In this document: positions 1 to 64,000 of the stretch, piece after piece | How positions within the stretch are numbered: position 1 is the stretch's first letter | Layout of the letters: every line of letters begins with the position of its first letter | From: a virus | Reading direction: 5' to 3' (one strand) | Length of the DNA: 64,000 nt | UHGV virus genome: UHGV-1882326 | The notes under the pieces: model-generated | The model's input: the letters and a program-made list of their open reading frames with translations, nothing else | Told to the model about the DNA's origin: nothing | Database searches by the model: none | Position numbers and translations under genes: made by a program

Positions 1-423
1 ATTCCTAATGTTTCTGATAAAGAATTTTTCACAAACTCAATTCATGTACCTGTATGGAAAGAAATGACACCTTTTGAAAAAATTGATATAGAATCACAAT
101 TAACTGGATATAGTTCAGCAGGTTCAATCACTTATGTTGAATTATCTGGTTCTGTAAAAAATAATATAGAAGCATTGGAAACTATTGTAAAATACGCAAT
201 GGAAAAAGACATTCCTTATTTTGCTGTTAATGTACCTAATGATATGTGTGCTGATTGTGGATATACAGATGAAATAGGAGAAGCTTGTCCTATTTGTGGT
301 GGTAAGCATATAAAAAGATTAAGACGAGTGACAGGTTACTTAACAGGGGATTATACAACAGCATTTAACAAAGGCAAACAGCAAGAAGTAAAAATGAGAG
401 CAAAACATATGAAATTTAAATAA
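1..423 (+). CDS. nrdD: Anaerobic ribonucleoside-triphosphate reductase, C-terminal fragment (5' end lies outside the window)
   Basis: The frame is open from nt 1. It contains a C-terminal zinc ribbon (CADCGY...CPICGG) followed by a glycyl-radical-like RVTGYLTG motif, and nrdG lies directly downstream. Confidence 0.8.
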   Translation: MPNVSDKEFFTNSIHVPVWKEMTPFEKIDIESQLTGYSSAGSITYVELSGSVKNNIEALETIVKYAMEKDIPYFAVNVPNDMCADCGYTDEIGEACPICGGKHIKRLRRVTGYLTGDYTTAFNKGKQQEVKMRAKHMKFK

Positions 424-440
424 AAGGAGAACAAAAATAA

Positions 441-995
441 ATGAATTATGGTGGAATTTATGAATGTGATATTGCCAATGGAATAGGAAATAGAACAGTA
501 TTGTTTGTATCTGCTTGCGATCATAAATGTGTTGGTTGTCAAAACAAACAAACATGGAATCCTAATTTTGGCAGTCTTTTCACAAAAGGAACATTAGATT
601 ACATTTTAAATTGTTTATCAAAGCCTTATATAGACGGTATCACCTTAACAGGTGGCGACCCTCTTTATGAGGGTAATCTTGAAACTGTATTAGATATTAT
701 ACAAACAATTAAAAAACAATTTCCAAACAAAACTATTTGGCTTTATACAGGATATACTTGGAAAGAATTAGAGAAAAATTTTAACGAATATAAATATACT
801 CCTTTTAGTCCAAGTGCGGATGAATGGCTAACACGTTGGGAAATTGTTAGTTTATGTGATGTTTTAGTAGATGGTAGGTTTGAAAAAGATAAAAAAGATT
901 TAACATTACCGTTTAGAGGAAGTTCTAACCAACGAGTAATAGATGTAAAACAGACCCTCTCAACTCACACCCTAACACTTTATCAACCAAACTAA
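441..995 (+). CDS. nrdG: Anaerobic ribonucleotide reductase activating protein (radical SAM)
   Basis: It has the CDHKCVGC (CxxxCxxC) radical-SAM cluster motif near the N-terminus, is about 180 aa long, and sits 18 nt after nrdD with a GGAG ribosome-binding site. Confidence 0.8.
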   Translation: MNYGGIYECDIANGIGNRTVLFVSACDHKCVGCQNKQTWNPNFGSLFTKGTLDYILNCLSKPYIDGITLTGGDPLYEGNLETVLDIIQTIKKQFPNKTIWLYTGYTWKELEKNFNEYKYTPFSPSADEWLTRWEIVSLCDVLVDGRFEKDKKDLTLPFRGSSNQRVIDVKQTLSTHTLTLYQPN

Positions 996-1071
996 CCAAA
1001 CGCCTGTTACCATGGTTATACTGGTTAGTAACCATATCAGAACAATATTCAACTAAGTAAGCACATAAAAT

Positions 1072-1103
1072 AAACCCTCCGACTTATTGGAGGGTTTTTA
1101 TTT
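1072..1103. terminator. Intrinsic terminator (bidirectional hairpin)
   Basis: The sequence aaaCCCTCCgacttattGGAGGGttttta is a GC stem with an A-run upstream and a T-run downstream, and it lies between convergent genes. Confidence 0.6.
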
Positions 1104-1143
1104 AATCTGTATGAAATTTTAAATCAAAATATTTGTCAATATC

Positions 1144-1416
1144 TTAATCCTTTCCTTTATTTTCGTACATATAAACGCTATGTTCTTGATATATCTTAAT
1201 ATTGTGATTTTCTTCAACTTCTAAATCACAATTAGTATGAAAATCACAAAAAGTACAACTTATAAATCCGCACTCCATAGAGCAACTATCACTTTTCTTA
1301 AATTGCTTAGATAATGTTCCGTCTAGTTTTATTTTATAATCCTCAGTAAATTGCATTATATGATGATATTGTAGTCTACCACCACAAATAGGACATTTGT
1401 TTAAAATCTTAGCCAT
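1144..1416 (-). CDS. Small zinc-ribbon protein, hypothetical
   Basis: 90 aa with CPICGG...CxxC...CxxC motifs, and it is translationally coupled to the gene upstream. Confidence 0.45.
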   Translation of the reverse strand: MAKILNKCPICGGRLQYHHIMQFTEDYKIKLDGTLSKQFKKSDSCSMECGFISCTFCDFHTNCDLEVEENHNIKIYQEHSVYMYENKGKD

Positions 1417-1427
1417 TTATATCACCT

Positions 1428-1982
1428 TTAATTAAAATATTTCATTTTTACAATAGTTCCACCTTTTTTAGCACTTTCACTAAAAATTTTATGACAATTA
1501 TCACACACTGTATTTTTATTATCTTTATCTAAAGGTAAACCACAATTATAACACAAATGATTTTCTAATCTATATTGTCTGTTTTTAGTTAGGTCTTTTA
1601 ATTCATTGTTTTTTAAATTATGTCTTTCCCTATCTTTAGCAAGACAAATACCACAACGCACTCTGTTATTCATTGCTTTTCTTTTACCACATTCTACACA
1701 TAAACCTTTTTCTTTTCTTTCTAATTTAACCTTTTTCTTTTGCTCTAAATCTTTGTCACGATATTTTAACTTAAATTCTTTATATTCTTCTTCCGACATT
1801 GATTCTTTTCTTTTTTGTCTACGTTCATATGCTTTTGCCCTACATAATAAACACATTCGTTCATCACCATAAGTACGTTCTTTAAAACAACATGTACATA
1901 AATGATGTTCTAAAGCAAATTTTCTACTATCTTTGCCCCATTGCCTACAATATTGAAGTCTTTTTTCTTTATCTTTATACAT
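1428..1982 (-). CDS. Cys-rich multi-zinc-ribbon protein, hypothetical
   Basis: 184 aa with repeated CxxC...CxxC pairs. It has an AAAGGAG ribosome-binding site and its own promoter at 2010-2048. Confidence 0.5.
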   Translation of the reverse strand: MYKDKEKRLQYCRQWGKDSRKFALEHHLCTCCFKERTYGDERMCLLCRAKAYERRQKRKESMSEEEYKEFKLKYRDKDLEQKKKVKLERKEKGLCVECGKRKAMNNRVRCGICLAKDRERHNLKNNELKDLTKNRQYRLENHLCYNCGLPLDKDNKNTVCDNCHKIFSESAKKGGTIVKMKYFN

Positions 1983-2009
1983 TCTCTATTCTCCTTTAGT
2001 ATGTTATTT

Positions 2010-2048
2010 TATATAATAATATTAACACTTTTCATATAAAAAGTCAAT
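2010..2048 (-). promoter_or_regulatory. Sigma-A type promoter (TTGACT-17-TAATAT) with an ATTGACTTT extended -35
   Basis: The minus strand reads cttaTTGACTttttatatgaaaagtgtTAATAT. It is divergent from the Dam promoter. Confidence 0.45.
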
Positions 2049-2080
2049 AAGATATTAATGGATTTTATTAATAAAAACAC

Positions 2081-2112
2081 TATTGACTTTCGCATAAAGT
2101 AGTGATAAACTT
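2081..2112 (+). promoter_or_regulatory. Promoter candidate (ctATTGACTTT-17-TAAACT) for the dam gene
   Basis: TTGACT lies at 2084-2089 with a weak -10 at 2107-2112, about 50 nt upstream of the dam start. Confidence 0.35.
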
Positions 2113-2161
2113 TTAATGTCACAGTAAATATTAATAAAGAAAAGAAAGGAAATAAATTTAT

Positions 2162-2878
2162 ATGAAATATGTAGGTTCTAAAGCAAGATTAGTAAAATAT
2201 ATTGCTCCGATTATTCAGTCTTATATTGACGAAAATAATATAGAAAAATACTGGGAACCATTTGTAGGAGGAGCAAATCTTATAACGCATATTAAATGTA
2301 AAGAACGATTTGGTTCTGATATTAACCCATATCTTATCGCACTTCTTAAACAAACGCAAATTGACGCTTCTATATTTCCTCAAACCGTTTCAGAAGCCGA
2401 ATACAAAGCAGTACAAACAAGTAGAAACGATTATCCAGACTGGTATGTAGGATTTGTTGGATTCGGTTCGTTTGGCGGCAAGTTTTTTGGTGGTTATCCA
2501 AGAGAATTTAAAAATGATGGCATAACACCAAGAAATCTTTTTAATGAACATTATAGAGCATTAATAAAACAAGCACCTTTACTTAAAGATATTCATTTAT
2601 CTTGTTGTGATTTTAGAAGTGCTAAACCTGTGGAAAACTTTGTTATCTATTGTGATATACCCTATAAAGGCACTACAAAATATTCTAATAAAGACCCTTT
2701 TCCTTATAATGAATTTTATAAATGGTGTTTGGAACGTGCTAAAAATAATATAGTTTTAGTTAGCGAGTATTCTATGCCTAAAGATTTTACATGTATTTGG
2801 GAAAAAGAAGTTAATACTATGTTAGATAGTAAAGGAAACGGCAAACCTAGAACAGAAAAATTGTTTATTGTAAAATAA
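2162..2878 (+). CDS. dam: DNA adenine methyltransferase, D12 class (Dam-like)
   Basis: It has the MKYVGSKARL N-terminus, motif I EPFVGGANL and a DIPY (DPPY-type) motif IV, and is about 238 aa long. Confidence 0.75.
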   Translation: MKYVGSKARLVKYIAPIIQSYIDENNIEKYWEPFVGGANLITHIKCKERFGSDINPYLIALLKQTQIDASIFPQTVSEAEYKAVQTSRNDYPDWYVGFVGFGSFGGKFFGGYPREFKNDGITPRNLFNEHYRALIKQAPLLKDIHLSCCDFRSAKPVENFVIYCDIPYKGTTKYSNKDPFPYNEFYKWCLERAKNNIVLVSEYSMPKDFTCIWEKEVNTMLDSKGNGKPRTEKLFIVK

Positions 2879-2879
2879 A

Positions 2880-2912
2880 AGAGAGGAAATATCCTCCCTT
2901 TTATTATTTTTT
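2880..2912. terminator. Bidirectional intrinsic terminator between convergent methyltransferase genes
   Basis: A GAGGAaataTCCTC hairpin is followed by a T-run, and both gene stops flank it. Confidence 0.5.
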
Positions 2913-3425
2913 ATCAATTTCTTTAAACATAATTTTCTTTGGTAACATATTATGACAAATATAAACAGAACTAAAAGGTGGATTTAAACTTGGTTTTTGT
3001 TCGTTATAATCTTTAAAATAAGCAACTCTTTTATTAAAATACATTATTTCAAATTCATTATCTCTAAACATTTCAAAACGTTTTTTGCTTTCAAATAAAC
3101 CTACAACTCCTAATAACATGGCAAAAGGAATATTAAATTCAAACAATCTTTCAAGAACTTCTGTTTTCAAACTGTAGGGTGGATTTGAAATAATATATTT
3201 TGTATTTTCTGGAACTTCTATTTCAAAAAAGTTCTGACCATTTAATAAACTAGAATATACAACCTCATTTGTTTTACTTAATTCTTTTACAAATAAAGAT
3301 TGCTCAGTATCAAAAGGACACCATACCTTCACTGAAGGTGGAATAAATTCTAATATTGGTTTAATAGCATATAAAGGTGTGTAAAACTCATCATTATGGC
3401 TATTTGCAACTTTATCTAATTTCAT
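2904..3425 (-). CDS. Small phage-type N6-adenine DNA methyltransferase (DEFYTP + NPPY motifs)
   Basis: It has an N-terminal DEFYTP AdoMet motif and the catalytic ISNPPYS motif. It is paralogous to 58226..58831. Confidence 0.65.
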   Translation of the reverse strand: MKLDKVANSHNDEFYTPLYAIKPILEFIPPSVKVWCPFDTEQSLFVKELSKTNEVVYSSLLNGQNFFEIEVPENTKYIISNPPYSLKTEVLERLFEFNIPFAMLLGVVGLFESKKRFEMFRDNEFEIMYFNKRVAYFKDYNEQKPSLNPPFSSVYICHNMLPKKIMFKEIDKK

Positions 3426-3476
3426 TTTTTAAATCTCCTTTTAATTTATTATATTTATATATAAATAGCAATACTA

Positions 3477-3794
3477 TTAAGCACCACCACCATATAAATT
3501 TCTATTATCTACTTTTCTATATTCCCAACCAGAATCAACATTATATATTAATTTATCTAAACAACATTTATACTGTGGTTTTAATATATCATAAGAAATA
3601 TCATTGCACCAACCTAATTCAAAATCTCTAATATCAACATAAGTTCTACCTTTAGTTGTTTTCTCTTTAAACCAATTTATTTTTTCTTTCTCTAATATTT
3701 TATCAAATTCTTCAATTACTTTTTCAAAATATTTTATAATATCTGATTCAAAATATTTTACAATAATTTCTCTATCTGCTGAATTATCTTTCAT
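3477..3794 (-). CDS. Hypothetical protein
   Basis: 105-aa ORF downstream of the methyltransferase, with no recognisable motif. Confidence 0.4.
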   Translation of the reverse strand: MKDNSADREIIVKYFESDIIKYFEKVIEEFDKILEKEKINWFKEKTTKGRTYVDIRDFELGWCNDISYDILKPQYKCCLDKLIYNVDSGWEYRKVDNRNLYGGGA

Positions 3795-3973
3795 ATAATT
3801 TTTCTCCTTTTATATATTTTCTTTTTCTGATTTTTCCACCCATAATCAATTATTCTTTTTACATTATTGGTGTATTTAGGTTTATTTGTATTATATATTA
3901 CACTAATATTTCCTAAATTTAATTCTAAGTTTAATACTTCCACTTTACTATAATTTTCTGTACCAGTTTTCAT
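3791..3973 (-). CDS. Hypothetical small protein
   Basis: 60 aa, with an ATGA start/stop overlap with the next gene. Confidence 0.3.
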   Translation of the reverse strand: MKTGTENYSKVEVLNLELNLGNISVIYNTNKPKYTNNVKRIIDYGWKNQKKKIYKRRKII

Positions 3974-4109
3974 ATACTCACCACCTTTCTTATATAGGAA
4001 TTATACAACACTTCCTATGTAAAATCAATAGTAATTTCACCCCAAATAGTCTGAATATTTAACATTTTTTATACAAAAGTCTAACACATAATTTTATAAA
4101 AACCATTGA

Positions 4110-4140
4110 CTTTTCCTATAAAATATATTATGATTAACAT
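4110..4140 (+). promoter_or_regulatory. Promoter (ccATTGACTTTT-17-TATGAT)
   Basis: TTGACT at 4113 with a 17-nt spacer and a TATGAT -10. It drives dut. Confidence 0.45.
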
Positions 4141-4177
4141 ATCAAAGCAATACAAAATAAATCAAAGGAGATTAGAT

Positions 4178-4900
4178 ATGAGTAAAAAATCAACAAGGTT
4201 AAAACCAAAATTCAAAGTAGGTGATATTGTCATAATTAGATTATTACCAGGAATCATTGAGAAATTAGAAAATTGTGGCATATGTTATTGGTGTTCGGAA
4301 AATTTATTGAATATCAATGGTGAAATTATTAAAGTGAACTATAATACCAATTTACCTTATTATGTACGTTTTGATAATGATAAAAAAGATTGTTATTATT
4401 TACCAGAGGACTTACTTGAATTAGCCACAACAGAAAAACTTGTAGCGACAGTTGCAAATGTTAAAAAAATCAAAATCAAATACCATGAACCTATCACACC
4501 ACTTGAAAATATCAACGGTGCAAATTCAGATTGGATTGACTTAAGATGTGCCGAACCTAACGGAGTTGACTTGAAAAATGGTGAATTTAAACTTATATCT
4601 CTTGGTGTAAGTATGGAACTTCCAGATGATTATGAAGCACACATTGTTCCAAGAAGTAGTACATTTAAGACTTGGGGATTATTACAGACAAACCCACATG
4701 CTGTTATCGACAATAGTTACTGTTCAGATACAGATGTGTGGAAATACCCAGTATACGCAACCAGAGATACACATATCGACTTTAATGACCGCCTTTGCCA
4801 GTTCCGTATTGTAAAGAAACAACCTATTATTATTTTTGAAAAAGTAAATCATTTAGATGGAAAAACAAGAGGTGGTTTTGGTAGTAGTGGTGTTAAATAA
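4178..4900 (+). CDS. dut: dUTP diphosphatase with an approximately 110-aa N-terminal extension domain
   Basis: The C-terminal half has dUTPase motifs (VIDNSY... and RGGFGSSG). The start is chosen at the ATG 7 nt after AAAGGAG, although the ORF track extends it to 4106. Confidence 0.75.
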   Translation: MSKKSTRLKPKFKVGDIVIIRLLPGIIEKLENCGICYWCSENLLNINGEIIKVNYNTNLPYYVRFDNDKKDCYYLPEDLLELATTEKLVATVANVKKIKIKYHEPITPLENINGANSDWIDLRCAEPNGVDLKNGEFKLISLGVSMELPDDYEAHIVPRSSTFKTWGLLQTNPHAVIDNSYCSDTDVWKYPVYATRDTHIDFNDRLCQFRIVKKQPIIIFEKVNHLDGKTRGGFGSSGVK

Positions 4901-4930
4901 AAAATTCTATAAAAAAGGAGAAAAAACATT

Positions 4931-5485
4931 ATGACACTTTTAGAAGCAATCAAAGAAGCAGAAAAGAAACAGAAAAGTTTAGATGCTTGTGGCAAAGTTT
5001 ATATTCGTAGAAAAAGTTGGGAAAATTTAATTGACCCAGTTAGCTTTAGATGGTTTTATGGTGAGCCGCTTTTTAAAAAAGCTGATATTAGTTATACTCC
5101 TAGTAAAGAAAGTTTATTAAGCAATGACTGGGAATTATTTACACGTTATTATTATTCAGAAACAAAAGAAAAAGAGCCTAAACTAGAAACTACAACTATT
5201 TCAAAAGAAAACATTACAAATTCTATTGAGCAGATTATGCTTGTTAAAGGACTCCTCAAAGAAACACTTAAAAACGCAGATTTGATTGTAAAAGTCTTTC
5301 AAACTCGATATGGCATTAATTTTAATGACTTTGTGAAAAAACCAGAACTTATTACAGATAACGAAACAAGATTTTTATACTTGTTCACTAAACTTACAAT
5401 GGAATGTATTGAGAATGTAGGGGGTTGTTTAAATAAAGTTATTGCAGAACTCAGTAATCCAGAAGTAGACGAAAAAACCGAATAG
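4931..5485 (+). CDS. Hypothetical protein
   Basis: 184 aa with a GGAG ribosome-binding site, followed by a terminator. Confidence 0.45.
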   Translation: MTLLEAIKEAEKKQKSLDACGKVYIRRKSWENLIDPVSFRWFYGEPLFKKADISYTPSKESLLSNDWELFTRYYYSETKEKEPKLETTTISKENITNSIEQIMLVKGLLKETLKNADLIVKVFQTRYGINFNDFVKKPELITDNETRFLYLFTKLTMECIENVGGCLNKVIAELSNPEVDEKTE

Positions 5486-5497
5486 ATACGAATAAGT

Positions 5498-5530
5498 AAA
5501 GAGGGGGCTAACAACCCCCTCTTTTATTTT
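5498..5530 (+). terminator. Intrinsic terminator
   Basis: AGAGGGGGctaacaaCCCCCTCT followed by ttttatttttg. Confidence 0.65.
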
Positions 5531-5619
5531 TGTTAATCAAGTTATCGTTTTTAATGTCGTAATCTTCCTAACTCTTTGTTACTAACTGATACCATGTAAT
5601 TTAATTATGACATTCTGTA

Positions 5620-5652
5620 TAATAAAAAAGAGGGCTGTTTAAACCCTCTTAA
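5620..5652 (-). terminator. Intrinsic terminator ending the late/lysis operon
   Basis: The minus strand reads AAGAGGGtttaaacagCCCTCTTttttatt. Confidence 0.55.
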
Positions 5653-5656
5653 TAAT

Positions 5657-5845
5657 TTAACAAAATTTAAAAATTAGCACAAGTAAAACAATTATTATTA
5701 ATATAATTCCTATTATAGATAACAAAGCCTGTGGTTCATTTAAACCAAGGTCTACTATAAAAGCAATAAATATTACAATTAAGAAAAATATAAATATCAC
5801 TGCCACTGCTAAGAGCATTAAACCAACGATTGATAACATACTCAA
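5657..5845 (-). CDS. Small two-TM membrane protein (holin/antiholin-like)
   Basis: 62 aa and very hydrophobic, with two predicted TM segments, in the lysis cassette. Confidence 0.45.
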   Translation of the reverse strand: MSMLSIVGLMLLAVAVIFIFFLIVIFIAFIVDLGLNEPQALLSIIGIILIIIVLLVLIFKFC

Positions 5846-5912
5846 AAGTTATTTCTCCTTTAAACCTTTATTTATTGAACCTCACACCACTAAAGTAACG
5901 AGTGTTCTCGCC

Positions 5913-6104
5913 TTATTTAATAAAAACAGCTATAAGCATTGTCACCGTAGCAAATACTGATAAATAAGTAACAGCCTTTGCAAGTATAACAGCATAGTCA
6001 TAATTACGTTTAGAAGAACTAATCATAAATATAATTACAAGTAAAATAAATGCAAATATTAAACTTAAAATAGAAATTGCCGATAAAGTAGAAGCTGTAC
6101 TCAT
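5913..6104 (-). CDS. Small two-TM membrane protein (holin-like)
   Basis: 63 aa with two hydrophobic segments, adjacent to the endolysin. Confidence 0.45.
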   Translation of the reverse strand: MSTASTLSAISILSLIFAFILLVIIFMISSSKRNYDYAVILAKAVTYLSVFATVTMLIAVFIK

Positions 6105-6131
6105 ATTTTTATTTTCCTTTCGCTTTTTATC

Positions 6132-7052
6132 TTAATCTTCTTTATTAGTAAGTCCACTAAATTTAAGACTTCCATCATCACTTGCGCTAAATTTAATATT
6201 AACGTCTGATACCATAGCACCGTTTTCATCAAGATAATACCAACTACCATTATCTTCTAACAGTCCTTTTCTCATAGCACCAGTATCGTCTAAATAATAC
6301 CATTTATTATGATACTTATACCAAGTGTTAGTTAAACAAACGCCCGCACCATCAAAATAATACCAATTATCTTTATATTCAAGCCATTGGTTAGAAATCA
6401 TACCACCATCACCAGACAAATAGTACCACTTTCCATCTTCATAAAACCATTGATTTGTGATTAATTTTCCCTCACCGTCCATAACGTACCAACGGTTATT
6501 ATCATTCACCCATGAATTTACTACAATAATTCCATTTCTATAATATCTCCATGAACCATTTACTTTAAAGAAACCGTTTTTATATTCAGTAACGGTATTC
6601 TCATAGATAATATCTTTAATCTTAAATGCTTTTTTCCAAGGCGTTGAGTTTAAGTTACTCTGAATAACTCCATAGTTGATACCTTTTGCTTCGATTACAT
6701 GGTTGCGGTCAAGTACAATGCCGATATGACCTTGCTTCCATACTGCATAACCCAATTTATCGTCTGTTAATTTAGACGGTGGGATTTTGCTGATACCAGT
6801 CTGTTCAAACTGACCTGAACCACGAATGATACCAGTATACCACGAAATCAATCCAGAACAGTCTACAGCTTCTTCACCTACCCACTGTAAAGCCTTATTA
6901 ATATAAGCCTGTGTATAAATATTTGGATATTGTCTAGCCCATGAATAAATCTTAGTTCTAGTAAGAATCTCACCTTTAGCACCATAAACGTAATGAACGC
7001 CTATCTTACTTTCGGCAAATTCCACTAAACCTTTTGCTGTTTTATTAGCCAT
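6132..7052 (-). CDS. Endolysin: NlpC/P60-family peptidase domain plus C-terminal cell-wall-binding repeats (CW_binding_1 type)
   Basis: The N-terminus has DCSGL...H catalytic motifs. The C-terminus has about 8 repeats of the G-W-YY-D--G form (for example GSWYYLDENGAM). Confidence 0.8.
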   Translation of the reverse strand: MANKTAKGLVEFAESKIGVHYVYGAKGEILTRTKIYSWARQYPNIYTQAYINKALQWVGEEAVDCSGLISWYTGIIRGSGQFEQTGISKIPPSKLTDDKLGYAVWKQGHIGIVLDRNHVIEAKGINYGVIQSNLNSTPWKKAFKIKDIIYENTVTEYKNGFFKVNGSWRYYRNGIIVVNSWVNDNNRWYVMDGEGKLITNQWFYEDGKWYYLSGDGGMISNQWLEYKDNWYYFDGAGVCLTNTWYKYHNKWYYLDDTGAMRKGLLEDNGSWYYLDENGAMVSDVNIKFSASDDGSLKFSGLTNKED

Positions 7053-7074
7053 TATTCTATTTTCCTTTCATATG

Positions 7075-7146
7075 AATTTAGAAAGCTATATGCTTCTATT
7101 TACAATAATAACACATAGCTTTCTAAAAGTCAATAGATACACTTAT
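7075..7146 (-). promoter_or_regulatory. Endolysin promoter (ctATTGACTTTT-17-TATTAT) overlapped by a 14/15-bp inverted repeat
   Basis: On the minus strand TTGACT lies at 7146-7141. The IR ttagaaagctatatg / cacatagctttctaa spans 7076-7122, across the spacer and leader. Confidence 0.4.
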
Positions 7147-7346
7147 GTTTTCTTCAATTCGTAAAGTGATATTGTTAATCATAAAAAATACGTCAAAAAA
7201 ATTTTTTCTTATATGAATTAATTACCGTATAACAAATTTAAAAAAATTCAAATATTTACTTTTTTGCCCTAAACAAATATAATTAAAACAAAAGCTGGCT
7301 TACCCGATAAAGTAAGTCAGCTAAAATCATAAGGAGGTATTATTCT

Positions 7347-7517
7347 ATGTTAATTATAGAAAACAAAACAACTCAAAAAATTTACCGTTATAATCTTGTT
7401 ATTGATAATTTAAAAGAATTGAGCAAATTTTTAAACGAAAATCCTGAAATGAAAAACTTAAATACATTTATAGACAAAGCAAATTTTCAAATTAAAACAA
7501 GGTTAGAAAGAGCTTAA
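7347..7517 (+). CDS. Small ORF (56 aa), hypothetical
   Basis: A perfect AAGGAGG sits 9 nt upstream of the ATG. It falls below the ORF-track cutoff and is convergent with 7514..7744. Confidence 0.35.
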   Translation: MLIIENKTTQKIYRYNLVIDNLKELSKFLNENPEMKNLNTFIDKANFQIKTRLERA

Positions 7518-7744
7518 ATAAAAAATCCGTACTTTTTAAATTCTTGCAATATATTATCAAAACATCCTTCACCATTTATTTCTGTTTCACTATTGCATAT
7601 TGGACAATTACAAACCATTTTTGATTTTTTAGTTAATTCTTGTGTTTTTATTGTAAAAATATGTTTGCATCCTTCTGTCTGGCACGGAATTTTAATTTCT
7701 GGTATCGTTTTGATAATGTCATTTATATTTATATCTCTGTTCAT
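7514..7744 (-). CDS. Small zinc-ribbon protein, hypothetical
   Basis: 76 aa with CxxC...CxxC motifs. Confidence 0.4.
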   Translation of the reverse strand: MNRDININDIIKTIPEIKIPCQTEGCKHIFTIKTQELTKKSKMVCNCPICNSETEINGEGCFDNILQEFKKYGFFI

Positions 7745-7801
7745 TTTTTTGCCACCTTTTTAATATTATTAGTATATACGTTTTAATTTTTAGTTTAAAT
7801 A

Positions 7802-8464
7802 TTACAAACCAGAATTATTTACATCTGGTTTGTAATTTATATCACGATATTGTATTACCATACCTACTTTATAATTTTGACTCGACATTGTAAGCATAAT
7901 TGATGTATTATCTTTTTTCCAAGTTGCTGTATATACAACATATCCATATTCTAATGCTTTTGAAGGACCGGCATGTTCAATTAGGTTTTCTTTTTCATTA
8001 GGCATAATTGTGTCTATACTAGGCGTTCCATATTTTTGAATAAGGGAATTTTTCAACGAATTATAAGCAGTTATAAATTGTCCACCGCTTGTATAATTCA
8101 AATTAAATAAATACAAACCCTCATATAATTTTTCATTTTCAAAATGATAAAATGTATAAGCATCATACCCACTTACGGTTGTTTCACCAAAAAGTCCACC
8201 GTTCTCCATAGGTTCCAAATTTATTTTGGTTTCATATTTTTTTACTGTGTCTGCATTATCACCCCAAATACTACTTCTAAATGTACATCCTTCTCGTTGT
8301 TCAATAATTTCCTCATCGGCTTCTGATGTAGGTTCGCTTTCTGTTTCTTCGGGTCTGGTAACAGTAGCTACCGTAGAAGTAACTCTTACGTTTGTTTTAG
8401 AAGAATTACAACCACCCAAAATAAATGTTGTACTCATCAATAATATTACAGCAATTTTTTTCAT
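7802..8464 (-). CDS. Lipoprotein (signal peptide + LGGC lipobox), hypothetical
   Basis: The MKKIAVILLMSTTFILGGC N-terminus, in a moron position. Confidence 0.6.
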   Translation of the reverse strand: MKKIAVILLMSTTFILGGCNSSKTNVRVTSTVATVTRPEETESEPTSEADEEIIEQREGCTFRSSIWGDNADTVKKYETKINLEPMENGGLFGETTVSGYDAYTFYHFENEKLYEGLYLFNLNYTSGGQFITAYNSLKNSLIQKYGTPSIDTIMPNEKENLIEHAGPSKALEYGYVVYTATWKKDNTSIMLTMSSQNYKVGMVIQYRDINYKPDVNNSGL

Positions 8465-8475
8465 ACCTTTTTCTC

Positions 8476-9858
8476 CTATTTTAAAATATTTTCAAATAAT
8501 TTTTGTACATTCTTCAGTGAATGAGCATAAAACTCCATTAATTCAAATAAAGTAAGCACCCCAAATTCATAACCTGCATAAAGAACTACATAAGGTTGTA
8601 CTTGTGGCATATAGTTTTTTAATATAACAGGCAATGATTTTCCTAAATATTTTTCACCTTCTGGCAATAAGATATAAAGTTGATAAAACAGATAGCCAAA
8701 TAATACACATACAATATGAAATAAAATCATATTGAGTTTTGTACTCTTAAAATCTTCTATTTTCCAAAAATCTTTTAATTGCCTATAATCTTCTTCTATT
8801 TCTGGTCGCAATTCATAAATACGGACAATTTCCTTCGCTGATTTAGTAATGTCTGTAGTTATAAAAACAAAATAATTATCAAATTGTTTATCCCAAACAA
8901 CGCAGGTATTTATAGGAACATCATTTTCGGAAGTATCACTGTCCCAGTACATTCCCATACCTTCAACTAAAGATACAACTTGATTTTTTCTTTTAAAATT
9001 AGGGTGCGGTTTCCAGATGTTTTGTTCTTTTGCGCTTAAAATAGCTTGTTGATAAGCTACCATATTCTTCCTTAAAGGGATATATGTGTCTACGTTTCTT
9101 TCTACTTTAAGAAAATTCATCAATTCTCTTGACATAAAGCCTCTGTCATTAATTAAAATATCCCCAGGTTTCAATACAGGAGAAGTTCTAACCATTTCTT
9201 CACTTAGGTTTAGATCGTGGCTTTGGATGCTTCCAAAACGTATATCTTCAATTAAACCAACATCTTTAACAATTCCTCTAAGGGTAGCAAGTTTATAACC
9301 TCTTGTAAGTTTATTGTCACGCTTACTATGGCTTATTCCCGACATTTCATAATTGGAATTTTTAAAATTTACTTCTAAATCAGTACAGTCTAATATGTGT
9401 ATATTAGGTTCTATATTTAATAGAGGGAGAATACCTTTTTGAATTGTGTAAATATAACCATTTATAAATAATTCAGCGTCATATTTTCCTAATAAAAATC
9501 TTAAACTTCCTTCTTGCATTAACCCATTCTTTAAATTACCAGAGTCATCTATAAGAGTATATCCTAACTCAGCTAAAGTTTTATGGTCGTTAAGAGCGTA
9601 AGGAATGTCAGTAAGACTTGTCTGAACACGCATTTTAGCCGCAATAGCACTAGCCCAAATTAACTTATAAGGGATTGTTGTGTTATCTGCTCTGAAATCT
9701 GGTATATATTTTTCTAAGCAGTTAAAAATATTACATGAATTTATTTTCAATATAATATCGTCAATTAAATTTGTAGTGCTAAGGGCAACAGCGTCCAGTT
9801 GACCACTGCGTATTTTATCAAGGATATTTTCTTGATTATACTTGCACAATCTAATCAT
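8476..9858 (-). CDS. IS4-family DDE transposase-like protein
   Basis: 460 aa with a C-terminal YELRPEIEEDYRQLKDFWKIEDFKS motif of the YxxRWxIEExF-type DDE_Tnp_1 signature. No terminal inverted repeats were found. Confidence 0.55.
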   Translation of the reverse strand: MIRLCKYNQENILDKIRSGQLDAVALSTTNLIDDIILKINSCNIFNCLEKYIPDFRADNTTIPYKLIWASAIAAKMRVQTSLTDIPYALNDHKTLAELGYTLIDDSGNLKNGLMQEGSLRFLLGKYDAELFINGYIYTIQKGILPLLNIEPNIHILDCTDLEVNFKNSNYEMSGISHSKRDNKLTRGYKLATLRGIVKDVGLIEDIRFGSIQSHDLNLSEEMVRTSPVLKPGDILINDRGFMSRELMNFLKVERNVDTYIPLRKNMVAYQQAILSAKEQNIWKPHPNFKRKNQVVSLVEGMGMYWDSDTSENDVPINTCVVWDKQFDNYFVFITTDITKSAKEIVRIYELRPEIEEDYRQLKDFWKIEDFKSTKLNMILFHIVCVLFGYLFYQLYILLPEGEKYLGKSLPVILKNYMPQVQPYVVLYAGYEFGVLTLFELMEFYAHSLKNVQKLFENILK

Positions 9859-9987
9859 ATTCTCACCTCCTTCCTTACTTTTATTATACTATAAGTATAT
9901 CAAAAAGTCTACTATTAGAGCAACTTTCGATATTCCAACAGTGTAACAAATTCATTGTATAGTTGTACAATAAGGAGAGATAATCAT

Positions 9988-10431
9988 ATGGTTCTAATAG
10001 GGGCGAAAATCAAGGAATTACGCAATTCATGTAAATTTACACAAAAAGAATTGGCTGATTTAGTTGGTGTAACAAAATCTACTATTGCGGCATATGAGAA
10101 CGATAGTCGAACACCGTCTTTTGAAGTGTTAATAAAACTAGCCACTGTTTTTCATGTTACAACAGATACTATATTATTAAATCGTTCTGGTTCGATTTTA
10201 GAAGTTGACGGATTAACACCGGAACAAATACACATTATAAAAATTATTATTGATAGTTTTTGCAAAAGTAATCTTGTCACAAAGGCATTTGAGGATAATT
10301 CATTGGATATTCTTGAAACAATGTTGAATTTTAAAAGAATTGCTGACGATCAGGAACCTTTAATAGAAAAAAATATGTTGGAATTATCGTCTGACCTAAG
10401 TAAAATAATAAAAAAGAAGAAAAAGAAATAA
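9988..10431 (+). CDS. XRE-family helix-turn-helix transcriptional regulator
   Basis: The sequence IKELRNSCKFTQKELADLVGVTKSTIAAYENDSRTPS is an HTH_XRE motif. The start is taken at the ATG after AAGGAGAG, whereas the track starts at 9955. Confidence 0.75.
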   Translation: MVLIGAKIKELRNSCKFTQKELADLVGVTKSTIAAYENDSRTPSFEVLIKLATVFHVTTDTILLNRSGSILEVDGLTPEQIHIIKIIIDSFCKSNLVTKAFEDNSLDILETMLNFKRIADDQEPLIEKNMLELSSDLSKIIKKKKKK

Positions 10432-10470
10432 CTCCCCATTTTGAATATTAGGGAGTTATTTTACTTTACG
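10430..10470. terminator. Bidirectional intrinsic terminator
   Basis: AACTCCCcattttgaatattaGGGAGTT followed by a T-rich stretch, between convergent genes. Confidence 0.55.
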
Positions 10471-10486
10471 AATTGAAGTTATGTTT

Positions 10487-12145
10487 TTACTGATTCTTTA
10501 TCCACACAAGTCTTACTTTACAGTTGCAAGTTTTATCATCGCCTTGGGATTTAAGATAAATTAAAGCGTTATAAGTGCCATCTGGTGTTATATCTAAAGA
10601 GCAATGACCTACAAATGGGTTAGTATCGTCAATAACCAAAGTAGCAGATATTGGAGTATAGCCACTTTGCATTGCTAAATCATAACTATACCATTGTTCC
10701 TCACCACTTGCGATTGTCAATTCATAAGCAACATCTGTATATTTAATAATAGAATTTACAGTATTTGCGACTTGATTTTCGTCAAAAGTCATTTTCCAAG
10801 CGTTCAGACTTTCAACGTCATGCTGACACCTTTCAAATGAATCTGCTAATGTTTTAAACTGATTATAATTTACTGCGTCATTTTTCTGTTGTCCTGCTCT
10901 AATACCTCTTAAAATCACGTCTTGATTTGTGTCACCAGTATGAACACCAGTAATAACTTTTACATATTCTGGAACTTTTGTATCAGTATTGATAGAAGCC
11001 TGTGAAGTTTCTCTAATAAAATATGTGTTATTTGCACTATCATTAATCCCACCATAAATCTCTACAGCAGAAGTATTGATTAATTTATACTGTTTCATAT
11101 CCAAGTCTTTATTTGGAACAAAATCACTTGGCAAATGAGTTTCAAAATACTTTTTATTAACGGCATCAGTATCTTGAATAGGGGTATCTACACCTCTAAC
11201 AATAACTGGATTGCCGTTTTTGTCAGTTAAATCTAATATACCACTTGCTTCGTCACCATTTACAGTAAGATTAATACACATATTGGCGTTATCAGCTTTC
11301 TGAATGGTAACTTGATTTTCCGTAACAGAATTTACAATATCATCAACATATTTCTTATTAACAGCCATATTATCACCAGTAGGTTCAGCAACACCATCTA
11401 TTTGAACTGGTGCAAGTGTTCCATCTTGAACGCCTTTAGGATAAGTACCAACCAGTAAATGATATTCCTCACCAGTCATGGCAGAAGTTATAAAAGGAAC
11501 TAATCTACCGTCTGTTAATGATACTGGGTCAGCAAAATAAAATCTATCCCCACTGTCCATTACCATAGAATTTTTAAATACATAAGCCAAGTCATTTTGA
11601 CCTAAAACAAACTCCTCTTGCCCGCTATCCAAAACTGGATTATGCTCAATTCCATATTCTTTTATGTTATCAGCATATTTCTTATTTACGGTATCATTAT
11701 CATTTGTTGGCGTATCAATTCCCCTAAGTTTAATATCTTTCTTTGTCTTAGGATTAGATAATTCAACAGTAGTTCCGTTATCAATTTCACTTGTAATTTC
11801 GTGAGGAATGATACCAACATATCCAGTTTCACCTAATGTCAATTCACTTGCATTTTCAACTTGATAACCAGACATATTTATAGCACCTTGCATAGTACCA
11901 CCAGATAACGGCAAGTAATCACCAGTAGCAGTCGTTCCACCACCCGTTGTAACAGAAGTAACAGAACTTATCTTTTTCCATACGCCATTTTCTTTATCCC
12001 AACGGTACTCTTGCATATTATTATCAACTTCATAAAAAGCACTACCGTTAGGAACATCTTCTGTTGGTTTTACATCTGTGGTATTGCCGTAAAATTCTGT
12101 AAAAATTGTGCCGTTAGCACCACCAACTTTGTTTACTGTTCTCAT
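10487..12145 (-). CDS. Tail fiber protein with Phage_fiber_2-type repeats
   Basis: The D-x-D-x-VNKKY(V/A)D motif recurs three times (DNDTVNKKYADN, GDNMAVNKKYVDD, DTDAVNKKYFET). Confidence 0.65.
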   Translation of the reverse strand: MRTVNKVGGANGTIFTEFYGNTTDVKPTEDVPNGSAFYEVDNNMQEYRWDKENGVWKKISSVTSVTTGGGTTATGDYLPLSGGTMQGAINMSGYQVENASELTLGETGYVGIIPHEITSEIDNGTTVELSNPKTKKDIKLRGIDTPTNDNDTVNKKYADNIKEYGIEHNPVLDSGQEEFVLGQNDLAYVFKNSMVMDSGDRFYFADPVSLTDGRLVPFITSAMTGEEYHLLVGTYPKGVQDGTLAPVQIDGVAEPTGDNMAVNKKYVDDIVNSVTENQVTIQKADNANMCINLTVNGDEASGILDLTDKNGNPVIVRGVDTPIQDTDAVNKKYFETHLPSDFVPNKDLDMKQYKLINTSAVEIYGGINDSANNTYFIRETSQASINTDTKVPEYVKVITGVHTGDTNQDVILRGIRAGQQKNDAVNYNQFKTLADSFERCQHDVESLNAWKMTFDENQVANTVNSIIKYTDVAYELTIASGEEQWYSYDLAMQSGYTPISATLVIDDTNPFVGHCSLDITPDGTYNALIYLKSQGDDKTCNCKVRLVWIKNQ

Positions 12146-12174
12146 TTACGAACCCCTTTCTAATTTATGATAAC

Positions 12175-12215
12175 AAAAAGAGAGGAACTATTATTAATTC
12201 CTCTCCATTGTAATA
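12175..12215 (-). terminator. Intrinsic terminator after the small moron gene
   Basis: The minus strand reads GAGAGGAAttaataatagTTCCTCTCtttttgtt. Confidence 0.5.
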
Positions 12216-12229
12216 TATTTATTTAATTA

Positions 12230-12409
12230 TCAATCCTTAACAAGTCTTTGGGTCTGAGGTCTTACACGTTCATCTGTTTTACCAGTTGCAGGGCCAGTTG
12301 TTACATAGGTTGTATCCTGTGCGCCCTTTGGTCTTTTAGTCTGTGCTAAATCATTTGCCATCTGTTCCTTGGTTCTATGGTCTGCATGCTTTCCAGTTGC
12401 TACTGCCAT
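12230..12409 (-). CDS. Small hydrophilic protein (60 aa), hypothetical moron
   Basis: An AAAGGAGG ribosome-binding site precedes MAVATGKHADHR (the track starts earlier, at 12448). It has its own promoter and terminator and a higher GC than its surroundings. Confidence 0.4.
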   Translation of the reverse strand: MAVATGKHADHRTKEQMANDLAQTKRPKGAQDTTYVTTGPATGKTDERVRPQTQRLVKD

Positions 12410-12544
12410 AATAATTACCTCCTTTAAGGTTAATATACAGAAATACATAATTTTTAAAATAGTTTTAGAACAATTTTTATAGCACTTTATTTTTCATTTA
12501 AAACAGTAAGTCTGTAAACTTTCTATATGAATTGTTCTTTATTT

Positions 12545-12574
12545 ATAATACTACTTGTCACCTTATTTGTCAAG
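12545..12574 (-). promoter_or_regulatory. Promoter (TTGACA-17-TATTAT)
   Basis: The minus strand reads gcTTGACAaataaggtgacaagtagTATTAT. Confidence 0.5.
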
Positions 12575-12589
12575 CGAATTTTAATCACT

Positions 12590-13150
12590 TTATGATAATT
12601 TTATCCATTTACTTGTAGTTGGAATTTCATCTTCAACACTTGTCAACATAATTCCATTATCATCATTCTCAAATGAATTAGTAACAGCCGTTTCCTCACC
12701 AATTTCCTCTTTATCCTTAGAATTGGACACATGAGTTACTACAGCCTTGTATAACTCACCGTACTCGTTAGTAACCCTATCTCCCTCTTTATATTCAACG
12801 CCCTCAGTCCATACTGGATAGAGTTCTGGAACTTCTACGGCTTGTTCGTCTGTGAAATTCTGTGCTGATAATTTAGCTGTTTTATAAAGGGTCTTATTAA
12901 TTTGTTGTAAAGTCGCAACTTGCTGTTCTTGTGTTGGAACGTAAGCAATTTCATTATCTTCTAAGTCATAAAACTTGCCGTTTTTATATTTGCAACCTAT
13001 AAAACAAGGGTATTGTAAACAGTCTACTGCGATAGCTTCATTGCCGTAAGTACCTCTTGCAATCTGATTAGCAAGTTCATAATTGTCGCATACAATAATA
13101 TTCTGTACAGTTTCCTCATGTACAATAGCAAAAACTTGATGTACAATCAT
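12590..13150 (-). CDS. Hypothetical tail-associated protein (possible fiber C-terminal piece or assembly factor)
   Basis: 186 aa with its own ribosome-binding site. It follows the 81-aa N-terminal-module ORF. Confidence 0.4.
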   Translation of the reverse strand: MIVHQVFAIVHEETVQNIIVCDNYELANQIARGTYGNEAIAVDCLQYPCFIGCKYKNGKFYDLEDNEIAYVPTQEQQVATLQQINKTLYKTAKLSAQNFTDEQAVEVPELYPVWTEGVEYKEGDRVTNEYGELYKAVVTHVSNSKDKEEIGEETAVTNSFENDDNGIMLTSVEDEIPTTSKWIKLS

Positions 13151-13175
13151 ATCATTTCTATCCTTTCATTCTATA

Positions 13176-13421
13176 TTAATAAGCGAAAATACTATTCACT
13201 GTTAAAGTGCCAGTTTGTTGGGCTTGTGGATTAGTGGTATAAAAAGTTGTACCAGTTAATACTTGATTTACATTGGCGTTACCAGTTAATTCAAGAGTTC
13301 CAATTTGTTCATCATCAGAACCTAAACCAAGAAAGATATAACCTTTCATAACTTCTGATTTGGTTGCAGTCAATTCAGAAGTATCAACGCCACCAGATAT
13401 AAAATTATTAATTATAGCCAT
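13176..13421 (-). CDS. Short paralog of the N-terminal module of the Gly-rich tail protein
   Basis: Its 81 aa align with the first ~80 aa of 13437..14774 (FxxGGxxxxxxxAxxxxVLKGYxFxGxDSDDxQxGTLELTGNA...TFY). Confidence 0.45.
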   Translation of the reverse strand: MAIINNFISGGVDTSELTATKSEVMKGYIFLGLGSDDEQIGTLELTGNANVNQVLTGTTFYTTNPQAQQTGTLTVNSIFAY

Positions 13422-13436
13422 ATGATACTCCTTTCT

Positions 13437-14774
13437 TTATTTGAAACGGATAAGGATAATTCCAGAACCACCAGTACCACCGTCCCTACCACTATAAGCA
13501 TAGCCACCACCGCCACCACCTGCTCCACCACCAGTATTAGCAGAACCATTGCCGCCCGCACTAGCGAAAATGTAATCTGGTTCACTAGAAGAACCTCCAC
13601 TTCTATAGGTGCCATTACCACCATGACCGCCACCTATAGAACCACCAGAGCCGCCCCAGTTACCCGGTGTTAAAGCACCTAATCCTTGTCCACCAGAACC
13701 ACCACCGCCAGAATAAACAGTACCAGAACTTTCACCAAATGGGCGAGTTGTTGTTCCTTGACCTAATCCTTGACTATTTGTGACACCAGGACTATTACCA
13801 CCATTGCCACCATTACTACCGCCATTATTTCCATAAGTATATCCATACGTTGAACCACCTACTCCACCGCCACTACCGCCACAACTAGCACGATAATATG
13901 GTGAAGTAGTTTCACCGTCACCGCCATATCCACCAGAAGCAGTACATAATGTAGTTCCGCTTCTTGTTACAGAAGTAGTGCCACCAGTACCCCCATTAGC
14001 GCCGCCACCGCCACCAATAGAGCATACTAAAGTTTGTCCAGAAGATACACTAACATTAGAAGCAGTTTTAGTGTAGCCACCACCGCCACCACCGCCACCA
14101 TAAGTTGAATTTCTATCTCGACTTTCTCCATGCCCACCACCGCCACCACCACCAACACAAAATATATCAACTTGACTATATCCACTTGGTACAGTTACAT
14201 TTGTACTACTTGTAATCGTCTGTGTATATGTACTACCACTTACAATATTACCTTGTATTGGTGTTCCTATCAATTCCCCATTACTTGTCACACAATAACT
14301 ATACACACTTATGTAATACCTAGTTCCAAGATTAGGAAACCCCAAAGTAACACTACTTCTACCACCACTTGTAGTATTATTTCCAGTACCTTTATAAATC
14401 TGAGTACCACCAGTCCCAGGATTTCCACTTGTGCTATATTTAACATATACACCACTATAAGGTCTACCAGTAGTTTGTATAGGGTTAGACCAAGTAACAG
14501 TAATATTTCTACCACTAGAAACAGCTAAGTTTAAATTACTTACATTACCAACTTCCATTATGCCAGTAACCTTAATTTTAGCGTCTGTATTATAAAACGT
14601 AGCACCTTTGATAACATGACTTTCTATAGCGTTTCCAGTCAGTTCCAATGTGCCAGTTTGTATATCGTCACTATCTTTTCCTACGAATGTATATCCTTTT
14701 AATACATTATTTGGTTCAGCAGTTGCAATATCAGAACTACCACCACCAGTAGGAAATCTATTCATAATTGACAT
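13437..14774 (-). CDS. Glycine-rich tail fiber-like protein (conserved N-terminal module + FN3-like domain + poly-Gly C-terminus)
   Basis: 445 aa with long GGGGGGG/GGxGG tracts. Its GC is locally elevated. Confidence 0.55.
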   Translation of the reverse strand: MSIMNRFPTGGGSSDIATAEPNNVLKGYTFVGKDSDDIQTGTLELTGNAIESHVIKGATFYNTDAKIKVTGIMEVGNVSNLNLAVSSGRNITVTWSNPIQTTGRPYSGVYVKYSTSGNPGTGGTQIYKGTGNNTTSGGRSSVTLGFPNLGTRYYISVYSYCVTSNGELIGTPIQGNIVSGSTYTQTITSSTNVTVPSGYSQVDIFCVGGGGGGGHGESRDRNSTYGGGGGGGGYTKTASNVSVSSGQTLVCSIGGGGGANGGTGGTTSVTRSGTTLCTASGGYGGDGETTSPYYRASCGGSGGGVGGSTYGYTYGNNGGSNGGNGGNSPGVTNSQGLGQGTTTRPFGESSGTVYSGGGGSGGQGLGALTPGNWGGSGGSIGGGHGGNGTYRSGGSSSEPDYIFASAGGNGSANTGGGAGGGGGGYAYSGRDGGTGGSGIILIRFK

Positions 14775-14801
14775 AAAATCACCTCTTTTTGTTAATAAAA
14801 C

Positions 14802-15218
14802 TTATCCAATAATCAGCACTTGGATGGGTAAATCTTCCGTTGGCTTATTCTTATAAGCTGTAAGAGTAATCTGATTTTCTGCTTGTGCTGTACACTGAAT
14901 GATACATTTCATGGATAGTTTAATTTGGTCTAAGGTTGCATTTGAAGCTAAACCAACCTCAATATTATTCTCAGCCGTAACACCATTTACTGTTAAAGTT
15001 AATGTATATGGTGCATTATCACCTTGCCAATCTGCACTAGGAGCATTTACTTGCACACTTACAGATTTAAAAGCACCATTTTCTACATTTTTTATTTTAG
15101 TCTGAGGATATAATTGGTCATATCCAGTATCAGTTTTTACATTCATTTCTATGTTATAACTTGCCATATTTTCACCAACTTTCTTTATTAAACTTCGATA
15201 GATAAAATTTTCCACCAT
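14802..15218 (-). CDS. Hypothetical tail/baseplate protein
   Basis: It lies in the tail module. The alternative start MASYNIEMN at 15167 is probably the real one. Confidence 0.4.
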   Translation of the reverse strand: MVENFIYRSLIKKVGENMASYNIEMNVKTDTGYDQLYPQTKIKNVENGAFKSVSVQVNAPSADWQGDNAPYTLTLTVNGVTAENNIEVGLASNATLDQIKLSMKCIIQCTAQAENQITLTAYKNKPTEDLPIQVLIIG

Positions 15219-15877
15219 TGACCACCAACTTCTAATTGTTCGTCAGTTGGTTCTGTTTCAGATACAATAACTCTTGCTTTTGGAAACTTCATAAATACCT
15301 GCCATGTGCTAGGTGTGGTATCTGGTTGAACATTTGTATTCGCTTTTAAAGCAATATACATTACATTTTCATAAGTAACAACGTCATTAATAGCATAATT
15401 TACTGTTTTATCCCAAACATCTTTTAACTGAACGTCAATACTTGTCGCACCAACCTCACCTTTTAAGCCAATCAACACCCAGTATTCCATATCAGTAGGC
15501 AGATTTCCAGTTGATTGTTTTAAACACATATAAACTTGTTTGTCATAAACAACAAAGTTATACATTTCATATTGTATATCAGCTTGATATTCTTTCTTAT
15601 TTATGTAATTATTAAGCATTGTCTGAAATAATTGTTCATCTTCTGCAAGTTTAACCTCTACTGCATTGTAATATAAATTCTGTAAATATTCAAGAGCCGT
15701 ATGAATCATATTGAAACATATTGGCATAACCGTTTCAGAATCAATGTCATCATTGTTCATAATTAACGCTAATGCTTGACTAAAATAACCCTCTCTAAAA
15801 TATTGAGAAAACTGTTGCATTAAGTTTCTATTACTTAATGATAAGTCTTGCCAACGTCTGACTTCAAAACTTGCCAT
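15188..15877 (-). CDS. Hypothetical tail/baseplate protein
   Basis: 229 aa in the operon. Confidence 0.45.
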   Translation of the reverse strand: MASFEVRRWQDLSLSNRNLMQQFSQYFREGYFSQALALIMNNDDIDSETVMPICFNMIHTALEYLQNLYYNAVEVKLAEDEQLFQTMLNNYINKKEYQADIQYEMYNFVVYDKQVYMCLKQSTGNLPTDMEYWVLIGLKGEVGATSIDVQLKDVWDKTVNYAINDVVTYENVMYIALKANTNVQPDTTPSTWQVFMKFPKARVIVSETEPTDEQLEVGGQWWKILSIEV

Positions 15878-15891
15878 ATTTTTTTCCTTTC

Positions 15892-16623
15892 TTAGTTCAC
15901 AATTCTAAACCATAAATCACCAGTTTCTTGTTGACTTGGCGTTCCCCCTTGTACTGGAATTTCTCTAGGTCTAACAGAACCAATATTAACCCAGTATTGC
16001 GAACCCTCAAAAGGTGCTTGGTTATTATTAGCTTCAATACAAGCCCACACATAGTTACCGTATGTTACTACGTTCTGTGTGGTGTAATGTACTGTACTAT
16101 CCCATTCTCCTAAGAAAGACAATCCCTCACCAGAATCACCTTTTTCACCACGAATAGAAAGCACTCGCCAATAAGTTGTATTTGTGGGATCTGTTCCCAA
16201 AGGTGGATTAGTAACAGCAATATACACATAATTTACACCGTTATAGGTGTATGTTACAAAGTTATTCTTAGAATAGGTTATAGTAGGGTTATATATTCCC
16301 TTATAGCCAAATAAATTGATGATATTCTGCCATTCAATTTGCTTGCCCTCTACATAAGGTTGCACATCAGTTTTATAAAAATTTTCCAACGCTTCACAAG
16401 TATTGATAATCGTATTTAATTTTTGAGCATTGATAATCTTTTGATTACCGTTTGGAATTTGTGCAAATATATTTTGTGCGGTTTCATAATCATTAGACTG
16501 AATAGCTGTCTGATATTGCTGAATTAATTGTGCGTCAGAAGCCGTAATATCCAAAAAAGTTGTAAATGTTTGTACTTGATTAGGAAAAGTCGTACTCGGA
16601 AATTGAGGGTAACGTTCACTCAT
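15892..16623 (-). CDS. Hypothetical tail/baseplate protein
   Basis: 243 aa with an AAAGGAAG ribosome-binding site. Confidence 0.45.
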   Translation of the reverse strand: MSERYPQFPSTTFPNQVQTFTTFLDITASDAQLIQQYQTAIQSNDYETAQNIFAQIPNGNQKIINAQKLNTIINTCEALENFYKTDVQPYVEGKQIEWQNIINLFGYKGIYNPTITYSKNNFVTYTYNGVNYVYIAVTNPPLGTDPTNTTYWRVLSIRGEKGDSGEGLSFLGEWDSTVHYTTQNVVTYGNYVWACIEANNNQAPFEGSQYWVNIGSVRPREIPVQGGTPSQQETGDLWFRIVN

Positions 16624-16686
16624 AAATCACACTTCCTTTCTATGTAATCTAAATATTATTATATATTATTCTTTATTTTATTACAA

Positions 16687-16722
16687 CAAAAAAGAGTGAA
16701 TCTATTAAGAAACACTCTTTCT
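16687..16722 (-). terminator. Intrinsic terminator inside the 500-nt gap of the tail module
   Basis: The minus strand reads AAGAGTGtttcttaatagattCACTCTTttttgtt. Confidence 0.5.
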
Positions 16723-17071
16723 TGCTACCAAAAACGTATTACAGGGGGTTTAATGAAAATAAGAAAAATATGCTTAGTTCTTTTTTCCAAGCATTACGTC
16801 ACCATTCACCTTTTATCTCTCGCACATAAAAGGGTTCAGCTTTTTGTGACTAACTACCTATCTAACCATAGGTTAGTTTGAATTGTCACCATCACAGGCT
16901 TTTTTTCAACTTTAGCTGAATTAATTTCATTATCACTATGGCAAGTAAATGATAATGAAAATCCAGTTAAGAAAAGGAACGTTGTGGATTTTTCGCACAT
17001 GGATACGAACAACAATGTATACAATTTATAAGGAGAACATATATCTTTTATTTCCTTTCCTTAACTTAATT

Positions 17072-17107
17072 ATATCTTACCATACTTTACGCCTTGTGTC
17101 AATAGTT
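17072..17107 (-). promoter_or_regulatory. Promoter candidate (TTGACA-17-TAAGAT) with no obvious ORF downstream
   Basis: The minus strand reads ctaTTGACAcaaggcgtaaagtatggTAAGAT. Only a 49-aa ORF without a ribosome-binding site lies between it and the terminator. Confidence 0.35.
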
Positions 17108-17129
17108 ATTTTGAAATATTTCCACTTAT

Positions 17130-18542
17130 TTAGAAACTTTCGTATTCTGGATAATAAGCAATCATACTTATATTCATTGAACCACTTTCTTGCATATCAG
17201 CACTAAAACTTTTTACAAGATACTGTTTTGGAACTGTAGAATCTTTAGGTGTGTATGAAACAACTATATTTACGTCAAGCCACCATATAGGGACACATGT
17301 CAAACTTACACTGTCATTCATTCTGGTTCGTAAATATAATTCATATTTAGCACGTTGTCTTGCTAAATCATTAGTATATATATTATCATATTCACCCCCA
17401 GACAAAGGAATTGCTATCTCACCTATTGTACCCCCTACATAATAAGGGCTTTGTGGATTATCGTCTTTAGCTTCACCGTATATCTGTTGATAGCCTAGGT
17501 ATATAAACTTACCATTCTGGTATCTGGCAACGTAATACTGGTTGTTACGGTCTAGTACCGCCGCTGTTCCGTCCTCATTAACCAAAGGTAATGCGCTGTT
17601 ATCATTCACTTTAATATAAGGACTTGCAACTGCTGTAGTAGCCGTCCAACCTACTGTGAAACTTGTATCTGCATAAAAAGTTGTTGGATAATCTGCAATA
17701 GTAAGAGTATAAGTATTTCCACTCTGAGTTATATTACTTGGATAATATGTTGGGTCGATTGATTTTCCAAATACTCTTACTACATTTTTAACGCTTTCAA
17801 AATCAGACGTAATACTTTCTGATGTTACAATATTATCCCATACATCGTCATCCAATAAAGACGGTTCATTATGACCACTTGGAATTTTTTGATACCTAAA
17901 TACTCCGTTCACATCAAAGAAAATTTCCATAGTTGCGTCTACATCTCTTAATTGAGAAAGTAATGAATAAACACTATCACCAACGTCTACTTGTATATCA
18001 TAAGGTAAAGCATATGGCAATTCTTCAAGGACATATTTAGTTACTCCTACTAACTTTAACACACTAATCATAGCGTTTCTTACGTTACTACCTTGTGGAA
18101 TCGTTGTTGGCATATCTGAAATATAACCATTTCTTGTACCATTCAGTCTTGCCATAAGGTCAAGTCCCTCAAATGATAATGAATTAGTAGAAGCGTCATA
18201 ATTCCATGTAGGGGTATTGATAAGATAAATACCTAAATTTACCCATTCCCAGTCTTTTGCAAGTATATCATATTCACCTATATAAATCTGAACATATCTA
18301 TCCAACCATATTCTTCCACCAGATTTTATCTCAAAATCAGCGGTATCTTTCAGTGCTAAAGTAATACTACATGAACGCCTTTGGTCATTGTTACTATCAC
18401 AATTTATATTACCACTGATAACATAACCCTGTATTTCATTTACGGTCTGATACTCATAATTGAGCAGATTTATCTTTATTTGACGTTCTCTCATTCGTTG
18501 TTTTGCGATATTGTATAAATTTTGCGTTATATTTAATGGCAT
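17130..18542 (-). CDS. Tail/baseplate structural protein, hypothetical
   Basis: 470 aa in the baseplate region downstream of the tape measure. Confidence 0.45.
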   Translation of the reverse strand: MPLNITQNLYNIAKQRMRERQIKINLLNYEYQTVNEIQGYVISGNINCDSNNDQRRSCSITLALKDTADFEIKSGGRIWLDRYVQIYIGEYDILAKDWEWVNLGIYLINTPTWNYDASTNSLSFEGLDLMARLNGTRNGYISDMPTTIPQGSNVRNAMISVLKLVGVTKYVLEELPYALPYDIQVDVGDSVYSLLSQLRDVDATMEIFFDVNGVFRYQKIPSGHNEPSLLDDDVWDNIVTSESITSDFESVKNVVRVFGKSIDPTYYPSNITQSGNTYTLTIADYPTTFYADTSFTVGWTATTAVASPYIKVNDNSALPLVNEDGTAAVLDRNNQYYVARYQNGKFIYLGYQQIYGEAKDDNPQSPYYVGGTIGEIAIPLSGGEYDNIYTNDLARQRAKYELYLRTRMNDSVSLTCVPIWWLDVNIVVSYTPKDSTVPKQYLVKSFSADMQESGSMNISMIAYYPEYESF

Positions 18543-18555
18543 AATTTATCCTCCC

Positions 18556-19488
18556 TTACGTTCCAGTAGTAGAAACTCCACTTACTACTGGTTCTACTAA
18601 TCCAAATTCCATAAGGTCTTTTTCGTTATTTGCGTCACCAACCTCAACGTAATCAAAGGAAATATCTACCTTTCCCATACCCCAGTTGTTGTCATATGTA
18701 ATGTTTGGTTCTGAACTTGGATAAACCAAATGTATCGAGTTATTCCAATCCTTTATGATTTTTGCTTTATTATTTGTGATATAATTCAATATTTCTTCTG
18801 TTAATTTATTGATTTCGTATCTATTCATTATCCTATTCTTTTCATAATCCAAAGGTAGGACAGTAAAACTGATACTATTGCTGTAATAATTCGTCTTAGC
18901 ATTAGCAACAATTACTGGATATTTACTACCATAAGGCTCAAATACACCTATCTTCTTAACACGTTTACCAGTACCATATGCTACCCCAGCGTAGAATTTA
19001 TATATACTATCCTTTTCACAAATGAATACGCCCTTGAATTGAGAAGTGATACTATTGGTAATATAATCGCCCTCAGCACCGTTCAATATAGGAACTAAAG
19101 CATATTCATAATCTGTATTATTAGCGGCTATATAATCATTAAAAGCAAAGTTTAAATCTTCAAATGCTTTTACTGTAACTGTCTTTAAAGTAACCCAGTT
19201 AAATGTACCTTTAATTCTACGTTTTACTTTAATAGCGGTCAAATATTGCAGTAAGAAATCTACATTACCGCCATTGATATTACCGTCAAAATTAGCAACA
19301 ATAATATCAAGATAAGCCCATTCAGTATTTTTAATAGGTGAATAATCACTAGTTACATTACTAGTTAAATGAAAATGGTCAAAGATACCGTTCTGAACTT
19401 GAACTGTTGTTACATTATTTACACTGGTAGGTGCAATATCTAGGCTGTTACCGTCTTGTACGAAATTGTACCCTAAGAAAGAAAACAT
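18556..19488 (-). CDS. Tail/baseplate structural protein, hypothetical
   Basis: 310 aa. Confidence 0.45.
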   Translation of the reverse strand: MFSFLGYNFVQDGNSLDIAPTSVNNVTTVQVQNGIFDHFHLTSNVTSDYSPIKNTEWAYLDIIVANFDGNINGGNVDFLLQYLTAIKVKRRIKGTFNWVTLKTVTVKAFEDLNFAFNDYIAANNTDYEYALVPILNGAEGDYITNSITSQFKGVFICEKDSIYKFYAGVAYGTGKRVKKIGVFEPYGSKYPVIVANAKTNYYSNSISFTVLPLDYEKNRIMNRYEINKLTEEILNYITNNKAKIIKDWNNSIHLVYPSSEPNITYDNNWGMGKVDISFDYVEVGDANNEKDLMEFGLVEPVVSGVSTTGT

Positions 19489-19524
19489 ATTATCCTCTCA
19501 CCTACTTTCTATTTGTTGTTATTA

Positions 19525-20649
19525 TTAATTTGTTGCAGTAGGAATTACGCTACCTAAATTTATCAAAGAAATATTATAAACATTTCCTATTCTTCTCACC
19601 CATAAAGTAAGATAATCTGTATTTTGTGGTAATGGAATATATTGAGAATATCTATAATAAACATCTTCTGCAATACCACTGTCCACAGTCATATCTACAT
19701 AGGCTTTAAGTTCTGTTTCGTTTCTATAATATCCGTTCCTATAAGTAAACGTAATCTTTTGACCTTGTGAATTAGTAAAAAATGAGATTGGTGTGTCTAC
19801 GTTCATATCTCTAAACCACCATTGAGCCGTAAAATCTCCGTTTAATTGGAAACCACTTGTCCACTTTGTCCAGTAACCGTCTGGTCTTAAATCAATTTCT
19901 TTACCGTCTACATTAGTAATATATATTGGTTCTTCTGGATTGCTTGAACCCTCAATAATACTAACAATACTTTCACCAGTGATATAACCATTAGTGCAAT
20001 CATTAGTCAAACCAAGAATACCAAACACAGTTGGACTGGAATATGTAACAGTGATTAATATTTCACCAGTTGTTACATAAGTTCCATAAATAGTATAACC
20101 CTTGATTTCAATGTAATAAGTTGCTTTATCATCTAATCCAGTCAATAAATAAGTTTGAGTTACTGGTGGTTTAATACTCTGACCACCATAAATCTCACCA
20201 CTGTTATTAATTTCAACATGGTTAGAATTATATAGAATCACATTATAATAGTTTAATAATTCACCCTCAATCTGATTATATGTAAACTCAAATAAAAAAC
20301 TTGAAGAATTGATAATATTATTTGCGGGTAAATTGGTAAACTCTATTGTAGGTTGAGTATAGCACCAAAACTGTATAGGGTCACTTGGACTACTTACTTC
20401 GCCTTGTGCGTCATAAGTAGTTACATAAGCGTTATAATATGTACCATTAGTTAATGTATTAGGTGGAACAGTATGCTCAAACTTAAATGAGTCCACAGAC
20501 TGTTGGTATACAACTTGGTTTGTGGTGTTGTTACGAATTGTTAATTGGTTCTTTACAACTTGATTACCACCAGTTGAATAGAATGTAAATGTTGACTTTT
20601 GAGAAGCGTCAAATGCATTTATTGAATATAATATCGGTTTAGTTACCAT
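19525..20649 (-). CDS. Tail/baseplate structural protein, hypothetical
   Basis: 374 aa. Confidence 0.45.
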   Translation of the reverse strand: MVTKPILYSINAFDASQKSTFTFYSTGGNQVVKNQLTIRNNTTNQVVYQQSVDSFKFEHTVPPNTLTNGTYYNAYVTTYDAQGEVSSPSDPIQFWCYTQPTIEFTNLPANNIINSSSFLFEFTYNQIEGELLNYYNVILYNSNHVEINNSGEIYGGQSIKPPVTQTYLLTGLDDKATYYIEIKGYTIYGTYVTTGEILITVTYSSPTVFGILGLTNDCTNGYITGESIVSIIEGSSNPEEPIYITNVDGKEIDLRPDGYWTKWTSGFQLNGDFTAQWWFRDMNVDTPISFFTNSQGQKITFTYRNGYYRNETELKAYVDMTVDSGIAEDVYYRYSQYIPLPQNTDYLTLWVRRIGNVYNISLINLGSVIPTATN

Positions 20650-20669
20650 AAAATTTAATCACCTACTTT

Positions 20670-21524
20670 TTAAGATGTTCTTTGCCAAATATAACAACAA
20701 AGATATGGCTGTACAGTTGAAATAGTTTGTGTTGTTAATGTTACATCTCCGTGTGTATGTCCTTGTCCTCCACCTGCACCTAATGTAGTTGTAATAGTAC
20801 CTTTGCTCCAATCATTAAACCAACCACCGTTATTATGAATTTGAAAACCATTATTAGCCGAAATTGGAGAAAACTCATTAGGTGCCGCAGAGCCATATTT
20901 TACTGCTATAATACTTGTATTGCCATCCATACCATGTTGATGGTCTGGAATTTCATTTATTGTTAATACATGATTTTGCGTTGTGTGTGCGTGAGTATAA
21001 TCATTACTATACACACCGCCCAGTTTTCCTGCTTGATTAAAGCTATCTTGATTAGTGTCAACGCCTACTAAAGTTCTTCCTTGTCCTATTAACAACCAAC
21101 TTCCACCAAAAAAAGTTGAAGGATTAGTAGCAACCAAAGAAAGATAAATTGAACCAACAGGGTAAACATCTAAAGCACTAATACCACCAGATTTGCTACT
21201 TCCACCACCGCTTATATACATATTACTTGCTTGATTTTGTGGGTATGTGACTTTTACAATATCATTTATCTTAAAGTTTGCGACAGAGTAACTAGGAACT
21301 CTGCTATATTCTTTATTATCTATAACAACATTATATGTACCATCAGAATTTAAACTTTTAATCAAACCAGTTTTAGTAATATCTCTAGGTGCTTTATTAA
21401 CTTCCTGTTTTGCAATAATTCTCATAGCTTCAAGTATTTCTTTATTTATATCCCATGTTTTAGCATCAAGGCTACTATTCCCTCGCTTAACATCGGTTCC
21501 TTTATTGTTGTATAAATTTTGCAT
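20670..21524 (-). CDS. Tail-collar-domain fiber/baseplate protein
   Basis: The sequence YPVGSIYLSLVATNPSTFFGGSWLLIGQGRTLVG resembles the phage tail collar / MdpB motif, and His-rich boxes follow. Confidence 0.45.
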   Translation of the reverse strand: MQNLYNNKGTDVKRGNSSLDAKTWDINKEILEAMRIIAKQEVNKAPRDITKTGLIKSLNSDGTYNVVIDNKEYSRVPSYSVANFKINDIVKVTYPQNQASNMYISGGGSSKSGGISALDVYPVGSIYLSLVATNPSTFFGGSWLLIGQGRTLVGVDTNQDSFNQAGKLGGVYSNDYTHAHTTQNHVLTINEIPDHQHGMDGNTSIIAVKYGSAAPNEFSPISANNGFQIHNNGGWFNDWSKGTITTTLGAGGGQGHTHGDVTLTTQTISTVQPYLCCYIWQRTS

Positions 21525-21581
21525 AATTCAATTCACTTCCTTTACCAAAACAAACAAAATCTTTATAGTAAAAGGAGAGAA

Positions 21582-24500
21582 TTAATCTCTCCTTCCACCC
21601 ATCTGTAATGCTCTGTTTTTTAAATTCTTTAATTCGTCAATAAATGATTGTGCGTTGGTAACATTTGGTAATGTAAGATTTTCAAAAGCGTAGTTATAAA
21701 TAGGTGCAGACTGTCCACCCATTTTTCCTACAATACTGTTTAACCATTGTGTAGGTGAGAATTTACCAAGTTGCATAAGATTCTCAGTCAAATGATTAGG
21801 AATAATACCGTCACCCTCATTAGACCTTGAACCAAGAACTCTTAATTCTCGACCTTTTTCACCAACCATAGATAAACCATAACCTTTTGTTGTACCGTTT
21901 GCATAAGCCCCCGGGCCATGTGAAGTATCATCTTCATACCAGTTATCACCACCAGACCCATGAGAATAACTAGGTTCTTTATCAGAATAATATTCATCTG
22001 GGTCAAGTTCGTCACCAAAATCTTCATCGTCATCATCATCGTAACTTTTATATCTTGTCTTAAGTGTACTCATTATTTCATTGTATCTATCTACATAATC
22101 TTGAAGATTGCCAAGACGTTTCTCCCAGTTTTCACCCTCTAAACTGATACCTAATACTTGTTCAGCAAGAAGTTTATTCTGTTCAGTTGTATAATTATCT
22201 GTAACATTTCCCCATTCATCTTTATACTTTTGCCAATACTTTATCTGTTCTTCAACTGAATTAATTGTAGCGTCACGAATATCTTCTAATCGTTTTATCT
22301 CTTTCTTGGTGTCTTGCTCTTTCTTATATTGTGTAAGAGCAGTTTTAGCTTCGTCTACAGCAGATTGGTCTGTTTCGTAAACAAAACCTTGTCCCTCTCT
22401 ATATATTCTTACTTTCTTTTGTTGTGCTTTTGCTAAAGCATCTAACTTTTCTTGTAGTTCAATTTCGTCATTTGTTGCATCGTTCTTTTCGTTTATTTTG
22501 TCAATCTCAGCATCGTACTGGTCTTGAATAGCTTGTTTTCTTTCGTTAAGTGCATCAATTTCTTTTTGCGCTAATGAAGCAACATAACTAAACGCTGTTT
22601 CCAGATTAGATTGTTGTTCCTCATACCAAGCCTTTTCTTCCTCCCACTCTTCTTTACGTGCTTTCTTACGCTTTTCTGCTTCTTGCTCTGCTTTTCTTGT
22701 ATTTTCTTCTTCAAGTTTATTACGTCCAGAATAAATCTCTTCTTCAATTTTCCAACGTTGCTCTGCGTATTTTTCTTCATTACTATAGAACTCTTTCATT
22801 AATTCTTCAAGTTCGTCATAGTATTCCTGTTCAGAAATCATATCCATAGCAAGTTGATGTTTTAAGAGGTTATAACGCTCAGTATAAGCCGCATCATGGG
22901 CTTTTGTCATACCGTCTAAGGCTTTCTCATGATACTTGTTATATTCATCCTCATACCCCTCTTTATCTTTGTAGTATTTATTTGTAAGTTCTTCAAGCTG
23001 TTCATAATACCATTTATCTGTAGCGGCATTATCTTTCATTGAAGCCTTTTGTTTATCTAAAGCAGCAAGTTCTTTTTCAAATGCTTCTTTATATGCTTTA
23101 GCGTCTGCTTTTGCTTGCTTTTCTTCATCTGAGGTTGAGGACTTTTTGGAACCACCACCTTTACCGCCTTTACTACCAGAAGTAGAAGGTTTAAATTGTA
23201 ATCCTTTTCTCAATTCCTCTAAAAGTTTTTGATTTTGTTGATTACGGTAAGCTTGAACTTGTGCGTCAAATCCTTCTGAGTAAGATTGAACACCAACACC
23301 GCTACTGCCTGTTCTAGCTTTTGGTGCGGCACCAGATACAGCATCTAAACTAGAAGCAAATTGTAAAATTCCTTGCGCTCCTTGTGCAAATTGGTTACCT
23401 GTTGTTATAGCTGTATTACCAATCGTTGTTAAATAAGGATTTGCTTGTGAACTTGCTGTTCCCACTTGTTGAATAGAAGTTCCTAAATTATCAGAACCTT
23501 GTTTCCCTGTTTCTGCGTTTGTGCCAACTTTTTGCTCACTTTCACTAAAAGTATCTAATCCTTGTGAACTAGAAATAGCAGAAATCCCTCTTTCAGTAAA
23601 GCTTTGCGCCATTGACATTAAAGAAGCATCATTAACAACTAATTGACCATTTACCATTTGTAAAGAATTAAGATATTCTGGGTTTAAAGATAATAAATCA
23701 GCCATTGTATCTATTGTAACACTACCTGTTTTATTATATTCGTCTGCTACTTCATGTAAGGTATTATAAGCGTCTTGAACGCCTTTTAATTCTGATGTAA
23801 GACTTTTAATAGCTTTTTCAAATTCTTCTGTTTGGGAAGCGGCTTCACCTGCATCTTCACCATATTGATTTACACCATCGGCGGCTTCTTTTGCTTTATC
23901 ACCATTATCTTGTAATTCAATTCCTAATGCTTTTGCAAAATCTGGGAATTGCGTAGCAACAACTTCGTCTAACGCTTCTTTAAACAACGGAATCTGTGAA
24001 TTATTTTCAAGCAACGCATTGTATACACTTTCAAAAGAACTAAGGCTATCATATTGAGTGTTTATAAAAGATTGTGTCTTTTTATCAACATCAACTGTTG
24101 CGTCAGCGGCTTCTCTTGTAAGTGTAGCAGTTTTATTATATTTATCCTCTAATTCAACAAGAGTATTACTTAAGAACGCTAAAGTTTGCTGATGCAATTT
24201 TGTTTGATTATCTTCTTGTTGCATTGCGGTAATAGTAGTGTTTAAATCCGCTATTAATTCTTTATAACCACCTGCCGCTTCATAAACACCTTCGCCCAAA
24301 CTCTTTGTATATTTATTATAAAACGCCTTAAAAGATTCACTGGATTCAGTATCATAAGTAAATTTTAAAGGAATGTAAAATGAAGTTCTATTTAACATAT
24401 CCTGTGTTGCTTTTTGTGCTTTCTGAATTTCAGCTTGATTTCTGTTCAAAAAATCTTGTGATTTTTCAGCATTTTCTTTACTAAGTAAATCTAAACCTTC

Positions 24501-26243
24501 TGCTCTTGTTCCGTTCAAATTTGATAGTGCTTCTTCTTCAATACCGTAAGCCTTAGCAAGTTTAGAAATTGTAGATTTTAACTTTTGTTTATTTTCATCT
24601 TCATCACCTGTAGCTTCTTTAGCATTAATATATTCAAGTCTTAAATTATAAAGATTTTTTCTTTCATCTTCAAAACTACTACCTGCTTGTTCTGCGGCTC
24701 TTCTTGCGTTTTCTTGTTGAGTATTATAATAACTATAAGCGGCTACAAGTCCAGTAACAACAAGTGATACTGCACCTAAACTTGCAGTTAATAAACTACC
24801 TGCACCTGCCATAGCCGTAAATCCTTGTGCTAAAGAACCTGTAGCGGCATAAGCATAATCAAATTTAGCAATCATATCTAAAACATTTGTAGATATTTTC
24901 GCTATCATTTCTGGTATTTTATGTCCGTTAAGAGTAATAAAAGCACCTGTAATAGCAGTAAGTACAGTGGGCATACCACCTAAATCATTAATAAGTTTTA
25001 ATACTTGTGTACCAAATTCTACAAGGCGTTTTACACTATCTGAGGAAATACCCTCTGTCCAAAACTTTTCTAATTCAGATGTGAACTGAGATACTTTACC
25101 TTGTATACTATCCAAATAACGTGCATTTTCTTTAAGTGCTGAACCTTGGGAATCTAAAGCTAATTTATAAGCTTCTGTAGCAGAATTAAGGTTTGTCATA
25201 ACCGCACTAAATACGGAAAATTGGTTCTTACCTGCAAGTGCCAAACCCAATGATTGTTTTTCAGCTTGTGACATTTCATCCCAACTAGATTTTAAATCTT
25301 GAAAGACTTGATAAGTGCTTTTCATTTCTCCTGTAGATTGGTCAAATAAATCTATAGATTTTGTAACACCTTGTACTTTAAAACTTAATTCTCCTGCTTC
25401 ATTAGCCGCTTTTGCTATATTATTTCCCACCGTGGTCAATCCTCTTGCCACTTGCACACTTCTTCCAGTAAGAATCTCCGTACCTGATGTAATTAATGCT
25501 ATAGATTCTTCAAAGTCATTGCCTAATACAGAAAGACCTGCACCTGCAACAGTAAGACCTTTTGCTAAATCATTAGTTCCGACAGCCATGTTATTAGCAA
25601 CCTCGTTGGTGGCATCTATAATATGCTGTGCATCTTGTGATGTCATATTAAACGCTTTCATTTGAGAGTTTACAAAACTTGCACTATCTCCTGCGGAAAT
25701 TGCAGTATCTGCAATATTTTGAAACATAGTTGCTACTTTTCCTAATTGTAAACTTTCTTGGTCTGAATAACCCATTTTCTTGAACTGGGTTCCTGCTTCT
25801 ATAAATTCAGTAGCACTTTTTCCTACTTCAAGACCCATTTCTCTTGCTGTACTTACAAAACTTTTCATTCCCTCGTCTGTTAAATCAGACACTTTCTTAT
25901 ATTCAGTAACAGCGGCATCTAATTCTCTAACAGCATCTACACCGTCCATTAACGATTGTCTTAACTCATTAATAACAAGTGTTACGCCACCAAACTTAGA
26001 TACTTTAGTAAATATATCACCAATACTTTGAAAAGTTTTTTCTGCGCTCGTACTGGTATCATCAAATCCCACTTTTAATCCTTTAAGCCCACTTAACGCA
26101 TCACTAAGTTTGCTTGTATCAACATCAATGCCAACTTTCATAGTTGCGTATTTTTGACTTATCTTATCTAATTGTGCTTGAATATTTTTTGCATCTAATA
26201 CTGCATTTACAAGTATTTGAAAATTACTACTATTCAATGCCAT
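21582..26243 (-). CDS. Tail tape measure protein
   Basis: 1553 aa with long coiled-coil K/E-rich central segments and Gly/Ala-rich TM-like segments, in the canonical position after the major tail protein. Confidence 0.8.
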   Translation of the reverse strand: MALNSSNFQILVNAVLDAKNIQAQLDKISQKYATMKVGIDVDTSKLSDALSGLKGLKVGFDDTSTSAEKTFQSIGDIFTKVSKFGGVTLVINELRQSLMDGVDAVRELDAAVTEYKKVSDLTDEGMKSFVSTAREMGLEVGKSATEFIEAGTQFKKMGYSDQESLQLGKVATMFQNIADTAISAGDSASFVNSQMKAFNMTSQDAQHIIDATNEVANNMAVGTNDLAKGLTVAGAGLSVLGNDFEESIALITSGTEILTGRSVQVARGLTTVGNNIAKAANEAGELSFKVQGVTKSIDLFDQSTGEMKSTYQVFQDLKSSWDEMSQAEKQSLGLALAGKNQFSVFSAVMTNLNSATEAYKLALDSQGSALKENARYLDSIQGKVSQFTSELEKFWTEGISSDSVKRLVEFGTQVLKLINDLGGMPTVLTAITGAFITLNGHKIPEMIAKISTNVLDMIAKFDYAYAATGSLAQGFTAMAGAGSLLTASLGAVSLVVTGLVAAYSYYNTQQENARRAAEQAGSSFEDERKNLYNLRLEYINAKEATGDEDENKQKLKSTISKLAKAYGIEEEALSNLNGTRAEGLDLLSKENAEKSQDFLNRNQAEIQKAQKATQDMLNRTSFYIPLKFTYDTESSESFKAFYNKYTKSLGEGVYEAAGGYKELIADLNTTITAMQQEDNQTKLHQQTLAFLSNTLVELEDKYNKTATLTREAADATVDVDKKTQSFINTQYDSLSSFESVYNALLENNSQIPLFKEALDEVVATQFPDFAKALGIELQDNGDKAKEAADGVNQYGEDAGEAASQTEEFEKAIKSLTSELKGVQDAYNTLHEVADEYNKTGSVTIDTMADLLSLNPEYLNSLQMVNGQLVVNDASLMSMAQSFTERGISAISSSQGLDTFSESEQKVGTNAETGKQGSDNLGTSIQQVGTASSQANPYLTTIGNTAITTGNQFAQGAQGILQFASSLDAVSGAAPKARTGSSGVGVQSYSEGFDAQVQAYRNQQNQKLLEELRKGLQFKPSTSGSKGGKGGGSKKSSTSDEEKQAKADAKAYKEAFEKELAALDKQKASMKDNAATDKWYYEQLEELTNKYYKDKEGYEDEYNKYHEKALDGMTKAHDAAYTERYNLLKHQLAMDMISEQEYYDELEELMKEFYSNEEKYAEQRWKIEEEIYSGRNKLEEENTRKAEQEAEKRKKARKEEWEEEKAWYEEQQSNLETAFSYVASLAQKEIDALNERKQAIQDQYDAEIDKINEKNDATNDEIELQEKLDALAKAQQKKVRIYREGQGFVYETDQSAVDEAKTALTQYKKEQDTKKEIKRLEDIRDATINSVEEQIKYWQKYKDEWGNVTDNYTTEQNKLLAEQVLGISLEGENWEKRLGNLQDYVDRYNEIMSTLKTRYKSYDDDDDEDFGDELDPDEYYSDKEPSYSHGSGGDNWYEDDTSHGPGAYANGTTKGYGLSMVGEKGRELRVLGSRSNEGDGIIPNHLTENLMQLGKFSPTQWLNSIVGKMGGQSAPIYNYAFENLTLPNVTNAQSFIDELKNLKNRALQMGGRRD

Positions 26244-26829
26244 TGTTTATGTACCTACCTTTCTTAGCATTTATATTTGGCTTCTTACCAAATCCCTTAC
26301 TTATTTCAGTAGGTTTAATCTGTGACCATGCTATTCCAATAGCATCTCCAATATCGTCATCATTTTTCACGCTTTTAGGTTTATCTAAATCATAAAACAA
26401 TTCCAACCCAAAAATATGATTGACTTTTTCTATAGTTTTCCATTTCATTACTGGACGTTTAGTTCCATTTCTAGTACCATCATAAACGCCCAAATCACTA
26501 CGCCATTTACTAGGCATAAGAAATTCTATTTTTACATTATGTACCGCACAAACACCTAATACAATTCCTTGTAACACTGATAATTGTTTTACTGTTTGTA
26601 CATTATTACCACATTCACCGCTTAAAATTGTATCTTCACAATAAATAAAAAACGGGGAATAAGTGTCCAATAGCGTGGATAACTCATTCCCCATATATAT
26701 ACAACGTTCTCTCCAAGCTATCTCTTGCTTCTGTTTCCAAACGCCAAATTTTATCAATTTACCATTTTTAAAAACTGAATATCCAGAACTTTTCGTTGAC
26801 ATATCCAGTCCAATTACAACATTTTCCAT
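26230..26829 (-). CDS. RuvC-like Holliday junction resolvase (RNase H fold)
   Basis: It has VVIGLDMSTKSSGYSVF (Asp motif 1), YCEDT, and DDIGDAIGIAWSQ (C-terminal Asp pair). It overlaps the tape-measure start by 14 nt. Confidence 0.55.
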   Translation of the reverse strand: MENVVIGLDMSTKSSGYSVFKNGKLIKFGVWKQKQEIAWRERCIYMGNELSTLLDTYSPFFIYCEDTILSGECGNNVQTVKQLSVLQGIVLGVCAVHNVKIEFLMPSKWRSDLGVYDGTRNGTKRPVMKWKTIEKVNHIFGLELFYDLDKPKSVKNDDDIGDAIGIAWSQIKPTEISKGFGKKPNINAKKGRYINNGIE

Positions 26830-26849
26830 ATAATCCCCTTTTCCAAATT

Positions 26850-27359
26850 TTACCAGAAAGAGGATATATTTTTACCTCTTCCTACACTTCTACATTGTAT
26901 TCCTTGTTTCTGCATACCTTCAATAAACCATTTCTTTAATTCACCTTTGTTTAACTGTTCAATCAACGGTGTCCAAGCATCTCTTGGTTTATTCCACCAA
27001 CCATATCCAAATAAATCACCACCAAGACCTTGATATATAATTCCAGTTAATTCATCTCTTACATCACCATAAGTAGTATATAAACTACCATGTTGGAACA
27101 TTTCTGGATTATAAGACATAAAAGTAGGGTCTTGGGATAAAATCCCAGACCCACCTTGTCTTGTTTTTTGTGATTTTGTTTGCCAACTTTCCAGAAATTC
27201 ATATGTTCTTTCATATTCTTCTGGTATATGTGCATATACAATCTGATTGATTAAATGCTTATAATTCACCAATATTTGTTGCATTACATATTCAACAGCT
27301 TTAGAAACTGGTTCATTGTACAAGGAATAAAACTCACCTGCATTTTTAGCATAAGCCAT
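26850..27359 (-). CDS. Hypothetical (tail assembly region)
   Basis: 169 aa. Confidence 0.4.
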   Translation of the reverse strand: MAYAKNAGEFYSLYNEPVSKAVEYVMQQILVNYKHLINQIVYAHIPEEYERTYEFLESWQTKSQKTRQGGSGILSQDPTFMSYNPEMFQHGSLYTTYGDVRDELTGIIYQGLGGDLFGYGWWNKPRDAWTPLIEQLNKGELKKWFIEGMQKQGIQCRSVGRGKNISSFW

Positions 27360-27368
27360 TTTACCTTA

Positions 27369-27818
27369 TCACTTCTTTCCAAATGCTTCTACTAACTTTT
27401 TACTGTCTGCTAACATGTCCTCAATCTGTTTATTGTTAGGCATTTTCTTAGCATATTTATCTAAAGTCTTATTCAATTGTTCTAAAAATTTATTCACGTT
27501 GGTTCTGATTGATAATTCATCTTCTACATAATCATCAATCTCACTAACGTTAAATATATTATAATCCACAACGTCAATAATTCCAGATTTAACAAGCATA
27601 TCATAATCTTTAACAATTCCCTCTGGAATATCAGTCATTAATTTAATAAGCATTGTATTTTTAACAACATTTCTTTCAACAGCATTTGAACATTTTAACA
27701 TATTATTTCCAATAAGTTCAACCTGTTCTGGGGTTAAATACTGTTTTACCGTATATTTTTCACCTTTTTCGTCCTCAGTATAAGGAATTGTTACCACTTT
27801 TTCTTTTAATTCAACCAT
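27369..27818 (-). CDS. Hypothetical, possible tail assembly chaperone
   Basis: The likely start is MVELKEK, which follows AAAGGA. The track extends it to 27881. Confidence 0.4.
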   Translation of the reverse strand: MVELKEKVVTIPYTEDEKGEKYTVKQYLTPEQVELIGNNMLKCSNAVERNVVKNTMLIKLMTDIPEGIVKDYDMLVKSGIIDVVDYNIFNVSEIDDYVEDELSIRTNVNKFLEQLNKTLDKYAKKMPNNKQIEDMLADSKKLVEAFGKK

Positions 27819-27944
27819 TTCATTCCGTCCTTTCGTTTCGTTCCATAATCTATGTACAAAGGGTGCAACGAAACGTAACACCCTTTTTAAAATTTACCCT
27901 ACCAATTTATCATGTAAACCATTCAAATCAGTGTTACCCTATTT

Positions 27945-28214
27945 CTACTTATCTGTAACCACTTTCTTTGCAACTTGGTCTACCCATGTGGAAGCCATTC
28001 CAGACACAATACCAATGGCAATAGCTGTCATAATATCATCAGCAGGAAAATCAACCATATATCTATAACCTAAAACACCTGCAATTCCACCAATCAGTCC
28101 AACAATCGGCAGAATCTTATTATTATCTAACTTAGTATAATTTTTAACAAACTGCCCTGCAAGATAAGCAATAACTACAATTACAGGTACACTTACAATT
28201 CCGAAATCTGGCAT
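27945..28214 (-). CDS. Small 2-3 TM protein, holin-like (XhlB / phage_holin_4_1-like)
   Basis: 89 aa with TM helices and a charged C-terminus. Confidence 0.45.
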   Translation of the reverse strand: MPDFGIVSVPVIVVIAYLAGQFVKNYTKLDNNKILPIVGLIGGIAGVLGYRYMVDFPADDIMTAIAIGIVSGMASTWVDQVAKKVVTDK

Positions 28215-28229
28215 AATATCAAATCCTTT

Positions 28230-28610
28230 CTATTTGAATCCATATTTAGTTGCTAATATATATCCTACAAAAGATATTGCAATAATTATTGTAGGGAAAT
28301 TTTTCTTTATGTATTCCATAATATTAAAATTAGATTCGTCTTTAATTTTATTAAAATCTGTCTTAATATCGTTTACTTGAAGTTTAACGTCTGAAACGTC
28401 ACTTTGTAAAGAAATCATTGTAATTTTAATATCTTGAATAGTTTCATTCAATGCTTTATTAGTTTTTACAACTTCCTCAGATAAATTCTGAATAAATTTA
28501 TGACTTTCTTGAAGTCTGGTAATATCTTGTGTATGTTCATCTACTTTTAACTTAACTTCTCTTAAATCCTCTTTAATTTCATGTGCTGTCATATCTTCCA
28601 CAAATCTCAC
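28230..28610 (-). CDS. XhlA-like protein (N-terminal coiled coil, C-terminal TM anchor)
   Basis: 126 aa with heptad-rich N-terminal two-thirds and a terminal hydrophobic helix, an architecture like PBSX XhlA. Confidence 0.4.
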   Translation of the reverse strand: MRFVEDMTAHEIKEDLREVKLKVDEHTQDITRLQESHKFIQNLSEEVVKTNKALNETIQDIKITMISLQSDVSDVKLQVNDIKTDFNKIKDESNFNIMEYIKKNFPTIIIAISFVGYILATKYGFK

Positions 28611-28668
28611 CTACTTTACCATAAAATACCCTTCTTTCTTTTTTATCCGTCCATTCATTTCATTCCAA

Positions 28669-29043
28669 TTAATCACCACAAAGGTTAGCAAATACAATAC
28701 CAGTAATTGCTCTCAAATCAGCCTTATTCAAAGTTCCAATATAGTTCTTAAACCTTGACTTATCCACAGCACGAATTTGTTCAGCACAAGCAACGCTATC
28801 ATCTACAAGAAATTTATTTTTTTCTTTAGATAATGTATAGTGTGTAAGCAAATCTTCTCTTTTAACTTTAGAAGTTAAAGGTACTATGATTATGGTAGGG
28901 CTATAAAAATTTCCAGTATCATTCTGTAAAATTAATACTGGTCTTACTCCGCCTTGTTCTGAACCTTGGGTATTCCTTAAATCAGCATAATAAACTTCCC
29001 CTCTTTTGAATGTTCTTGCGTTATTGTTTATTGTTGTAAACAT
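28669..29043 (-). CDS. mazF: MazF/PemK/EndoA-family endoribonuclease toxin
   Basis: The sequence GEVYYADL...GSEQGGVRPVLILQNDTGNFYSPTIIIVPLTS...VDDSVACAEQIRAVDKSRF aligns closely with B. subtilis EndoA (NdoA) and E. coli MazF. Confidence 0.8.
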   Translation of the reverse strand: MFTTINNNARTFKRGEVYYADLRNTQGSEQGGVRPVLILQNDTGNFYSPTIIIVPLTSKVKREDLLTHYTLSKEKNKFLVDDSVACAEQIRAVDKSRFKNYIGTLNKADLRAITGIVFANLCGD

Positions 29044-29094
29044 ATTCAGTTCTCCTTATGTACTATATTTTTATATAACTTTCATATAATATAT

Positions 29095-29130
29095 ATAGCA
29101 CTTTTTATTTACAAAGTCAATACTTTTATT
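29095..29130 (-). promoter_or_regulatory. Promoter (gtATTGACTTTG-17-TATATA) upstream of the MazF-like gene
   Basis: The minus strand reads aagtaTTGACTttgtaaataaaaagtgcTATATA. Confidence 0.4.
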
Positions 29131-29473
29131 TACCATAACCCTTATTTTTATTAATACCATACCCATTTTTTGTCTTATATAAAGTAACATATTTAGGTAC
29201 AAAATTAAAAGGATTTTTCAATGTAATCACCATATTGTTCTCAACTTCAATATACAATTCGCCTTTCTTTTCAAAACGAACCCTTGAAGCCTTTTCTGGA
29301 ACAATATATTCACTTTTTAACCTACAAGTATCTTGACTTGGTAATGGTTTCCAACAATCTGATATATTGCACCAACGAACAAAAGGACAAATATTACCAT
29401 TTTGTCTTTTACATAAAACCCTATTTCTATTATCTACTTTACCAATATATGAATCTGGACACAAAATAATCAC
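29126..29473 (-). CDS. Cys-rich hypothetical protein immediately upstream of the MazF-like gene
   Basis: 115 aa with 7 Cys, not similar to MazE or RHH antitoxins. Confidence 0.4.
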   Translation of the reverse strand: MIILCPDSYIGKVDNRNRVLCKRQNGNICPFVRWCNISDCWKPLPSQDTCRLKSEYIVPEKASRVRFEKKGELYIEVENNMVITLKNPFNFVPKYVTLYKTKNGYGINKNKGYGK

Positions 29474-29555
29474 TTCCTTTACAACAAAATTTAAAATATG
29501 TAAAATGCGTAGAGCATATCACCCTACGCATATAGATACAAACTAGTAACAGAGA

Positions 29556-30602
29556 TTAGCCAACAGTTACATTAGCATAACCTTCTACTGCTGTATTCTT
29601 AGTGAGAACAGCATGGATAGTAGTTGTACCAGTTGCTACACCCTCTACTTCACCAGTTGCATCATCCACTTTAGCAGTACCAGCAGCACCACTTGTAAAA
29701 GTAACAGCAGTTGGGTCTACTAACTTAGGTAAAGCATTTCTGATAAGAGCATAAACCTTAATAGTTTCTTTTTCACTTACTTGTAAATCAATATCAGCCG
29801 GAGTTAAAGCCAATGCGTAAGCGTCATTCTCCCACTGAGCAGTAGACAGAATTTCCTTAATAGTACCATAGATAGCTTCATCACTACAGCTAGAGGTTTC
29901 AGCAGATGCCAGAGCAGAACCATTAAGAGGCGTATTAGCCGCACCAGTCATACTCATAGAGATTTCCTGTGAGCCGTTTAACATTAAACGTGGAATGTCA
30001 ATCTGAACCTCGCCAACTTTAGTAGTAGACGCTTCATTTGGATTAGTGCTACTACCTGCAAACAGAGTACCAGTCATTACAGCATGAACGGTAGCAGGAA
30101 TAAAGTTAGCACCTACTGTCAGCACTCTCATAGAATCGTTGTTTACTACATACTTAACGCAATAAACATCACCAGACATAGCACCTGCAACAGTGATAAT
30201 CTTATTGTTGAAAGTACCTTTAACCCATGTAGAGCCATTAGGCTTTTTGTACCAACCAATAGTACCAAAGTTACCAAATGCTACAGGAGTACCACTTACG
30301 GTAATCTGTCCTGCGTCTGTTACAGTAACTTCCTCAGAAGTTAAAGCACTACCACCAATCGCAATATCAGAACCAATGTTCTTTGCGATAAATTCAAGAC
30401 GGAACATTACATCAGTAAGAGTTATGTCCATTGTAGAAGAATGTGCATATTTGCCATACAGTTTTGCACCTTGTCCACCACGAATATCTTCAAGAGATAC
30501 ATCAAAACTAAAAGTAGAATCTGTTAAAGTTTTTGCAGTAGCAAACAGTTCATCGCCTACAAAAAGGTCAACATTTGCTACACCAGCTAAAAAAGCATCC
30601 AT
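29556..30602 (-). CDS. Major tail protein with a C-terminal Ig-like (Big_2-type) domain
   Basis: 348 aa with a TFTSGAAGTAKVDDATGEVEGVATGTTTIHAV Ig-like C-terminus. It has an AAAGGAG ribosome-binding site and a strong leader. Confidence 0.6.
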   Translation of the reverse strand: MDAFLAGVANVDLFVGDELFATAKTLTDSTFSFDVSLEDIRGGQGAKLYGKYAHSSTMDITLTDVMFRLEFIAKNIGSDIAIGGSALTSEEVTVTDAGQITVSGTPVAFGNFGTIGWYKKPNGSTWVKGTFNNKIITVAGAMSGDVYCVKYVVNNDSMRVLTVGANFIPATVHAVMTGTLFAGSSTNPNEASTTKVGEVQIDIPRLMLNGSQEISMSMTGAANTPLNGSALASAETSSCSDEAIYGTIKEILSTAQWENDAYALALTPADIDLQVSEKETIKVYALIRNALPKLVDPTAVTFTSGAAGTAKVDDATGEVEGVATGTTTIHAVLTKNTAVEGYANVTVG

Positions 30603-30654
30603 TTATATTACTCCTTTCATATTTCAAACATTTTTTATATTTCAGACATTTGTG

Positions 30655-30690
30655 AACTACCCATCAGCTAAAGCTAATGGGATTTCTGAT
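30655..30690 (-). repeat. Hairpin motif copy A (CCCATTAGCTTTAGCTGATGGG, transcript sense) in the leader of the major tail protein
   Basis: The plus strand reads cccatcagctaaagctaatggg. The motif sits 60 nt upstream of the major-tail-protein ATG. Confidence 0.5.
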
Positions 30691-31490
30691 TATATTTTTT
30701 TAAATCCTTGTCCAATATTCTTTTTATTTACAAAAGCATCTGCATATTTGCCTTTCTTATTCTTATATGCAAAATGCTCTATAGGCTTTTTAAACTTTCC
30801 ACCATTTGCTTCAAAATTCTTGTTCACAACGTAATCAATCTGTTCAACAACAGCATTAAACAAAGACGTAAAACTATAAAAAGTCATTTCAAGCAAATCT
30901 TTCTTTAACATGCCGTTATGTGCTGAAACAATAGATATTTTTCTTTCTAATGTTATAGGTTCTTTATTCTTATTCACCAAACTATAATATTCATCAACAG
31001 CTTTCTTATAATCTGGATTTAAATCTCTTTCATCTTCATAATCATAGATATTCTGATATTGTATAATTTGAATTATATTATCAAAATCCTTATAATCTAT
31101 AATCACGTCATTTATTTCAAGAATAAATTTACCTTTTTCATTAATCTTGATTTTGAACTGTTCTTCAATTTTATTAAGTCCAAAACATAATTCTATAATT
31201 CTGACAAATTGCCAATATCTCATAGAATGTTTTTCAACTTTTCCAAACAAATCTTGTCCTAAAACCATTTGCAAAAGAAATTGTAAATAAGAACTCTGAA
31301 TGATTTCTATATCTTCAAATGTGTTTTTATCTATTGTAAGCACGTTATAACAGTTTACAAAATCGTTAGCTTCTTTTAACTTAACTGGATATAATAATAT
31401 TACTTGTTTATGTCTAGTAACATAAGGGATAGGTTTGTCCATTTCAATATAGTTCTGATAAGGTGTTATATCAAACTTCATTAAACACAC
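30690..31490 (-). CDS. Hypothetical head-tail/tail protein
   Basis: The probable start is at 31481, where TAATG overlaps the upstream stop. Confidence 0.45.
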   Translation of the reverse strand: MCLMKFDITPYQNYIEMDKPIPYVTRHKQVILLYPVKLKEANDFVNCYNVLTIDKNTFEDIEIIQSSYLQFLLQMVLGQDLFGKVEKHSMRYWQFVRIIELCFGLNKIEEQFKIKINEKGKFILEINDVIIDYKDFDNIIQIIQYQNIYDYEDERDLNPDYKKAVDEYYSLVNKNKEPITLERKISIVSAHNGMLKKDLLEMTFYSFTSLFNAVVEQIDYVVNKNFEANGGKFKKPIEHFAYKNKKGKYADAFVNKKNIGQGFKKI

Positions 31491-32044
31491 CCCTCACTTA
31501 TACTACCAATCTGAACAGCCATAAATATACTTGCACCATTGTAGTTTCTTGTATTATTTAAAGCCGCCCTAGACCTACAATACTGTGATAGTTCTGCATT
31601 AAACTGAAATTGTCCAACACCGTCCATAGCATAAGAACCATTAAGTGTTTTCATAATTTCAGTTTCCATAACATCAGCCCTATTACAAGGAATACCATTA
31701 TATTCCACAATAGCAATTTTGTCCCCAAATAAAACATCAAATTCATACACAACAGTACATAAATAAGGGTTTATTGGATAACTGTCATACTTAAAACATT
31801 TTAATATGGTTGTTGCGTCATATTGCATGTTTTCAACTAAAGGATTTAAAAATATCCTATATTTTTGTTGTTGGTCTTGATTTTTATAAATCATTCCCAT
31901 TTTTTCCTCGAATGTAAGATTAGGTTTACTTAAACAATCATAAGTGCCATACTTAAGAAGTTTAAATATATTTTCATTATTTTGAGCCAATGTCATTATA
32001 ATTTTATAAGGGACATATGGCAAATTTGCAAAATTATTAAACAT
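31481..32044 (-). CDS. Hypothetical head-tail protein
   Basis: 187 aa. Confidence 0.45.
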   Translation of the reverse strand: MFNNFANLPYVPYKIIMTLAQNNENIFKLLKYGTYDCLSKPNLTFEEKMGMIYKNQDQQQKYRIFLNPLVENMQYDATTILKCFKYDSYPINPYLCTVVYEFDVLFGDKIAIVEYNGIPCNRADVMETEIMKTLNGSYAMDGVGQFQFNAELSQYCRSRAALNNTRNYNGASIFMAVQIGSISEGCV

Positions 32045-32060
32045 TTACACATACTCCTTT

Positions 32061-33338
32061 CTAAAACGCAGACACTAGTTTGATTTCTTTTTGTAATGTT
32101 AAATCATCAGCTTCTATTGTTAAAATCAATACATCAGACGTAGGTTTTATACAAGTTAAAGCATATGTATTATCTGATTTAGACAAAGTATAATATCCTT
32201 GTTTAACGCCAGTCGCAGTTACGACAATATCAACATTCTGTTTAACACCATTAATTATCAACATTGGTTCAAAAATTTGAACATTACCTTGACGCACTTG
32301 CGTAAAAACAGGGGTTATAACAATCTCTTTTTTCTCAGTCACAGTTTCTACTACGGTACATATTGCTTCGTCTTGTACTGTCTTATACTGACTGGTAGCC
32401 ACATGAAATTCGATTTTAGACCCTATTTCAACATCTGCTGAAATTTGATAATTGCCATTTTCGTCTATTGTTGCACTTTCAGATGGTACAGCCCACCATT
32501 GCAAAGGAATGGACAGTTGCTCATTATCCCTCATTACAATAGCTTGTAACCTACCACTACCACCTTGTACCACTTCAAATTCGCCATCTTGTATCATAAT
32601 CGAAAAAGTATGCTCATAACGATTAGCCACATTATTTTCAATATCATCAGACGGTTGAATTTCATCAAGATATAAATCTATATAAAGAATAGTTGTATCT
32701 TGGTCTATATAACTATTCTGCATATAATTGTTGTACCCAGTAATCTTAAAAGGTCTACCATTAAAAATAAACCTTTTATTTTGTTTCCATTTGATTGTTT
32801 CTTTATTTCCTTGTACAATCATTACAACATGATTATCTGGGATAACAATATCTTCCATGTACTTAGGTGAAGGTGATGTAGGTGTATAGTCCAAAATACA
32901 AGGTATTGATATAATATCACCAGTATTTTCGTCTACATATTTTGCAAGATTATTACAACGTCTGACAACAACAGCTTCGGAAACACTGTTATAGTTGTCT
33001 GTAAATGTTGTAATCCAATAGTTATCATCAAATTGATATAATAATCCTCTAGTATTTCTATCAGAAGAACCATTTTCTTGAATAATATCCTTGAAAATTA
33101 ACTTTCTGAAATCATCACCGTTTTTACGTCCTGTGCTTGTTTCCTCTATGACATGATTTATATAAACCGTTATAGGATTAAACTCAAAAGAACCTATTTC
33201 AGTTTCTTCGCCCACATCGTATTGCACAGTAGTATTATCCCATTGAGAATCGACCAATGCTTGTATATCATTTCTATACTTACTGTTAGGGGTCATAGCC
33301 AGACCCTCTAGGTAAGCACCATAATAAGTTAATGCCAT
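32061..33338 (-). CDS. Structural protein, hypothetical (425 aa)
   Basis: It lies between the head and tail modules and could be a neck or sheath-like protein. No motif was recognised. Confidence 0.4.
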   Translation of the reverse strand: MALTYYGAYLEGLAMTPNSKYRNDIQALVDSQWDNTTVQYDVGEETEIGSFEFNPITVYINHVIEETSTGRKNGDDFRKLIFKDIIQENGSSDRNTRGLLYQFDDNYWITTFTDNYNSVSEAVVVRRCNNLAKYVDENTGDIISIPCILDYTPTSPSPKYMEDIVIPDNHVVMIVQGNKETIKWKQNKRFIFNGRPFKITGYNNYMQNSYIDQDTTILYIDLYLDEIQPSDDIENNVANRYEHTFSIMIQDGEFEVVQGGSGRLQAIVMRDNEQLSIPLQWWAVPSESATIDENGNYQISADVEIGSKIEFHVATSQYKTVQDEAICTVVETVTEKKEIVITPVFTQVRQGNVQIFEPMLIINGVKQNVDIVVTATGVKQGYYTLSKSDNTYALTCIKPTSDVLILTIEADDLTLQKEIKLVSAF

Positions 33339-33353
33339 GGCTATGTCCTCCTT

Positions 33354-33590
33354 TTATTTTACAAAATCTATTGCTTGAAAAATAGAAGCCTTTACCATAT
33401 AATGTGTAGCTTCTGTTCCTAATCTGTTTAAACCTCTTATGATAATAATAACTTGTTCATTTATCTCGCTTTTCTTTACACCGTTTAACCATACTAATAA
33501 GGTTTCTAAGTATTTACAATAATCTTCTTTTGAAGTTTCATAAATACATAAAGCCTTATATAATTTGCCAACAATTAAACTCTTATTCAT
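33354..33590 (-). CDS. Hypothetical small protein
   Basis: 78 aa. Confidence 0.35.
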   Translation of the reverse strand: MNKSLIVGKLYKALCIYETSKEDYCKYLETLLVWLNGVKKSEINEQVIIIIRGLNRLGTEATHYMVKASIFQAIDFVK

Positions 33591-34036
33591 TAAAACACCA
33601 ACTGCAAGTCTTTTATTTTGTCTATATTATCATTCTGATAATCCAGACTATCTTGCTTTATCTTTTCTCTCATTCTATCCAGATATTCAGATTTAGCATC
33701 TAAGTTGTTTGCTTCTGCATAATGTTTAAAGTCTGTATTGGTAAGATGTAAATTAAATTGAGTAACGTCATTAATATTGGTTTCAAACCATGTATACACG
33801 AACCAATCTGCTAATATACTTTGCTCTTTCAAAGTTAATTTATTAGCAAATTCTCTAGTTTCTGTACTATAATCAAGAGGTTGTAAACATTCAACAAATT
33901 TAGGTATAGATTTTATTAACATTCCGTCAGTATATTTTTGAAAATCTTCTGTACTTTTTTCATAAAGTTTATCTAATTTATAGTCACGTATAATAATTAA
34001 TGCTAAGTCTTTTATAGTATCAAAGGAAGTAGCCAT
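33590..34036 (-). CDS. Hypothetical head-tail protein
   Basis: 148 aa. Its stop overlaps the next start. Confidence 0.45.
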   Translation of the reverse strand: MATSFDTIKDLALIIIRDYKLDKLYEKSTEDFQKYTDGMLIKSIPKFVECLQPLDYSTETREFANKLTLKEQSILADWFVYTWFETNINDVTQFNLHLTNTDFKHYAEANNLDAKSEYLDRMREKIKQDSLDYQNDNIDKIKDLQLVF

Positions 34037-34060
34037 ATTGTTTCACCTCCTTTTATTTAA

Positions 34061-34723
34061 TTACTCAGCTTCAATTCCCACGAAATTAATTCCAGTAAGT
34101 TCACCAAGTTTTACCAGAACATTTGCGTCTACATCAATACCTTGAACACGCTTATTCTTAATCATTTCGATAATAGTTTCCTTCTGACCTCTTGGAGCCA
34201 TATTATAAAGGTCAATGATTTTGTTAGCATCATTCTTAAAAATATTTTCAATAACTTCTGGTGGTAACATTTTGTTATATTCAGAAGTTTTTCTTAATTT
34301 TCTAACAACTTCTTCGTCAACAATATAGAAATATCCCTCGTTAGCAAATCTCTGATTATGCTGTACAATATCTTTTAAATCACCAAAAGGAATATCTATA
34401 ATCTGTCCAAAATCAGTAAAAGTATAAATATTTCCCTGTCCTTTACCTTGTGTTGCAAGATTTAATTCACCTTGACACATACTGACTACAGGAACCTCTG
34501 TTTCAAGATAATTGTAAAATCTATCGTTACCATACGGTACAGATTGAGTAACAGCTTGCGACTTAACTTTGCCCTCTAAGTCATTGAGTCTACCCATAAG
34601 TGCTTCAAACTGCTCTGTAGTAAGTGTTACCGTATTTGTAGATTTTTCTTCTACGTTTTCTGTTACAGCTTCCTCAACAATAGGTGTTGTAGCAGTCTTT
34701 TTTGCTGTTTTTGCGGTTGCCAT
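34061..34723 (-). CDS. Hypothetical structural protein
   Basis: 220 aa. Confidence 0.45.
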   Translation of the reverse strand: MATAKTAKKTATTPIVEEAVTENVEEKSTNTVTLTTEQFEALMGRLNDLEGKVKSQAVTQSVPYGNDRFYNYLETEVPVVSMCQGELNLATQGKGQGNIYTFTDFGQIIDIPFGDLKDIVQHNQRFANEGYFYIVDEEVVRKLRKTSEYNKMLPPEVIENIFKNDANKIIDLYNMAPRGQKETIIEMIKNKRVQGIDVDANVLVKLGELTGINFVGIEAE

Positions 34724-34824
34724 ATCATTTAAATCCTTTCATTCATTTTATTCATTAAAAAAGAAATGCCAAGAAAGCATAAGACCTCCTTGGCATTTTT
34801 ATTATATTTTTGCACAAGACAAAA

Positions 34825-36018
34825 TCATTGCTTGTTCTTAACATCTAATACAATTTCTGTGTGATTTTTTCCTTGAAGTAAAGAATCTATTGCTTCTATA
34901 AGTTGTTGTTTTGTAGGAATTTCAAAATTTCCTTTTACTCGTAAAATTTTATATCCTTTACTTCTAACGAAATAATCTCTTCTTATATCTCTTTTTTTAT
35001 TTACTTCTAAATTATGCCAATATTCTCCATCGTATTCAATATCTATTTTTTCACCTTGTATTTCTAATAAGCAATCAAAAACCGCTCTTTCTAAAACAAA
35101 ACCAAACGTAACTTTATAATTCGGATAAGTTTCTTTTACAAGCTCACAAAGTTTCTTTTCTGGCTTAGAAGAACGAACATTACCATTTTCAGCCATAGAT
35201 TCTATTACTTTTTGTCTTATCTCTGGAACTTGCAAAATATAAGGTTTACCATACTTTTTTAAAACAGTTTGTACTGCTTTATTCCTTGTTTCTAAAGATT
35301 CAAAAGCACTTTTTCTACCATATTTTTTTAAATTAGTTAATAATGCTCTTTCTCTTATTTCTGAAACTTGCATAGCGTTTGGTTTACCATATTTTTCAAT
35401 CATGGTTTTTTGTGCTTTTTCTTTTACTTCTGGTATTTGCATTGTATAAGGCTTCCCATATTTATTCAAATTATTTTGAACTATTTTTTCTTTTATTTCA
35501 GAAGAAGCAAAAACATTAGAAACGCCATATTTTTCTAAATTAGTTTGCTCAATTCTTTCTTTTATTTCGGGAACTTGTAATACACAAGGCTTTCCATATT
35601 TTTTTAAATTAGTCTTTTCTATTTTCTTTTGAATATCTCTATTTTGTGCAGGAAAATCAACTCCATATTTTTTTCTGTTTGTGCTTTTTATTTTTTCTTG
35701 TACACCTTCTATCCCCATAGGAGTTGTTGTACCATATCTTTCTAAGAAAGTATTTTCTCTTTTTATTTGCGAACATTTTTTACAATATAACTTACCATCT
35801 TTTTCAGTGTTTTTTAAATACCCAACATAAGTAATATTTAACTTTTTCCCACAAATATCACAAAATGCTATTATTCTTTTTTGAGAAGAAGGAGGTAAAT
35901 CTTTAAGTTTAACTTTAAATTTATCAAATCTTTTGGTATATTTATACCCTTTTTCAATATAATAGTTAAAATTTCTTCCTGCCCAAGTCATTTCAATTTC
36001 TTGGTTTTCGTCTATCAT
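34825..36018 (-). CDS. Free-standing homing-endonuclease-like protein: Zn finger, about 8 NUMOD3-like repeats, and a C-terminal Vsr/DUF559-type nuclease domain
   Basis: CDICGKK...CKKC forms a Zn finger. The repeat QEKIKSTNRKKYG / KERIEQTNLEKYG / KEKIVQNNLNKYG... recurs about 8 times. The C-terminus reads DIEYDGEYWH...RDIRRDYFVRSKGYKILRV. Confidence 0.55.
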   Translation of the reverse strand: MIDENQEIEMTWAGRNFNYYIEKGYKYTKRFDKFKVKLKDLPPSSQKRIIAFCDICGKKLNITYVGYLKNTEKDGKLYCKKCSQIKRENTFLERYGTTTPMGIEGVQEKIKSTNRKKYGVDFPAQNRDIQKKIEKTNLKKYGKPCVLQVPEIKERIEQTNLEKYGVSNVFASSEIKEKIVQNNLNKYGKPYTMQIPEVKEKAQKTMIEKYGKPNAMQVSEIRERALLTNLKKYGRKSAFESLETRNKAVQTVLKKYGKPYILQVPEIRQKVIESMAENGNVRSSKPEKKLCELVKETYPNYKVTFGFVLERAVFDCLLEIQGEKIDIEYDGEYWHNLEVNKKRDIRRDYFVRSKGYKILRVKGNFEIPTKQQLIEAIDSLLQGKNHTEIVLDVKNKQ

Positions 36019-36064
36019 AAAGTTTACCTCCTACTTGACAATCATTTAGACAAATTTTATTAAT

Positions 36065-36115
36065 CATATATCTTTATTATAAATTATACCATAATAATCA
36101 TAATAAAGATATATG
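36065..36115 (-). promoter_or_regulatory. 15-bp perfect inverted repeat with an extended -10 (TGGTATAAT) in its loop, upstream of the endonuclease gene
   Basis: The arms atatatctttattat (36065-36079) and ataataaagatatat (36101-36115) pair perfectly. The -10 lies at 36083-36091 on the minus strand. Confidence 0.4.
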
Positions 36116-36130
36116 AATTTTATACAAAAA

Positions 36131-37240
36131 TTAATCTAATTTTATCATTGCGGCTGTTGCATTTGATACGAACTCACAAGCCCAACCCTTATTAATAGTG
36201 GTGTTAGATGTAAGATTTGCATTGTCATAGTAATCATTTCCGTTGCTTAACTGGACTCCCTCAAGTACCATCTTAACTAATTTATCTGTGGATGGAGATA
36301 CAACATAAATCTTCTTATCATCCAGAGCCAGAGAATAATTAGTATAATCACCAGTAGCAACCTGTGGCAGTACCAGAATATCGTAATCAAAGAAATTCTT
36401 GATAAGCTGAATACTCTGGGAGTTACTATCTGTTACGATTCTGTAAACATTAGCGGCATTTGGAATAATCTTAGATAATGCAAGTGCAGTACCTACAATT
36501 ACAGCCTTATCCCCCTGATTGTAAGCGGTTACAGTCTGGCATAAACCTAACAGAGTATCCTGTGTATAACCAGTCTTAACTAAAGCTGTTGGATAAGTAG
36601 CGGCAGTTAAACCTGCGTTCAGTGCATTGTAAGCATCCAGAGAGAAAGCAGTTTCCATAGAACGAATTGCAGTTCTTACAAACTCAGCTAAATTCTCCTT
36701 ACGTGCCAGAACCTTATACAGAGAAGCATAAACAGTAATATTATGGTTTACTGGCATAAGAGTTCTATTTGCACTAAACTGCTTCTGACGAATAGTAGTT
36801 CTCTGACCATGTGCGCCTGTAGAAACAGTCATTAATGCTCTTGGCTTAATCTCAAACTGTGCAGAGTCTCCCCAACCTACATTACGAACCTCGGTGTACA
36901 GACCAATGGAACGAATGATAGTTTCTGGTAACACTGCTTGAATAAGCATATCAACAACAGCAAAAGCCGCCCAACGTATCATTGGATTTGCTACTAAATG
37001 TGTAGGTTGAATATCATTCGGCAGAGTACAACCTGCAAATCTCTGTACTTCACCTAAGAAAGAATTGTTAATCTTATCTTCCTTTTCACTTAAAGATACA
37101 GTATTATCAAAATCACCTAAGTCCTTCTTATTAACCTTGGACATATAATGAAAATAATAATCTCTAAATCTATCTACAAACTTTAAAGTGTTCTCGTTAC
37201 CATTAGAGAACTTGATAATGGATAAATCCTTAATAGCCAT
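36131..37240 (-). CDS. Major capsid protein (putative)
   Basis: 369 aa, by position after the protease/scaffold and decoration genes. No motif was verified. Confidence 0.55.
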   Translation of the reverse strand: MAIKDLSIIKFSNGNENTLKFVDRFRDYYFHYMSKVNKKDLGDFDNTVSLSEKEDKINNSFLGEVQRFAGCTLPNDIQPTHLVANPMIRWAAFAVVDMLIQAVLPETIIRSIGLYTEVRNVGWGDSAQFEIKPRALMTVSTGAHGQRTTIRQKQFSANRTLMPVNHNITVYASLYKVLARKENLAEFVRTAIRSMETAFSLDAYNALNAGLTAATYPTALVKTGYTQDTLLGLCQTVTAYNQGDKAVIVGTALALSKIIPNAANVYRIVTDSNSQSIQLIKNFFDYDILVLPQVATGDYTNYSLALDDKKIYVVSPSTDKLVKMVLEGVQLSNGNDYYDNANLTSNTTINKGWACEFVSNATAAMIKLD

Positions 37241-37278
37241 AAGTCTAAAACTCCTTCCTAATCTATAATCAAATTAAA

Positions 37279-37827
37279 TTACTGAACTCTCTCTAAAATC
37301 CAAGCAGGTTCACTATCAGCACCAATAGCAATAGGCATAGACTTACGGATAGCAAATCTTAAACCTGCATAAGCACTTGTAGCTTCTGTAAGAGCCTTCC
37401 AACCGGTACCTGCGGTATATTCTACATACTTAGCTGTAGCACCAATAGTAGCAGGGTCTTGTGCATTTGCAAAGAACGGAGTGGTAAGCTGTACGCAATC
37501 ACCAATCTGTACGGAAATTACATCAAAATCTGTGTTCTTAACATTGGTGTAATTTCTTGGGTCAACACCAATACCTTTGTACAATAAAGTACCATCTGGC
37601 AGAACATTAACTTCTGGGGCGCAAGCCATCCAATACTGAGCATGTTTACCTGCGTCACCTAAAGGAGTAGCTGTCCATACAAATCCCTTACCTGCTATTT
37701 CAGTGAAACCAGTTTCAAGAGTAACTACAGTACCATTCATAACATCAGTATCACAAATAGCAGAACGATTATAAGCGTCTACGTTATCAGCCGCAACTCT
37801 GGATAAAACTAAAACTGTATTAGCCAT
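37279..37827 (-). CDS. Head protein (decoration/auxiliary), hypothetical
   Basis: 182 aa, between the protease/scaffold and capsid genes. Confidence 0.4.
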   Translation of the reverse strand: MANTVLVLSRVAADNVDAYNRSAICDTDVMNGTVVTLETGFTEIAGKGFVWTATPLGDAGKHAQYWMACAPEVNVLPDGTLLYKGIGVDPRNYTNVKNTDFDVISVQIGDCVQLTTPFFANAQDPATIGATAKYVEYTAGTGWKALTEATSAYAGLRFAIRKSMPIAIGADSEPAWILERVQ

Positions 37828-37860
37828 ATTTTTATTACCTCACTTTTCTTATTATTTTTA

Positions 37861-39594
37861 TTAATCAGCCCATAAGCCAGTATTCTTAGAACCTTCAACA
37901 GGTGCGCCCATACGCCATAATCCCTGTCTTTGTTTATTAGACTTTTTACTTGCTTCAAAAGCTACACTCTTAACCTTATTCTTCCAACCGTCTAATTCAG
38001 ACATTTTGCAAAGTTTTCCTTCACTTTCAAACTTTTCAAAATCATCTTTCTCAACGAAATTCTTAACTTCTTCAAGAGTTTTTGCAACTTCCATTTCAAT
38101 AGACTTTTTCTCAGTGTCCTCTTTAAATTTTTTCAACTCACCAAGTTCTGTATCTTTTTGCATGATAATATTATCTCTTTCCTCTAAATCTTTAGCAAGT
38201 TTTTCATTCTTTCTCGCTTCTTCTTCTAACATTTCACAATAAGCAGAAGCATCCACATTAGCATCGGTAGAAAGTTTCTTAATGAAATCTACACAGTCAG
38301 ACATAGTAATTGCTTTATCATCTTTCTTGTTTTTATCATCTGTTTTTTCTTCCATTTTCTGAACTTTATCTTTTTTTACAGTGTTCCACTTAATATCAGC
38401 AGAAACCTTTTTATCGTCTTTACTAACTTTAACATCAGCTTCAACACGATACCTTTCATCACCTTTGGTATAAATAATATGGTCTTTTTCTACGGAATCA
38501 ACATAGACATCTTTACCCTCATGGTCTTGAACCTTAGCAATAATATCACCCCATGCTTTTCTTCCTTCAATTTCAAATTTCTGTTCTTGCATAGTTTTAC
38601 TTTCCTTTCCTTTACTCTCTTTATTATCGTCATTATCTTCAATATCAAGACTTTTATAAATCTTTTCAATTTTAGACACAACATCAGTTTCATTTTCAGC
38701 TTTAGCATAACCTAAAGCAGAACTTAAACCATTACGATTATATACTAAAGTATCACCTTTAAACTGCATAACTGGATATTTCAGTTTATCAGATGGTGCG
38801 TCTTTCCAACCATTTTCTACTTTCATGTATACATCTTTAACGAGAGTATCAGCATTAGAAGCGTCAACAATTTTCTTATAAAGTTCAGTCTTATCCACAT
38901 TACCCCATGGTGTATCTACCATAGAATCCTTAGATTTATCTACTTTATATGTTTTCTTTTCCATGTTTACCCTCCTTTCTTTTACGAATTTCTTTAATTC
39001 AGATAAACTATTACTTTTGCAATTTTCGTAAAATTTATTAGCTTTTTCTTCAAACTTTACCAATTTTGCATTTGCTCCGGGACTACTTGGATTTATCCTT
39101 TTGCCCAGAACAGTTAAACCTACGATACAAAAATTGGAAATCAAATTATTATCAACTTCACCGTTTTCCAATTCTGTGCCTACGGTCAACATTTCCACTG
39201 ATACGCTTCTGCGATTATCGTTATATTTAAACATATTATACACATCTTCTGCATAAATCTTAGAAATAACAAAATCACATATTGCTAAAAGATAGCCGTC
39301 TTTATCATATTCAAAGCGAATATCTTGATTTTCAGGAATCCTTCCAGATATGCACTCGTCAACCGTATGACCTTCACCATCTTTTGTATAAGGATTTACC
39401 TTACACACAAGCCATTTACCCTTTATTGTATCAGCACAATTTCTTAATACTTCTTCTGAAATAACTAGCCCATGGGTATTAGGTCTTGTACTCAAAAAAA
39501 GTGTAGTTCCATAGGCAAATTCTGGGTCATCATCATCAACAAATTTTTCAATAACATCTACTGAAAAATTTCGTTTAATCTGTTTTATTTCCAA
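37861..39594 (-). CDS. Prohead protease / scaffolding fusion (putative)
   Basis: 577 aa. The N-terminal ~200 aa are globular and the C-terminal part is K/E/D-rich coiled coil, which is typical of a scaffold. Confidence 0.45.
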   Translation of the reverse strand: MEIKQIKRNFSVDVIEKFVDDDDPEFAYGTTLFLSTRPNTHGLVISEEVLRNCADTIKGKWLVCKVNPYTKDGEGHTVDECISGRIPENQDIRFEYDKDGYLLAICDFVISKIYAEDVYNMFKYNDNRRSVSVEMLTVGTELENGEVDNNLISNFCIVGLTVLGKRINPSSPGANAKLVKFEEKANKFYENCKSNSLSELKKFVKERRVNMEKKTYKVDKSKDSMVDTPWGNVDKTELYKKIVDASNADTLVKDVYMKVENGWKDAPSDKLKYPVMQFKGDTLVYNRNGLSSALGYAKAENETDVVSKIEKIYKSLDIEDNDDNKESKGKESKTMQEQKFEIEGRKAWGDIIAKVQDHEGKDVYVDSVEKDHIIYTKGDERYRVEADVKVSKDDKKVSADIKWNTVKKDKVQKMEEKTDDKNKKDDKAITMSDCVDFIKKLSTDANVDASAYCEMLEEEARKNEKLAKDLEERDNIIMQKDTELGELKKFKEDTEKKSIEMEVAKTLEEVKNFVEKDDFEKFESEGKLCKMSELDGWKNKVKSVAFEASKKSNKQRQGLWRMGAPVEGSKNTGLWAD

Positions 39595-39826
39595 TGAACT
39601 CCACTCTCCTTTCTTTTAATATTCCATGAGTTTCGCTCAATTTCATATACTTATCTACAAATTTCTTATCAATCTTATAATAAGTTGCTTCTCTATCCAT
39701 ATACATAGGCATAAGACCATTTTCTTGTAACAACAAATTCTCTTGTGAATTGGTTACTCGCCAATAGTCTGTATCATTTAAAGGTGTACTACGAAAAATC
39801 ATAATTTCACCCCTTTGATACCCCAT
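39575..39826 (-). CDS. Hypothetical
   Basis: 83 aa. Confidence 0.35.
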   Translation of the reverse strand: MGYQRGEIMIFRSTPLNDTDYWRVTNSQENLLLQENGLMPMYMDREATYYKIDKKFVDKYMKLSETHGILKERRVEFIGNKTD

Positions 39827-40305
39827 TTGCTAATATTAAAATCGAACTTATCAAAATCTGTAGGCATTTGTTGTGCTTTATCATTTAATGTATTTACTTG
39901 TCCCATAATGATATTGTATTTTCTAAATAACCTATACATATCAGAAGTTACGTTTCTATCCCTATGAGCAATAGCAATGTCTACTACTTTATTCATAATT
40001 TCATAAACTTCGCTAAACTCTTTTAAGACCGTAGAAAACATATCAGATAAATTAGAATAATTTCTATCATCTTTATGGACTTCTGGGCGAATAGAAGATA
40101 AATTATAATTATCTTTAATTTCACTCACAACATCTGCAAGTAAAGGCATAGTATGACTTATGTTAAGATGTACAATTTCTCCTGCGTTTGGCATAGAAAA
40201 ATCGTTTAGCATAACAGAAGCTACTCTATCCAAAGTTGCGTTCAAATCAAAAAACGCTCCATACAGCACGTCTAACGCTTCACTTGTTTCTTCATGTATC
40301 AACAA
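39799..40305 (-). CDS. Hypothetical head protein
   Basis: 168 aa with a TTG start after AGAGGTGA. Hairpin motif copy B lies in its leader. Confidence 0.4.
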   Translation of the reverse strand: MLIHEETSEALDVLYGAFFDLNATLDRVASVMLNDFSMPNAGEIVHLNISHTMPLLADVVSEIKDNYNLSSIRPEVHKDDRNYSNLSDMFSTVLKEFSEVYEIMNKVVDIAIAHRDRNVTSDMYRLFRKYNIIMGQVNTLNDKAQQMPTDFDKFDFNISKWGIKGVKL

Positions 40306-40349
40306 ATCAACTCACCTCTTTCAACCAGTGTTACTCACTGTTACTAATC

Positions 40350-40395
40350 AGTACCTAGTCAACTACCCACAAGCTAAAGCTAATGGGATTCCTTG
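40350..40395 (-). repeat. Hairpin motif copy B (CCCATTAGCTTTAGCTTGTGGG, transcript sense)
   Basis: The plus strand reads cccacaagctaaagctaatggg. The copy is followed by the same GGGTAGTTgac box as copy A. Confidence 0.5.
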
Positions 40396-40402
40396 CTCTT
40401 TT

Positions 40403-41389
40403 TCATTGATTTCGTGACCGCTCCGCAGAATCAGAAATGGCTTCTTCACTTTGAGGTCTACCAACTTGTCCACTACCCCCACTCATGGTATGAATAGACA
40501 AAAGTTGTGATAAATTGTCTAAGAAATCACTATTATGTGCTTCTTCCAACATTCTCTCAAAATCCATAGGTTTATATCCAAAAGCAGAAGCATAAGCACT
40601 TGAATTAAGCACCATACCCACATCTGCTAATTTCATAATAGCATCTTGCTTCTTTTTACGCCAAAATGGTTGTGTACATCCATCAAACGTAAACTTAAAC
40701 TTAAATTGTTTAGTTTTCTGATTAGCATAGAACTCTAAGAAATTGTTAAATTGAGTATATAATTTAGCTACAATCTCATAATCAGCAGTAATAGCCGCTT
40801 GAAGTTCTTCGTTTGACATTCTATCCGTAGCGTAAATTAAACGGCTTGCAGAACTACCATATCCCACTGTATCTTTAGCGGCAGTAGTAGCCATATCCGT
40901 ATTTTTATCCTCAAACTGTTTAAATTCAACTTCTTCAAGAGGTAAGGCAATAGAACGAACAATTTTATCTTGTGTCATAGAGTTTTTCAATCCACTAGCA
41001 ACAAGTTTCATTAATCGTCCTAATGTACTTGGTTTGACTGCAAATCTATCAGCAACCTCACCAGATTTTGCAGAATCTTGCATTTTCATCTCACCGTAAA
41101 GTATACCAAAAGCACTGGCAATATCTTTATTTTTTTGTAACTTTGCAATCTCTGTGTTATTGAAAACATTCTTTAAATACGGAGCCATAAAAGGAACACT
41201 TGCAAAATTACTTGTGTCAAACTTGAAAGCCCAGAAACCATCATTAGGACTTGTCTGGTGATAAAGAGTAAAAGTGCCGTCACGATTACTTAAACCATTT
41301 GACGGAATATAATCTTTAAAATCTTTACCATCCCATACTTCTCTAAGGTATTTCTTAAACACAGGAGCATAACACTGAACCTCACATAA
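40403..41389 (-). CDS. Portal protein, 3' exon (downstream of the IStron)
   Basis: The frame is open from 41389 and stays in frame with exon 1 if the intron ends at the G at 41390. The track ORF starts at a GTG at 41362. Confidence 0.5.
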   Translation of the reverse strand, partial: LCEVQCYAPVFKKYLREVWDGKDFKDYIPSNGLSNRDGTFTLYHQTSPNDGFWAFKFDTSNFASVPFMAPYLKNVFNNTEIAKLQKNKDIASAFGILYGEMKMQDSAKSGEVADRFAVKPSTLGRLMKLVASGLKNSMTQDKIVRSIALPLEEVEFKQFEDKNTDMATTAAKDTVGYGSSASRLIYATDRMSNEELQAAITADYEIVAKLYTQFNNFLEFYANQKTKQFKFKFTFDGCTQPFWRKKKQDAIMKLADVGMVLNSSAYASAFGYKPMDFERMLEEAHNSDFLDNLSQLLSIHTMSGGSGQVGRPQSEEAISDSAERSRNQ

Positions 41390-41478
41390 CTAAAATTACG
41401 TAATTCTTGGGAACTTCCAACTATTGTCAGAATATTTGCCAAGCTAACCCCGTAGTTCCTACGGTTTTTATATATTAT

Positions 41479-42603
41479 TTAAACACTTAAAATTCTCAAT
41501 CCTTCATTCAAAATATTAATAGAAGCATTATTATCTCTATCTAATTTTGAACCACAGTTAGAACAAATCCAGTATCTAATCTCAACAGACTTTTTACCAC
41601 CATTAACACCACAACAATGACAAATTTGAGAAGAAGGAAAATATCTATCAATTACAGATAATATCTTTCCATACCATGTAGATTTATAAGTCAACATTCT
41701 ACGAAATTCAGACCAAGAAACATCATTCACATGTTTATTACGAACATTTGAGTCTGTACTTTTCATAGATTGAACATCTAAATCTTCAATACAAATAATA
41801 TCATATTGTTTTACAAGATTAGTAGTCAATTTCTGTAAAAAGTCTTTACGTTGATTAGATATATGTTTTTGTAAATTTGCAACTTTAATTCTTGCTTTAT
41901 TCCAATTAGAACCACCGATTGTTTTTCTCAATAACTCTCTTTGTAATTTAGCAAGTTTCTTTTCTGATTTTTCATAAAATCTAGGATTTTTAATCTTAAC
42001 ACCGTTAGATAAAATTGCAAAATCTACAATTCCTAAATCTATCCCAACATTTTTATTTGTTTTTGGATATTGTGGAAATTCTATATCAGCGCAACATAAT
42101 GAACAATAATAATGTCCGTTAGGTTCTTGTGATATAGTAGCATTAAGTATTCTTCCTTGCGGAATTTGTTTATCGCGAATTTTTACACAACCTAATTTTG
42201 GAAGTTTAATATGTTTATTTTCAAATCTTATATTACCACCAGCTGTAGTTTTCATATAACTTGTAGTATAAGATTGATATCTATTTTTCTTAGACTTAAA
42301 TTTTGGATACCCAGTATGCTCTTTAAAGAATTTTTGATAAGCATTATCTAAATTTTTTAATGAATTTTGTAAAGAACATTTATCTGGTTCTTTAAGCCAT
42401 TCATTTTCTTTCTTTAATTGAGTAAGCATTTTACTTGTGTCATAAAAGCTTAAACTCTTTTTATTTTCTTTATACTCAGTTATCTTTTTATCTAAAAAAT
42501 AATTATAAACATATCTACAACAACCAAAAGTTTTTTGTATTAATTCTTGTTGTTTTTTATTCGGATAAATTCTATACTTAAAAGCTTTTTCCAACAATAT
42601 CAC
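41479..42603 (-). CDS. tnpB: TnpB (IS605 OrfB family RNA-guided nuclease-like transposon protein)
   Basis: It has the YRIYPNKKQ N-terminus, RuvC-like D/E/D motifs and a C-terminal CxxC...CxxC zinc finger. The likely start is the TTG at 42597, which follows AGGAAG. Confidence 0.85.
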   Translation of the reverse strand: MILLEKAFKYRIYPNKKQQELIQKTFGCCRYVYNYFLDKKITEYKENKKSLSFYDTSKMLTQLKKENEWLKEPDKCSLQNSLKNLDNAYQKFFKEHTGYPKFKSKKNRYQSYTTSYMKTTAGGNIRFENKHIKLPKLGCVKIRDKQIPQGRILNATISQEPNGHYYCSLCCADIEFPQYPKTNKNVGIDLGIVDFAILSNGVKIKNPRFYEKSEKKLAKLQRELLRKTIGGSNWNKARIKVANLQKHISNQRKDFLQKLTTNLVKQYDIICIEDLDVQSMKSTDSNVRNKHVNDVSWSEFRRMLTYKSTWYGKILSVIDRYFPSSQICHCCGVNGGKKSVEIRYWICSNCGSKLDRDNNASINILNEGLRILSV

Positions 42604-43171
42604 TTCCTTTCATAAATTAACTTATAACATAAACCTATATAAATGTCAAGTTAAATTATGAAAAGAATTATTTTAGTTTAAATAACATATAAAAACCGTA
42701 AGTTACTTTAGTTATATTTGGAGGTTGTCGTTCACATAGGCTCGCTAGTTCCTATGCAGTTCTCTAATGAACTTCTTGTACTTTCATACAAGCACAGACT
42801 ATATCTTATCCCTCACCATTATGTGTTAGGGCCTACCCACTTCCACACGCTTGTGTGTACTTCCCTCAAGAGGAATAGTCGTTGAAGTTTTCCTTTCGGA
42901 CTTACCTGCTAATTGCCTATTTTTCAGTGTTTAGGATTTAACCATGCACCATTCATTCAATTTTTTCTACTTTCGTCACATTCACGCTTATACCATTTAA
43001 GCACATTTTTGTGTTGTTTAAGGTATTACGTTGTAGTTTGAATGACTTTAAGGTTTCCTAGCAATTCAAGTAGTATTGGATGCCAAAAGCATCTCTACGT
43101 GCAAGTTTCCCTACACGCTGACTATTTCGTAAAACACTTACTTATTCATACGAATATGTATTCACGATTTA
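42604..43171 (-). ncRNA. Group I intron ribozyme portion of the IStron
   Basis: On the minus strand an R-like element lies at 42887-42874 (ttcaacgactat) and an S-like element at 42810-42796 (gataagatatagtct). They form the P7 pairing GACTA/TAGTC, with P8 and P9 hairpins between and after them. Confidence 0.55.
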
Positions 43172-43813
43172 ATCAATGTCCACTCCTTGCATACCAATGA
43201 AGTACATCATGTCGAAGTCGAATAATAAACCACTTTCAAAATACCCAGTTAAAATACATCTATCTTGTGGTAATGTTTGCAGAGCATATTTAGGATTATT
43301 TCTATCCATGTTTGTTCTGAAACTTGTATAATGTACTTCATGCCTTAAAAGCTGTTTTACAACTTTTTTAAATTCTCCTTTGTAATCAAAATTATCAAGA
43401 AATTTATAAATTCTTGCTTTATCTGCTTTATAATTATCAGACTTATAATCTTCTTTCTTAGCGTTCTTACAAGTAATCTGCAAATCAAAAGAAAGGAGAT
43501 TTGTGTAGTATTCAATAGTTCTGTTATAAATCATATCGAATACTTCCATAAACTCACTATAAGCCTGTAAATTTGTAGCACCAGTTTTATACTCACTTAA
43601 AGCCTTTATAATATCGTCATATTTTGGAATTTTAGCATTATTGTTAAGATTAACCAGATTTTGATTACTTAACCATGGACTATATACTCCAAAACTATCC
43701 AATCCATATAAACTCTGAGCAAAACTTACTACATCATAAACCTGTTGTTCTGATAACATAACAGGTTCTTCTACTTTAGGAGTTAATCTTTGACTATTTT
43801 TCGTAGTTCTCAT
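43172..43813 (-). CDS. Portal protein, 5' exon
   Basis: It lies immediately downstream of TerL. The 214-aa ORF stops at a TAA that is the first intron triplet. Confidence 0.5.
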
Positions 43814-43884
43814 CTCCTTTCTTCAAATATTTTTTATTTAAAGGCAGTCAAATCATAGCAGTTGATAAGACCGCCTATATACAC

Positions 43885-45765
43885 TTAGAACACAAGTTGG
43901 TCTAACTCATCTAAATTGGTATCTCTTTGTTCATCTACAGCATACTTATCGCCTATTAAGGTTGCAATATGGTTTCCGTAACTCAAAGCTACAATTTTAT
44001 CCTTTGTCGCACTATTTCTGTTAGGTTCTGATAATTTCAAAATACCGTTATTCCATGTTTGAGTTAAACTAATAGCTTCTGACATCATTAATGCAGTTTG
44101 AACATATGGCAACTTAATATTAACTTTTTCCTCAGAACTCATAGTAAGATAATTTACATCTTCTTCAAGTTCTGTTTCAATCGTTAATTCATCCACCAAA
44201 AATTCAATCATTTCATTGTCTAGGGCTTTCTTTAAATCAAGCCACATTAAACTATTTCGTTCACTTGTACCAACAATAGGTATAATACATGGTATAGCTT
44301 CTGCATCAACTGTTTTGCCTTTAAGTTCTTGAATTTTAGCATCTGGAACTATCTGTAAAGCAGATTCATAACAAACTGTAAATCCATGTGGATTCCAATT
44401 ACTTCGTGATGGGTGTTCAAAGGGTTTAGATAACTCTGTATAATAAAGAGTACCACCGCTTCTTTCGTCCATTACGATATAATCTGCTTGGTAATCCCAA
44501 AAGAACTCTCTAATCTTTTGTTGAAATCCCTCACTATCACTAGCAGGGTGCGTTCCAATATATTCTACTTTTCGTCTTGTCTTACCATCTTTCATAATGA
44601 CAGACATACAACCAATAACACTATTATCGTTATCGTTTGTATTGCTGTTTACAAAAGCATAATCAATGAAAAGTAAACGTTTTTCAAATTCACCTTTAGG
44701 TCTGTTACCTAAATCAGTTGACATAAATATATCCATAGGCGTAGGTGGTTTATAGGCTTTTTTTATCACTTGATTCTTTCTGAAATCTTCAAGTAAGAAG
44801 AAAGCACCCTCTGTTTCACCATACATTTCATTCAAATCTTCTGTTACAAAGTCAATATCTGAATCAAATTCTTTATCATGCCAGTAATCAGCCCATGTTT
44901 TAAGGTTAAATAAAATTGCAAGGAAAATATTAGATGCAAAGAAATTATATGTATGTTTCGTTTGTGTCATACACTTTTGAACTACAAGTTTAAATTCTTT
45001 CCAAAACCATTCATGTTTAAATCTAGCAGATGTAATATATGCTGTTTTACACTGTTCAATCCAACGTGGTAATGTTTTTCCGTCTTTATCCTTGTATTCG
45101 TCACGTAAGGTATAAGCCGCTTGTCTTGGATGCGCCATTTTAGAAAATACAGAATCAAGTATTGTCTTTTTAAGTAATCGACACTCTTCATATATAAGAA
45201 AAGTACTTCTCTCTCCCCTACTTGATTCCAAACAAGGCAATACAGTTATCATACTTCCGTTAATCTTTTTCAAGTCTACTTCTATAGCATCATTATTATA
45301 ACGAAAGACAATATCTCCGTTATCATAATAATATTTTAAAACAGATGAAAGTTTTTTACATAATTCATCTTCCATTTTCTTTTTAACCATCTTAGTAGCT
45401 TGGGGAATTGTGGAAGAAGTAATAACAACTTCGGCATATGGAAATAATAATGCGTGAACCATTCCTGCAAGAGCAATAATAAATGATTTACTTCCACCTC
45501 TGCTGCAAATTCCATACCATACTTGTGATATTCCAACTAAATACAACATAACATGCTGAAACGGATAAAGTTTTATCTTTAATCTTCTTTCAGCATATAT
45601 ATTCCAATTACGTCTATAGAATGTTGTCCATTCCTTAATATTTTTCTTTCTTTGTTCCCATGGTAATCTTCTGTCAGTTTTTTTCTTTTCTTCTTGTTTC
45701 TTCTTTCTTTTTTCTACAAGGCTAATAATATCTATATCTTTGTTTTCCTCTAACATAGACATCAC
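43885..45765 (-). CDS. terL: Terminase large subunit
   Basis: 626 aa with Walker A GICSRGGSKS and nuclease-domain acidic residues, positioned before the portal. Confidence 0.8.
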   Translation of the reverse strand: MMSMLEENKDIDIISLVEKRKKKQEEKKKTDRRLPWEQRKKNIKEWTTFYRRNWNIYAERRLKIKLYPFQHVMLYLVGISQVWYGICSRGGSKSFIIALAGMVHALLFPYAEVVITSSTIPQATKMVKKKMEDELCKKLSSVLKYYYDNGDIVFRYNNDAIEVDLKKINGSMITVLPCLESSRGERSTFLIYEECRLLKKTILDSVFSKMAHPRQAAYTLRDEYKDKDGKTLPRWIEQCKTAYITSARFKHEWFWKEFKLVVQKCMTQTKHTYNFFASNIFLAILFNLKTWADYWHDKEFDSDIDFVTEDLNEMYGETEGAFFLLEDFRKNQVIKKAYKPPTPMDIFMSTDLGNRPKGEFEKRLLFIDYAFVNSNTNDNDNSVIGCMSVIMKDGKTRRKVEYIGTHPASDSEGFQQKIREFFWDYQADYIVMDERSGGTLYYTELSKPFEHPSRSNWNPHGFTVCYESALQIVPDAKIQELKGKTVDAEAIPCIIPIVGTSERNSLMWLDLKKALDNEMIEFLVDELTIETELEEDVNYLTMSSEEKVNIKLPYVQTALMMSEAISLTQTWNNGILKLSEPNRNSATKDKIVALSYGNHIATLIGDKYAVDEQRDTNLDELDQLVF

Positions 45766-46656
45766 CTAATCTTTCTTTCGTGGAATTAAAGGGTACTCCT
45801 TTGTACCTGCTATCAGATTCTTTACAGCAGAAACCACATACTTAAACCAGTCAGCTTCAATATTGCAGAAATCCTTATATTTTTCCAAATCTTCACATTC
45901 ACAAGGTTCAGTATTCTCTATTTCCCAAATCTGATGTTCAAGCATTTGTTCAGTTAAAGTCTTTTCTTTTTTCTGAGTAAAGTTATCAAGTTTTAAGGTT
46001 TTCATTAATTTTAAAACCATATCTTGTTCTTCTTTACCAGAATTACCCATGTCCACTTCTTTTTTGTATCTTAATTCAGCAATACAAAGTTTACGATACA
46101 AACTCTCTTGTGCAGGTGTCAACTTAATATCATCAGTGTAGAATCCCCATCTATATTCAAGATAGGCATAATCTTCATCTGATTGCTCACCCCAGTCCAG
46201 AATTAAATCTTGTATATTTAATTTACGTTGCGTTTCTTCATCATTGGAAGTCATAGAATTTCTATCTACATCTGTTTGTCCAAAACAATCCCATTTGTCT
46301 GATTTTTTCTTTAAAGCTAAAAAAGTTACATAATACTGTCCCCAGTAGTTATATGTACTAGACAAAGTACCCTCTTCTCTTTCTTTTTCAACTTTTTCCA
46401 TCAAACCATCATATACTTTTTGTATAAACGGTATTCCTATCTCAGCACATGTTGACCATAAAGCTAACTTAATATCTCCGTATTTATTGTAATAGTTTTG
46501 ATAAATCGTTTTACAACAAGTGGTACAATAAGGAACTACTTTATTTGCATGGTTTGGATTGTCAGATTTATAGAATTTCTTAATATCATAAGGTCTGTTG
46601 CAACGAATACAAAACGATTCTGTTATGGGTCTTTCTTTTCTTATAATGGTTGCCAT
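45766..46656 (-). CDS. Putative terminase small subunit / DNA-packaging protein with an N-terminal Cys cluster
   Basis: 296 aa immediately upstream of TerL, abutting it stop-to-start. Confidence 0.4.
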   Translation of the reverse strand: MATIIRKERPITESFCIRCNRPYDIKKFYKSDNPNHANKVVPYCTTCCKTIYQNYYNKYGDIKLALWSTCAEIGIPFIQKVYDGLMEKVEKEREEGTLSSTYNYWGQYYVTFLALKKKSDKWDCFGQTDVDRNSMTSNDEETQRKLNIQDLILDWGEQSDEDYAYLEYRWGFYTDDIKLTPAQESLYRKLCIAELRYKKEVDMGNSGKEEQDMVLKLMKTLKLDNFTQKKEKTLTEQMLEHQIWEIENTEPCECEDLEKYKDFCNIEADWFKYVVSAVKNLIAGTKEYPLIPRKKD

Positions 46657-46694
46657 AACTTTCCCTCGTTTCCATCAAAAAAAGAAAGACAATA

Positions 46695-47213
46695 TTATTT
46701 GCCTTTCTTTTTCTCTACGAACTCGACATAATCTGGTTCAAGCATTTCAGCTAATCTTTTTTGCTTTCTTACTCTTTTTTGCTTTTCTATCATTACTTCT
46801 CTTTGAAATTCTGGTTTTACAGCTTCTTTTACTTTAGCCGCAGACTTATTTTTTACCTTTAATGACGGTTCAAGGTTGTTTAAATATCCTTTGAGATATT
46901 CAGAGGTTTTAAATCTAACCATATACGTCAATGGTATCATAACGTTATTTTTTTGTTTCGTCTGAATATTATATACTCTCTTGATTACACCCCCGCAAGT
47001 GGAAATCTTAAAAGTACCAATATTAGGAATATTGAAATAACCGTTATTTTTTATTTCATCTGCCATAATTTCAATAAAAGTTTTCATACATAACTTAGCC
47101 ATTTCAGTTGTGAAACTTGGTTTAGTTTTTTTAACTGAAATGGCTATCAGTTCTGCAAGTTCGTTAGGGCTTAAAGACTTAACAATAACACCATCTTTAT
47201 TAGGTCTTGCCAT
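46695..47213 (-). CDS. HU/IHF-like DNA-binding protein (divergent, with a K/E-rich C-terminal tail)
   Basis: The sequence GYFNIPNIGTFKI...KRVYNIQTKQKNNVMIPLTYMVRFKTSEYLK matches the HU fold pattern. Confidence 0.5.
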   Translation of the reverse strand: MARPNKDGVIVKSLSPNELAELIAISVKKTKPSFTTEMAKLCMKTFIEIMADEIKNNGYFNIPNIGTFKISTCGGVIKRVYNIQTKQKNNVMIPLTYMVRFKTSEYLKGYLNNLEPSLKVKNKSAAKVKEAVKPEFQREVMIEKQKRVRKQKRLAEMLEPDYVEFVEKKKGK

Positions 47214-47238
47214 AACTTATTACTCCTTTATTTTATGA

Positions 47239-47592
47239 TTACTCTACAAAAGGTGCGTCCTGTGTCTTTTCCTTAACAGTTTCTCTTAACTTCTTAGACA
47301 TCTTAAATACTGGCTTAGTATAATCTGGGGTTGCACTTAACTGTCCAACTTCACCAGTAGCAGGATTGATAATACCAGTTCTTTCTGGTCTGCCCTTAAC
47401 AGTAGTAAAATCAATCTTTCCAAAGCCGTTCATATCAAACTTCTTACCAGAAGCAATGCAAGTAGCGGCAATTTCATAAAACGCAGTCAGAACAGCCTTT
47501 GTGTCCTTCTGAGTAGCCTGTGCCTTATATGCTACCATCTTTACTAACTCTGCGGTGCTAACCTTAGTTACCTTAATTGCTTTCTTTGCCAT
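47239..47592 (-). CDS. hup: HU/IHF-family DNA-binding protein
   Basis: The sequence GFGKIDFTTVKGRPERTGINPATGE...KPVFKMSKKL is a classic HU signature. Confidence 0.7.
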   Translation of the reverse strand: MAKKAIKVTKVSTAELVKMVAYKAQATQKDTKAVLTAFYEIAATCIASGKKFDMNGFGKIDFTTVKGRPERTGIINPATGEVGQLSATPDYTKPVFKMSKKLRETVKEKTQDAPFVE

Positions 47593-47840
47593 AATAAATT
47601 ACCTCATTTCTTTCTTTTTATTCGTTTTATTCATTTTTATTTCTTGAGGGATTTGGTGAGTGCCATATAGGTCACTCCCTTACCCCCCTTTGATTTTTAA
47701 TTTTTGGGTTCTCTCTATCCATTAATAGAAAACGATTTTGCTCTTTCAAAAAGTGATTTAATCTTCAATACTTTTTATATAAAATAATTTTATTTTTGAA
47801 AATGCCTATTTTACACCCTTATTTCACCTTATTGAAAAAA

Positions 47841-48599
47841 TTAGACCGTTTTTGAACATTTTTTACAAACTGCAAATAAAGTGTTGTCAACCTTAATAAG
47901 TTTACCGCATTTTGAACACATTGCATACCCCTCTTTGTAAGTCGCAATCAAAAGGTTCCCCAAATTCTCCATTTCACTGATTCTGAAAACTGGTTCCATT
48001 CCTTCATAATCATCTAACATTTTTACTCTAATATTCAAATTGTCACAAGAATTTGTAGTTTCAACCAAACCTCTGCTTTTTAATTTGCCAATCAGCTTCA
48101 TGCGCTCAAAAGCAGTACAAGCCACATTTGACAATTCAAACCAGTCTCCAATATCTTTTATGGTTTTAAGATTTAACCAACCATTAGCCGATTTATAATG
48201 AGCCATAACATACGCAGAAAACATTAACTTACGCTCTCGGTCAGTTTCTCCTTTGAATACTTGTGTCATGTCCCATGCGTAAACGTCTATATAAAGTATA
48301 TGACTTAAAGGTTTAATAATACCGTTCCTTAGATTATCATATACATTCATAATCATTTTACGCCATTTTTCATGTACGTATTCTTTTTGATAAATTTTAG
48401 TCATTGCATTTCTTACTAAATCTTCCACATGATATAATGCATAATCAAACTCTTTATCGGAATAGTATTTAATCAACCATAAGAGAAATTTAAAAAAACC
48501 TATATCTGGTTTAACAATTTTTTCTGTTTTATCAGAATAAATATTTGTTAAAATATCTCTTACATACTGATTTTCATTAAGAATGATTTTGTTTTTCAT
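47841..48599 (-). CDS. Hypothetical protein with a C-terminal zinc ribbon
   Basis: 252 aa with a CSKCGK...CKKC C-terminus and an AGGAGTG ribosome-binding site. Confidence 0.45.
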   Translation of the reverse strand: MKNKIILNENQYVRDILTNIYSDKTEKIVKPDIGFFKFLLWLIKYYSDKEFDYALYHVEDLVRNAMTKIYQKEYVHEKWRKMIMNVYDNLRNGIIKPLSHILYIDVYAWDMTQVFKGETDRERKLMFSAYVMAHYKSANGWLNLKTIKDIGDWFELSNVACTAFERMKLIGKLKSRGLVETTNSCDNLNIRVKMLDDYEGMEPVFRISEMENLGNLLIATYKEGYAMCSKCGKLIKVDNTLFAVCKKCSKTV

Positions 48600-49889
48600 A
48601 CCTTACACTCCTAGTGAACTACTACAAAATTAAAAACCTCGTAATTTCTTGCTTCAACGTCCTCGTAACCTACTAACTCCACAAGCGTAAATTCCGATAG
48701 TTCCTACCGTACTATTTATTATTAAGTTGCACTTAAAATTCTTAGTCCTTCATTTAATATATTAATTGCGGCATTAATATCTCTATCATGCACAGTACCA
48801 CATTTAGAACATCTCCACTGACGTACAGATAAATTCTTTGTATCTTTATTAATATAACCACATACATTACAAGGTTGACTTGACTTTGTAAATCTATCAA
48901 TCTTTATATATGTGCGTCCATTCCAATCAGATTTATAACTTATCTGTCTTGTCAATTCATACCAACCACAATCAAGTATTGATTTTGAAAGATTATGATT
49001 TTTCACCATATTAGAAATTGCTAAATCTTCACTAACTATTACTTGGTTTTCGCTAATAAGTTTATATGAAATTTTATGCAAATAATCTATTCTGGTATTT
49101 TTAATTTTTTCATATACTTTTGCAAGTTTGATTCTTTGCTTCTGATAATTCTTACTACCTTTTTCTTTATGAAAAAGTTTACGCTGTTCTTTAGCAAGTT
49201 TTTTCTCATATTTTTTAGTAAGTTTAAGATTATCAAACTTTTCTCCATCAGAAGTTATAAGTAAATCCTTAATGCCTAAATCAATTCCAATAGAATTGTT
49301 TGTATGCTCTAATGAAATATGTTCTGTTTCTATTAAAATAGATACAAAATATTTACCAGAGGGAACTTGCGAAATAGTAGCAGATTTAATTTTTCCAGTA
49401 AATTCTCTATGAATTTTTGCTTTCACCCATTTAAGTTTTGGAAGTTTAATTTTATTGTTATCAAAAGAAACTTCAATATTATTATTTGCGAAATTTGTTT
49501 TATAAGATTTTTTATTATCTCGTTTGCTTTTGAACTTTGGATAACCAGTATGTTCTTTAAAGAATTTTTGATAAGCGGAGTCCATATTATAAATGGAATT
49601 TGTCAAAGACCATTTATCAACCTCTCTAAGCCATTCATATTCTTTTTTTAGTTGTCTATTACAATAGTTATTCAAATCAATTTTACTCATAGAAACACTT
49701 TCATTTTTATATTTATTGATTTTAAGATTTAAACACTGATTATAAACAAACCTGCAACAGCCAAAAGTTTTTTGGATTAAAATTTTTTGTTCTTTGTTTG
49801 GATATAATCTGTATTTATAGGCTTTTAACATTTACTTATCACCTCCAATCTATTTATATTATATATTCTACTACATTTTCATTAACTTG
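48600..49889 (-). mobile_element. IS200/IS605-family TnpB-only element (copy 2)
   Basis: It has its own TTGACA-17-TAGAAT promoter. Its right end is homologous to the IStron right end (gtaggaacta...agaa(a)ttacg...taatttt(g)tag). Confidence 0.5.
48722..49831 (-). CDS. tnpB: TnpB (IS605 OrfB family)
   Basis: It has the MLKAYKYRLYPNKEQ N-terminus, a RuvC-like core and a C-terminal zinc finger CNVCG...CSKCG. Confidence 0.85.
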   Translation of the reverse strand: MLKAYKYRLYPNKEQKILIQKTFGCCRFVYNQCLNLKINKYKNESVSMSKIDLNNYCNRQLKKEYEWLREVDKWSLTNSIYNMDSAYQKFFKEHTGYPKFKSKRDNKKSYKTNFANNNIEVSFDNNKIKLPKLKWVKAKIHREFTGKIKSATISQVPSGKYFVSILIETEHISLEHTNNSIGIDLGIKDLLITSDGEKFDNLKLTKKYEKKLAKEQRKLFHKEKGSKNYQKQRIKLAKVYEKIKNTRIDYLHKISYKLISENQVIVSEDLAISNMVKNHNLSKSILDCGWYELTRQISYKSDWNGRTYIKIDRFTKSSQPCNVCGYINKDTKNLSVRQWRCSKCGTVHDRDINAAINILNEGLRILSAT

Positions 49890-50564
49890 TCAACCATTTT
49901 CATGCAATTTCTTTAAATTTTCTATTATTAAATCACCGACAACAGCCCAACAAAAGTATTTATTCTTATTCTGCCCATAACATAAATCAAGCATAATATT
50001 AACAAGTCTGTCTTTGTTTGGACAAATTTCTTCTGCTCTTGCTCTAAATTCATGCTGTATGCTCATTACTCTTATATTTGCTTCTTCTGTACTTAAATTT
50101 TTCTCAATCACAATTTTCTTAAATTGCTTAATACGTTTAATGTATTCTTTTTCAAGATTTTCAATATCTTCTCTTGTTTTAGGTGAACTTCTTTGAATAG
50201 GAGATTTAAGAAATTCATAATCAAAGCCTTTGGCTTTAAGTTCTGTCACTCTACCATCAAATTCACTTTCTATATATCGACAAATTCGGTTCATAGTAGA
50301 ATCAGAAATGTTTACAGGCATTTTTATATCGTACCATTCTAAAAATTTTTGCTGTTCTTCTGTAAGATTTTGTTTTTTTCTTAGTTCATTTACTTTACAG
50401 CCATAAAGCATAACACATTTAAGGTCACAATTTTTTATATAACTATCGTAATCTTTCTTTAAAGAAGAATAATTATAAATAAAGTAATAAGGCTTTTTAT
50501 CTGTTACGATTATTTTATCTAATGTAGTGGTACATAATTTTGAAACATACCAATACTTAGGCAT
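49890..50564 (-). CDS. Hypothetical
   Basis: 224 aa. Confidence 0.45.
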   Translation of the reverse strand: MPKYWYVSKLCTTTLDKIIVTDKKPYYFIYNYSSLKKDYDSYIKNCDLKCVMLYGCKVNELRKKQNLTEEQQKFLEWYDIKMPVNISDSTMNRICRYIESEFDGRVTELKAKGFDYEFLKSPIQRSSPKTREDIENLEKEYIKRIKQFKKIVIEKNLSTEEANIRVMSIQHEFRARAEEICPNKDRLVNIMLDLCYGQNKNKYFCWAVVGDLIIENLKKLHENG

Positions 50565-50568
50565 TTCC

Positions 50569-50781
50569 TTACATACAATTCCTTTTAATTTCCTTTATAC
50601 CCTCTGTCACCAGATATTTATTGGGGGAGTAGACTATCTCTTCACTTAATATTTCTATTAAGGTTCGGCACTTCCAAACAAGGACTTTCACCTTGAATGT
50701 ACTGGTTTCATAATCTTTATACAAAGACCGTATACCATAGTCGTTACACCGTTCAAAAACGTCACCGTTTAAGCTTGGCAC
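50569..50781 (-). CDS. Hypothetical small protein
   Basis: 70 aa. Confidence 0.35.
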   Translation of the reverse strand: MPSLNGDVFERCNDYGIRSLYKDYETSTFKVKVLVWKCRTLIEILSEEIVYSPNKYLVTEGIKEIKRNCM

Positions 50782-50793
50782 GATATTGAGTTA

Positions 50794-51597
50794 TTACAAA
50801 TATAAGCTAAACAATTCTTTTTGTGGAGCATATTCTCCATAATATTCTTTTTCAGCTATAAGTCTTGTTTTTATAGCTTCTTCTTTTGTATCAAATCTTC
50901 CTAAATTTATTCTTTTATAATTATACCCTATTCTAGCTATCCATTTATTTTCTCTCTTATTATAACAAACACCAGAAACACCAGAAGTATTATTTTTATG
51001 TGTTGAAGCATTTTTCGCATTTTCGCTAGGAGAACAAATTCTTAAATTATTTTCTGTGCAATCATAAGTATTTCTATTTATGTGGTCTACAATTTTATCT
51101 TTCATTATTCCATTTGTTTTTGCAACTTCCACATCTTTAAAATATATTAATCTGTGTAATATTAAATTTTCTCTTGTTTCTCCTTTTTTGTTTCGATTAT
51201 CTCCTAAATGCGCTCTGGCATATTTTTTATATGCGAACCAATAAAATTGAGAAACCAACTCATAATTTTTTAAATCTATTTTTACTTTTTCTAATGAATT
51301 ATTAAAACATAAGAAGCAGTAATCTTTTCCTTCTGGAAAAATATATTTATTTTCTTTTTTACGGCTTTCTGAAATTTTATTTCTTCTTTCTAAATTTCTT
51401 TGTTCTTTATTGCACTCACAATCTATAATTTTATTATTATTAAGATAAGTTCCTTTTATTGCTTGTACTCTACCACATAATTTACATTCACAGTCAAAAT
51501 AGGATATTTTATTTTTACTACTTAATTCTTCGTTTATTTTTATTACATACCATGTATCAAATGTTAAGCCTTCTAATTGTAATCTCTTATTTGACAT
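50794..51597 (-). CDS. HNH homing endonuclease with a C-terminal AP2 DNA-binding domain
   Basis: The HNH motif is VDHINRNTYDCTENNLRICSPSENAKN. The AP2-like segment is SGVSGVCYNKRENKWIARIGYNYKRINLGRFDTKEEA. Confidence 0.7.
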   Translation of the reverse strand: MSNKRLQLEGLTFDTWYVIKINEELSSKNKISYFDCECKLCGRVQAIKGTYLNNNKIIDCECNKEQRNLERRNKISESRKKENKYIFPEGKDYCFLCFNNSLEKVKIDLKNYELVSQFYWFAYKKYARAHLGDNRNKKGETRENLILHRLIYFKDVEVAKTNGIMKDKIVDHINRNTYDCTENNLRICSPSENAKNASTHKNNTSGVSGVCYNKRENKWIARIGYNYKRINLGRFDTKEEAIKTRLIAEKEYYGEYAPQKELFSLYL

Positions 51598-51708
51598 AAT
51601 CTCCTTTCTTTATATTTTATAATAACTCTTCCATCGTTAGCAAGATTTTTATAATCTCACACCCTATATTTATAGGTTCACCGAATTTTACTTGAACTCA
51701 ACAAAAAG

Positions 51709-51996
51709 TCAATCCAAGGTATTTTGCTGATATAACTGCCCACACAAAATACGTTTTGATAATTCTTTATATTCATTAGTGTTTTCATTAAATAAAGCCA
51801 ATTTATCTATTTGTGCTGATACTCTATTAGTGATTGTTCCAACTTCTGAGCCTAAACCCATACGGTTACTTTTTCTAATATCATTTCTTTTAACAACTTT
51901 CTTCTCGCCTTTACGTTGCACACAATCAATAGAATTTGTATATCTGTAAGTATTTAAAAGTATATTATTATTCGTGGAATAAATTGTGTCACTCAT
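51709..51996 (-). CDS. Hypothetical
   Basis: 95 aa. Confidence 0.4.
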   Translation of the reverse strand: MSDTIYSTNNNILLNTYRYTNSIDCVQRKGEKKVVKRNDIRKSNRMGLGSEVGTITNRVSAQIDKLALFNENTNEYKELSKRILCGQLYQQNTLD

Positions 51997-52201
51997 TATT
52001 ACCGCCTATTTCTAGGTACTTTAACATTGATTTAACAATCGGTTTAGGTCATATCATCATAGTTTAAAACTATGGAAGGCACTTCGATTTAAAGGAATTT
52101 CACCTACTATATTGCTATAGCCCTACTTCTATTGCTCTGTTTAACGACTGAGCCAAGGAATGACCGTCTGACTTTTATAAATATTTACATTACTTTTTTA
52201 A

Positions 52202-52771
52202 TCAATAATTCCAAATTTCTCTAGTTACAACTCTTTTAACCAAATTCCATTTATTCTTTTGTTTTCTATAGGTATCTAATTCTGGATGCATAATTCTTAC
52301 TATTTCCATTACGGTTTTACCTTCGTCATATAATCTTCTTATTTTCTCTACATCTTCACCTGTATATTTTGCTCTACCATTATTTTCACCTTGTCTACCC
52401 TTACAATAAGTTTCATAATTATTTTTAATAGTATAAGCAATATTTTCAACATGTGTTATCCATTCAAGATTTTCAAAATAACTATCTGTTCTTATAAAAT
52501 TTTTATGATTAACTTCTAAAGGTTCGTCTGTTTCTGGTTTTGGAACAAATACCATAGCAACAACACGGTGTACAGTTATAGACCGTCTATTTTTAAGATT
52601 GCCTAATGTTACTATTGGATAACCGTCTGGATTTAGTCTTTGTTTGACCATTCCTCTTTCTGGTGCTATAATTCTTCCGTAATTGCTTACTTTATATTTT
52701 AGCCCATTAAATTCCCAATCTTTCCATTCTTCTGGCTTTCTTTTAGGGGTTAATCTTTTTGAATTTTTCAA
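52202..52771 (-). CDS. HNH endonuclease (NUMOD4-like N-terminus + HNH_3)
   Basis: The N-terminus has YKVSNYGRI and the HNH region is VHRVVAMVFVP...EVNHKNFIRTDSYFENLEWITHVENI. The start is TTG after AAGGAGG. Confidence 0.7.
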   Translation of the reverse strand: MKNSKRLTPKRKPEEWKDWEFNGLKYKVSNYGRIIAPERGMVKQRLNPDGYPIVTLGNLKNRRSITVHRVVAMVFVPKPETDEPLEVNHKNFIRTDSYFENLEWITHVENIAYTIKNNYETYCKGRQGENNGRAKYTGEDVEKIRRLYDEGKTVMEIVRIMHPELDTYRKQKNKWNLVKRVVTREIWNY

Positions 52772-52969
52772 TTACTATACCTCCTTATCTTAAGCAATGT
52801 AAATATTTATACTTAGCACAGGATTATCTTGCTGTTCCACTCAGTTTAGACTTCCCCTGTTAGCATATTCATTCATTGTCATTTCCTACAATTACTAATT
52901 CGTTGAATATACACCCAACTCTGTTGGTTCACACTTCTGCGTTGTACATTTAGTACAAAGGACTAACAT

Positions 52970-54484
52970 TTAATCAAAGTCACAACCGTTCAATGCCATA
53001 CATGTAGTATCCCAATCATTTAACACCATCATTGTATTAGAATATTTATACCATTCTTGACATTTTTTATCATTGTTTACTCTCATTTTTCTAATATTAT
53101 TATGTGAAGTCATAGGAGAACGAAAGCAAACTACTTCATTCACACCTTTATCAGCCCAGTATTGTGAATATATTTCATTAGCTTTAAGCAGACCAGTGAT
53201 TTCTAACCCATATATACTTTGCATTAAAGCATAAGGGTCTCCCATAACTATCTGATAATTTCCCTCAACTTTTAATTTACCAATCTTAGCTTGATTAATC
53301 TTTTTCTTAATCATCTTGTTAATTCTATCAATCACATAAGGGTCATTCATCATTCTTTCGTCTAAATACAACGCCTGTGCATAATCTTTAGTTTTAGTTT
53401 TTTCACCAACTCCTAAAAATTCTTTTGTTTTTTGGTAATCACCGCCAAACGCCATTTTTAGCCAGTCAACAGTAGGTTTACACAATTCCACAATTTGTTC
53501 ATCTGTCAGTTCATAACTTTGCAAATACTGATAATTTGTTTCTCTTGTATCCTCTAACTTTTTAGGTGTTACTTTTGTAGCAGAAAACCTATATCCATTT
53601 TCATAATAACACTTGTGGTATTCTTCCCAACTAGAATAATTATCCCATAGTTTAAGACTGGATTCAGTGATAATCATATCCACATCTCGAATATCTCTTT
53701 CAGTACCCCAAATATCTTTTACTTTATATCCCTTACCAACTTCCTCAGCAAATTTTATAATCTCAAAGACATTCAACATACCTTTCATATAAGCATTTCT
53801 TAAACAAATACCACTTGGCAAATAATCAAGACCTAATTTATCAGCAACTCTTTGCATATATTCTGGTGTACAAAGATTCATGCCGTCACTGCCGTTGTTT
53901 TCCAACTCTACACCAAATTTTTCCTCAACGATAGGTTCATCTGTTTCACTATCATCAATCCTAACCACTTCACCCTTAAATTTAGTGATACAATCTCGTA
54001 CAACCAATACAGAGCGTGGTTCTGGTATCTCAACGGACGCTGAATAGGTCAGAGCAATATAAGCCTCTAATTTAGCCGGTATAGCCTTGTAATCTTTCTT
54101 CCTACCACAATCAGTCCTTTTAATTAACTCTGGTAAAATATCTTCTCTCACAAACAATAAAGTATTATTTTTAAGACCACCAGTAGTTCCAACAACCCAC
54201 AAAAACCTTTTACCATTTAAAATCACACCAGTTTTAGACGTAACTTTGTCATAGTCACTCATTGAGGAAATCTCCACAGCAAGCATTAAATCCGTCATAT
54301 CTTGCTTGTATCGTTTGTTACCTATAATTGTAATTAAATCTATCAGTCGAAATGCTTGTGAATCAAATAAGTCAATCAATTCGTCTAAACGAACTGCCAA
54401 TTCTTTAGATAAAGTAATCTGCCAGTTATTCATTCGGAATCGTTCAGACGAAATCTTGAAAATCTTTCTACGTTTATTTTGCAT
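52970..54484 (-). CDS. Large hypothetical early protein (504 aa)
   Basis: It has an AAGGAGG ribosome-binding site. No confident motif was found. It is the first gene of the leftward early transcript. Confidence 0.5.
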   Translation of the reverse strand: MQNKRRKIFKISSERFRMNNWQITLSKELAVRLDELIDLFDSQAFRLIDLITIIGNKRYKQDMTDLMLAVEISSMSDYDKVTSKTGVILNGKRFLWVVGTTGGLKNNTLLFVREDILPELIKRTDCGRKKDYKAIPAKLEAYIALTYSASVEIPEPRSVLVVRDCITKFKGEVVRIDDSETDEPIVEEKFGVELENNGSDGMNLCTPEYMQRVADKLGLDYLPSGICLRNAYMKGMLNVFEIIKFAEEVGKGYKVKDIWGTERDIRDVDMIITESSLKLWDNYSSWEEYHKCYYENGYRFSATKVTPKKLEDTRETNYQYLQSYELTDEQIVELCKPTVDWLKMAFGGDYQKTKEFLGVGEKTKTKDYAQALYLDERMMNDPYVIDRINKMIKKKINQAKIGKLKVEGNYQIVMGDPYALMQSIYGLEITGLLKANEIYSQYWADKGVNEVVCFRSPMTSHNNIRKMRVNNDKKCQEWYKYSNTMMVLNDWDTTCMALNGCDFD

Positions 54485-54620
54485 ATAATGTTTTAGACCT
54501 CCTTTATATATTTATTATATATTATAATATATATTATTACATATTAATATTATAAAGTCAATAGTATTTATTATATATATTATAATTTTATATTAATTAT
54601 TATTATTTATATAAAAAAAT

Positions 54621-54830
54621 AGAGGAATTGGGGAATCAAACCATGCAAGTTGCTAAATTTAGCGTCATGGTGGGACAAAAGACGCTTGTCGGCTTTTGGA
54701 ACGCCATAGCTGAATTTGCTTTACGCAACTTCTGCATGGTTTGAAATTGCAAGTAAATTTCAAGGAATTGGCGTGTCTGTGACACGACAATGACTGCTAT
54801 TTACGGCAATCCCCTAAGCCACTACATAAA
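54621..54830. other. GC-rich structured island with nested inverted repeats in the divergent control region (candidate ori or ncRNA)
   Basis: A 17-bp long-range stem pairs caaaccatgcaagttgc (54637-54653) with gcaacttctgcatggtttg (54725-54743). Inner hairpins are agcgtc/gacgct, gaaatt/aatttc and cgtgtc/gacacg, and GGAATTGG occurs twice. Confidence 0.35.
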
Positions 54831-54885
54831 GAACCAATAACAATTTACATATTTACATTAATATTATATAATATATATTATACCC

Positions 54886-54920
54886 CTTGACATATTCTAT
54901 ATTATATGATATAATCGGAG
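54886..54920 (+). promoter_or_regulatory. Consensus sigma-A promoter (TTGACA-17-TATAAT)
   Basis: ccTTGACAtattctatattatatgaTATAATcgg. It drives the rightward early genes with a ~170-nt leader. Confidence 0.6.
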
Positions 54921-55099
54921 TATGAAGTTGATTAATAGTAATAGAAAGTATAAAAGTTTTTGAATTTTTGTACTATCAAATGTATCTAATAAGGTGTTCT
55001 CTATATCTGATACATTTACTAGTACAAAAAAATAAAAACTATATAATTTTTATTGAGTTTGCTTACATTTTAAAAAATACCAAAAAAGGAGAAATGATT

Positions 55100-56113
55100 A
55101 TGGAATTAGAATTTAACAAACCCTATAAATACAAAGATTTATGTAATTTTTTTAATTTAGAGCCAAAAACAGGAACAACTAAAATTTACCAAATTAAAAG
55201 ATTACAAAAAGAATACGAAATTGAAAAATTAGGAACAAACTATGTTTTTATTAAAAAATATACAAAAGAAGAAATAGAATTAGCTGAACAAACAGAAAAA
55301 TTAAAAGGTGTTTATCAATCTTATGTAGAATCTATTCTCACTGAATTAATCGCAAGACAAAATAATGGTATTCTTAGAATGTCTACCACAGAATTACTGA
55401 GAGAAGTAGGTTTTATAAACGAAGATTTTAGTTACTGCAAATATAATAGTTACTTTTCTTCTTTAGTCCTCAAAACAGACGAAATAGATTTACACGAATA
55501 TACAGAAATTGTATATAAACAGTTATCTCATTTATTAAGAACCATTATTCAAAATTTACATGATAAGCATTATCTTATTAGTAGGCAATGCTTTAGATTA
55601 TTAAAAGTTGTTAATACTGGAATGAATGGAACTAAAATTCAGTCACAATACGAAGTTCCTATTGAAACAAAAGAAGAACAGGATATTTTAAAAATTTATC
55701 TTAATACAGCACGTTCTTTAGGGTATAATGATGTTAAAGATTTATATGCTAAATTTAAAGATGTAGAAAAATTTAAGGATTTAGTAGGCAAAGAAATCAA
55801 TAAAATCTATCCAGAGTATAATGCTGTGTGTAAAGTATATAGTTTAAGTAGTGATAGAATGACAGCTTTAGATAATAGTACGAAAATTAAGAACGAACTT
55901 ACTCAAAAGATTAGAAAAAAGATTGAGGGCTCAAAAGCAACTATTGGTATGGAAGATTTAGCATTATATGTTGAAGCTACAATCGACCCAAAAAGAATCT
56001 ATCAAATTAAAGAGAAATTTTCTAAATATGGTCATTTACTTAGAGAAAATCCAGAATTATTAAGACAAACTTTATTTAAAGAAAATGAAGATATTATGTT
56101 TTTTCATAACTAA
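55100..56113 (+). CDS. Hypothetical early protein, paralog A of 56935..57870
   Basis: The start is the ATG 8 nt after AAAAAGGAG (the track begins at 54968). It shares blocks with the paralog (KPYKYKDLC / RTYRYKELC, KGVYQSYVESIL / KGMYQKLLEAIL). Confidence 0.5.
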   Translation: MELEFNKPYKYKDLCNFFNLEPKTGTTKIYQIKRLQKEYEIEKLGTNYVFIKKYTKEEIELAEQTEKLKGVYQSYVESILTELIARQNNGILRMSTTELLREVGFINEDFSYCKYNSYFSSLVLKTDEIDLHEYTEIVYKQLSHLLRTIIQNLHDKHYLISRQCFRLLKVVNTGMNGTKIQSQYEVPIETKEEQDILKIYLNTARSLGYNDVKDLYAKFKDVEKFKDLVGKEINKIYPEYNAVCKVYSLSSDRMTALDNSTKIKNELTQKIRKKIEGSKATIGMEDLALYVEATIDPKRIYQIKEKFSKYGHLLRENPELLRQTLFKENEDIMFFHN

Positions 56114-56196
56114 TAACTAAGAGCGTCCAAACGGACGTTCTTTTTTATTATTTAATTCTACTAATATATTTATTACAAAATATTTTAAAAAAATAC

Positions 56197-56232
56197 TCTT
56201 GACTTATATGTTTTCTTATGCTATTGTATAAG
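56197..56232 (+). promoter_or_regulatory. Promoter (TTGACT-17-TATTGT with TGtATAAG)
   Basis: ctcTTGACTtatatgttttcttatgcTATTGTATAAG. Confidence 0.4.
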
Positions 56233-56261
56233 TATCACATACAGAAAGGTGGTATAACAAA

Positions 56262-56933
56262 TTGGAGAAACCGATAAAGAAAATTATTATTATTAATGGT
56301 TCTGGTGGAGTTGGTAAGGATGCTTTTGCTAAAAGAGTTATTGAAGAAACTGTTAAATTGGCAAAATGTGTTGTTCCAGTTGAAAATGAAAATTATTGTG
56401 TAAATCCAGAAATTTTTTATAAAATCAATAATACTTCTATTATTGATTATGTAAAAAATATTGCTAGAATGTTTGGTTGGAATGACGAGAAATCTGAAAA
56501 AGACAGAAAAATGTTAAGTGACCTAAAGGATTTAATAACGGTATATAATGATTATCTTTTTAAAGATATTACGACACAAATTAATGATTGGTTGTATTAT
56601 GACAAAACAAGATTAAATGATATGTACGACCATTCATTTCTTTTTGTCCACTGTAGAGAGCCTAAAGAAATTGAAAGGATAAAGAATCAATTTCCTAATG
56701 ACACTTTTACTTTATTAGTACAGAATCCTAAAGTTGCAAAAGTAACTGGTAATCATGCTGATAGAGAAGTTGAAAATTATAACTATGATTTTATTGTAGT
56801 TAATGATTCTAACCTTAGAGCATTAAGAAAAGTTGCTATTGACTTTTATAAGAAAATCTTTAATCAAGGTTTTACAAAGTATAAGTTTGTTGCTTCTGAT
56901 TATGATTTCAGTCCAGAAGAATGGAATGATTAA
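56262..56933 (+). CDS. P-loop nucleotide kinase (phage dNMP-kinase-like)
   Basis: The N-terminal KIIIINGSGGVGKDAFAKRV resembles the Walker A of T4 gp1-type dNMP kinases. Confidence 0.55.
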   Translation: MEKPIKKIIIINGSGGVGKDAFAKRVIEETVKLAKCVVPVENENYCVNPEIFYKINNTSIIDYVKNIARMFGWNDEKSEKDRKMLSDLKDLITVYNDYLFKDITTQINDWLYYDKTRLNDMYDHSFLFVHCREPKEIERIKNQFPNDTFTLLVQNPKVAKVTGNHADREVENYNYDFIVVNDSNLRALRKVAIDFYKKIFNQGFTKYKFVASDYDFSPEEWND

Positions 56934-56934
56934 A

Positions 56935-57870
56935 ATGATAGAAATTGGTAGGACTTATCGTTATAAAGAACTTTGTGAAGCTATAGGAAAAGATAATGTT
57001 ATAGGTTCTTATAAAACTACTTTACTTAAAAGTATTTATAAAGATTATGAAGTAATTCATAAAAACGGCTTTTATAAAATCATAAGAAAATATTCACAAC
57101 AAGAAAAAGATGCAAAAGAGATTAAAGGAATGTATCAAAAACTGCTTGAAGCTATATTAAGTAATTTTCTATCTCAACAAGATAATTATTCAGTTTGTAC
57201 CTCAATGATGGAATTACTTTTAGCTTGTGGGATTATCAATACAGATTTTAAATACTGTAGGTATAATATTGATTCTTCTTCTAAAATACTTAAAAGCGAC
57301 CCTTATGATTTAGAAGAATATATTACAAAATCTTATAATCTCCTTAGTCGAATGTTTAAAGATATTCTCGACCAACTTGAAAGTAAAGCTCTAATCAAAT
57401 GCCGAAAAGGTTACAAGCTGTTCAAAGTCAATAACATGGGGTTACAAAGCGGTAGTAAGGTGGTAACTCTTGGCTCAAAAGAGGAAACGATAATTATCAA
57501 GGCTGAGGAAGAAGGACTTAAGGAAATGGGTCTTACTAAGCTATTTGAAGTATATAGAAACGAAATTAGTATTGAAACATTTAAAAAAATCACAAACAGG
57601 AAGATAAAAGAACAGTTTCCAGATTATGACGGTTATTACAAAGTATATCATATCACTTTAAATCGCACAGGACTTTGGGAGAACAAGAATAATATTTATA
57701 AAGAACTTAACAAAAAAATTCAAACTAAGTTATTAAAGAATAAAGGTTTATCTGAAATAACGCAATTAAAGAAAATGGTAGACGCTACAATTAATTTATC
57801 CAGACCATTTAAAATACAAGAAAATTTAAAGCTTATGAAAAAGTTGGAAGGAGAGAATAACAATGAGTGA
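56935..57870 (+). CDS. Hypothetical early protein, paralog B of 55100..56113
   Basis: The start MIEIGRTYRYKEL lies 1 nt after the upstream stop (the track begins at 56833). Confidence 0.5.
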   Translation: MIEIGRTYRYKELCEAIGKDNVIGSYKTTLLKSIYKDYEVIHKNGFYKIIRKYSQQEKDAKEIKGMYQKLLEAILSNFLSQQDNYSVCTSMMELLLACGIINTDFKYCRYNIDSSSKILKSDPYDLEEYITKSYNLLSRMFKDILDQLESKALIKCRKGYKLFKVNNMGLQSGSKVVTLGSKEETIIIKAEEEGLKEMGLTKLFEVYRNEISIETFKKITNRKIKEQFPDYDGYYKVYHITLNRTGLWENKNNIYKELNKKIQTKLLKNKGLSEITQLKKMVDATINLSRPFKIQENLKLMKKLEGENNNE

Positions 57871-58111
57871 GATTAAAAAAGTAGAAAATGGTGTTACAAC
57901 TAAGTACAAAGGTGTATGGAACGCTACAATCTGTGTTGAAGAAAATTTTACAAGTGATGAATTTACAGAAGAAGATTTACATGATTTTGCAAATAGATGT
58001 GGTAAATATACTGAGGAAAAATTACAGAAAGTTGTTGAAGAAATTTTGTCAAAATCTTTAGATGGTAAAGTAAGTGTAAGTAATTTCAATTATAATTTTT
58101 ATGAAATTTAA
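57863..58111 (+). CDS. Hypothetical small acidic protein
   Basis: 82 aa, overlapping the upstream stop. Confidence 0.4.
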   Translation: MSEIKKVENGVTTKYKGVWNATICVEENFTSDEFTEEDLHDFANRCGKYTEEKLQKVVEEILSKSLDGKVSVSNFNYNFYEI

Positions 58112-58225
58112 AATAAATAATAATAAAACGGAATATATTAACGAAAATAAATAAAACAATAAAATAAATCAGAAAGGATAGGTTAGGGTAGCTACTAAGG
58201 ACATGTCACCTTTCTGGTAAATAAA

Positions 58226-58831
58226 ATGGAGAATAAAGTATTAGCAGGTGCGAAACTTGCAGGTGGAAATCCAGAAAACGGACGAGTTGAAAATGATTAT
58301 TACGCAACCAATCCAGAAGCGGTAAAAATGTTATTAACTAAGTATACATTTGATGCGCATACAATCCTAGAACCTTGTGTTGGCGGTGGGCATATTGCCA
58401 ATGCAATCAATGATTTCTATGTAAACAAAAGAGAAATTACAGGGATAGACTTAGTAGATCGAGGATATCCTGGAACAATTGTTGCTGATTTTCTCACATA
58501 TAAAACTGATAAAAAATATGAAGGAATTATCACAAATCCACCGTACTCGCTCGCAAAGGAATTTGTAGAAAAGGGTATGGAGTTACTGGAAGATGATGGT
58601 CAAATGGCTATGTTTCTCAAAATCCAGTTCTTAGAAGGTGCTAAGAGGAAGGAGTTATTTGACAAATATCCGCCGAAGTACATTTATGTTTTCAGAAACA
58701 GAATGGCGACTTGGAATAGTGGATTAGAGAAAGACCCAAAGACAGGAAAACGTTGGGCGACAACAATGTGTCATGCATGGTTCGTTTGGGAGAAAGGAAG
58801 CACATCTGAACCGGTAGTAAGATGGTTATAG
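58226..58831 (+). CDS. Small phage-type N6-adenine DNA methyltransferase (DYYATNP + NPPY), paralog of 2904..3425
   Basis: It has NDYYATNPEAV and ITNPPYSLAKEF. An 8-bp stem hairpin (cagaaagg...cctttctg) sits in the leader and there is no Shine-Dalgarno sequence. Confidence 0.65.
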   Translation: MENKVLAGAKLAGGNPENGRVENDYYATNPEAVKMLLTKYTFDAHTILEPCVGGGHIANAINDFYVNKREITGIDLVDRGYPGTIVADFLTYKTDKKYEGIITNPPYSLAKEFVEKGMELLEDDGQMAMFLKIQFLEGAKRKELFDKYPPKYIYVFRNRMATWNSGLEKDPKTGKRWATTMCHAWFVWEKGSTSEPVVRWL

Positions 58832-58974
58832 TATGTAATGCTACTATATATAGTGACTGCCATTAGGATAATATACAATATATATGGGAATAATTTGTAT
58901 TCTATTAGTAATAACAGTAATTGGAATACTTGCATTACCAGATGTATTAAGTGCTTGGTCAGCAATGAGATTAA

Positions 58975-59685
58975 ATGAAAAACGGGAGGAGAATGAAGAC
59001 GATGAAAACGATTTTTAATTGGATTGCAGATGATTGGCGTAGGGTAAAAAATCATTGTAGAACCACAGATAATAAGGATTTTACAGAAAAAGATGCAACT
59101 GACACTTTTAAAAAAAATTTGCTTATTTCTGAACATAGTCCTATTAGATTGCTTGAATTTGATTGGACTTGGAAAGCAATTAAATACTGGCTTAGTACTG
59201 AAATGAGCCGTCATAAATATGAAAAGTTTATATCTACAGCAAGAGATGATAGGGGATTTTCAGAAAGAAAAACAGAAGAGGGATATACAGTATGGGACGA
59301 AGCTACAAAACAGAACATTGAATATCACCCATTATCCAGAGATGACGCTCCACAGAAAAATCCTGTAAATTTTGATGGGTACGCTAACATGCAGAATTTA
59401 ATTGACGTTTGGCGTAAGAGATTATGCTTCTGTTGTACTAAAGATGCAAGAGAATTGGCAGAAGATTTTAAATATGTTTTACATGAAACTCACCCTATTG
59501 AAGCTGATGTATTACAGAAAAATTGTATATACAGATGTGGTTGTCCAGAGTTTAAATCTTGTGGATATTGGGAAAATTTTTGTAAAAAATACAGTAAAGA
59601 AGATTTGACAAATATTCAGACAAGATATGATTTGGCTAATAAAGAGTTTTATGAGAATTATAAAAAGAGGGATAAATCATGTTAA
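58975..59685 (+). CDS. Cys-rich hypothetical protein
   Basis: The likely start is at 59002 (MKTIFNW), which follows GGGAGGAG. The C-terminus has CFCC...C..C clusters. Confidence 0.45.
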   Translation: MKNGRRMKTMKTIFNWIADDWRRVKNHCRTTDNKDFTEKDATDTFKKNLLISEHSPIRLLEFDWTWKAIKYWLSTEMSRHKYEKFISTARDDRGFSERKTEEGYTVWDEATKQNIEYHPLSRDDAPQKNPVNFDGYANMQNLIDVWRKRLCFCCTKDARELAEDFKYVLHETHPIEADVLQKNCIYRCGCPEFKSCGYWENFCKKYSKEDLTNIQTRYDLANKEFYENYKKRDKSC

Positions 59686-59909
59686 GAGAAAAACTTGAAA
59701 AATATTTAGGAAAGCATATTGGAATTAGATTGTTTGATGGCAATGTTTATAATGGATATTTATGCAAGTCTGGAAATAAAGAACGCTTTCCAAATGACCC
59801 TAACTTATATATACCAAAAAATTATTATTTTCTAGTAGACAAAAATGATAATGTAATTTCTTGTTTGTTTAGAAGTTCTCATGTTACACGATTGCTTGTA
59901 AAAGAATAG
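59679..59909 (+). CDS. Hypothetical
   Basis: 76 aa with an ATGTTAA overlap. Confidence 0.4.
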   Translation: MLREKLEKYLGKHIGIRLFDGNVYNGYLCKSGNKERFPNDPNLYIPKNYYFLVDKNDNVISCLFRSSHVTRLLVKE

Positions 59910-59917
59910 GAGAAATT

Positions 59918-60454
59918 ATGGCTAACAAATATTATTACACCGCTTGTCTTAAAAAAGATGATGATAGTGGGGTTATTAAAGATAAAAGAAACGAATACAA
60001 CGAAGCCCTAAAAGATTTAGTTGAATTAAATAATGACTATAATTACAGAATACTTAATAATACTATTACTTTTATAGGTATAATTAAACATAAAGCAAAT
60101 GAAAGTCCTTTTGACAGAATAAGAGATTTAAACGAAAATCTTACTTTGGATGTTTACACTAGAATTGTAAACGCTATGGATAAATTGAGAAAGAAAGACG
60201 AAAAATATATAAGTATCGAGGGAATTAGTGGTGGTATATCAAAAGATTATATGTGTTCTAAAAGAGTAAGATATAATTGTAATATAGCTTTTGACATAGA
60301 AGCCTATTATGACGGAGATTCATTTGCTTTATTTGAGTTTCAGATATATTTAAAAAGAAAAGATAAATATGAAGATTGCTGTACTTTACCAAGTTATTTT
60401 GGAGAACAGCAAGAAAAAGCTTTGCGAGAATTTATAAATATGTATATTGATTAA
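59918..60454 (+). CDS. Hypothetical
   Basis: 178 aa with a GGAG ribosome-binding site. Confidence 0.45.
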   Translation: MANKYYYTACLKKDDDSGVIKDKRNEYNEALKDLVELNNDYNYRILNNTITFIGIIKHKANESPFDRIRDLNENLTLDVYTRIVNAMDKLRKKDEKYISIEGISGGISKDYMCSKRVRYNCNIAFDIEAYYDGDSFALFEFQIYLKRKDKYEDCCTLPSYFGEQQEKALREFINMYID

Positions 60455-60459
60455 GGAGA

Positions 60460-60744
60460 ATGATTATGAAAGAATTAAAAGAAACAGTAGACATGATGAA
60501 CAGTGAAGATTATAAAGAAAGATTTAAAGCTGAATATTGGCAGACTTATATCAGATATGAAAAATTAACAAAAATGGTTGAAAACTGGGAGAAAGGTGAA
60601 TTAAATTTTACACCTACTTGTGATAAAAAAATATATAAGACACAGTTACTTCATATGGCTAACTATCTTAGTATTCTTAGAGTAAGAGCAAAGATTGAAA
60701 ACGTAGATTTAGGAATTGAGGAAGAAAATGAAAAAGACTGTTAA
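60460..60744 (+). CDS. Hypothetical
   Basis: 94 aa. Confidence 0.4.
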   Translation: MIMKELKETVDMMNSEDYKERFKAEYWQTYIRYEKLTKMVENWEKGELNFTPTCDKKIYKTQLLHMANYLSILRVRAKIENVDLGIEEENEKDC

Positions 60745-61024
60745 TAATTCTACAAAGTTAAGTCAAGAAGAATTTGTTTTGTTTAGTAAAAGAATGATTC
60801 AAAGATACTATACAGAATTGTTTGGTGGCAATACAGTATCATCTGATGAAATATTTTTAGTATGGTATTGTAAGACTTTACAGAATCATAAGGCGTTACT
60901 GGGTGTTATTGGTCAATATGATGAATATTTTGAAGCTATCTATGACGGTGATAATAATAAAGTCTATCTGGACGTATATAAGAAAGATAAGAATATTGTA
61001 GCTGAACCGATACGAATTGAATAA
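60716..61024 (+). CDS. Hypothetical
   Basis: 102 aa, overlapping the upstream ORF by 29 nt. Confidence 0.4.
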   Translation: MRKKMKKTVNNSTKLSQEEFVLFSKRMIQRYYTELFGGNTVSSDEIFLVWYCKTLQNHKALLGVIGQYDEYFEAIYDGDNNKVYLDVYKKDKNIVAEPIRIE

Positions 61025-61063
61025 AAAAGAATAAAAAGTTTTAAAATTTTTGAAAAAAGTTCT

Positions 61064-61098
61064 TGACGGATTAAGGAAAGTATGATATAGTATAAACA
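61064..61098 (+). promoter_or_regulatory. Promoter (TTGACG-17-TATAGT)
   Basis: gttcTTGACGgattaaggaaagtatgaTATAGT. An approximately 760-nt non-coding leader follows. Confidence 0.5.
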
Positions 61099-61825
61099 TA
61101 GCAAACGAGAGAACAAGTAAATGAGTAAACGTAGTTAATTATTTAGTCGAAAATTTACAGAGTTTGACAGTTGCTAAAGTAACTAAATTTATAGGTTTTG
61201 CATGAGGAAGAGTTATTGTGTATAAGGGCAGCCGAATGTAATTAAAATCTACGGAGAACAAACTCCGGTAAAAACCGTACTATGAAAGTGGTGTATATCT
61301 TTTTTGTTAGGTTCAGCTTTTATCTAAATCGTGTGTAGACGAAGAAAAGATATATAAAAGCAAAAATAGGTTTTTTCTCTGAATCATGTTAAATCGGCGG
61401 TTGGTTGGTTATTAAGTGTAAGCGCAAACACGTAATAACGCAACATGATGTGTCACTACTCACAACCGCTTTTGGTATGCTATCCACACATACCAAAGCC
61501 TCCTAATTCGCAATACAAAAGATTAATTTTCTCCTTTTTGACTAGCAACTTTTCTGGTAGATGGACGTGAATAGTCAAAGATGGCAACTTGTTTTATCGA
61601 GGAATAAGTTGCCACATACATAGTAATTGAAAACTGAATATTTGAGATTACTAAAAAATCCGTTAATAATGAAAATGCTAAGTATTCATAGATACGATAA
61701 ATATTTAGCTTAAAATGTTATTAAAAACCTACTCTGTAGAGATATAAACCATGGCAGTGAGAACGTATCTAGTCTGTGATTACAGAATATTATCCTTTGG
61801 TAGCGGTTGAGGGGATATTAATTAA

Positions 61826-61897
61826 AGGGCATTAGCCAAGCGGAAAGGCAAAACACTTTGACTGTTTCATGCGTAGGTCCGAATCCTACATGCCCTG
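61826..61897 (+). tRNA. tRNA-Gln(UUG) candidate (atypical T-loop TCCGAAT, short D-arm)
   Basis: The acceptor stem AGGGCAT/ATGCCCT is 7 bp. The anticodon stem is AAACA/TGTTT with loop CTTTGAC, and the T-stem is GTAGG/CCTAC. The sequence is 72 nt, has a discriminator G and does not encode CCA. Confidence 0.5.
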
Positions 61898-61927
61898 TTT
61901 ATAAAAATAAATGTTTGGTGATTAAAA

Positions 61928-62725
61928 ATGAATACTAATATTAAATATTATGAACGTAAAGTTCCAATAGTTGATACTTATTCTGTTAAAGAATTAGAAG
62001 AAATTGTGAAAAATTCATATTCTTTTAAAGAAGTAATTTTAAAATTGGGATATAAAACGCAGAATGGAAGTAATATAAAAACAGTAAGAAACAGATTAGA
62101 AAACTTAAACATTGATTATAGTCATTTTGCTTCTACTATGCAAATAAAAAGAACCTATGAAAATGTATTTTGTAAAAATAGTACAGCTACACAGCATGTT
62201 TTAAGACGGTGGTATAAGAAAATAAGTAATGATAATATTTGTACTATTTGCGGACAGGATAAAATCTGGAATAATAAAGAATTGACTATGATTTTAGACC
62301 ACATTGATGGCGACAATCATAACAATGTAACTTCAAATCTACGGTGGATTTGTCCTAATTGCAACAGTCAGTTGCCTACATTTGCAGGCAGAAATTTAAG
62401 AAAAGGTGAAAAAACTGATAATAGTAATATTGGTTATTCTCCTACAAAAATTAGAAATGTAAAGTTAAAACATACAAGAGAAAAGAAAATTTGTCCTATT
62501 TGCAACAAAAATATCCTTTCTAACAGTGATAATAAAATGTGTATTGATTGCTACAAAAATTATCAATCCAGAAATATTCCTGCTAAAGAAGAGTTAGAAA
62601 AATTAATTTATAATACGCCTTTTGTAAAAATTGGTAAAAAATACGGGGTATCAGATAACGCTGTAAGAAATTGGTGTAAGAAATACGGCTTACCTTATAA
62701 ATATAATGATTTACACAAAAGATAA
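61928..62725 (+). CDS. HNH homing endonuclease flanked by tRNA genes
   Basis: The HNH/Zn motif is LDHIDGDNHNNVTSNLRWICPNCN with additional CPICN...CIDC. The C-terminal VSDNAVRNWCKKYGL is HTH-like. Confidence 0.7.
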   Translation: MNTNIKYYERKVPIVDTYSVKELEEIVKNSYSFKEVILKLGYKTQNGSNIKTVRNRLENLNIDYSHFASTMQIKRTYENVFCKNSTATQHVLRRWYKKISNDNICTICGQDKIWNNKELTMILDHIDGDNHNNVTSNLRWICPNCNSQLPTFAGRNLRKGEKTDNSNIGYSPTKIRNVKLKHTREKKICPICNKNILSNSDNKMCIDCYKNYQSRNIPAKEELEKLIYNTPFVKIGKKYGVSDNAVRNWCKKYGLPYKYNDLHKR

Positions 62726-62830
62726 TTAATTTATTATGTTTAAGTCTTGTTGGAAAGAATTAGTAGATATTATAGGTAATCTATTAAACAATGCAAGTTC
62801 AACTCTTGCACCTAAATTTTTATCATAAAC

Positions 62831-62904
62831 GGAACAATATTTCAACTGGTTAGAAAGTTCGGCTCATAACCGAAAAGTTATAGGTTCGAGTCCTATTTGT
62901 TCCA
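62831..62904 (+). tRNA. tRNA-Met/Ile2 (anticodon CAU)
   Basis: It forms a cloverleaf with acceptor GGAACAA/TTGTTCC, D-stem TTTC/GAAA with a GG loop, anticodon stem TTCGG/CCGAA with loop CTCATAA, and T-arm ATAGG-TTCGAGT-CCTAT. The discriminator is A. Confidence 0.75.
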
Positions 62905-63010
62905 TTAGAAGAATAATTAGTATTGAAATACACCACCTTATAATTGTAATGACGTTCTCCCCCTAAAATAACGTTTATTACTGCAATATTAATTGTTCTT
63001 CACAATACAA

Positions 63011-63069
63011 AACAGTAATACAGTATAACAACTCCCACCACCAATGTTTATGCTGTATTACTGTTTTTT
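63011..63069 (+). terminator. Strong intrinsic terminator
   Basis: An ~18-bp stem pairs AACAGTAATACAGTATAA with TTATGCTGTATTACTGTT, followed by TTTTTTA. Confidence 0.6.
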
Positions 63070-63084
63070 ATAGAACAGTAAGCC

Positions 63085-63115
63085 AAAAACCCCCATTAGC
63101 TTTAGCTGATGGGAA
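63085..63115 (+). repeat. Hairpin motif copy C (CCCCATTAGCTTTAGCTGATGGG) in the TnpB3 leader
   Basis: It is identical to the transcript-sense form of copy A, about 45 nt upstream of the TnpB3 ATG. Confidence 0.5.
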
Positions 63116-63156
63116 GAATAGCGGAGAACAATTAACTGAGAGTGAGGTGATTATAG

Positions 63157-64000
63157 ATGTTGGTAGCATACAAATACAGATTGTATCCGAATAAAGAACA
63201 ACAAGAATATTTTGCTAAATGTTTTGGGTGTGTACGATTTATCTATAATCGTATGCTTTCAGATAAGATTGACTATTATAAAGAAACAAAGAAAAAGCTG
63301 AATAATACACCTGCTCAGTACAAGAAAAAGTTTGAGTGGCTAAAAGAAGTAGATTCACTTGCATTAGCAAATGCTCAAATGCTCAAATGAATTTGCAGAC
63401 AGCCTATAACAATTTTTTCAAATGTCCAGAAGTGGGTTTTCCAAAATTCAAAAGCAAGAAGAATAATCACTTCTCTTATACTACAAATAATCAGGGAGGA
63501 AACATTTATGTGACAGACCGATACATAAAACTCCCTAAGATTGGACTTGTTAGAGTTCGGAAACATAGAGATTTTGAAGGACTAATTAAGTCTGTTACTA
63601 TTTCTAAAAGTCCGTCTGGTAAATACTTTGTTTCAGTATTAGTAGACCAAAAAGATAAAGAAAAATTAATTCCAAACAATAACCAAATTGGAATTGATTT
63701 AGGTATTAAAGAATTTTGTATTACTTCTGATGGAGAGATGATTCAAAATCCAAAGTTTCTTAGAAAGTCTGAAAAGAAATTAAGAAAATTACAAAAGGAT
63801 TTATCTCGTTGTCAAAAAGGAAGTAAAAATAGAGAAAAATGCAGAATTAAAGTCGCAAGACAACATGAAAAGATTGCAAATCAACGTAAAGATTTTCTAC
63901 ATAAGTTATCTAGGCGATTTATTAATGAAAACCAAATCATTGCATTAGAAACTTTGAAAATTAAAAATATGATGAGTAATCATAAATTAGCAAAATCAAT
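63157..64000 (+). pseudogene. tnpB: TnpB (IS605 OrfB family), copy 3, frameshifted by an 8-bp tandem duplication and running off the window end
   Basis: MLVAYKYRLYPNKEQQ is intact to 63390, where a stop appears inside the tandem repeat ATGCTCAA ATGCTCAA (63371-63386). The TnpB frame continues from 63388 to 64000 as NLQTAYNNFFKCPEVGFPKFKSK...GIDLGIKEF.... Confidence 0.7.

Follow-up and report, generated by a model that had tools for sequence, protein, structure and literature searches.

What is a gene for a MazF-type ribonuclease doing, with no MazE antitoxin gene at its side, between the tail tube and tape measure genes of a siphovirus? The gene is found in a 64,000-nucleotide stretch of viral DNA (UHGV-1882326; here called the window), which is part of a ~100-kb PMBT24-like siphovirus of gut Lachnospiraceae that has SPbeta-like structural genes and is probably virulent. 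The initial annotation grouped it with three neighbors as a four-gene cassette (27945-29473), and all four open reading frames are real and lie on the minus strand at the positions given there.

Organization of the block

The features of the locus, together with the endolysin gene, are as follows.

29556..30602, minus strand: tail tube (major tail) protein, 348 aa, SPbeta YomU-like with a C-terminal Big_2 domain (Big_2 match; phrog_2729, phrog_341)
29495..29531, minus strand: intrinsic-terminator-like hairpin just 3' of the tube gene, with an 11-bp stem and 5-nt loop followed by UUUUACAUAUUUU
29126..29473, minus strand: Cys-rich basic protein, 115 aa (Cys115), of a family with five invariant cysteines
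29092..29120, minus strand: sigma-A-type promoter-like element 5' of mazF, TTGACT-17-TGC-TATATA (score 10 of 13)
28669..29043, minus strand: MazF/EndoA-family endoribonuclease, 124 aa (PF02452 and PDB MazF matches)
28230..28610, minus strand: acidic coiled-coil protein with one C-terminal transmembrane (TM) helix, 126 aa (CC126)
27945..28214, minus strand: holin, 89 aa, Phage_holin_5_2 (Hol44 / A500-like; PF16079, phrog_1129)
27858..27886, minus strand: hairpin 3' of the holin gene, 9 + 3 bp, without a U tract (RNA fold 27840..27950, z = -1.9)
26230..27881, minus strand: tail-chaperone-like 170-aa protein, 169-aa protein and RuvC-like 199-aa protein (PHROG matches; synteny in all relatives)
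6132..7052, minus strand: endolysin, NlpC/P60 with choline-binding repeats (Pfam and phrog_7854 matches)

In the sense of transcription the tail tube gene forms the upstream edge of the block and is followed by the terminator-like hairpin, the Cys-rich gene, the promoter-like element, mazF, the coiled-coil TM gene and the holin gene. The tail-chaperone-like genes and the RuvC-like gene lie 3' of the holin gene and precede the tape measure gene (21582..26243), thus setting the downstream boundary. The homologue of the tube protein in the related locus L005 is labelled PF27173 YomU_Tube, and the 170-aa tail-chaperone-like protein probably starts at M22. The hairpin just 3' of the tube gene, overlooked by a generic scan, lies in a segment (29474..29560) whose RNA fold has a z of -2.1; terminator function of the hairpin 3' of the holin gene is doubtful.

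The order Cys-rich, MazF, coiled-coil TM and holin is common to all close relatives including the Enterocloster phage PMBT24, and is kept in 18 close IMG/VR loci, one ENA contig and six cultured Enterocloster phages; as was to be checked, the block recurs among clostridial relatives, where it again separates the tail tube gene from the tape measure gene. PMBT24 has the window order plus one extra gene, and its published annotation lists an mRNA interferase, "macoilin" and a holin in sequence (PMC11035940). The mazF-holin arrangement is already annotated in published relatives, so that mazF, though a genuine accessory gene, is of modest novelty.

The 89-aa protein had been called holin-like, with phage_holin_4_1 as the profile to try. 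It is a holin, but its family is Phage_holin_5_2 (PF16079, 54.9 bits, cut-off 29.2; phrog_1129, E 6e-13) and not holin_4_1, and it has at least two hydrophobic segments. Pfam and PHROG matches and a survey of small membrane ORFs revealed no other recognised holin in the window, and its homologue ORF55 is the sole holin annotated in PMBT24. As the only family-recognised holin of the window it is probably the main holin of the phage and not, as first proposed, part of a second holin module, and mazF thus probably lies directly upstream of the main holin pair. The endolysin gene is ~21 kb from the holin gene, downstream along transcription, rather than adjacent as in a classical lysis cassette; the endolysin is homologous to the PMBT24 lysin, and PMBT24 has the same holin/endolysin split.

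CC126, whose likely true start is a GTG at 28601 (giving 123 aa), has an N-terminal coiled coil (seen as profile noise, residues 7-100) and a single C-terminal TM segment at ~105-123, and its gene ends 15 nt before the start of the holin gene. These properties and the holin neighbor bear out part of its description as XhlA-like, but homology to XhlA does not hold up. The Pfam matches of CC126 are coiled-coil noise only, and PF10779 is not among them (any match would exceed E 0.36). PF10779 is also absent from the 25 families most frequently matched by 12 scanned CC126-family members (E<=10), and a search of 5.8 billion proteins yielded 11 homologues, none with XhlA (0/11). We therefore reject XhlA membership.

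Identity, promoter and history of mazF

Assignment of the 124-aa protein to the MazF/EndoA family is secure. It matches PemK_toxin PF02452 with 99 bits (cut-off 23.1) over profile positions 1-101 of 109, phrog_1936 ('MazF-like growth inhibitor') with E 1.3e-28, and MazF chains of known structure from S. aureus and B. subtilis with E 1e-26 to 1e-22 (best 1.6e-26). It is 48% identical to B. subtilis EndoA, the alignment pairing the catalytic residues EndoA R25 and T48 with R34 and T57, and the RNA-groove motifs GSEQGGVRP and EQIR are kept. The gene has a ribosome binding site, AAGGAGAA, 7 nt 5' of its ATG. An AF2 model based on an 11-sequence alignment (pLDDT 53) is too poor for a fold search, and its order of secondary structure elements is compatible with an SH3-like barrel; the evidence for the fold is thus sequence identity to solved structures, and the 48% identity to EndoA makes such a barrel very likely.

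The claim that mazF has its own promoter is partly upheld. An element is present at 29120..29092 and its position is conserved, but by itself it is unremarkable, with 71 sites in the window scoring as well, and a generic promoter scan of the window performed at chance (30 found versus 29.4 expected). The Enterocloster clade has TTGACT or TTGACA, a 17-nt spacer and TGA-TATAAT at the same position, and the PMBT24 counterpart (TTGACT-N17-TGATATAAT; promoter #73 of its Table S3) has a PhagePromoter score of 1.000. Conservation of position with a better consensus in that clade lends credibility to the window element, and a promoter of its own is plausible for mazF. The spacer between the Cys-rich gene and mazF is ~85% identical in the window and L005, with a dS there of 0.41. 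Five sub-lineages lack a promoter for mazF, whose translation is coupled there to that of the Cys-rich gene; in CB473 phages the mazF unit is preceded by a perfect terminator and then a consensus promoter. Sigma-A-type promoters are predicted all over the PMBT24 structural region, so the timing of expression cannot be read from the promoter.

Insertion of all four genes together as a moron, as initially proposed, does not agree with their distribution. MazF is encoded at 32 of 75 related loci, the Cys-rich protein at 52 and the coiled-coil protein at 34, and both of the latter also occur without MazF; 32 of the 52 loci with the Cys-rich gene have mazF and 20 do not. As to the hallmarks of a moron, two clades share the promoter-like element, the hairpin 3' of the holin gene does not make a convincing terminator, and only mazF is variably present. 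Within the block, only mazF behaves as an accessory gene, and the Cys-rich gene is a core gene of the phage lineage.

Several observations point to a long history of mazF at this position. MazF is encoded in the same interval even where the tube proteins of sub-lineages share only 33-46% identity (L067 is among the carriers of mazF). The identity matrices of MazF and the tube protein are roughly congruent and a neighbor-joining tree places the phage MazFs outside the bacterial EndoA cluster, which together indicate long residence in the lineage. Five independent pairs give a dN/dS of 0.11-0.19, reflecting purifying selection similar to that on neighboring essential genes. An allele with a 1-nt deletion that truncates the product at 79 aa is also present in at least three independent samples with its neighbors intact, and such circulating frameshift alleles show mazF to be dispensable. 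We conclude that mazF is an old, selectively maintained yet dispensable accessory gene of the lineage.

That mazF is a decaying or catalytically irrelevant remnant kept by synteny is extremely improbable. The frameshift alleles and the several sub-lineages without mazF would fit such decay, but the dN/dS values do not, and neither does retention over deep divergence of the catalytic Arg and Thr (R34 and T57, unchanged in 9/9 phage sub-lineages) and of the motifs GSEQGG(V/I)RP and EQ(I/V)R.

Candidate antitoxins and the role of MazF

A canonical MazE-like antitoxin gene is absent 5' of mazF, as the initial annotation had it; the 82-nt spacer contains no candidate ORF of at least 20 aa. The neighbors of mazF match no antitoxin family in Pfam, PHROGs or NCBIfam, Rfam gives no match to an RNA antitoxin or known RNA element at the locus at E<=1, and there is neither a ToxI-like repeat array near mazF nor any meaningful tandem repeat. 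Judged by its sequence, mazF encodes an intact MazF/EndoA-family endoribonuclease without a canonical MazE.

A neighboring protein might instead form a non-canonical toxin-antitoxin pair with MazF. Candidates are the upstream Cys-rich protein (for the Enterocloster clade, Zn148) and the coiled-coil protein, which is acidic and anchored in the membrane. The neighbor would keep MazF inactive until a trigger such as holin firing or membrane depolarisation, and RNA cleavage would thereby be coupled to the timing of lysis. Cys115 has six cysteines rather than the seven first counted, five of them invariant across a family of 152 clusters of small stand-alone proteins. It matches nothing in Pfam, PHROG, NCBIfam or PDB, and its AF2 model (pLDDT 59.8) is too poor for a fold search; no homologue of Zn148 is encoded elsewhere in the window at E<=1. 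The Cys-rich gene is upstream of mazF in 32/32 MazF-bearing loci, MazF never occurring without it. In sub-lineages C, D/E, H and K its stop codon overlaps the mazF start or directly adjoins it. L024, a distant relative, has a coiled-coil TM gene immediately against the start of mazF, CC126 is acidic (pI 5.6) like most antitoxins, and in unrelated phage MazF loci small CxxC...Cx4C proteins overlap the start of mazF. SPbeta-like phages also encode AimX and YosL, peptides other than MazE that bind MazF (PMC10769878).

We nevertheless consider such a pairing unlikely. Strict co-variation with the toxin fails, since 20 loci of the Cys-rich family and 6 of CC126 lack mazF on both strands out to a distance of 8 kb; both are thus lineage core genes and probably not dedicated antitoxins. 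Cys115 is basic (pI 9.5), as is MazF, which together with its MazF-independent occurrence argues against a dedicated antitoxin, and in the window clade the promoter-bearing spacer separates it from mazF. Kinship of the Cys115 family with the small CxxC proteins 5' of other phage MazFs is rejected (hhalign probability 0.1%), as is homology of CC126 to the L024 coiled-coil TM protein (hhalign probability 4%). Some room for the idea is left by the five sub-lineages in which mazF is translationally coupled to the Cys-rich gene, and, since other phage MazFs also have conserved non-Pfam neighbors overlapping the mazF start or stop codon, a non-canonical inhibitor is possible. It is quite unlikely that the Cys-rich family or the coiled-coil protein is a new kind of MazF regulator, with mazF, the coiled-coil protein and the holin forming an RNase-coupled lysis switch. 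If it were true, phage MazFs would be accompanied by several unrecognised antitoxin families, candidates being the CxxC...Cx4C minis overlapping the mazF start and ~110-aa acidic proteins overlapping the mazF stop.

The role we favor, with chances that we hold to be about even, is that of an mRNA interferase deployed by the phage during lytic infection. The phage would make MazF without a dedicated antidote, and MazF dimers would cleave unpaired RNA at a short motif, plausibly the U^ACAU recognised by EndoA and S. aureus MazF. Host mRNAs would be translated less, as would any mRNAs of competitors or defence systems, and the toxicity could be tolerated since the infected cell is bound to lyse in any case. 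UACAU is not avoided on the phage sense strand (64 observed, against 52 expected from a Markov model and 71 from composition), so the phage's own messages would also be cut if this is the motif, and self-immunity by UACAU avoidance is rejected. The pentamers that are strongly depleted in the phage look like restriction sites.

The abortive-infection and superinfection-exclusion functions proposed at first are weakened by the lifestyle of the lineage, and it is very unlikely that mazF is a prophage or plasmid-prophage moron serving a lysogen as an addiction, abortive-infection or superinfection-exclusion module. The promoter-like element and the terminator and promoter of the CB473 phages are in keeping with a moron; moreover, temperate S. 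aureus phages carry MazF/PemK morons near the lysis module (PMC6507118) and PMBT24 encodes a XerD-like recombinase. However, cultured PMBT24 is described as virulent (PMC11035940), the window ORFs scanned include no integrase or repressor gene, and a search of 185,579 species genomes recovered no isolate prophage of the lineage, only three MAG contigs. Nor is there an antitoxin to protect a lysogen carrying the gene.

MazF could also act as a phage RNA-processing enzyme, similar in function to T4 RegB, that cuts the phage's own polycistronic transcripts between genes and so tunes tail and lysis gene expression. UACAU occurs six times between genes over 44 kb, and three of these sites are at this locus (29502, 29062 and 27916), that at 29062 lying 3 nt 5' of the mazF Shine-Dalgarno sequence. 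However, 58 UACAU sites are inside coding regions, and a window-wide intergenic enrichment as a sign of RNA processing is rejected (6 observed versus 4.7 expected, z = 0.6, with the specificity assumed), and we regard this role as very improbable indeed.

Comparison with known systems

The window MazF resembles the toxins of Bacillus EndoA/EndoAI (YdcE/YdcD) and S. aureus MazEF, all PF02452 proteins, to which it is 45-48% identical and with which it shares the catalytic Arg and Thr as well as the RNA-groove motifs. Unlike the chromosomal systems, its gene has no mazE partner, is outside any two-gene autoregulated operon, and lies in a phage structural/lysis region with membrane-protein genes downstream.

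Closer parallels are the phage genes of PHROG 1936, which encode MazF homologues without an annotated MazE-type antitoxin, e.g. PMBT24 ORF53, Lactobacillus phage P1 gp51, Psychrobacillus phage Perkons ORF37 and the pemK/mazF morons of S. aureus phages. Solo MazF homologues are common in phages and present in 100 phage records, among them those of Lactobacillus and Psychrobacillus phages that are lytic and have no antitoxin annotated, and the 'MazF-like growth inhibitor' is reported to be widespread among gut viruses (PMC12291355). P1 and Perkons differ from the window in having mazF among early or replication genes with no holin beside it, and in the staphylococcal phages mazF is an accessory gene of the lysogenic-conversion type. 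The literature searched holds no functional characterisation of the phage PHROG 1936 genes; antitoxin-less MazF homologues are common in gut phages and little explored in function. The present lineage offers a tractable system, since PMBT24 is in culture on Enterocloster bolteae, loss-of-function alleles exist in nature and sister lineages do without mazF. It lends itself to the questions of how a suicide RNase of bacteria benefits a lytic phage and whether inhibitors other than MazE-related ones are in use among phages. If the role is simple host shut-off, the result is a useful but incremental annotation.

The PBSX XhlA-XhlB-XlyA cassette similarly has the gene of a C-terminally membrane-anchored coiled-coil protein directly 5' of that of a small multi-TM holin. 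The window differs from it in lacking XhlA sequence homology, in the family of its holin (PF16079), in having the endolysin gene 21 kb away, and in the RNase gene that precedes the coiled-coil/holin pair.

The phi3T and SPbeta arbitrium phages (AimX, YosL, phi3T_93) share with the window phage SPbeta-like structural genes and a link to MazF biology, and they encode small non-MazE proteins able to neutralise MazF (PMC10769878). There, however, MazF is encoded by the host and the inhibitors by the phage, whereas the window phage itself encodes MazF.

If MazF is deployed during lytic growth, T4 RegB would be a functional analogue, as an antitoxin-less RNase of toxin ancestry used by a phage in lytic growth. 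RegB, the product of an early phage gene, has the fold of RelE/YoeB-like toxins and is a sequence-specific endoribonuclease that recognises GGAG and depends on ribosomal protein S1. It differs from the window MazF in its fold family, its early expression and its known GGAG specificity.

The mazF locus and its promoter

Every gene across 21.5–54.5 kb is carried on the minus strand, and mazF and its neighbours lie between the genes for the tail tube and tape measure proteins.

Features of the mazF locus, in the direction of transcription
30602..29556, minus: tail tube protein, 348 aa (Big_2; phrog_2729 and phrog_341; homologue in a related contig labelled YomU_Tube)
29531..29495, minus: 11-bp hairpin, then a U-rich tract
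29473..29126, minus: Cys115, Cys-rich basic protein, 115 aa
82-nt spacer: TTGACT-17-TGC-TATATA and ribosome-binding site AAGGAGAA
29043..28669, minus: MazF homologue, 124 aa
58-nt spacer: unstructured
28610..28230, minus: CC126, coiled-coil protein with a C-terminal TM helix, 126 aa
15-nt spacer
28214..27945, minus: holin, 89 aa
Past the holin: two ~170-aa proteins, a RuvC-like 199-aa protein and the 1553-aa tape measure protein

The 124-aa ORF matches PF02452 with 99 bits (cut-off 23.1) and phrog_1936, 'MazF-like growth inhibitor' (E 1.3e-28), and a phmmer search of PDB sequences returned S. aureus MazF (E 1.6e-26) and B. subtilis EndoA (~1e-22). In BLASTP it shares 48% identity with EndoA over 94 residues, with R34 and T57 aligned to R25 and T48, the catalytic residues in the EndoA–RNA structure. 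The initial annotation described an antitoxin-less MazF/EndoA protein, and these matches bear out the family. The upstream spacer contains no candidate MazE ORF of at least 20 aa, and neither an Rfam match nor a repeat array of the kind expected of an RNA antitoxin was found near mazF. The initial finding holds and rightly centres on a solo MazF. Cys115 contains six cysteines rather than the seven first counted, five of them invariant across its family.

The annotation also gave mazF its own promoter. The element is unremarkable alone, as it scores 10/13, one of 71 window sites scoring as well, and a generic promoter scan of the window performs at chance level, but its position is conserved. 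The cultured Enterocloster phage PMBT24 has TTGACT-17-TGA-TATAAT at the matching position, which scores 1.000 in the published PhagePromoter table, and the CB473 phages have a perfect terminator followed by TTGACA-17-TGA-TATAAT. The promoter-bearing spacer is ~85% identical between the window and the related locus L005, where synonymous divergence is 0.41. In two clades the coiled-coil and holin genes probably share a single unit with mazF, with its own promoter. Another five sub-lineages instead show translational coupling of mazF to the Cys-rich gene, the two genes overlapping or lying −11 to +2 nt apart. Predicted sigma-A-type promoters run all through the structural region of PMBT24, so the element upstream of mazF gives no indication of when the gene is expressed.

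Elsewhere, the best consensus promoters of the window flank the strand switch at ~54.5–54.9 kb (54561, minus; 54887, plus) and include a perfect TTGACA-17-TGA-TATAAT, and an element similar in style to that upstream of mazF (TTGACT-17-TGT-TATTAT; 7133, minus) precedes the endolysin gene. The RuvC-like Holliday-junction resolvase gene (phrog_827; 26230..26829, minus) lies between tail-chaperone-like genes and the tape measure gene, whose start it overlaps by 14 nt, an odd placement for a recombination nuclease; it is kept in 34 related loci and annotated as 'RuvC endonuclease' in PMBT24.

The adjoining holin and the lysis genes

The initial annotation viewed the genes downstream of mazF as an XhlA/XhlB-like second holin module. 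The holin call stands, but its family is Phage_holin_5_2 (PF16079, 54.9 bits) and not holin_4_1. CC126 gives coiled-coil noise only. PF10779 (XhlA) is not listed among the matches of the window protein, for which any match would be above E 0.36, nor does it rank in the top 25 families by number of matches in a scan of 12 CC126 family members at E≤10, and XhlA is absent from all 11 database homologues of CC126.

Lysis genes at the other end of the window
7052..6132, minus: endolysin, NlpC/P60 with choline-binding repeats (phrog_7854)
5657..5845 and 5913..6104, minus: 62- and 63-aa hydrophobic ORFs, immediately past the endolysin gene

The holin, CC126 and these two very hydrophobic ORFs are the only small membrane-protein ORFs in the whole window. 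The 62- and 63-aa ORFs lack any Pfam or PHROG match, and nothing equivalent is annotated beside the PMBT24 lysin gene; they could be extra holin/antiholin-like genes or spurious ORFs. Since no other ORF in the window matches a holin family, the holin beside mazF is most likely the principal one, rather than a second, and the lysis genes are split.

An accessory mazF among core genes

IMG/VR loci were collected with the window tube protein as query (18 loci) and by a wider tube-protein-alignment scan (72 loci, overlapping the first set); the latter plus three added relatives gave the 75 loci analysed, whose ORFs were classified with iteratively built family HMMs. Close relatives comprise the window clade (MazF 87–100% identical) and an Enterocloster clade (52–55%). 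Whether the block recurs in related phages, a question raised at the outset, is answered by these relatives, all of which have the same order ahead of the tape measure gene: Cys-rich gene, Zn148 (a 148-aa gene, Enterocloster clade only), mazF, coiled-coil gene, holin gene, p170, p169, RuvC, tape measure gene.

The Cys-rich gene and mazF occur together in 32 of the 75 loci, 20 of which have both the coiled-coil and holin genes, eight the coiled-coil gene only, and four neither. The Cys-rich gene is present without mazF in 20 loci and both are missing from 23, and mazF never occurs without the Cys-rich gene (0/75); tblastn found no mazF within 8 kb on either strand of the mazF-less loci. Six of these contain CC126 homologues, with the Cys-rich stop overlapping or abutting the coiled-coil start. 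Because the Cys-rich and coiled-coil genes are also present without mazF, they belong to the lineage core and mazF alone is accessory, which does not support the proposed insertion of a four-gene moron cassette.

Identity matrices of MazF and the tube protein are roughly congruent (52–57% and 66–68% between sub-lineages A and B, 72% and 82% between C and D, and 59% and 54% between H and K), and an NJ tree places the phage MazFs apart from the bacterial EndoA cluster instead of nesting them separately inside it. By these comparisons mazF is old in the lineage. Its dN/dS of 0.11–0.19 in five independent pairs is comparable to that of adjoining genes, and by this measure selection maintains it. 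Even so, mazF is dispensable, as an allele with a 1-nt deletion, its product cut short at residue 79, circulates in three or more independent samples whose flanking genes are intact (L096 4001..4240; L097 871..1110; L098 846..1085). The G of AAAGAAAAAAAT is lost, giving an A10 run, which could be hypermutable, and a stop at codon 80.

Structural genes in the close relatives L005 and L096 carry precomputed Pfam labels of SPbeta families (YonB, YomX_C, YomW, YomV_2nd, YomU_Tube), so the clostridial phages of this lineage share an SPbeta-type virion module. The tape measure gene is intact in the window and split by inserted genes in L005 (10104..15421, followed by an IS605 OrfB/TnpB gene), L026, L027, L030, L035 and L041, as reported for CB457P1 (PMC11035940). 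The window has two TnpB-like genes (phrog_506; 41479..42603 and 48722..49831) and a DDE transposase gene (8476..9858), all on the minus strand; one TnpB gene is just 5' of a portal-like fragment (40403..41362), pointing to interruption of structural genes by insertions.

Possible partners and role of MazF

No mazF neighbour matches an antitoxin family. A minority possibility is that these neighbours provide a non-canonical antitoxin or a lysis-coupled switch: the Cys-rich gene is always upstream of mazF and coupled to it in the five sub-lineages, CC126 is acidic, and in L024, a distant relative, the gene directly against the mazF start encodes a coiled-coil TM protein not homologous to CC126. 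Other phage MazF loci have recurrent non-Pfam neighbours, with small CxxC...Cx4C proteins overlapping the mazF start and ~110-aa acidic proteins overlapping its stop, and the phi3T peptides AimX and YosL can neutralise MazF though unrelated to MazE (PMC10769878). However, both candidate partners persist in loci without mazF, Cys115 is as basic as MazF (pI 9.5 vs 9.2) and not homologous to the CxxC family, and in the window clade the promoter-bearing spacer separates its gene from mazF. Predicted monomer models of Cys115 and MazF were too low in quality to be usable.

The small Cys proteins of other phages (57–73 aa, H-x-C-x2-C...F-C-x4-C-V-R) are found at L148, L161, L163, L165, L171 and L181 (upstream of mazF, ~3000) and the acidic proteins (100–113 aa) at L123–L135, L141, L143, L145, L151 and L155; neither is in Pfam or MazE-like, and both are candidate unrecognised antitoxin families. 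The Zn148 protein has a C-terminal CxxC...CxxC zinc ribbon and matches no Pfam or PHROG family. Its gene (L001 14697..15143, minus; L002 5499..5945, plus) lies between the consensus promoter and mazF, directly next to mazF, and has no tblastn match in the window at E≤1.

The best-supported reading, we infer, is an mRNA interferase that a virulent phage would deploy and whose gene is co-located with the main holin genes; taken whole, it has about an even chance of being correct. EndoA and S. aureus MazF cleave at U^ACAU, and the RNA-groove motifs are conserved in the window MazF. If this is its specificity, the phage neither avoids UACAU nor concentrates it in intergenic regions. The mazF locus holds three of the six intergenic UACAU sites, including one 3 nt ahead of the mazF Shine–Dalgarno, a curiosity and not evidence. 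The most depleted sense-strand pentamers in 10487..54484 are GCTGG, GAGAC, GCTGC, CCAGG, TCAGG, GGACC and CCAGC (0–4 observed, 8–27 expected), which looks like restriction-site avoidance (CCWGG, GCWGC, GGWCC, GAGAC).

DNA and protein searches tie the region to Enterocloster phages CB457P1/2, CB473P1-3 and PMBT24 (~100 kb), the last described as a virulent siphovirus (PMC11035940). Among the window ORFs scanned are NrdD/NrdG, methyltransferases, HNH endonucleases, TnpB-like and DDE transposases, terminase and portal but no integrase or repressor, and tube-protein alignment against one genome each of 185,579 species found no isolate prophage and only three MAG contigs. The MazF locus is conserved within a phage group that is already known and was annotated before in PMBT24, where ORF50 is the major tail protein, ORF53 an 'mRNA interferase' (PemK/MazF), ORF54 a 'macoilin family protein', ORF55 the sole annotated holin, ORF60 the tape measure protein and ORF77 the lysin (Table S2 of PMC11035940). 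The window MazF falls within a class already recognised in phages, the 'MazF-like growth inhibitor' genes.

Follow-up and report, generated by a model that had tools for sequence, protein, structure and literature searches.

The stretch of DNA analysed here (the window, 64,000 nucleotides of the virus genome UHGV-1882326) belongs to a tailed phage of low GC content (~30%), in which both the direction of the genes and the GC skew reverse near 54.5 kb. A hairpin-forming motif, CCCATTAGCTTTAGCT(GA/TG)TGGG, occurs three times in these 64 kb, at 30660-30681 and 40366-40387 on the minus strand (copies A and B) and at 63092-63113 on the plus strand (copy C), with 0, 1 and 0 mismatches, respectively; the mean in dinucleotide-preserving shuffles is 0.01 matches. 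Each copy reads in the direction of the gene that follows it, with the start codon 57 (A), 60 (B) and 43 nt (C) further on. The initial annotation had proposed three near-identical copies in transcript sense, forming a non-random, strand-specific signal rather than a chance repeat, and each of these points is borne out. It had also proposed a search by pattern and covariance model, which on the 64 kb returned only the same three copies. A relaxed identity-plus-pairing scan of the 64 kb found no further copies, nor did a covariance-model scan with filters off, in which the model, built on 13 hairpin variants, scored the three copies at 34-36 bits and the runner-up at 14 bits (E=0.29). Rfam at gathering thresholds over the whole window gave two tRNAs only and nothing at the hairpins. 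Folded as single-stranded DNA or RNA, the hairpin has a 9-bp stem that includes one T·G pair and a 4-nt loop, TTTA, which corrects the 10-bp stem with a 2-nt loop first assigned to it. In copy B, a T·T mismatch interrupts the stem, and the fold is no more stable than that of its shuffles (z = -0.9).

Copy A lies upstream of the gene for a 348-aa virion protein, copy B between the portal gene and a gene for a 168-aa protein, and copy C upstream of a tnpB gene. Three tnpB genes are present in the window: TnpB1 (41479-42603, minus strand), TnpB2 (48722-49831, minus strand) and the frameshifted TnpB3 (from 63157, plus strand). TnpB1 and TnpB2, at 480 and 489 bits, exceed the 425-bit cut-off of NCBIfam IS200_TnpB (NF038281), and TnpB3 scores 363.7 bits (E=1e-108) as a repaired, window-truncated translation set against this whole-protein cut-off of 425 bits. 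No tnpA (Y1 gene) is found in the 64-kb window, so that mobility would need TnpA in trans.

Outside the window, exact copies of the hairpin are found at 56 loci in public viral contigs and at 35 in bacterial genomes, the latter mostly Lachnospiraceae (Butyrivibrio, Pseudobutyrivibrio, Lactonifactor, Eubacterium and Acetitomaculum). A tnpA or tnpB start lies no more than 700 nt downstream in 37 of 92 instances, and in related contigs the hairpin precedes either a tnpA (Y1 transposase) and tnpB pair or a lone tnpB. Two relatives (L032 and L036) have the hairpin followed by a 134-145-aa ORF and then by a tnpB ~75-89% identical to TnpB3. This ORF matches Pfam Y1_Tnp (E=1.4e-34) and NCBIfam transpos_IS200 (125 bits, cut-off 55 bits), and an autonomous IS200/IS605 element is organised in just this order of hairpin, Y1 ORF and tnpB. 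At the right end of seven elements (L054, L017, L022, L032, L116, L005 and L031) a second, variant hairpin is present on the same strand, and similarity to other copies stops 8 nt past it; the right end of L054, for example, reads ...CCAATGAGCTTTAGCTCGTGGG-TAGTTCAC/ (a slash marks an element boundary here and below). These 8-nt right ends give an identity to the GGGTAGTT(C/G)AC 'box' described in the initial annotation after copies A and B: it is present, as TAGTTCAC directly 3' of copy A and TAGTTGAC directly 3' of copy B, and it is the right-end terminus of a transposon. The hairpin marks the ends of the element, with palindromes in direct orientation at both ends, no terminal inverted repeats, a Y1 tnpA beside the end structure in L032 and L036, and an accessory tnpB inside the element.

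In IS608-type transposition, TnpA binds top-strand hairpins and finds its cleavage sites through the bases 5' of the hairpin foot, and the element inserts 3' of a short motif, with no target duplication and with a preference for the lagging-strand template (PMC3201880, PMC5027513, PMC10055086, PMC13565253). The published target of IS605 is TTTAA (PMC13565253). Most left ends found here have a TT[TG]AA motif 16-21 nt 5' of the hairpin, and the five nucleotides 5' of the hairpin vary together with the flanking target, GCAAT occurring with TTGAA in 12 of 15 cases, GAAAT with TTTAA at 9 of 11 independent sites and [AG]GAAT with [AC]TCAA at 3 of 3. Copy B, with GGAAT and ATCAA, belongs to the last of these classes. 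At right ends, GGAAG occurs with TTCAC and ACAAG with TTGAC. Cleavage motifs and hairpin-foot bases thus covary, and the covariation of these putative guides and targets matches the published guide rule (PMC10055086, PMC3201880, PMC5027513). Comparison of empty and filled sites places the insertions exactly, with the target motif not duplicated, at site A (TTTAA/), site B (ATCAA/) and a further site, D (TTGAA/).

A complete element would begin on its 5' side with the target motif TTTAA, TTGAA or TCAA and a left end of 16-20 nt, the last 5 nt of which would serve as the DNA 'guide' to that motif. The hairpin would follow, then tnpA and/or tnpB and a guide-RNA region, and on the 3' side the variant hairpin and 8 nt ending in TTCAC or TTGAC, the right-end cleavage motif. 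The hairpin itself would be the subterminal imperfect palindrome, recognised by Y1 (HUH) TnpA on the single-stranded top strand. In an illustrative set of 13 hand-picked left-end, right-end and solo (single-hairpin) variants, four of the nine stem pairs are altered on both sides, and 87% of cells are paired in this same hand-picked set vs 21-47% in slid controls. By a script count, the left-end hairpin is nested within an outer helix of varying sequence; its loop length is variable, and MAFFT with RNAalifold did not recover it. We know of no such helix around the left-end hairpin in the reference elements IS608/IS605 and ISDra2. The defining features of IS200/IS605 elements that sequence can settle, from the Y1 transposase and tnpB to the end palindromes, the insertion 3' of a short motif and the covarying guide bases, are all present. 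The recurring hairpin is very probably an IS200/IS605 transposon end, with A and B the scars of former insertions and C the left end of a decaying tnpB element. The hairpin elements apparently form an uncatalogued insertion-sequence group, which is common in Lachnospiraceae and their phages.

At site A, the window carries a 48-nt single-hairpin remnant (solo A, 30652..30699, minus strand) made up of an 18-nt left end AAAAATATAATCAGAAAT, the hairpin CCCATTAGCTTTAGCTGATGGG (30660..30681) and the 8-nt right-end terminus TAGTTCAC. It abuts a TTTAA target (transposon-adjacent) motif at 30700..30704, so as to read TTTAA/AAAAATATAATCAGAAAT-hairpin-TAGTTCAC/aaatgtctg. Nine close relatives are empty at this site and have no hairpin, reading ggaTTTAA/aaatgtctgaaatatgaaaggag...ATG (flank aaatgtctg), and their 348-aa protein is 97-98% identical to that of the window. 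Two other relatives (L054 and L057; L074 is the contig of L054 and counts as one locus with it) have a full tnpB element at exactly the same point, with the same 18-nt left end and terminus: TTTAA/AAAAATATAATCAGAAAT-hairpin-...tnpB...-hairpin-TAGTTCAC/aaatgtctg. An 18-nt tandem duplication of the right flank, AAATGTCTGAAATAT-AAA-AAATGTTTGAAATAT (30619..30651, minus strand), is common to solo A and to the full elements of L054 and L057, and this flank is single-copy in all nine empty relatives. The shared duplication ties solo A to that particular insertion. Both arms of the solo A hairpin are of the left-end type, which counts against deletion in place unless the crossover fell in the last 4 nt (TGGG) or the parent had a different right-end hairpin. 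The stop codon of an upstream 266-aa ORF (30690-30692) falls within the transposon-derived 18 nt.

The remnant at site B (solo B, 40358..40405, minus strand) is again 48 nt long, and consists of the left-end part TGAAAAAGAGCAAGGAAT, the hairpin CCCATTAGCTTTAGCTTGTGGG (40366..40387) and the terminus TAGTTGAC. It adjoins the stop codon of the portal gene, with the 168-aa gene starting 60 nt on. Three relatives (L075, L076 and L080) are empty here, reading cgaaatcaa/tagggta, with the adjacent protein 99% identical, and five (L077-L079, L081 and L086) share the 48-nt insert of the window. In solo B, the 3' arm and terminus (AGCTTGTGGG TAGTTGAC) are those of the right end of an L031-type element, the left end of which has an [AG]GAAT guide and a TCAA target, the same classes as copy B. 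Copy B is apparently a left-end-type 5' arm joined to a right-end-type 3' arm, and these hybrid arms account for its T·T mismatch.

Copy C (63092..63113, plus strand) is the left-end hairpin of a tnpB-only IS200/IS605 element, the left part of which occupies 63072..64000 (plus strand) as 20 nt of left end, the hairpin, a leader and tnpB, with the right end outside the window. L017 and L045 carry the complete element at this site, with CCAATGAGTTTTAACTCATGGG-TAGTTCAG/ as its right end. The tnpB3 gene (63157..64000, plus strand) is now a pseudogene; its frame is shifted after codon 75 by an 8-nt tandem duplication, TGCTCAAA (63372-63387), and it is intact in L017. A 29-nt right-flank probe for an empty site C matched three occupied contigs only, which leaves a 24-nt flank duplication at this site without polarity. 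The canonical mechanism duplicates no target and would not lead one to expect the flank duplications of 18 nt at site A and 24 nt at site C. Right-flank duplication is found at two of ~10 right-end junctions and is no feature of the family.

Two further elements in the window are related to those with the hairpin. The TnpB2 element (48614..49893, minus strand), compared here with L040, is of the same family and has TAGTTCAC as its right end (48614-48621); its left-end hairpin is missing, and a TTGACA-17-TAGAAT promoter (49865-49893) is found in that place. TnpB1 belongs to an IStron of 1797 nt (41375..43171, minus strand), comprising a group I intron and tnpB, which is of the same transposon superfamily but lacks the 22-nt hairpin. 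It interrupts the portal gene after TTGAT and has ...GGTTCAG/ as its last nucleotides, with the two halves of the portal profile matched on either side, and the portal gene is uninterrupted in L076, L078, L081 and L082. Rfam Intron_gpI matches 42775-43141 (minus strand; 67.1 bits, E=7e-17) in a focused scan, having been missed by the whole-window scan at gathering thresholds.

The initial annotation had listed a degenerate relative of the hairpin at 16845-16880. This stretch resembles neither the pattern (up to 3 mismatches) nor the covariance model and belongs to no Rfam family, and we rejected it as a member of the hairpin family. It is kept, whatever their transposon content, in all relatives that have the gap except L141, which is partly deleted there (L144 and L145 are without the gap). 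About 35 nt away, four relatives (L134-L136 and L146) carry a 46-nt solo at site D, TTGAA/ATAAGGCTACCGCAAT-CCCATTGGCTTTAGACAATGGG-TAGTTCAC/. Site D of the window is empty, with TTGAA at 16905-16909. L133 and L143 have TTCAC in place of TTGAA, and the solo is gone.

Solos A and B would have arisen in place, by deletion of the ~1.2 kb between directly repeated end hairpins, likely through replication slippage or short-homology recombination, much as solo LTRs do. A second site illustrates the outcome: L013 and L026 have a solo where L022 has a full element, and this solo joins the left-end 5' arm CCCATTAGC to the right-end 3' arm AGCTCGTGGG of the L022 element, which puts the crossover within 10 nt common to both hairpins. 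Deletion between the two end hairpins thus has direct support at two sites, and we infer it for B. The guide does not match the right-end cleavage motif in either solo A (GAAAT with TTCAC) or solo B (GGAAT with TTGAC), and on account of this mismatch TnpA is predicted to be unable to excise the solos, which would be immobile fossils. We found no description of single-hairpin IS200/IS605 scars in phages in the literature searched.

Solos A and B might instead be independently mobile miniature elements of the PATE, MITE or REP kind, each inserted as a 48-mer by TnpA acting in trans. A target motif and a right-end cleavage motif delimit the solos precisely, their length hardly varies (46-48 nt, at no fewer than four sites), neither sites B and D nor the solo site of widest occurrence yielded a full-length parent, and protein-less minimal derivatives of IS200/IS605 elements are known (PMC10055086). 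Every solo, however, has its own left part of 16-18 nt and is found at one site only, which argues against independent mobility, and at two sites a full element with an identical left part occupies the same position, sharing the flank duplication as well at site A. The hybrid arms and the unmatched guides also speak against such elements, and the known transpososome synapses two hairpins (PMC3201880, PMC5027513). PATEs keep two ends, have no ORF and are mobilised in trans to multiple copies, whereas a solo has only one hairpin and is confined to one site; REPs occur in large numbers and have a dedicated Y1 transposase, whereas the 64 kb hold three copies and no Y1 gene. We therefore consider the miniature-element explanation very unlikely, and retain deletion from full-length elements as the origin of the solos.

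Within the window, the five features of the family (A, B, TnpB1, TnpB2 and C/TnpB3) all share the orientation of the local genes and of the G-rich strand; elsewhere, 32 sites are flanked by genes on their own strand and 4 by genes on the other. The top strand would run co-directionally with replication, and hence with the genes; we infer that the orientation is due to replication, the direction of which is read from GC skew only. Selection against antisense insertions would be expected to give the same pattern. Since strand-specific, single-strand transposition predicts the sense orientation, no RNA-level role is needed to explain it (PMC5027513). The directional signal of the initial annotation therefore stands as far as its strand specificity goes, and its RNA-level interpretation does not follow from the orientation.

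A late-gene activator site, an RNase-processing or stabilising stem and an antitermination site had been suggested as functions for such a signal. As a regulatory element of the phage acting on the downstream genes, whether a late promoter or activator, an RNA processing or stabilising stem or an antitermination site, the hairpin would be well placed: all three copies are in 5' leaders, in transcript sense and a short way (43-60 nt) before a start codon, the hairpin folds as RNA too, and transposon-derived hairpins can incidentally stabilise or attenuate transcripts. Against this, it is absent from the same leader in close relatives, 9 of 11 of them at site A and 3 of 8 at site B, where the adjacent proteins are 97-99% identical, so that the downstream genes can do without it, and its presence is polymorphic among near-identical phages. 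Copies A, B and C overlap no terminator-like site and no promoter-like site on the same strand, no U-tract follows them, the stem of copy B is weakened, and elsewhere the same sequence marks the ends of tnpA/tnpB elements. Nor are three unrelated genes served by one signal, as had been supposed, the third 'gene' being tnpB itself. A regulatory role is thus extremely improbable, and the hairpin, as a transposon end, may incidentally affect how stable the downstream mRNA is or how well it is translated. Two candidate functions of the right-end terminus were also rejected: as a promoter -35 box (TTCACA or TTGACT) it has no properly spaced -10 box, and as a terminator it coincides with no terminator-like site. 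That the three copies are a chance or compositional repeat without biological meaning has next to no chance of being right, with only the AT-rich, repeat-prone background in its favour, against the shuffle expectation and the exact copies at 91 other loci in a consistent transposon context.

If A and B are transposon scars, they could be neutral debris or alleles selected for resistance to the transposon's own RNA-guided homing; the second idea we put forward as a conjecture, and an unlikely one. A full element at site A would make a TnpB guide RNA matching the DNA just right of the insertion, and TnpB would cut genomes in which TTTAA abuts that right flank, namely the empty sites of co-infecting relatives and the products of precise excision. 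With the 1.2-kb interior lost and a 48-nt scar kept, the cargo would be shed and the target motif held apart from the target, and a phage bearing the scar would escape both cutting and re-invasion. The TTGAA-to-TTCAC footprint at site D (L133 and L143) would be another resistance allele. If true, this would be natural evolution, within a phage population, of alleles that resist an RNA-guided homing element, and its signature would be the patchwork of empty, solo and full states that near-identical phages show at sites A-D.

Two corrections to the annotation follow from the reading of A and B as scars: what the 5' leaders of the tail and head genes hold are transposon scars instead of regulatory sites, and transposon DNA provides the 266-aa ORF with its stop codon. 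The phage lineage offers a compact natural series of empty, full-length, solo and footprint states, beside an IStron in the portal gene. The series should be useful for working out which ends, target motifs and guide rules characterise an uncatalogued insertion-sequence group of Lachnospiraceae and phages, and for testing TnpB homing between co-infecting phages, and it shows a simple path from a transposon to a lone REP-like hairpin. The known mechanism of transposition is left unchanged by these findings.

The closest known counterparts are IS608/IS605 of Helicobacter pylori and ISDra2 of Deinococcus. They are alike in having a Y1 HUH transposase with an optional tnpB, subterminal imperfect palindromes at both ends on one strand, and neither terminal inverted repeats nor target duplication. 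They are alike, too, in inserting 3' of a 4-5-nt motif, the TTTAA of IS605 being the target at site A, and in reading their cleavage sites by the bases 5' of the hairpin foot (PMC3201880, PMC5027513); the reference elements are biased to the lagging-strand template, which the orientation of the present features would fit. The hairpin sequence differs, however, and most copies of the present group, which is known from sequence alone, are tnpB-only and lie in phage genomes. The ISGst families and PATEs of Geobacillus (Meers et al., PMC10055086) are similar in having subfamilies that share ends and one tnpA acting in trans, target and end motifs that covary with the DNA guides, and short non-coding derivatives. 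PATEs keep both ends and are multi-copy, whereas the solos have one hybrid hairpin, are each confined to one site and expected not to move.

REP/BIME sequences and their REP-associated Y1 transposases (PMC3333891) likewise involve single, extragenic, strand-oriented hairpins of IS200/IS605-like form. REPs are highly repeated and have a dedicated transposase, whereas the window has three copies and no such gene, and the related TnpA scores 30 bits against REP_Tyr_transpos, for which the cut-off is 80 bits. Solo LTRs are an analogy of mechanism only, in that a single hybrid terminal repeat, left after recombination between direct repeats, marks a former insertion; the repeats here differ in being 22-23 nt long, imperfect and hairpin-forming, and in belonging to a DNA transposon of bacteria and phages. 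Finally, the IStrons CdISt1 and CboIStron (PMC10690162, PMC4227781) resemble TnpB1, in which a group I intron and tnpB likewise follow TTGAT and interrupt a gene that needs splicing, and the likeness is to TnpB1 and not to the 22-nt hairpin.

One tnpB subfamily has tandem duplications directly 3' of its right end at two insertion sites that are independent of each other. At site A, before the tail-protein gene, the repeated unit is 18 nt long (window 30619-30651, minus strand) and is present once in each of the nine empty sites. At site C, the site of the TnpB3 element, the unit is 24 nt long (positions 6650-6695 of L017, one of the contigs compared with the window) and extends over the next gene's ribosome-binding site and ATG. 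The duplicated stretch is the one expected to be the source of the TnpB guide RNA copy. No such right-flank duplication was seen at eight other right-end junctions.

The TnpB1 element of the window (41375-43171, minus strand; 1797 nt) is an IStron, comprising a group I intron and tnpB; an Rfam Intron_gpI match of 67.1 bits covers 42775-43141 within it, and an Rfam scan over the whole window did not pick this intron up. Its insertion point, after TTGAT, lies within the portal gene, leaving the halves of that gene on either side at 43169-43813 and 40403-41362. Among the relatives compared, the portal gene is uninterrupted in L076, L078, L081 and L082 and split in L075, L079, L085 and L086. The TnpB2 element (48614-49831, minus strand) has no left-end hairpin. 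A module of about 41 nt, made up of outer helix and hairpin, occupies this place in relatives such as L040; in the window a perfect TTGACA-17-TAGAAT promoter (49865-49893, minus strand) stands there instead, overlapping the upstream gene's stop codon. In hairpin-bearing relatives, removal of the module would leave TTGAAA and GAGAAT 16 nt apart. TnpB2 may have been immobilised, and its tnpB may be expressed constitutively. In the tnpB3 gene an 8-nt stretch is duplicated in tandem (TGCTCAAA twice; 63372-63387, plus strand), which inactivates the gene; the L017 copy is intact.

A fourth polymorphic transposon site, site D, was located at 16905-16909 on the minus strand (near position 1200 in L133-L146). 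It is empty in the window and five relatives, reading TTGAA followed directly by aaaagcc, and holds a 46-nt solo hairpin, a single-hairpin remnant, in four others. Two further relatives have TTCAC before aaaagcc, with the right-end motif in place of the target motif. This is not a canonical excision product, and the change from TTGAA to TTCAC would abolish the target motif. The surrounding 'orphan gap' (16624-17129, minus strand) is inserted sequence, about 480 nt long, missing from the more distant relatives L144 and L145 and part-deleted in L141. Near 17100 it carries a promoter of its own, TTGACA-17-TAAGAT, and near 16700 a hairpin resembling a terminator, with a T-run; several long-range complementary stretches also occur in it. 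It looks like a structured RNA gene with no match in Rfam.

At 2030-3490 in L076 a tnpB element of another type, whose differing ends are based on a TTATAA-rich palindrome, sits between the ribosome-binding site and start codon of a 168-aa gene, a few bases from site B (after the portal stop), which is empty in L076. The leader of this gene is an insertion hot spot. An ORF at 61928-62725, with weak HNH and zinc-ribbon matches, lies between two tRNA genes (61826-61897 and 62831-62904, all plus strand), and a DUF7487/DUF559 endonuclease-like ORF (34825-36018, minus strand) lies within the structural module; both may be free-standing homing endonuclease genes.

The solo of L042 and L113 has its hairpin inverted relative to the flanks; in true orientation it reads gtcagaaat-CCCATCAGCTAAAGCTAATGGG-tagttcac, with the arms exchanged and pairing retained. 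Solos have lost the outer helix that, at left ends, encloses the hairpin and the 5-nt guide 5' of it (13 nt on each side of the hairpin; L022, L040, L030, L012, L118 and others). At least four contiguous Watson-Crick outer-helix pairs are formed in 10 of 19 distinct left-end types, against 3.6% in mismatched controls, and the helix sequence varies by subfamily (GGCTC/GAGCC, GTCA/TGAC, CGGGC/GCCCG, GGTCCAT/ATGGACC). This outer helix around the left-end hairpin is not a known feature of IS608 or ISDra2.

Follow-up and report, generated by a model that had tools for sequence, protein, structure and literature searches.

The splicing, transposition and RNA-guided cutting of IStrons were dissected between 2023 and 2026 in Clostridium and in E. 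coli reconstitutions. The elements themselves have been known since 2000 (Braun 2000). Group A IStrons are inserted 3′ of TTGAT (or ATTAT/TTTAT), terminate in TCAG and have a U at the 5′ splice site; an IR stem is a described feature of IStrons, and TnpA is commonly absent from those described (Tourasse 2014, PMC4227781). The guide of an IS605 TnpB is the sequence that flanks the right end of the element (PMC10690162, PMC13565253), and antagonism between ωRNA and splicing has been shown experimentally for CboIStron (PMC10690162, PMC13521648). According to a 2026 review, intron homing by TnpB-only IStrons still awaits validation (PMC13565253).

The locus described here lies within a 64,000-nucleotide stretch of viral DNA (UHGV virus genome UHGV-1882326, hereafter the window), and all of the features discussed below are on its minus strand. 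A complete IStron of 1797 nt (41375..43171), running from TAAATCG... to ...GTGAGGTTCAG, interrupts the portal gene, its limits being set by eight empty-site alleles and by the occupied copy in L102, an independent metagenome scaffold with the same portal insertion. Very probably this is a group A (CdISt1-type), TnpB-only IStron, and that assessment takes in the explanation by splicing, ωRNA and homing that is attached to it. An earlier note on this DNA had already called a CdISt1-like IStron in the portal gene, and the intron, the TnpB gene, TTGAT, TCAG, the enclosing helix and the similarity to C. difficile all agree with that call. Indeed, a 5′ ribozyme is followed on the same strand by tnpB, the element sits at a TTGAT site, it ends in TCAG without duplication, and an IR stem is present. 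The ribozyme displays 76–77% nucleotide identity, and TnpB 57–59% protein identity, to C. difficile IStron copies. Moreover, the element shares the TTGAT flank, the TAAA... start and the GAGGTTCAG end with those C. difficile copies that were checked and with four further bacterial copies, one of them from Romboutsia. Membership of group B is contradicted by the TTGAT target, the TCAG terminus and the absence of an ORF A from the window.

Portal exon 1 (43172..43813), defined by the ORF list and by homology, comprises 214 codons ending GAC ATT GAT, while exon 2 (40403..41374) comprises 323 codons and a stop, starting TGT TAT GCT. The minus-strand end of exon 1 is ...GACATTGAT at 43172, and the 214-aa ORF reaches its stop as ...GGAGTGGACATTGAT|TAA. 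The 5′ junction, ...GACATTGAT|TAAATCG, thus places the element directly 3′ of TTGAT (43172..43176), with U as the last exon base; that the portal ORF ends at this pentamer, as had been claimed, is correct. The same five nucleotides are the predicted TnpB-adjacent motif (TAM) and also supply the 5′ strand of helix P1 from the exon side, their last base being U-1 at the 5′ splice site. An exact look-up of the 214-aa exon-1 product matched no record. The joined portal is 537 aa long and is 99–100% identical to the uninterrupted portals of IMG/VR phage contigs L003, L004 and L011. It matches the PHROG portal family phrog_2739 in a single stretch that spans the junction, and shares 73–74% identity over 99% of its length with uninterrupted Enterocloster phage portals, with which it is collinear after removal of the LCEVQ of the first reading's junction. 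Exon 2 is in frame with exon 1, again as claimed, at both the 41390 and the 41375 boundary, and once the 3′ boundary is shifted the alignment of the joined exons to portals (PHROG 2739, Enterocloster phages) is continuous across the junction. As judged from these alignments, a single portal protein is split between the two flanking ORFs. Gene callers would output this portal as two fragments.

A group I ribozyme core, P2 to P9, occupies 42775..43141 and corresponds to positions 1–253 of the Rfam Intron_gpI model (RF00028). The covariance search supports the proposed group I intron, the full model scoring 67.1 bits (gathering score 50; E 2.6e-16) in a 2.2-kb scan. The match appears only when ~2 kb are searched: default whole-contig Rfam scans miss the intron, and whole-window scans in gathering and E-value modes returned two tRNAs only. 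Across 11 copies, 97% of the 95 core pairs are paired, and 33 of the 95 show compensatory changes compared with 1–5 in slid controls; the helices are 94–100% paired, versus 20–60% in slid controls. P1 overall pairs 43175..43161 with 43133..43119 (RNAalifold helix −3..11/39..53; 94% paired, four compensatory pairs), and its internal guide sequence GUCAG (43118..43122) pairs with exon UUGAU, leaving a U.G pair at the splice site. Family members keep the sequence AAATAGTCAG, except for variant forms in L003/L006 and L015–L018.

The short motifs on which the earlier note had relied are also in place. P8 precedes P9 in the full-model match, as it expected, and its R- and S-like P7 elements, TTCAACGACTA (42886..42876) and AAGATATAGTC (42807..42797), align to the Intron_gpI consensus. 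The R element UUCAACGACUA (42876..42886), comprising J6/7 and the 5′ strand of P7, aligns to UUCAaAGACUA, and the S element AAGAUAUAGUC (42797..42807), the 3′ strand of P7, aligns to AAGAUAUAGUCu. Each has one exact occurrence in the window; by themselves such short motifs are within chance expectation, and the group I call is carried by the covariance-model score. The 568-nt block (43171..42604) had been described as unusually GC-rich and ORF-free. It is free of minus-strand ORFs, but its GC excess is modest (33.8%, versus 31.2% for the whole window, 38% for the Rfam match and 25.9% for tnpB). A separate candidate for a second group I intron, at two HNH endonuclease genes (50.5–52.3 kb), was rejected when three local cmscan runs gave no match. 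That region does contain R/S-like motifs and an IStron-like start, TTGAT|TAAAAAAG...AGTCAG.

Downstream of the core, a 27-bp IR stem closes off the tnpB loop, its 5′ arm at 42676..42702 pairing with a 3′ arm at 41458..41484 (blastn self-match; RNAduplex −50 kcal/mol). The stem is 96% paired across 11 copies, with compensatory changes at 7 of its 27 pairs. The 3′ arm shares nucleotides with both the stop codon of tnpB and the first (5′) half of a local hairpin, CCGUAGGAACUACGG, and this overlap suggests that the intron fold and the hairpin fold are mutually exclusive. RNAalifold analysis of the 11 copies with the ORF removed predicts two more long-range helices, with 5′ strands in 42705..42726 (AACCUC, 42726..42721; AUAACUAAAGU, 42715..42705) and 3′ strands in 41375..41396 (AUUUUAGUUAU, 41396..41386; GAGGUU, 41383..41378; and the final CAG, which ends at 41375). 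In these copies the AUAACUAAAGU/AUUUUAGUUAU helix is 96% paired with two compensatory pairs, and the AACCUC/GAGGUU helix near the 3′ splice site is 100% paired and invariant, with no compensatory pairs, so that covariation lends it no support. The AUUUUAGUUAU strand is also the degenerate right-end TnpA hairpin sequence.

The loop contains tnpB (41479..42603), with 374 codons from a GTG start, although the true start is perhaps a nearby TTG. Recognition of this 374-aa ORF (42603..41479) as an IS605-type TnpB gene in the same orientation was sound, since it carries all three TnpB Pfam domains (HTH_OrfB_IS605, OrfB_IS605 and Cas12f1-like_TNB); it also matches phrog_506 at 1e-127. Its nearest solved structures are those of ISDra2 TnpB (8H1J/8EXA; E 1e-95, full length). 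Residues D189, E273 and D357 align with D191, E278 and D361 of a chain numbered like ISDra2 TnpB, positions that we take to be the RuvC catalytic triad, and a CHCCG...CSNCG zinc finger is present. The dN/dS values among phage copies are 0.09–0.28, and tnpB is under purifying selection. Upstream of the gene, inside the IR loop, lies a promoter-like arrangement of TTGACA, a 17-nt spacer and TGT-TATAAG (42621..42649), which is shared by L004; L020 has TTGACA-17-TATAAT. This is the candidate behind the claim that tnpB has its own promoter. A promoter scan of the region did not list 42649..42621, because its rule requires the second hexamer to end in T, and found promoter-like matches at chance expectation, without enrichment. 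A tnpB promoter at 42649..42621 is plausible.

The right end, together with the predicted ωRNA scaffold, spans 41375..41520 and comprises the hairpin CCGUAGGAACUACGG, a CUUGG...CCAAG stem and the degenerate TnpA hairpin. The hairpin right end noted earlier is CCGTAGGAACTACGG, directly after the tnpB stop codon. The CUUGG/CCAAG stem has 4–5 compensatory pairs, and the right end shares 76–84% nucleotide identity with the right ends of intron-less IS605 relatives. Folded alone, the region gave a z of −1.3 versus shuffled sequence, which is not significant. Rfam ωRNA families gave no match at the locus, apart from a weak Ref70 match of 29 bits, and the ωRNA was positioned according to PMC10690162. 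The predicted guide, which would also be the target in the empty allele, is TGTTATGCTCCTGTGTTTAA (41355..41374), the first 20 nt of exon 2, as expected from the IS605 TnpB mechanism.

No TnpA was found in the window by tblastn (E ≤ 0.1) with the family TnpA of L023, L024, L036 and L051 as queries, and absence of TnpA is not disqualifying for a group A IStron. In the window copy an 11-nt deletion has taken out the left-end TnpA hairpin (GTGACTTTAGTCGTG in L004, L019 and C. difficile), and at the right end a C>T mismatch has turned the hairpin TAACTTTAGTTA into TAATTTTAGTTA. With no TnpA and the left-end hairpin deleted, the window copy is probably no longer a transposon. The window copy thus lacks an intact pair of subterminal palindromes, while sister copies keep both hairpins, and we read this loss as decay of one copy and not as exclusion from group A. 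Such decay has occurred independently in three copies, the hairpins being deleted in the window, replaced in L015–L018 and, in L099, reduced to a minimal P1.

In related gut phage contigs of ~100 kb, IStron copies with 88–99% identity are found at six sites within phage genes; besides a second site in the portal gene, sister copies occupy the terminase gene, a Gp157-like gene and two more genes of the head region. Five of the six sites were checked, and all are inside a reading frame that is restored when the flanks are joined. Every phage copy follows TTGAT, TCGAT or GTGAT and encodes TnpB only, which is intact everywhere except in L017. TTGAT directly adjoins the copies in bacteria and the majority of those in phages, the exceptions being TCGAT (L015–L018) and GTGAT (L099), and the terminus GAGGTTCAG is kept in all 20+ copies examined. 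The closest genome match, a 20-kb contig binned with a ‘Bacilli bacterium’ MAG, was set aside as a pointer to the phage host, since it is itself phage DNA (a terminase with IStron).

The missing TnpA, the 11-nt left-end deletion and the right-end C>T mismatch might be taken to mean that this is a dead insertion: a defective phage, or the remnant of a prophage, whose portal gene was inactivated by an IS605/IStron-derived element and which makes no functional portal. This is very unlikely, because both exons are intact and their product is 99–100% identical to the portals of intron-less relatives, the ribozyme core scores above the Rfam threshold with its pairing kept, and tnpB is under purifying selection. 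In addition, L102 shares the insertion in flanks that have diverged by 3.2%, with its exons still open, and in ~100-kb contigs sister copies occupy the terminase gene and further structural genes.

Nested ORFs are frequent in phage group I introns, and the Enterocloster phage CB457P2 has an I-TevI-like intron endonuclease gene between its terminase halves, adjoining a ribozyme-like stretch 75% similar to the window core. Two elements might therefore have met by coincidence, an ordinary phage group I intron having later been invaded by an unrelated IS605-type tnpB, with no joint mobility. We consider this highly improbable, since the IS605-family outer ends (TTGAT, TCAG, no target duplication) are the splice sites, the ribozyme, tnpB and right end occur together at six phage sites and many C. 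difficile sites, and the two arms of the IR stem, which lie on opposite sides of tnpB, pair with each other and covary.

The element ends ...GGTTCAG at 41375 (GTGAGGTTCAG), a TCAG terminus. In eight related phage contigs with an uninterrupted portal (91–97% identity around the site) the join is exactly GAT|TGTTATGCT, with nothing duplicated or lost. From these empty-site alleles and the published group A terminus TCAG (PMC4227781), the predicted 3′ splice site is 41375 (...TCAG). The earlier note had ended the element at ...AATTTTAG (41390), 15 nt short of the true end, and the empty alleles are without the extra LCEVQ that this entails; both candidate boundaries keep the frame, so the error is not visible from the sequence alone. 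An intron ending at ...AATTTTAG (41390), with the junction ATTGAT^TTATGTGAGG and a portal with five extra residues, LCEVQ, would have a terminal G, a preserved frame and a preceding TTTAG motif, and is conceivable as a minor product of an alternative 3′ splice site 15 nt upstream, but it is scarcely credible as the boundary, given that none of the eight empty alleles and none of the more distant homologues has the 15 nt, that the family terminus is TCAG, and that AATTTTAG corresponds to GACTTTAG, a conserved part of the right-end hairpin that lies inside the element in every copy. A P10 pairing (UGUU with AAUA) was also considered as support for the 41375 splice site; it has nothing comparable at other insertion sites and is probably a coincidence.

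For the TnpB-only group A IStron ending at 41375, we infer splicing, ωRNA formation, nuclease activity and homing from homology, conservation and the literature. The portal transcript would be interrupted after ...UUGAU by an IStron in the same orientation as the gene, the 5′ 470 nt of which would fold as a group I ribozyme, with exon UUGAU and the internal guide GUCAG forming P1. A composite helix (AACCUC/GAGGUU, AUAACUAAAGU/AUUUUAGUUAU and the 27-bp IR stem) would loop out tnpB and bring the terminal G of ...UCAG to the catalytic core. Splicing would then join GAU to UGU, giving the 537-aa portal with a predicted junction GGAGTGGACATTGAT^TGTTATGCTCCTG. The intact exons, the match of the joined portal to intron-less alleles and the conserved ribozyme pairing lend indirect support to self-splicing that would restore the frame, and portal production would depend on it.

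An alternative fate is suggested by the literature and by the overlapping helices. Here the 3′ sequence would fold locally as an ωRNA scaffold, with the first ∼16–20 nt of exon 2 as its guide, and so would compete with splicing. This ωRNA would be bound by TnpB, expressed either from a promoter of its own or from unspliced RNA, and TnpB would then cut TTGAT plus TGTTATGCTCC... (TTGAT-TGTTATGCTCCTGTGT), that is, the intron-less portal allele. During co-infection, TnpB with its 3′-exon guide may cut the intron-less allele of the other phage, and recombinational repair would copy the IStron in, TnpA being unneeded. The window copy would persist, and probably spread between co-infecting phages, as an RNA-guided homing intron.

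The IStrons of the window and of L102, which share the left-end deletion, differ at 3 of 1797 positions (0.17%), compared with 102 of 3218 (3.2%) in the flanks (p 2e-16), and identity breaks off 25 nt and 78 nt from the junctions. This pattern is consistent with recent homing. The signature is tight in window/L102 and in L015/L018; in two of four pairs (L015/L017 and L003/L006), however, the identical block is far larger than the IStron, extending 0.4–1 kb beyond it, and the L015/L016 pair shows no deficit, IStron and flanks having diverged equally. The general mosaicism of these phages is a confounder of the homing reading.

Among 24 empty alleles at five sites, none combines an intact TAM with a perfect guide-proximal match: 20 differ inside the 5-nt TAM, and the other four mismatch at guide position 7 or 9. 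Ranking the TAM difference against all the remaining 5-nt windows within ±150 nt gave p values of 0.09–0.46 for single sites and 0.098 combined, which is not significant, and escape through TAM change was rejected as a hypothesis and is kept as a trend only. At portal site A the natural empty allele reads TAGAT-TGTTATGCTCCTGTGT; TAGAT is also the outgroup state, so the TAM there looks newly created and not lost. That the IStron has turned from a transposon into an RNA-guided homing intron in this ~100-kb gut phage lineage is a possible reading of these data, of the TnpB-only copies and of the hairpin decay, which we put forward tentatively and with some doubt.

The element as such is no discovery, IStrons on C. 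botulinum phages being already recorded. What the locus offers is a natural setting: the phage, a relative of virulent Enterocloster phages, has a TnpB-only IStron of group A in its portal gene, and public metagenomes contain the same sites in both occupied and empty form. This allele set is material for testing TnpB-driven intron homing between co-infecting genomes. Moreover, failed splicing in a portal gene would be lethal, and the balance between splicing and guide RNA should therefore be under unusually strong selection.

Compared with CdISt1 and other C. difficile group A IStrons, the element has the same order of IA2-type group I ribozyme, IS605 tnpB and right end; its splice sites are likewise the transposon ends, an IR stem encloses the ORF, and full-length TnpA is absent, as from the C. 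difficile copies (Zedaveinyte 2023, PMC10690162). It differs from them in its host, a ~100-kb phage, in the genes interrupted, which serve packaging, the head and other phage functions, and, in the window copy, in the deleted left-end and weakened right-end subterminal hairpins. The group A survey described compositionally balanced stems of 6–10 bp (PMC4227781), whereas the stem here is 27 bp long and AU-rich and is joined by two long-range helices; sequence comparison suggests that C. difficile copies can also have extended enclosing stems. ISDra2 (IS200/IS605) resembles the element in its TnpB, matched over the full length with the RuvC D/E/D and zinc-finger cysteines kept, and, according to Braun and Tourasse, in its TTGAT target site/TAM and in its similar right end. 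ISDra2, however, has TnpA and no intron; the present element lacks TnpA and has a ribozyme as its left end.

The group B elements CbISt3 and CbISt4 of the C. botulinum phages c-st and D-1873 are also phage-borne IStrons with a long AU-rich IR stem. Group B is, however, IS607-type, with a serine TnpA, a GG-ending target, a CGG terminus and G at the 5′ splice site, every one of which is missing here. Finally, the homing-endonuclease introns of phages (T4 td/nrdB/sunY, Twort, SPO1-type and CB457P2) share with the element its presence/absence polymorphism among relatives and a nuclease gene looped out of the ribozyme. There the nuclease is a protein-only endonuclease, whereas here it is predicted to be an RNA-guided TnpB, the specificity of which would consist of the TAM and the flanking exon copied into the guide, so that each new site would re-programme the nuclease automatically.

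All genes of the IStron region of the window are encoded on the minus strand. The portal gene opens as a 214-codon ORF (43813..43169) ending ...GGA GTG GAC ATT GAT TAA, and is followed by 568 nt devoid of minus-strand ORFs, a 374-codon tnpB ORF (42603..41479) and, after 104 non-coding nt, a second portal ORF extending to 40403. An earlier note, made from the sequence alone, had taken the two outer ORFs to be halves of one portal, and the joined product indeed matches portals across the junction. PHROG portal family 2739 was matched in one unbroken stretch (residues 62-537, E 8e-37), and uninterrupted portals of Enterocloster phages (PMBT24, CB457P1/P2, CB473P1-3) were 73-74% identical over 99% of the length. 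PMBT24 is described as a virulent siphovirus with a genome of ~100 kb (PMC11035940). When IMG/VR was scanned with the corrected product, six loci (L003-L007, L011) carried a contiguous 537-aa portal that was 99-100% identical.

The 3' boundary, by contrast with the other features of the note, has to be moved. The junction originally proposed, with the intron ending at AATTTTAG (41390), adds five residues, LCEVQ, that are present in no aligned homologue; the homologues read GVDID/CYDPIFKKYL (slash, junction). In blastn comparisons with uninterrupted contigs, window sequence up to 43172 runs straight into window sequence from 41374, which puts the element end at 41375. The IStron, a group I intron predicted to self-splice and fused to an IS605-type tnpB transposon, is therefore 1797 nt long (43171..41375) and its last nucleotides are ...GTGAGGTTCAG. 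The rejected AATTTTAG is the counterpart of GACTTTAG, a conserved part of the right-end hairpin that lies inside the element in all members of the family.

A cmscan limited to 41200..43400 matched Intron_gpI (RF00028) on the minus strand of the ORF-free block (42775..43141; full model, 67.1 bits for a gathering threshold of 50, E 2.6e-16), as the earlier note had anticipated. The R and S elements picked out in the note, UUCAACGACUA and AAGAUAUAGUC, align to the J6/7-P7 and P7' consensus of the model, respectively, with P8 and P9 following in the expected order. By themselves the R and S strings are no more frequent than expected by chance, and the call of a group I intron rests on the covariance score rather than on short motifs. 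The description of the block as GC-rich holds in relative terms only: its 33.8% GC (38% for the Rfam match) is a modest excess over the 31.2% of the window, and tnpB has 25.9%. Scans of the whole 64-kb window, in gathering-threshold mode and in E-value mode alike, returned two tRNAs alone and no Intron_gpI. The Rfam speed filters thus drop a 67-bit intron at this scale that a search of ~2 kb recovers, likely because of insertions, one of ~110 nt, in the peripheral helices. Further introns in the window could escape whole-window scans in the same way.

Eleven copies (five phage lineages, three bacterial, two of C. difficile) were aligned without their tnpB ORF and folded with RNAalifold. P1, in which exon UGAU and the intron start are paired with ...UAGUCA, was recovered together with P2, P3, P4-P6 with extensions, P7.1/7.2, P8, P9 and P9.1/9.2. 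Three long-range helices were also predicted on the minus strand: AACCUC (42726..42721) pairs with GAGGUU (41383..41378; the 3' splice site is three nucleotides further on), AUAACUAAAGU (42715..42705) pairs with AUUUUAGUUAU (41396..41386), and a 27-bp stem joins 42702..42676 to 41484..41458. This stem corresponds to the IStron 'IR stem', the helix enclosing the tnpB loop; group A stems are reported as 6-10 bp, and the present one exceeds them in length and AU content. Every helix was 94-100% paired, as against 20-60% in controls whose 3' partner was shifted by 1-3 columns. Double compensatory changes were present at 33 of the 95 core pairs (1-5 in the shifted controls), 7 of 27 in the IR stem, 4 of 12 in P1 and 2 of 11 in the middle helix; the six pairs of the predicted helix next to the splice site had none.

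The 3' arm of the IR stem shares sequence with the 5' half of the local CCGUAGGAACUACGG hairpin, and the middle helix occupies the right-end hairpin sequence, so that the intron fold and the local-hairpin fold, of the type found in the TnpB guide RNA (ωRNA), would be mutually incompatible. According to PMC10690162 and PMC13521648, a transcript is either spliced or yields ωRNA, each fate excluding the other, and the helix overlap in the modelled fold would fit this exclusivity. Folded alone, the right end was not significantly stable (z -1.3). A weak Rfam match to Ref70, 'Enterococcus sRNA 70', lies at 41381-41470 on the minus strand (29.4 bits for a gathering threshold of 115, E 0.015) and spans the CCGUAGGAACUACGG hairpin and the CUUGG/CCAAG stem; this sRNA may itself be an ωRNA that came from the right end of an IS605 element or IStron. 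On the strand opposite to the IStron (41450-41464, plus strand), the right-end hairpin with TTTTTATATA after it is the sole intrinsic-terminator-like site scored in 41200-44000, and is probably a by-product of the hairpin and the A-rich IR arm.

The 374-aa protein carries HTH_OrfB_IS605, OrfB_IS605 and Cas12f1-like_TNB (Pfam, E 1e-21 to 1e-27), bearing out its identification as an IS605-type TnpB. The nearest solved structures are of ISDra2 TnpB (8H1J, 8EXA; E 1e-95, full length). D189, E273 and D357 align to ISDra2 positions 191, 278 and 361, which we take to be the RuvC catalytic residues, and the CxxC...CxxC zinc finger is intact. Between phage copies tnpB is under purifying selection (dN/dS 0.09-0.28).

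Searching the window by tblastn with the family's TnpA sequences gave no match. Two phage contigs with a terminase-site copy (L004, L019) and the C. difficile copies have the same subterminal palindrome, GTGACTTTAGTC(A/G)TG, near each end, at the spacing expected for IS200/IS605 TnpA sites. In the window copy the left palindrome is gone through an 11-nt deletion, and a C>T change in the right one disrupts the DNA hairpin, the long-range RNA helix being left with G.U pairing at this position. This copy looks unable to transpose. The left palindrome is also absent, by other routes, from two further phage copies: an AT-rich hairpin stands in place of the first ~100 nt in L015-L018 (locus positions ~2257-2360), and in L099 P1 is shrunk to a minimal loop. 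The internal guide of L015-L018 is GUCCG, leaving a C x C mismatch in P1; in L017 a 1-nt indel shortens TnpB to 307 aa.

Copies 88-99% identical occupy six sites in related contigs of about 60-105 kb. Besides the window site, portal A (DID/CYA, after TTGAT; also in L102), these are portal B, 39 nt upstream, after TCGAT instead of TTGAT (L015-L018); the terminase large subunit (DID/FVTEDL; L004, L019); a 296-aa gene upstream of the terminase (NLI/AGT; L003, L006); a 220-aa structural-region gene homologous to 34061..34723 (IID/IPF; L101); and a Sipho_Gp157-like gene, after GTGAT (L099, L100 and 15 similar places). Precise excision restores the flanking reading frame at all five sites checked. 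Four of the six sites are unoccupied in the window genome, and each of them shows a synonymous change within the pentamer relative to the occupied allele (TTGAC, CTGAT, TCGAC, TAGAT); TAGAT is also the outgroup state at portal A. Of 24 empty alleles at five sites, 20 are without the TnpB-adjacent motif (TAM; TTGAT at the window copy), and the remaining four are mismatched at guide position 7 or 9. Ranked against other 5-nt flank windows, the lack of a TAM was not significant (combined p 0.098); it counts as a trend that would fit insertion or cleavage dependent on the TAM, or both. The closest genome-collection match, L019 (CAAGHO010000013.1; TnpB 94% identical), is a 20-kb contig binned in the 'Bacilli bacterium' MAG HGM10839. 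It is phage DNA with the terminase-site IStron, identical to the IMG/VR contig L004 over the shared region, and its binning is either a host clue or an artefact.

The ENA metagenome scaffold L102 (11 kb) shares the portal-A insertion and the left-end deletion of the window. The two differ at 105 positions over 5 kb, 102 of them in terminase and portal exons (3218 nt; 1.9-3.8% by segment) and only 3 in the 1797 nt of the IStron (Fisher p 2e-16). The ribozyme and right end are identical. On the upstream side the nearest difference is 25 nt from the junction, on the downstream side 78 nt. Between L015 and L018 the IStron differs by 1.2% and the flanks by 6.6%, with the nearest differences 13 and 46 nt away. 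These phages are generally mosaic, and ordinary recombination confounds such a signature: in L015/L017 and L003/L006 the identical block far exceeds the element. The element is able to diverge, since in L015/L016 its divergence is on a par with that of the flanks (5.7% versus 4.6%). The two tight pairs fit the pattern expected of homing with short co-conversion tracts.

The element is thus polymorphic for presence at several sites, with conserved ribozyme pairing and an intact, selected tnpB but no tnpA. Self-splicing would make the portal mRNA whole, P1 being built on the TAM itself (UUGAU with GUCAG), so that one ribozyme could serve at any TTGAT site. Part of the transcripts would instead yield ωRNA with the start of exon 2 as guide, and TnpB would then cut TTGAT-TGTTATGCTCC... 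in intron-less genomes. For a phage, the intron-less genome that matters would be that of a co-infecting relative, and the outcome would be intron homing.

A second TnpB gene of the window (48722-49831, minus strand; 369 aa, 49% identical to that of the IStron, three Pfam domains) directly follows ORF 49890-50564 and has its own promoter-like TTGACA-17-TAGAAT; cmscan found no group I intron beside it, and it is probably a plain IS605/IS1341-type element. A third homologue (63166-64000, plus strand; 45-50% identity), just past tRNA 62831-62904, exceeds the window end and is split in two frames near 63370 (tblastn), possibly by a frameshift. The minus-strand region 50565-52260 holds two ORFs of the HNH homing-endonuclease type, at 50794-51597 (HNH_3 and AP2) and 52202-52771 (NUMOD4 and HNH_3), with R/S-like GTAACGACTA and AAGAGATAGTC (50642..50632) in the ORF-poor stretches between them. 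It looks like a split group I intron with endonuclease genes, but local cmscan runs, three in all, gave no Intron_gpI match. At the NUMOD4-HNH stop codon (52161-52205, minus strand), TTGAT followed by TAAAAAAGTAATG...AAAAGTCAGACGG repeats the IStron layout of TAM, TAAA start and AGTCAG internal guide. A possible reading is the 5' end of an intron related to the IStron but lacking the IS part; cmscan was negative for Intron_gpI here. In the Enterocloster phage CB457P2 (L002, 1100-2310) and in L008, L009, L010 and L014, an 'intron-associated endonuclease 1' ORF lies between two hypothetical ORFs, whereas PMBT24 has a single terminase large-subunit gene in this place. Just upstream of the endonuclease ORF is a stretch 73-76% similar to the window ribozyme core (positions 182-335), and these terminase genes appear to harbour a group I intron of the conventional kind, equipped with a homing endonuclease gene.

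Group A IStrons insert after TTGAT, ATTAT or TTTAT and terminate in TCAG (PMC4227781), and the corrected boundaries agree with this definition. A TnpB scan of the genome collection returned dozens of C. difficile loci (57-59% protein identity) and others in Romboutsia, Mediterraneibacter, Eubacterium and further genera (59-78%). The window ribozyme is 76-77% identical to C. difficile copies (nucleotides, positions 45-503), and all inspected copies share the left end TTGAT/TAAA... and the right end GAGGTTCAG. These comparisons place the element in the group A family and uphold the earlier CdISt1-like interpretation. Some TnpB relatives have a similar right end (76-84% over 100 nt) without a ribozyme, and are plain IS605 elements. 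C. difficile IStrons likewise lack a full-length TnpA (PMC10690162). No IStron paper was among the ten results listed by a full-text literature search that combined IStron with portal protein, terminase or major capsid, which is weak evidence of absence. The element is textbook, and an IStron on a phage genome is not new in itself: CbISt3/4 of the C. botulinum phages c-st and D-1873 are also phage-borne, but belong to the IS607-type group B. Homing by TnpB-only IStrons 'awaits experimental validation' (PMC13565253, a 2026 review), and the six-site polymorphism in phage genes, mostly for packaging and structure, together with the transfer signature offers a natural test bed for RNA-guided intron homing.
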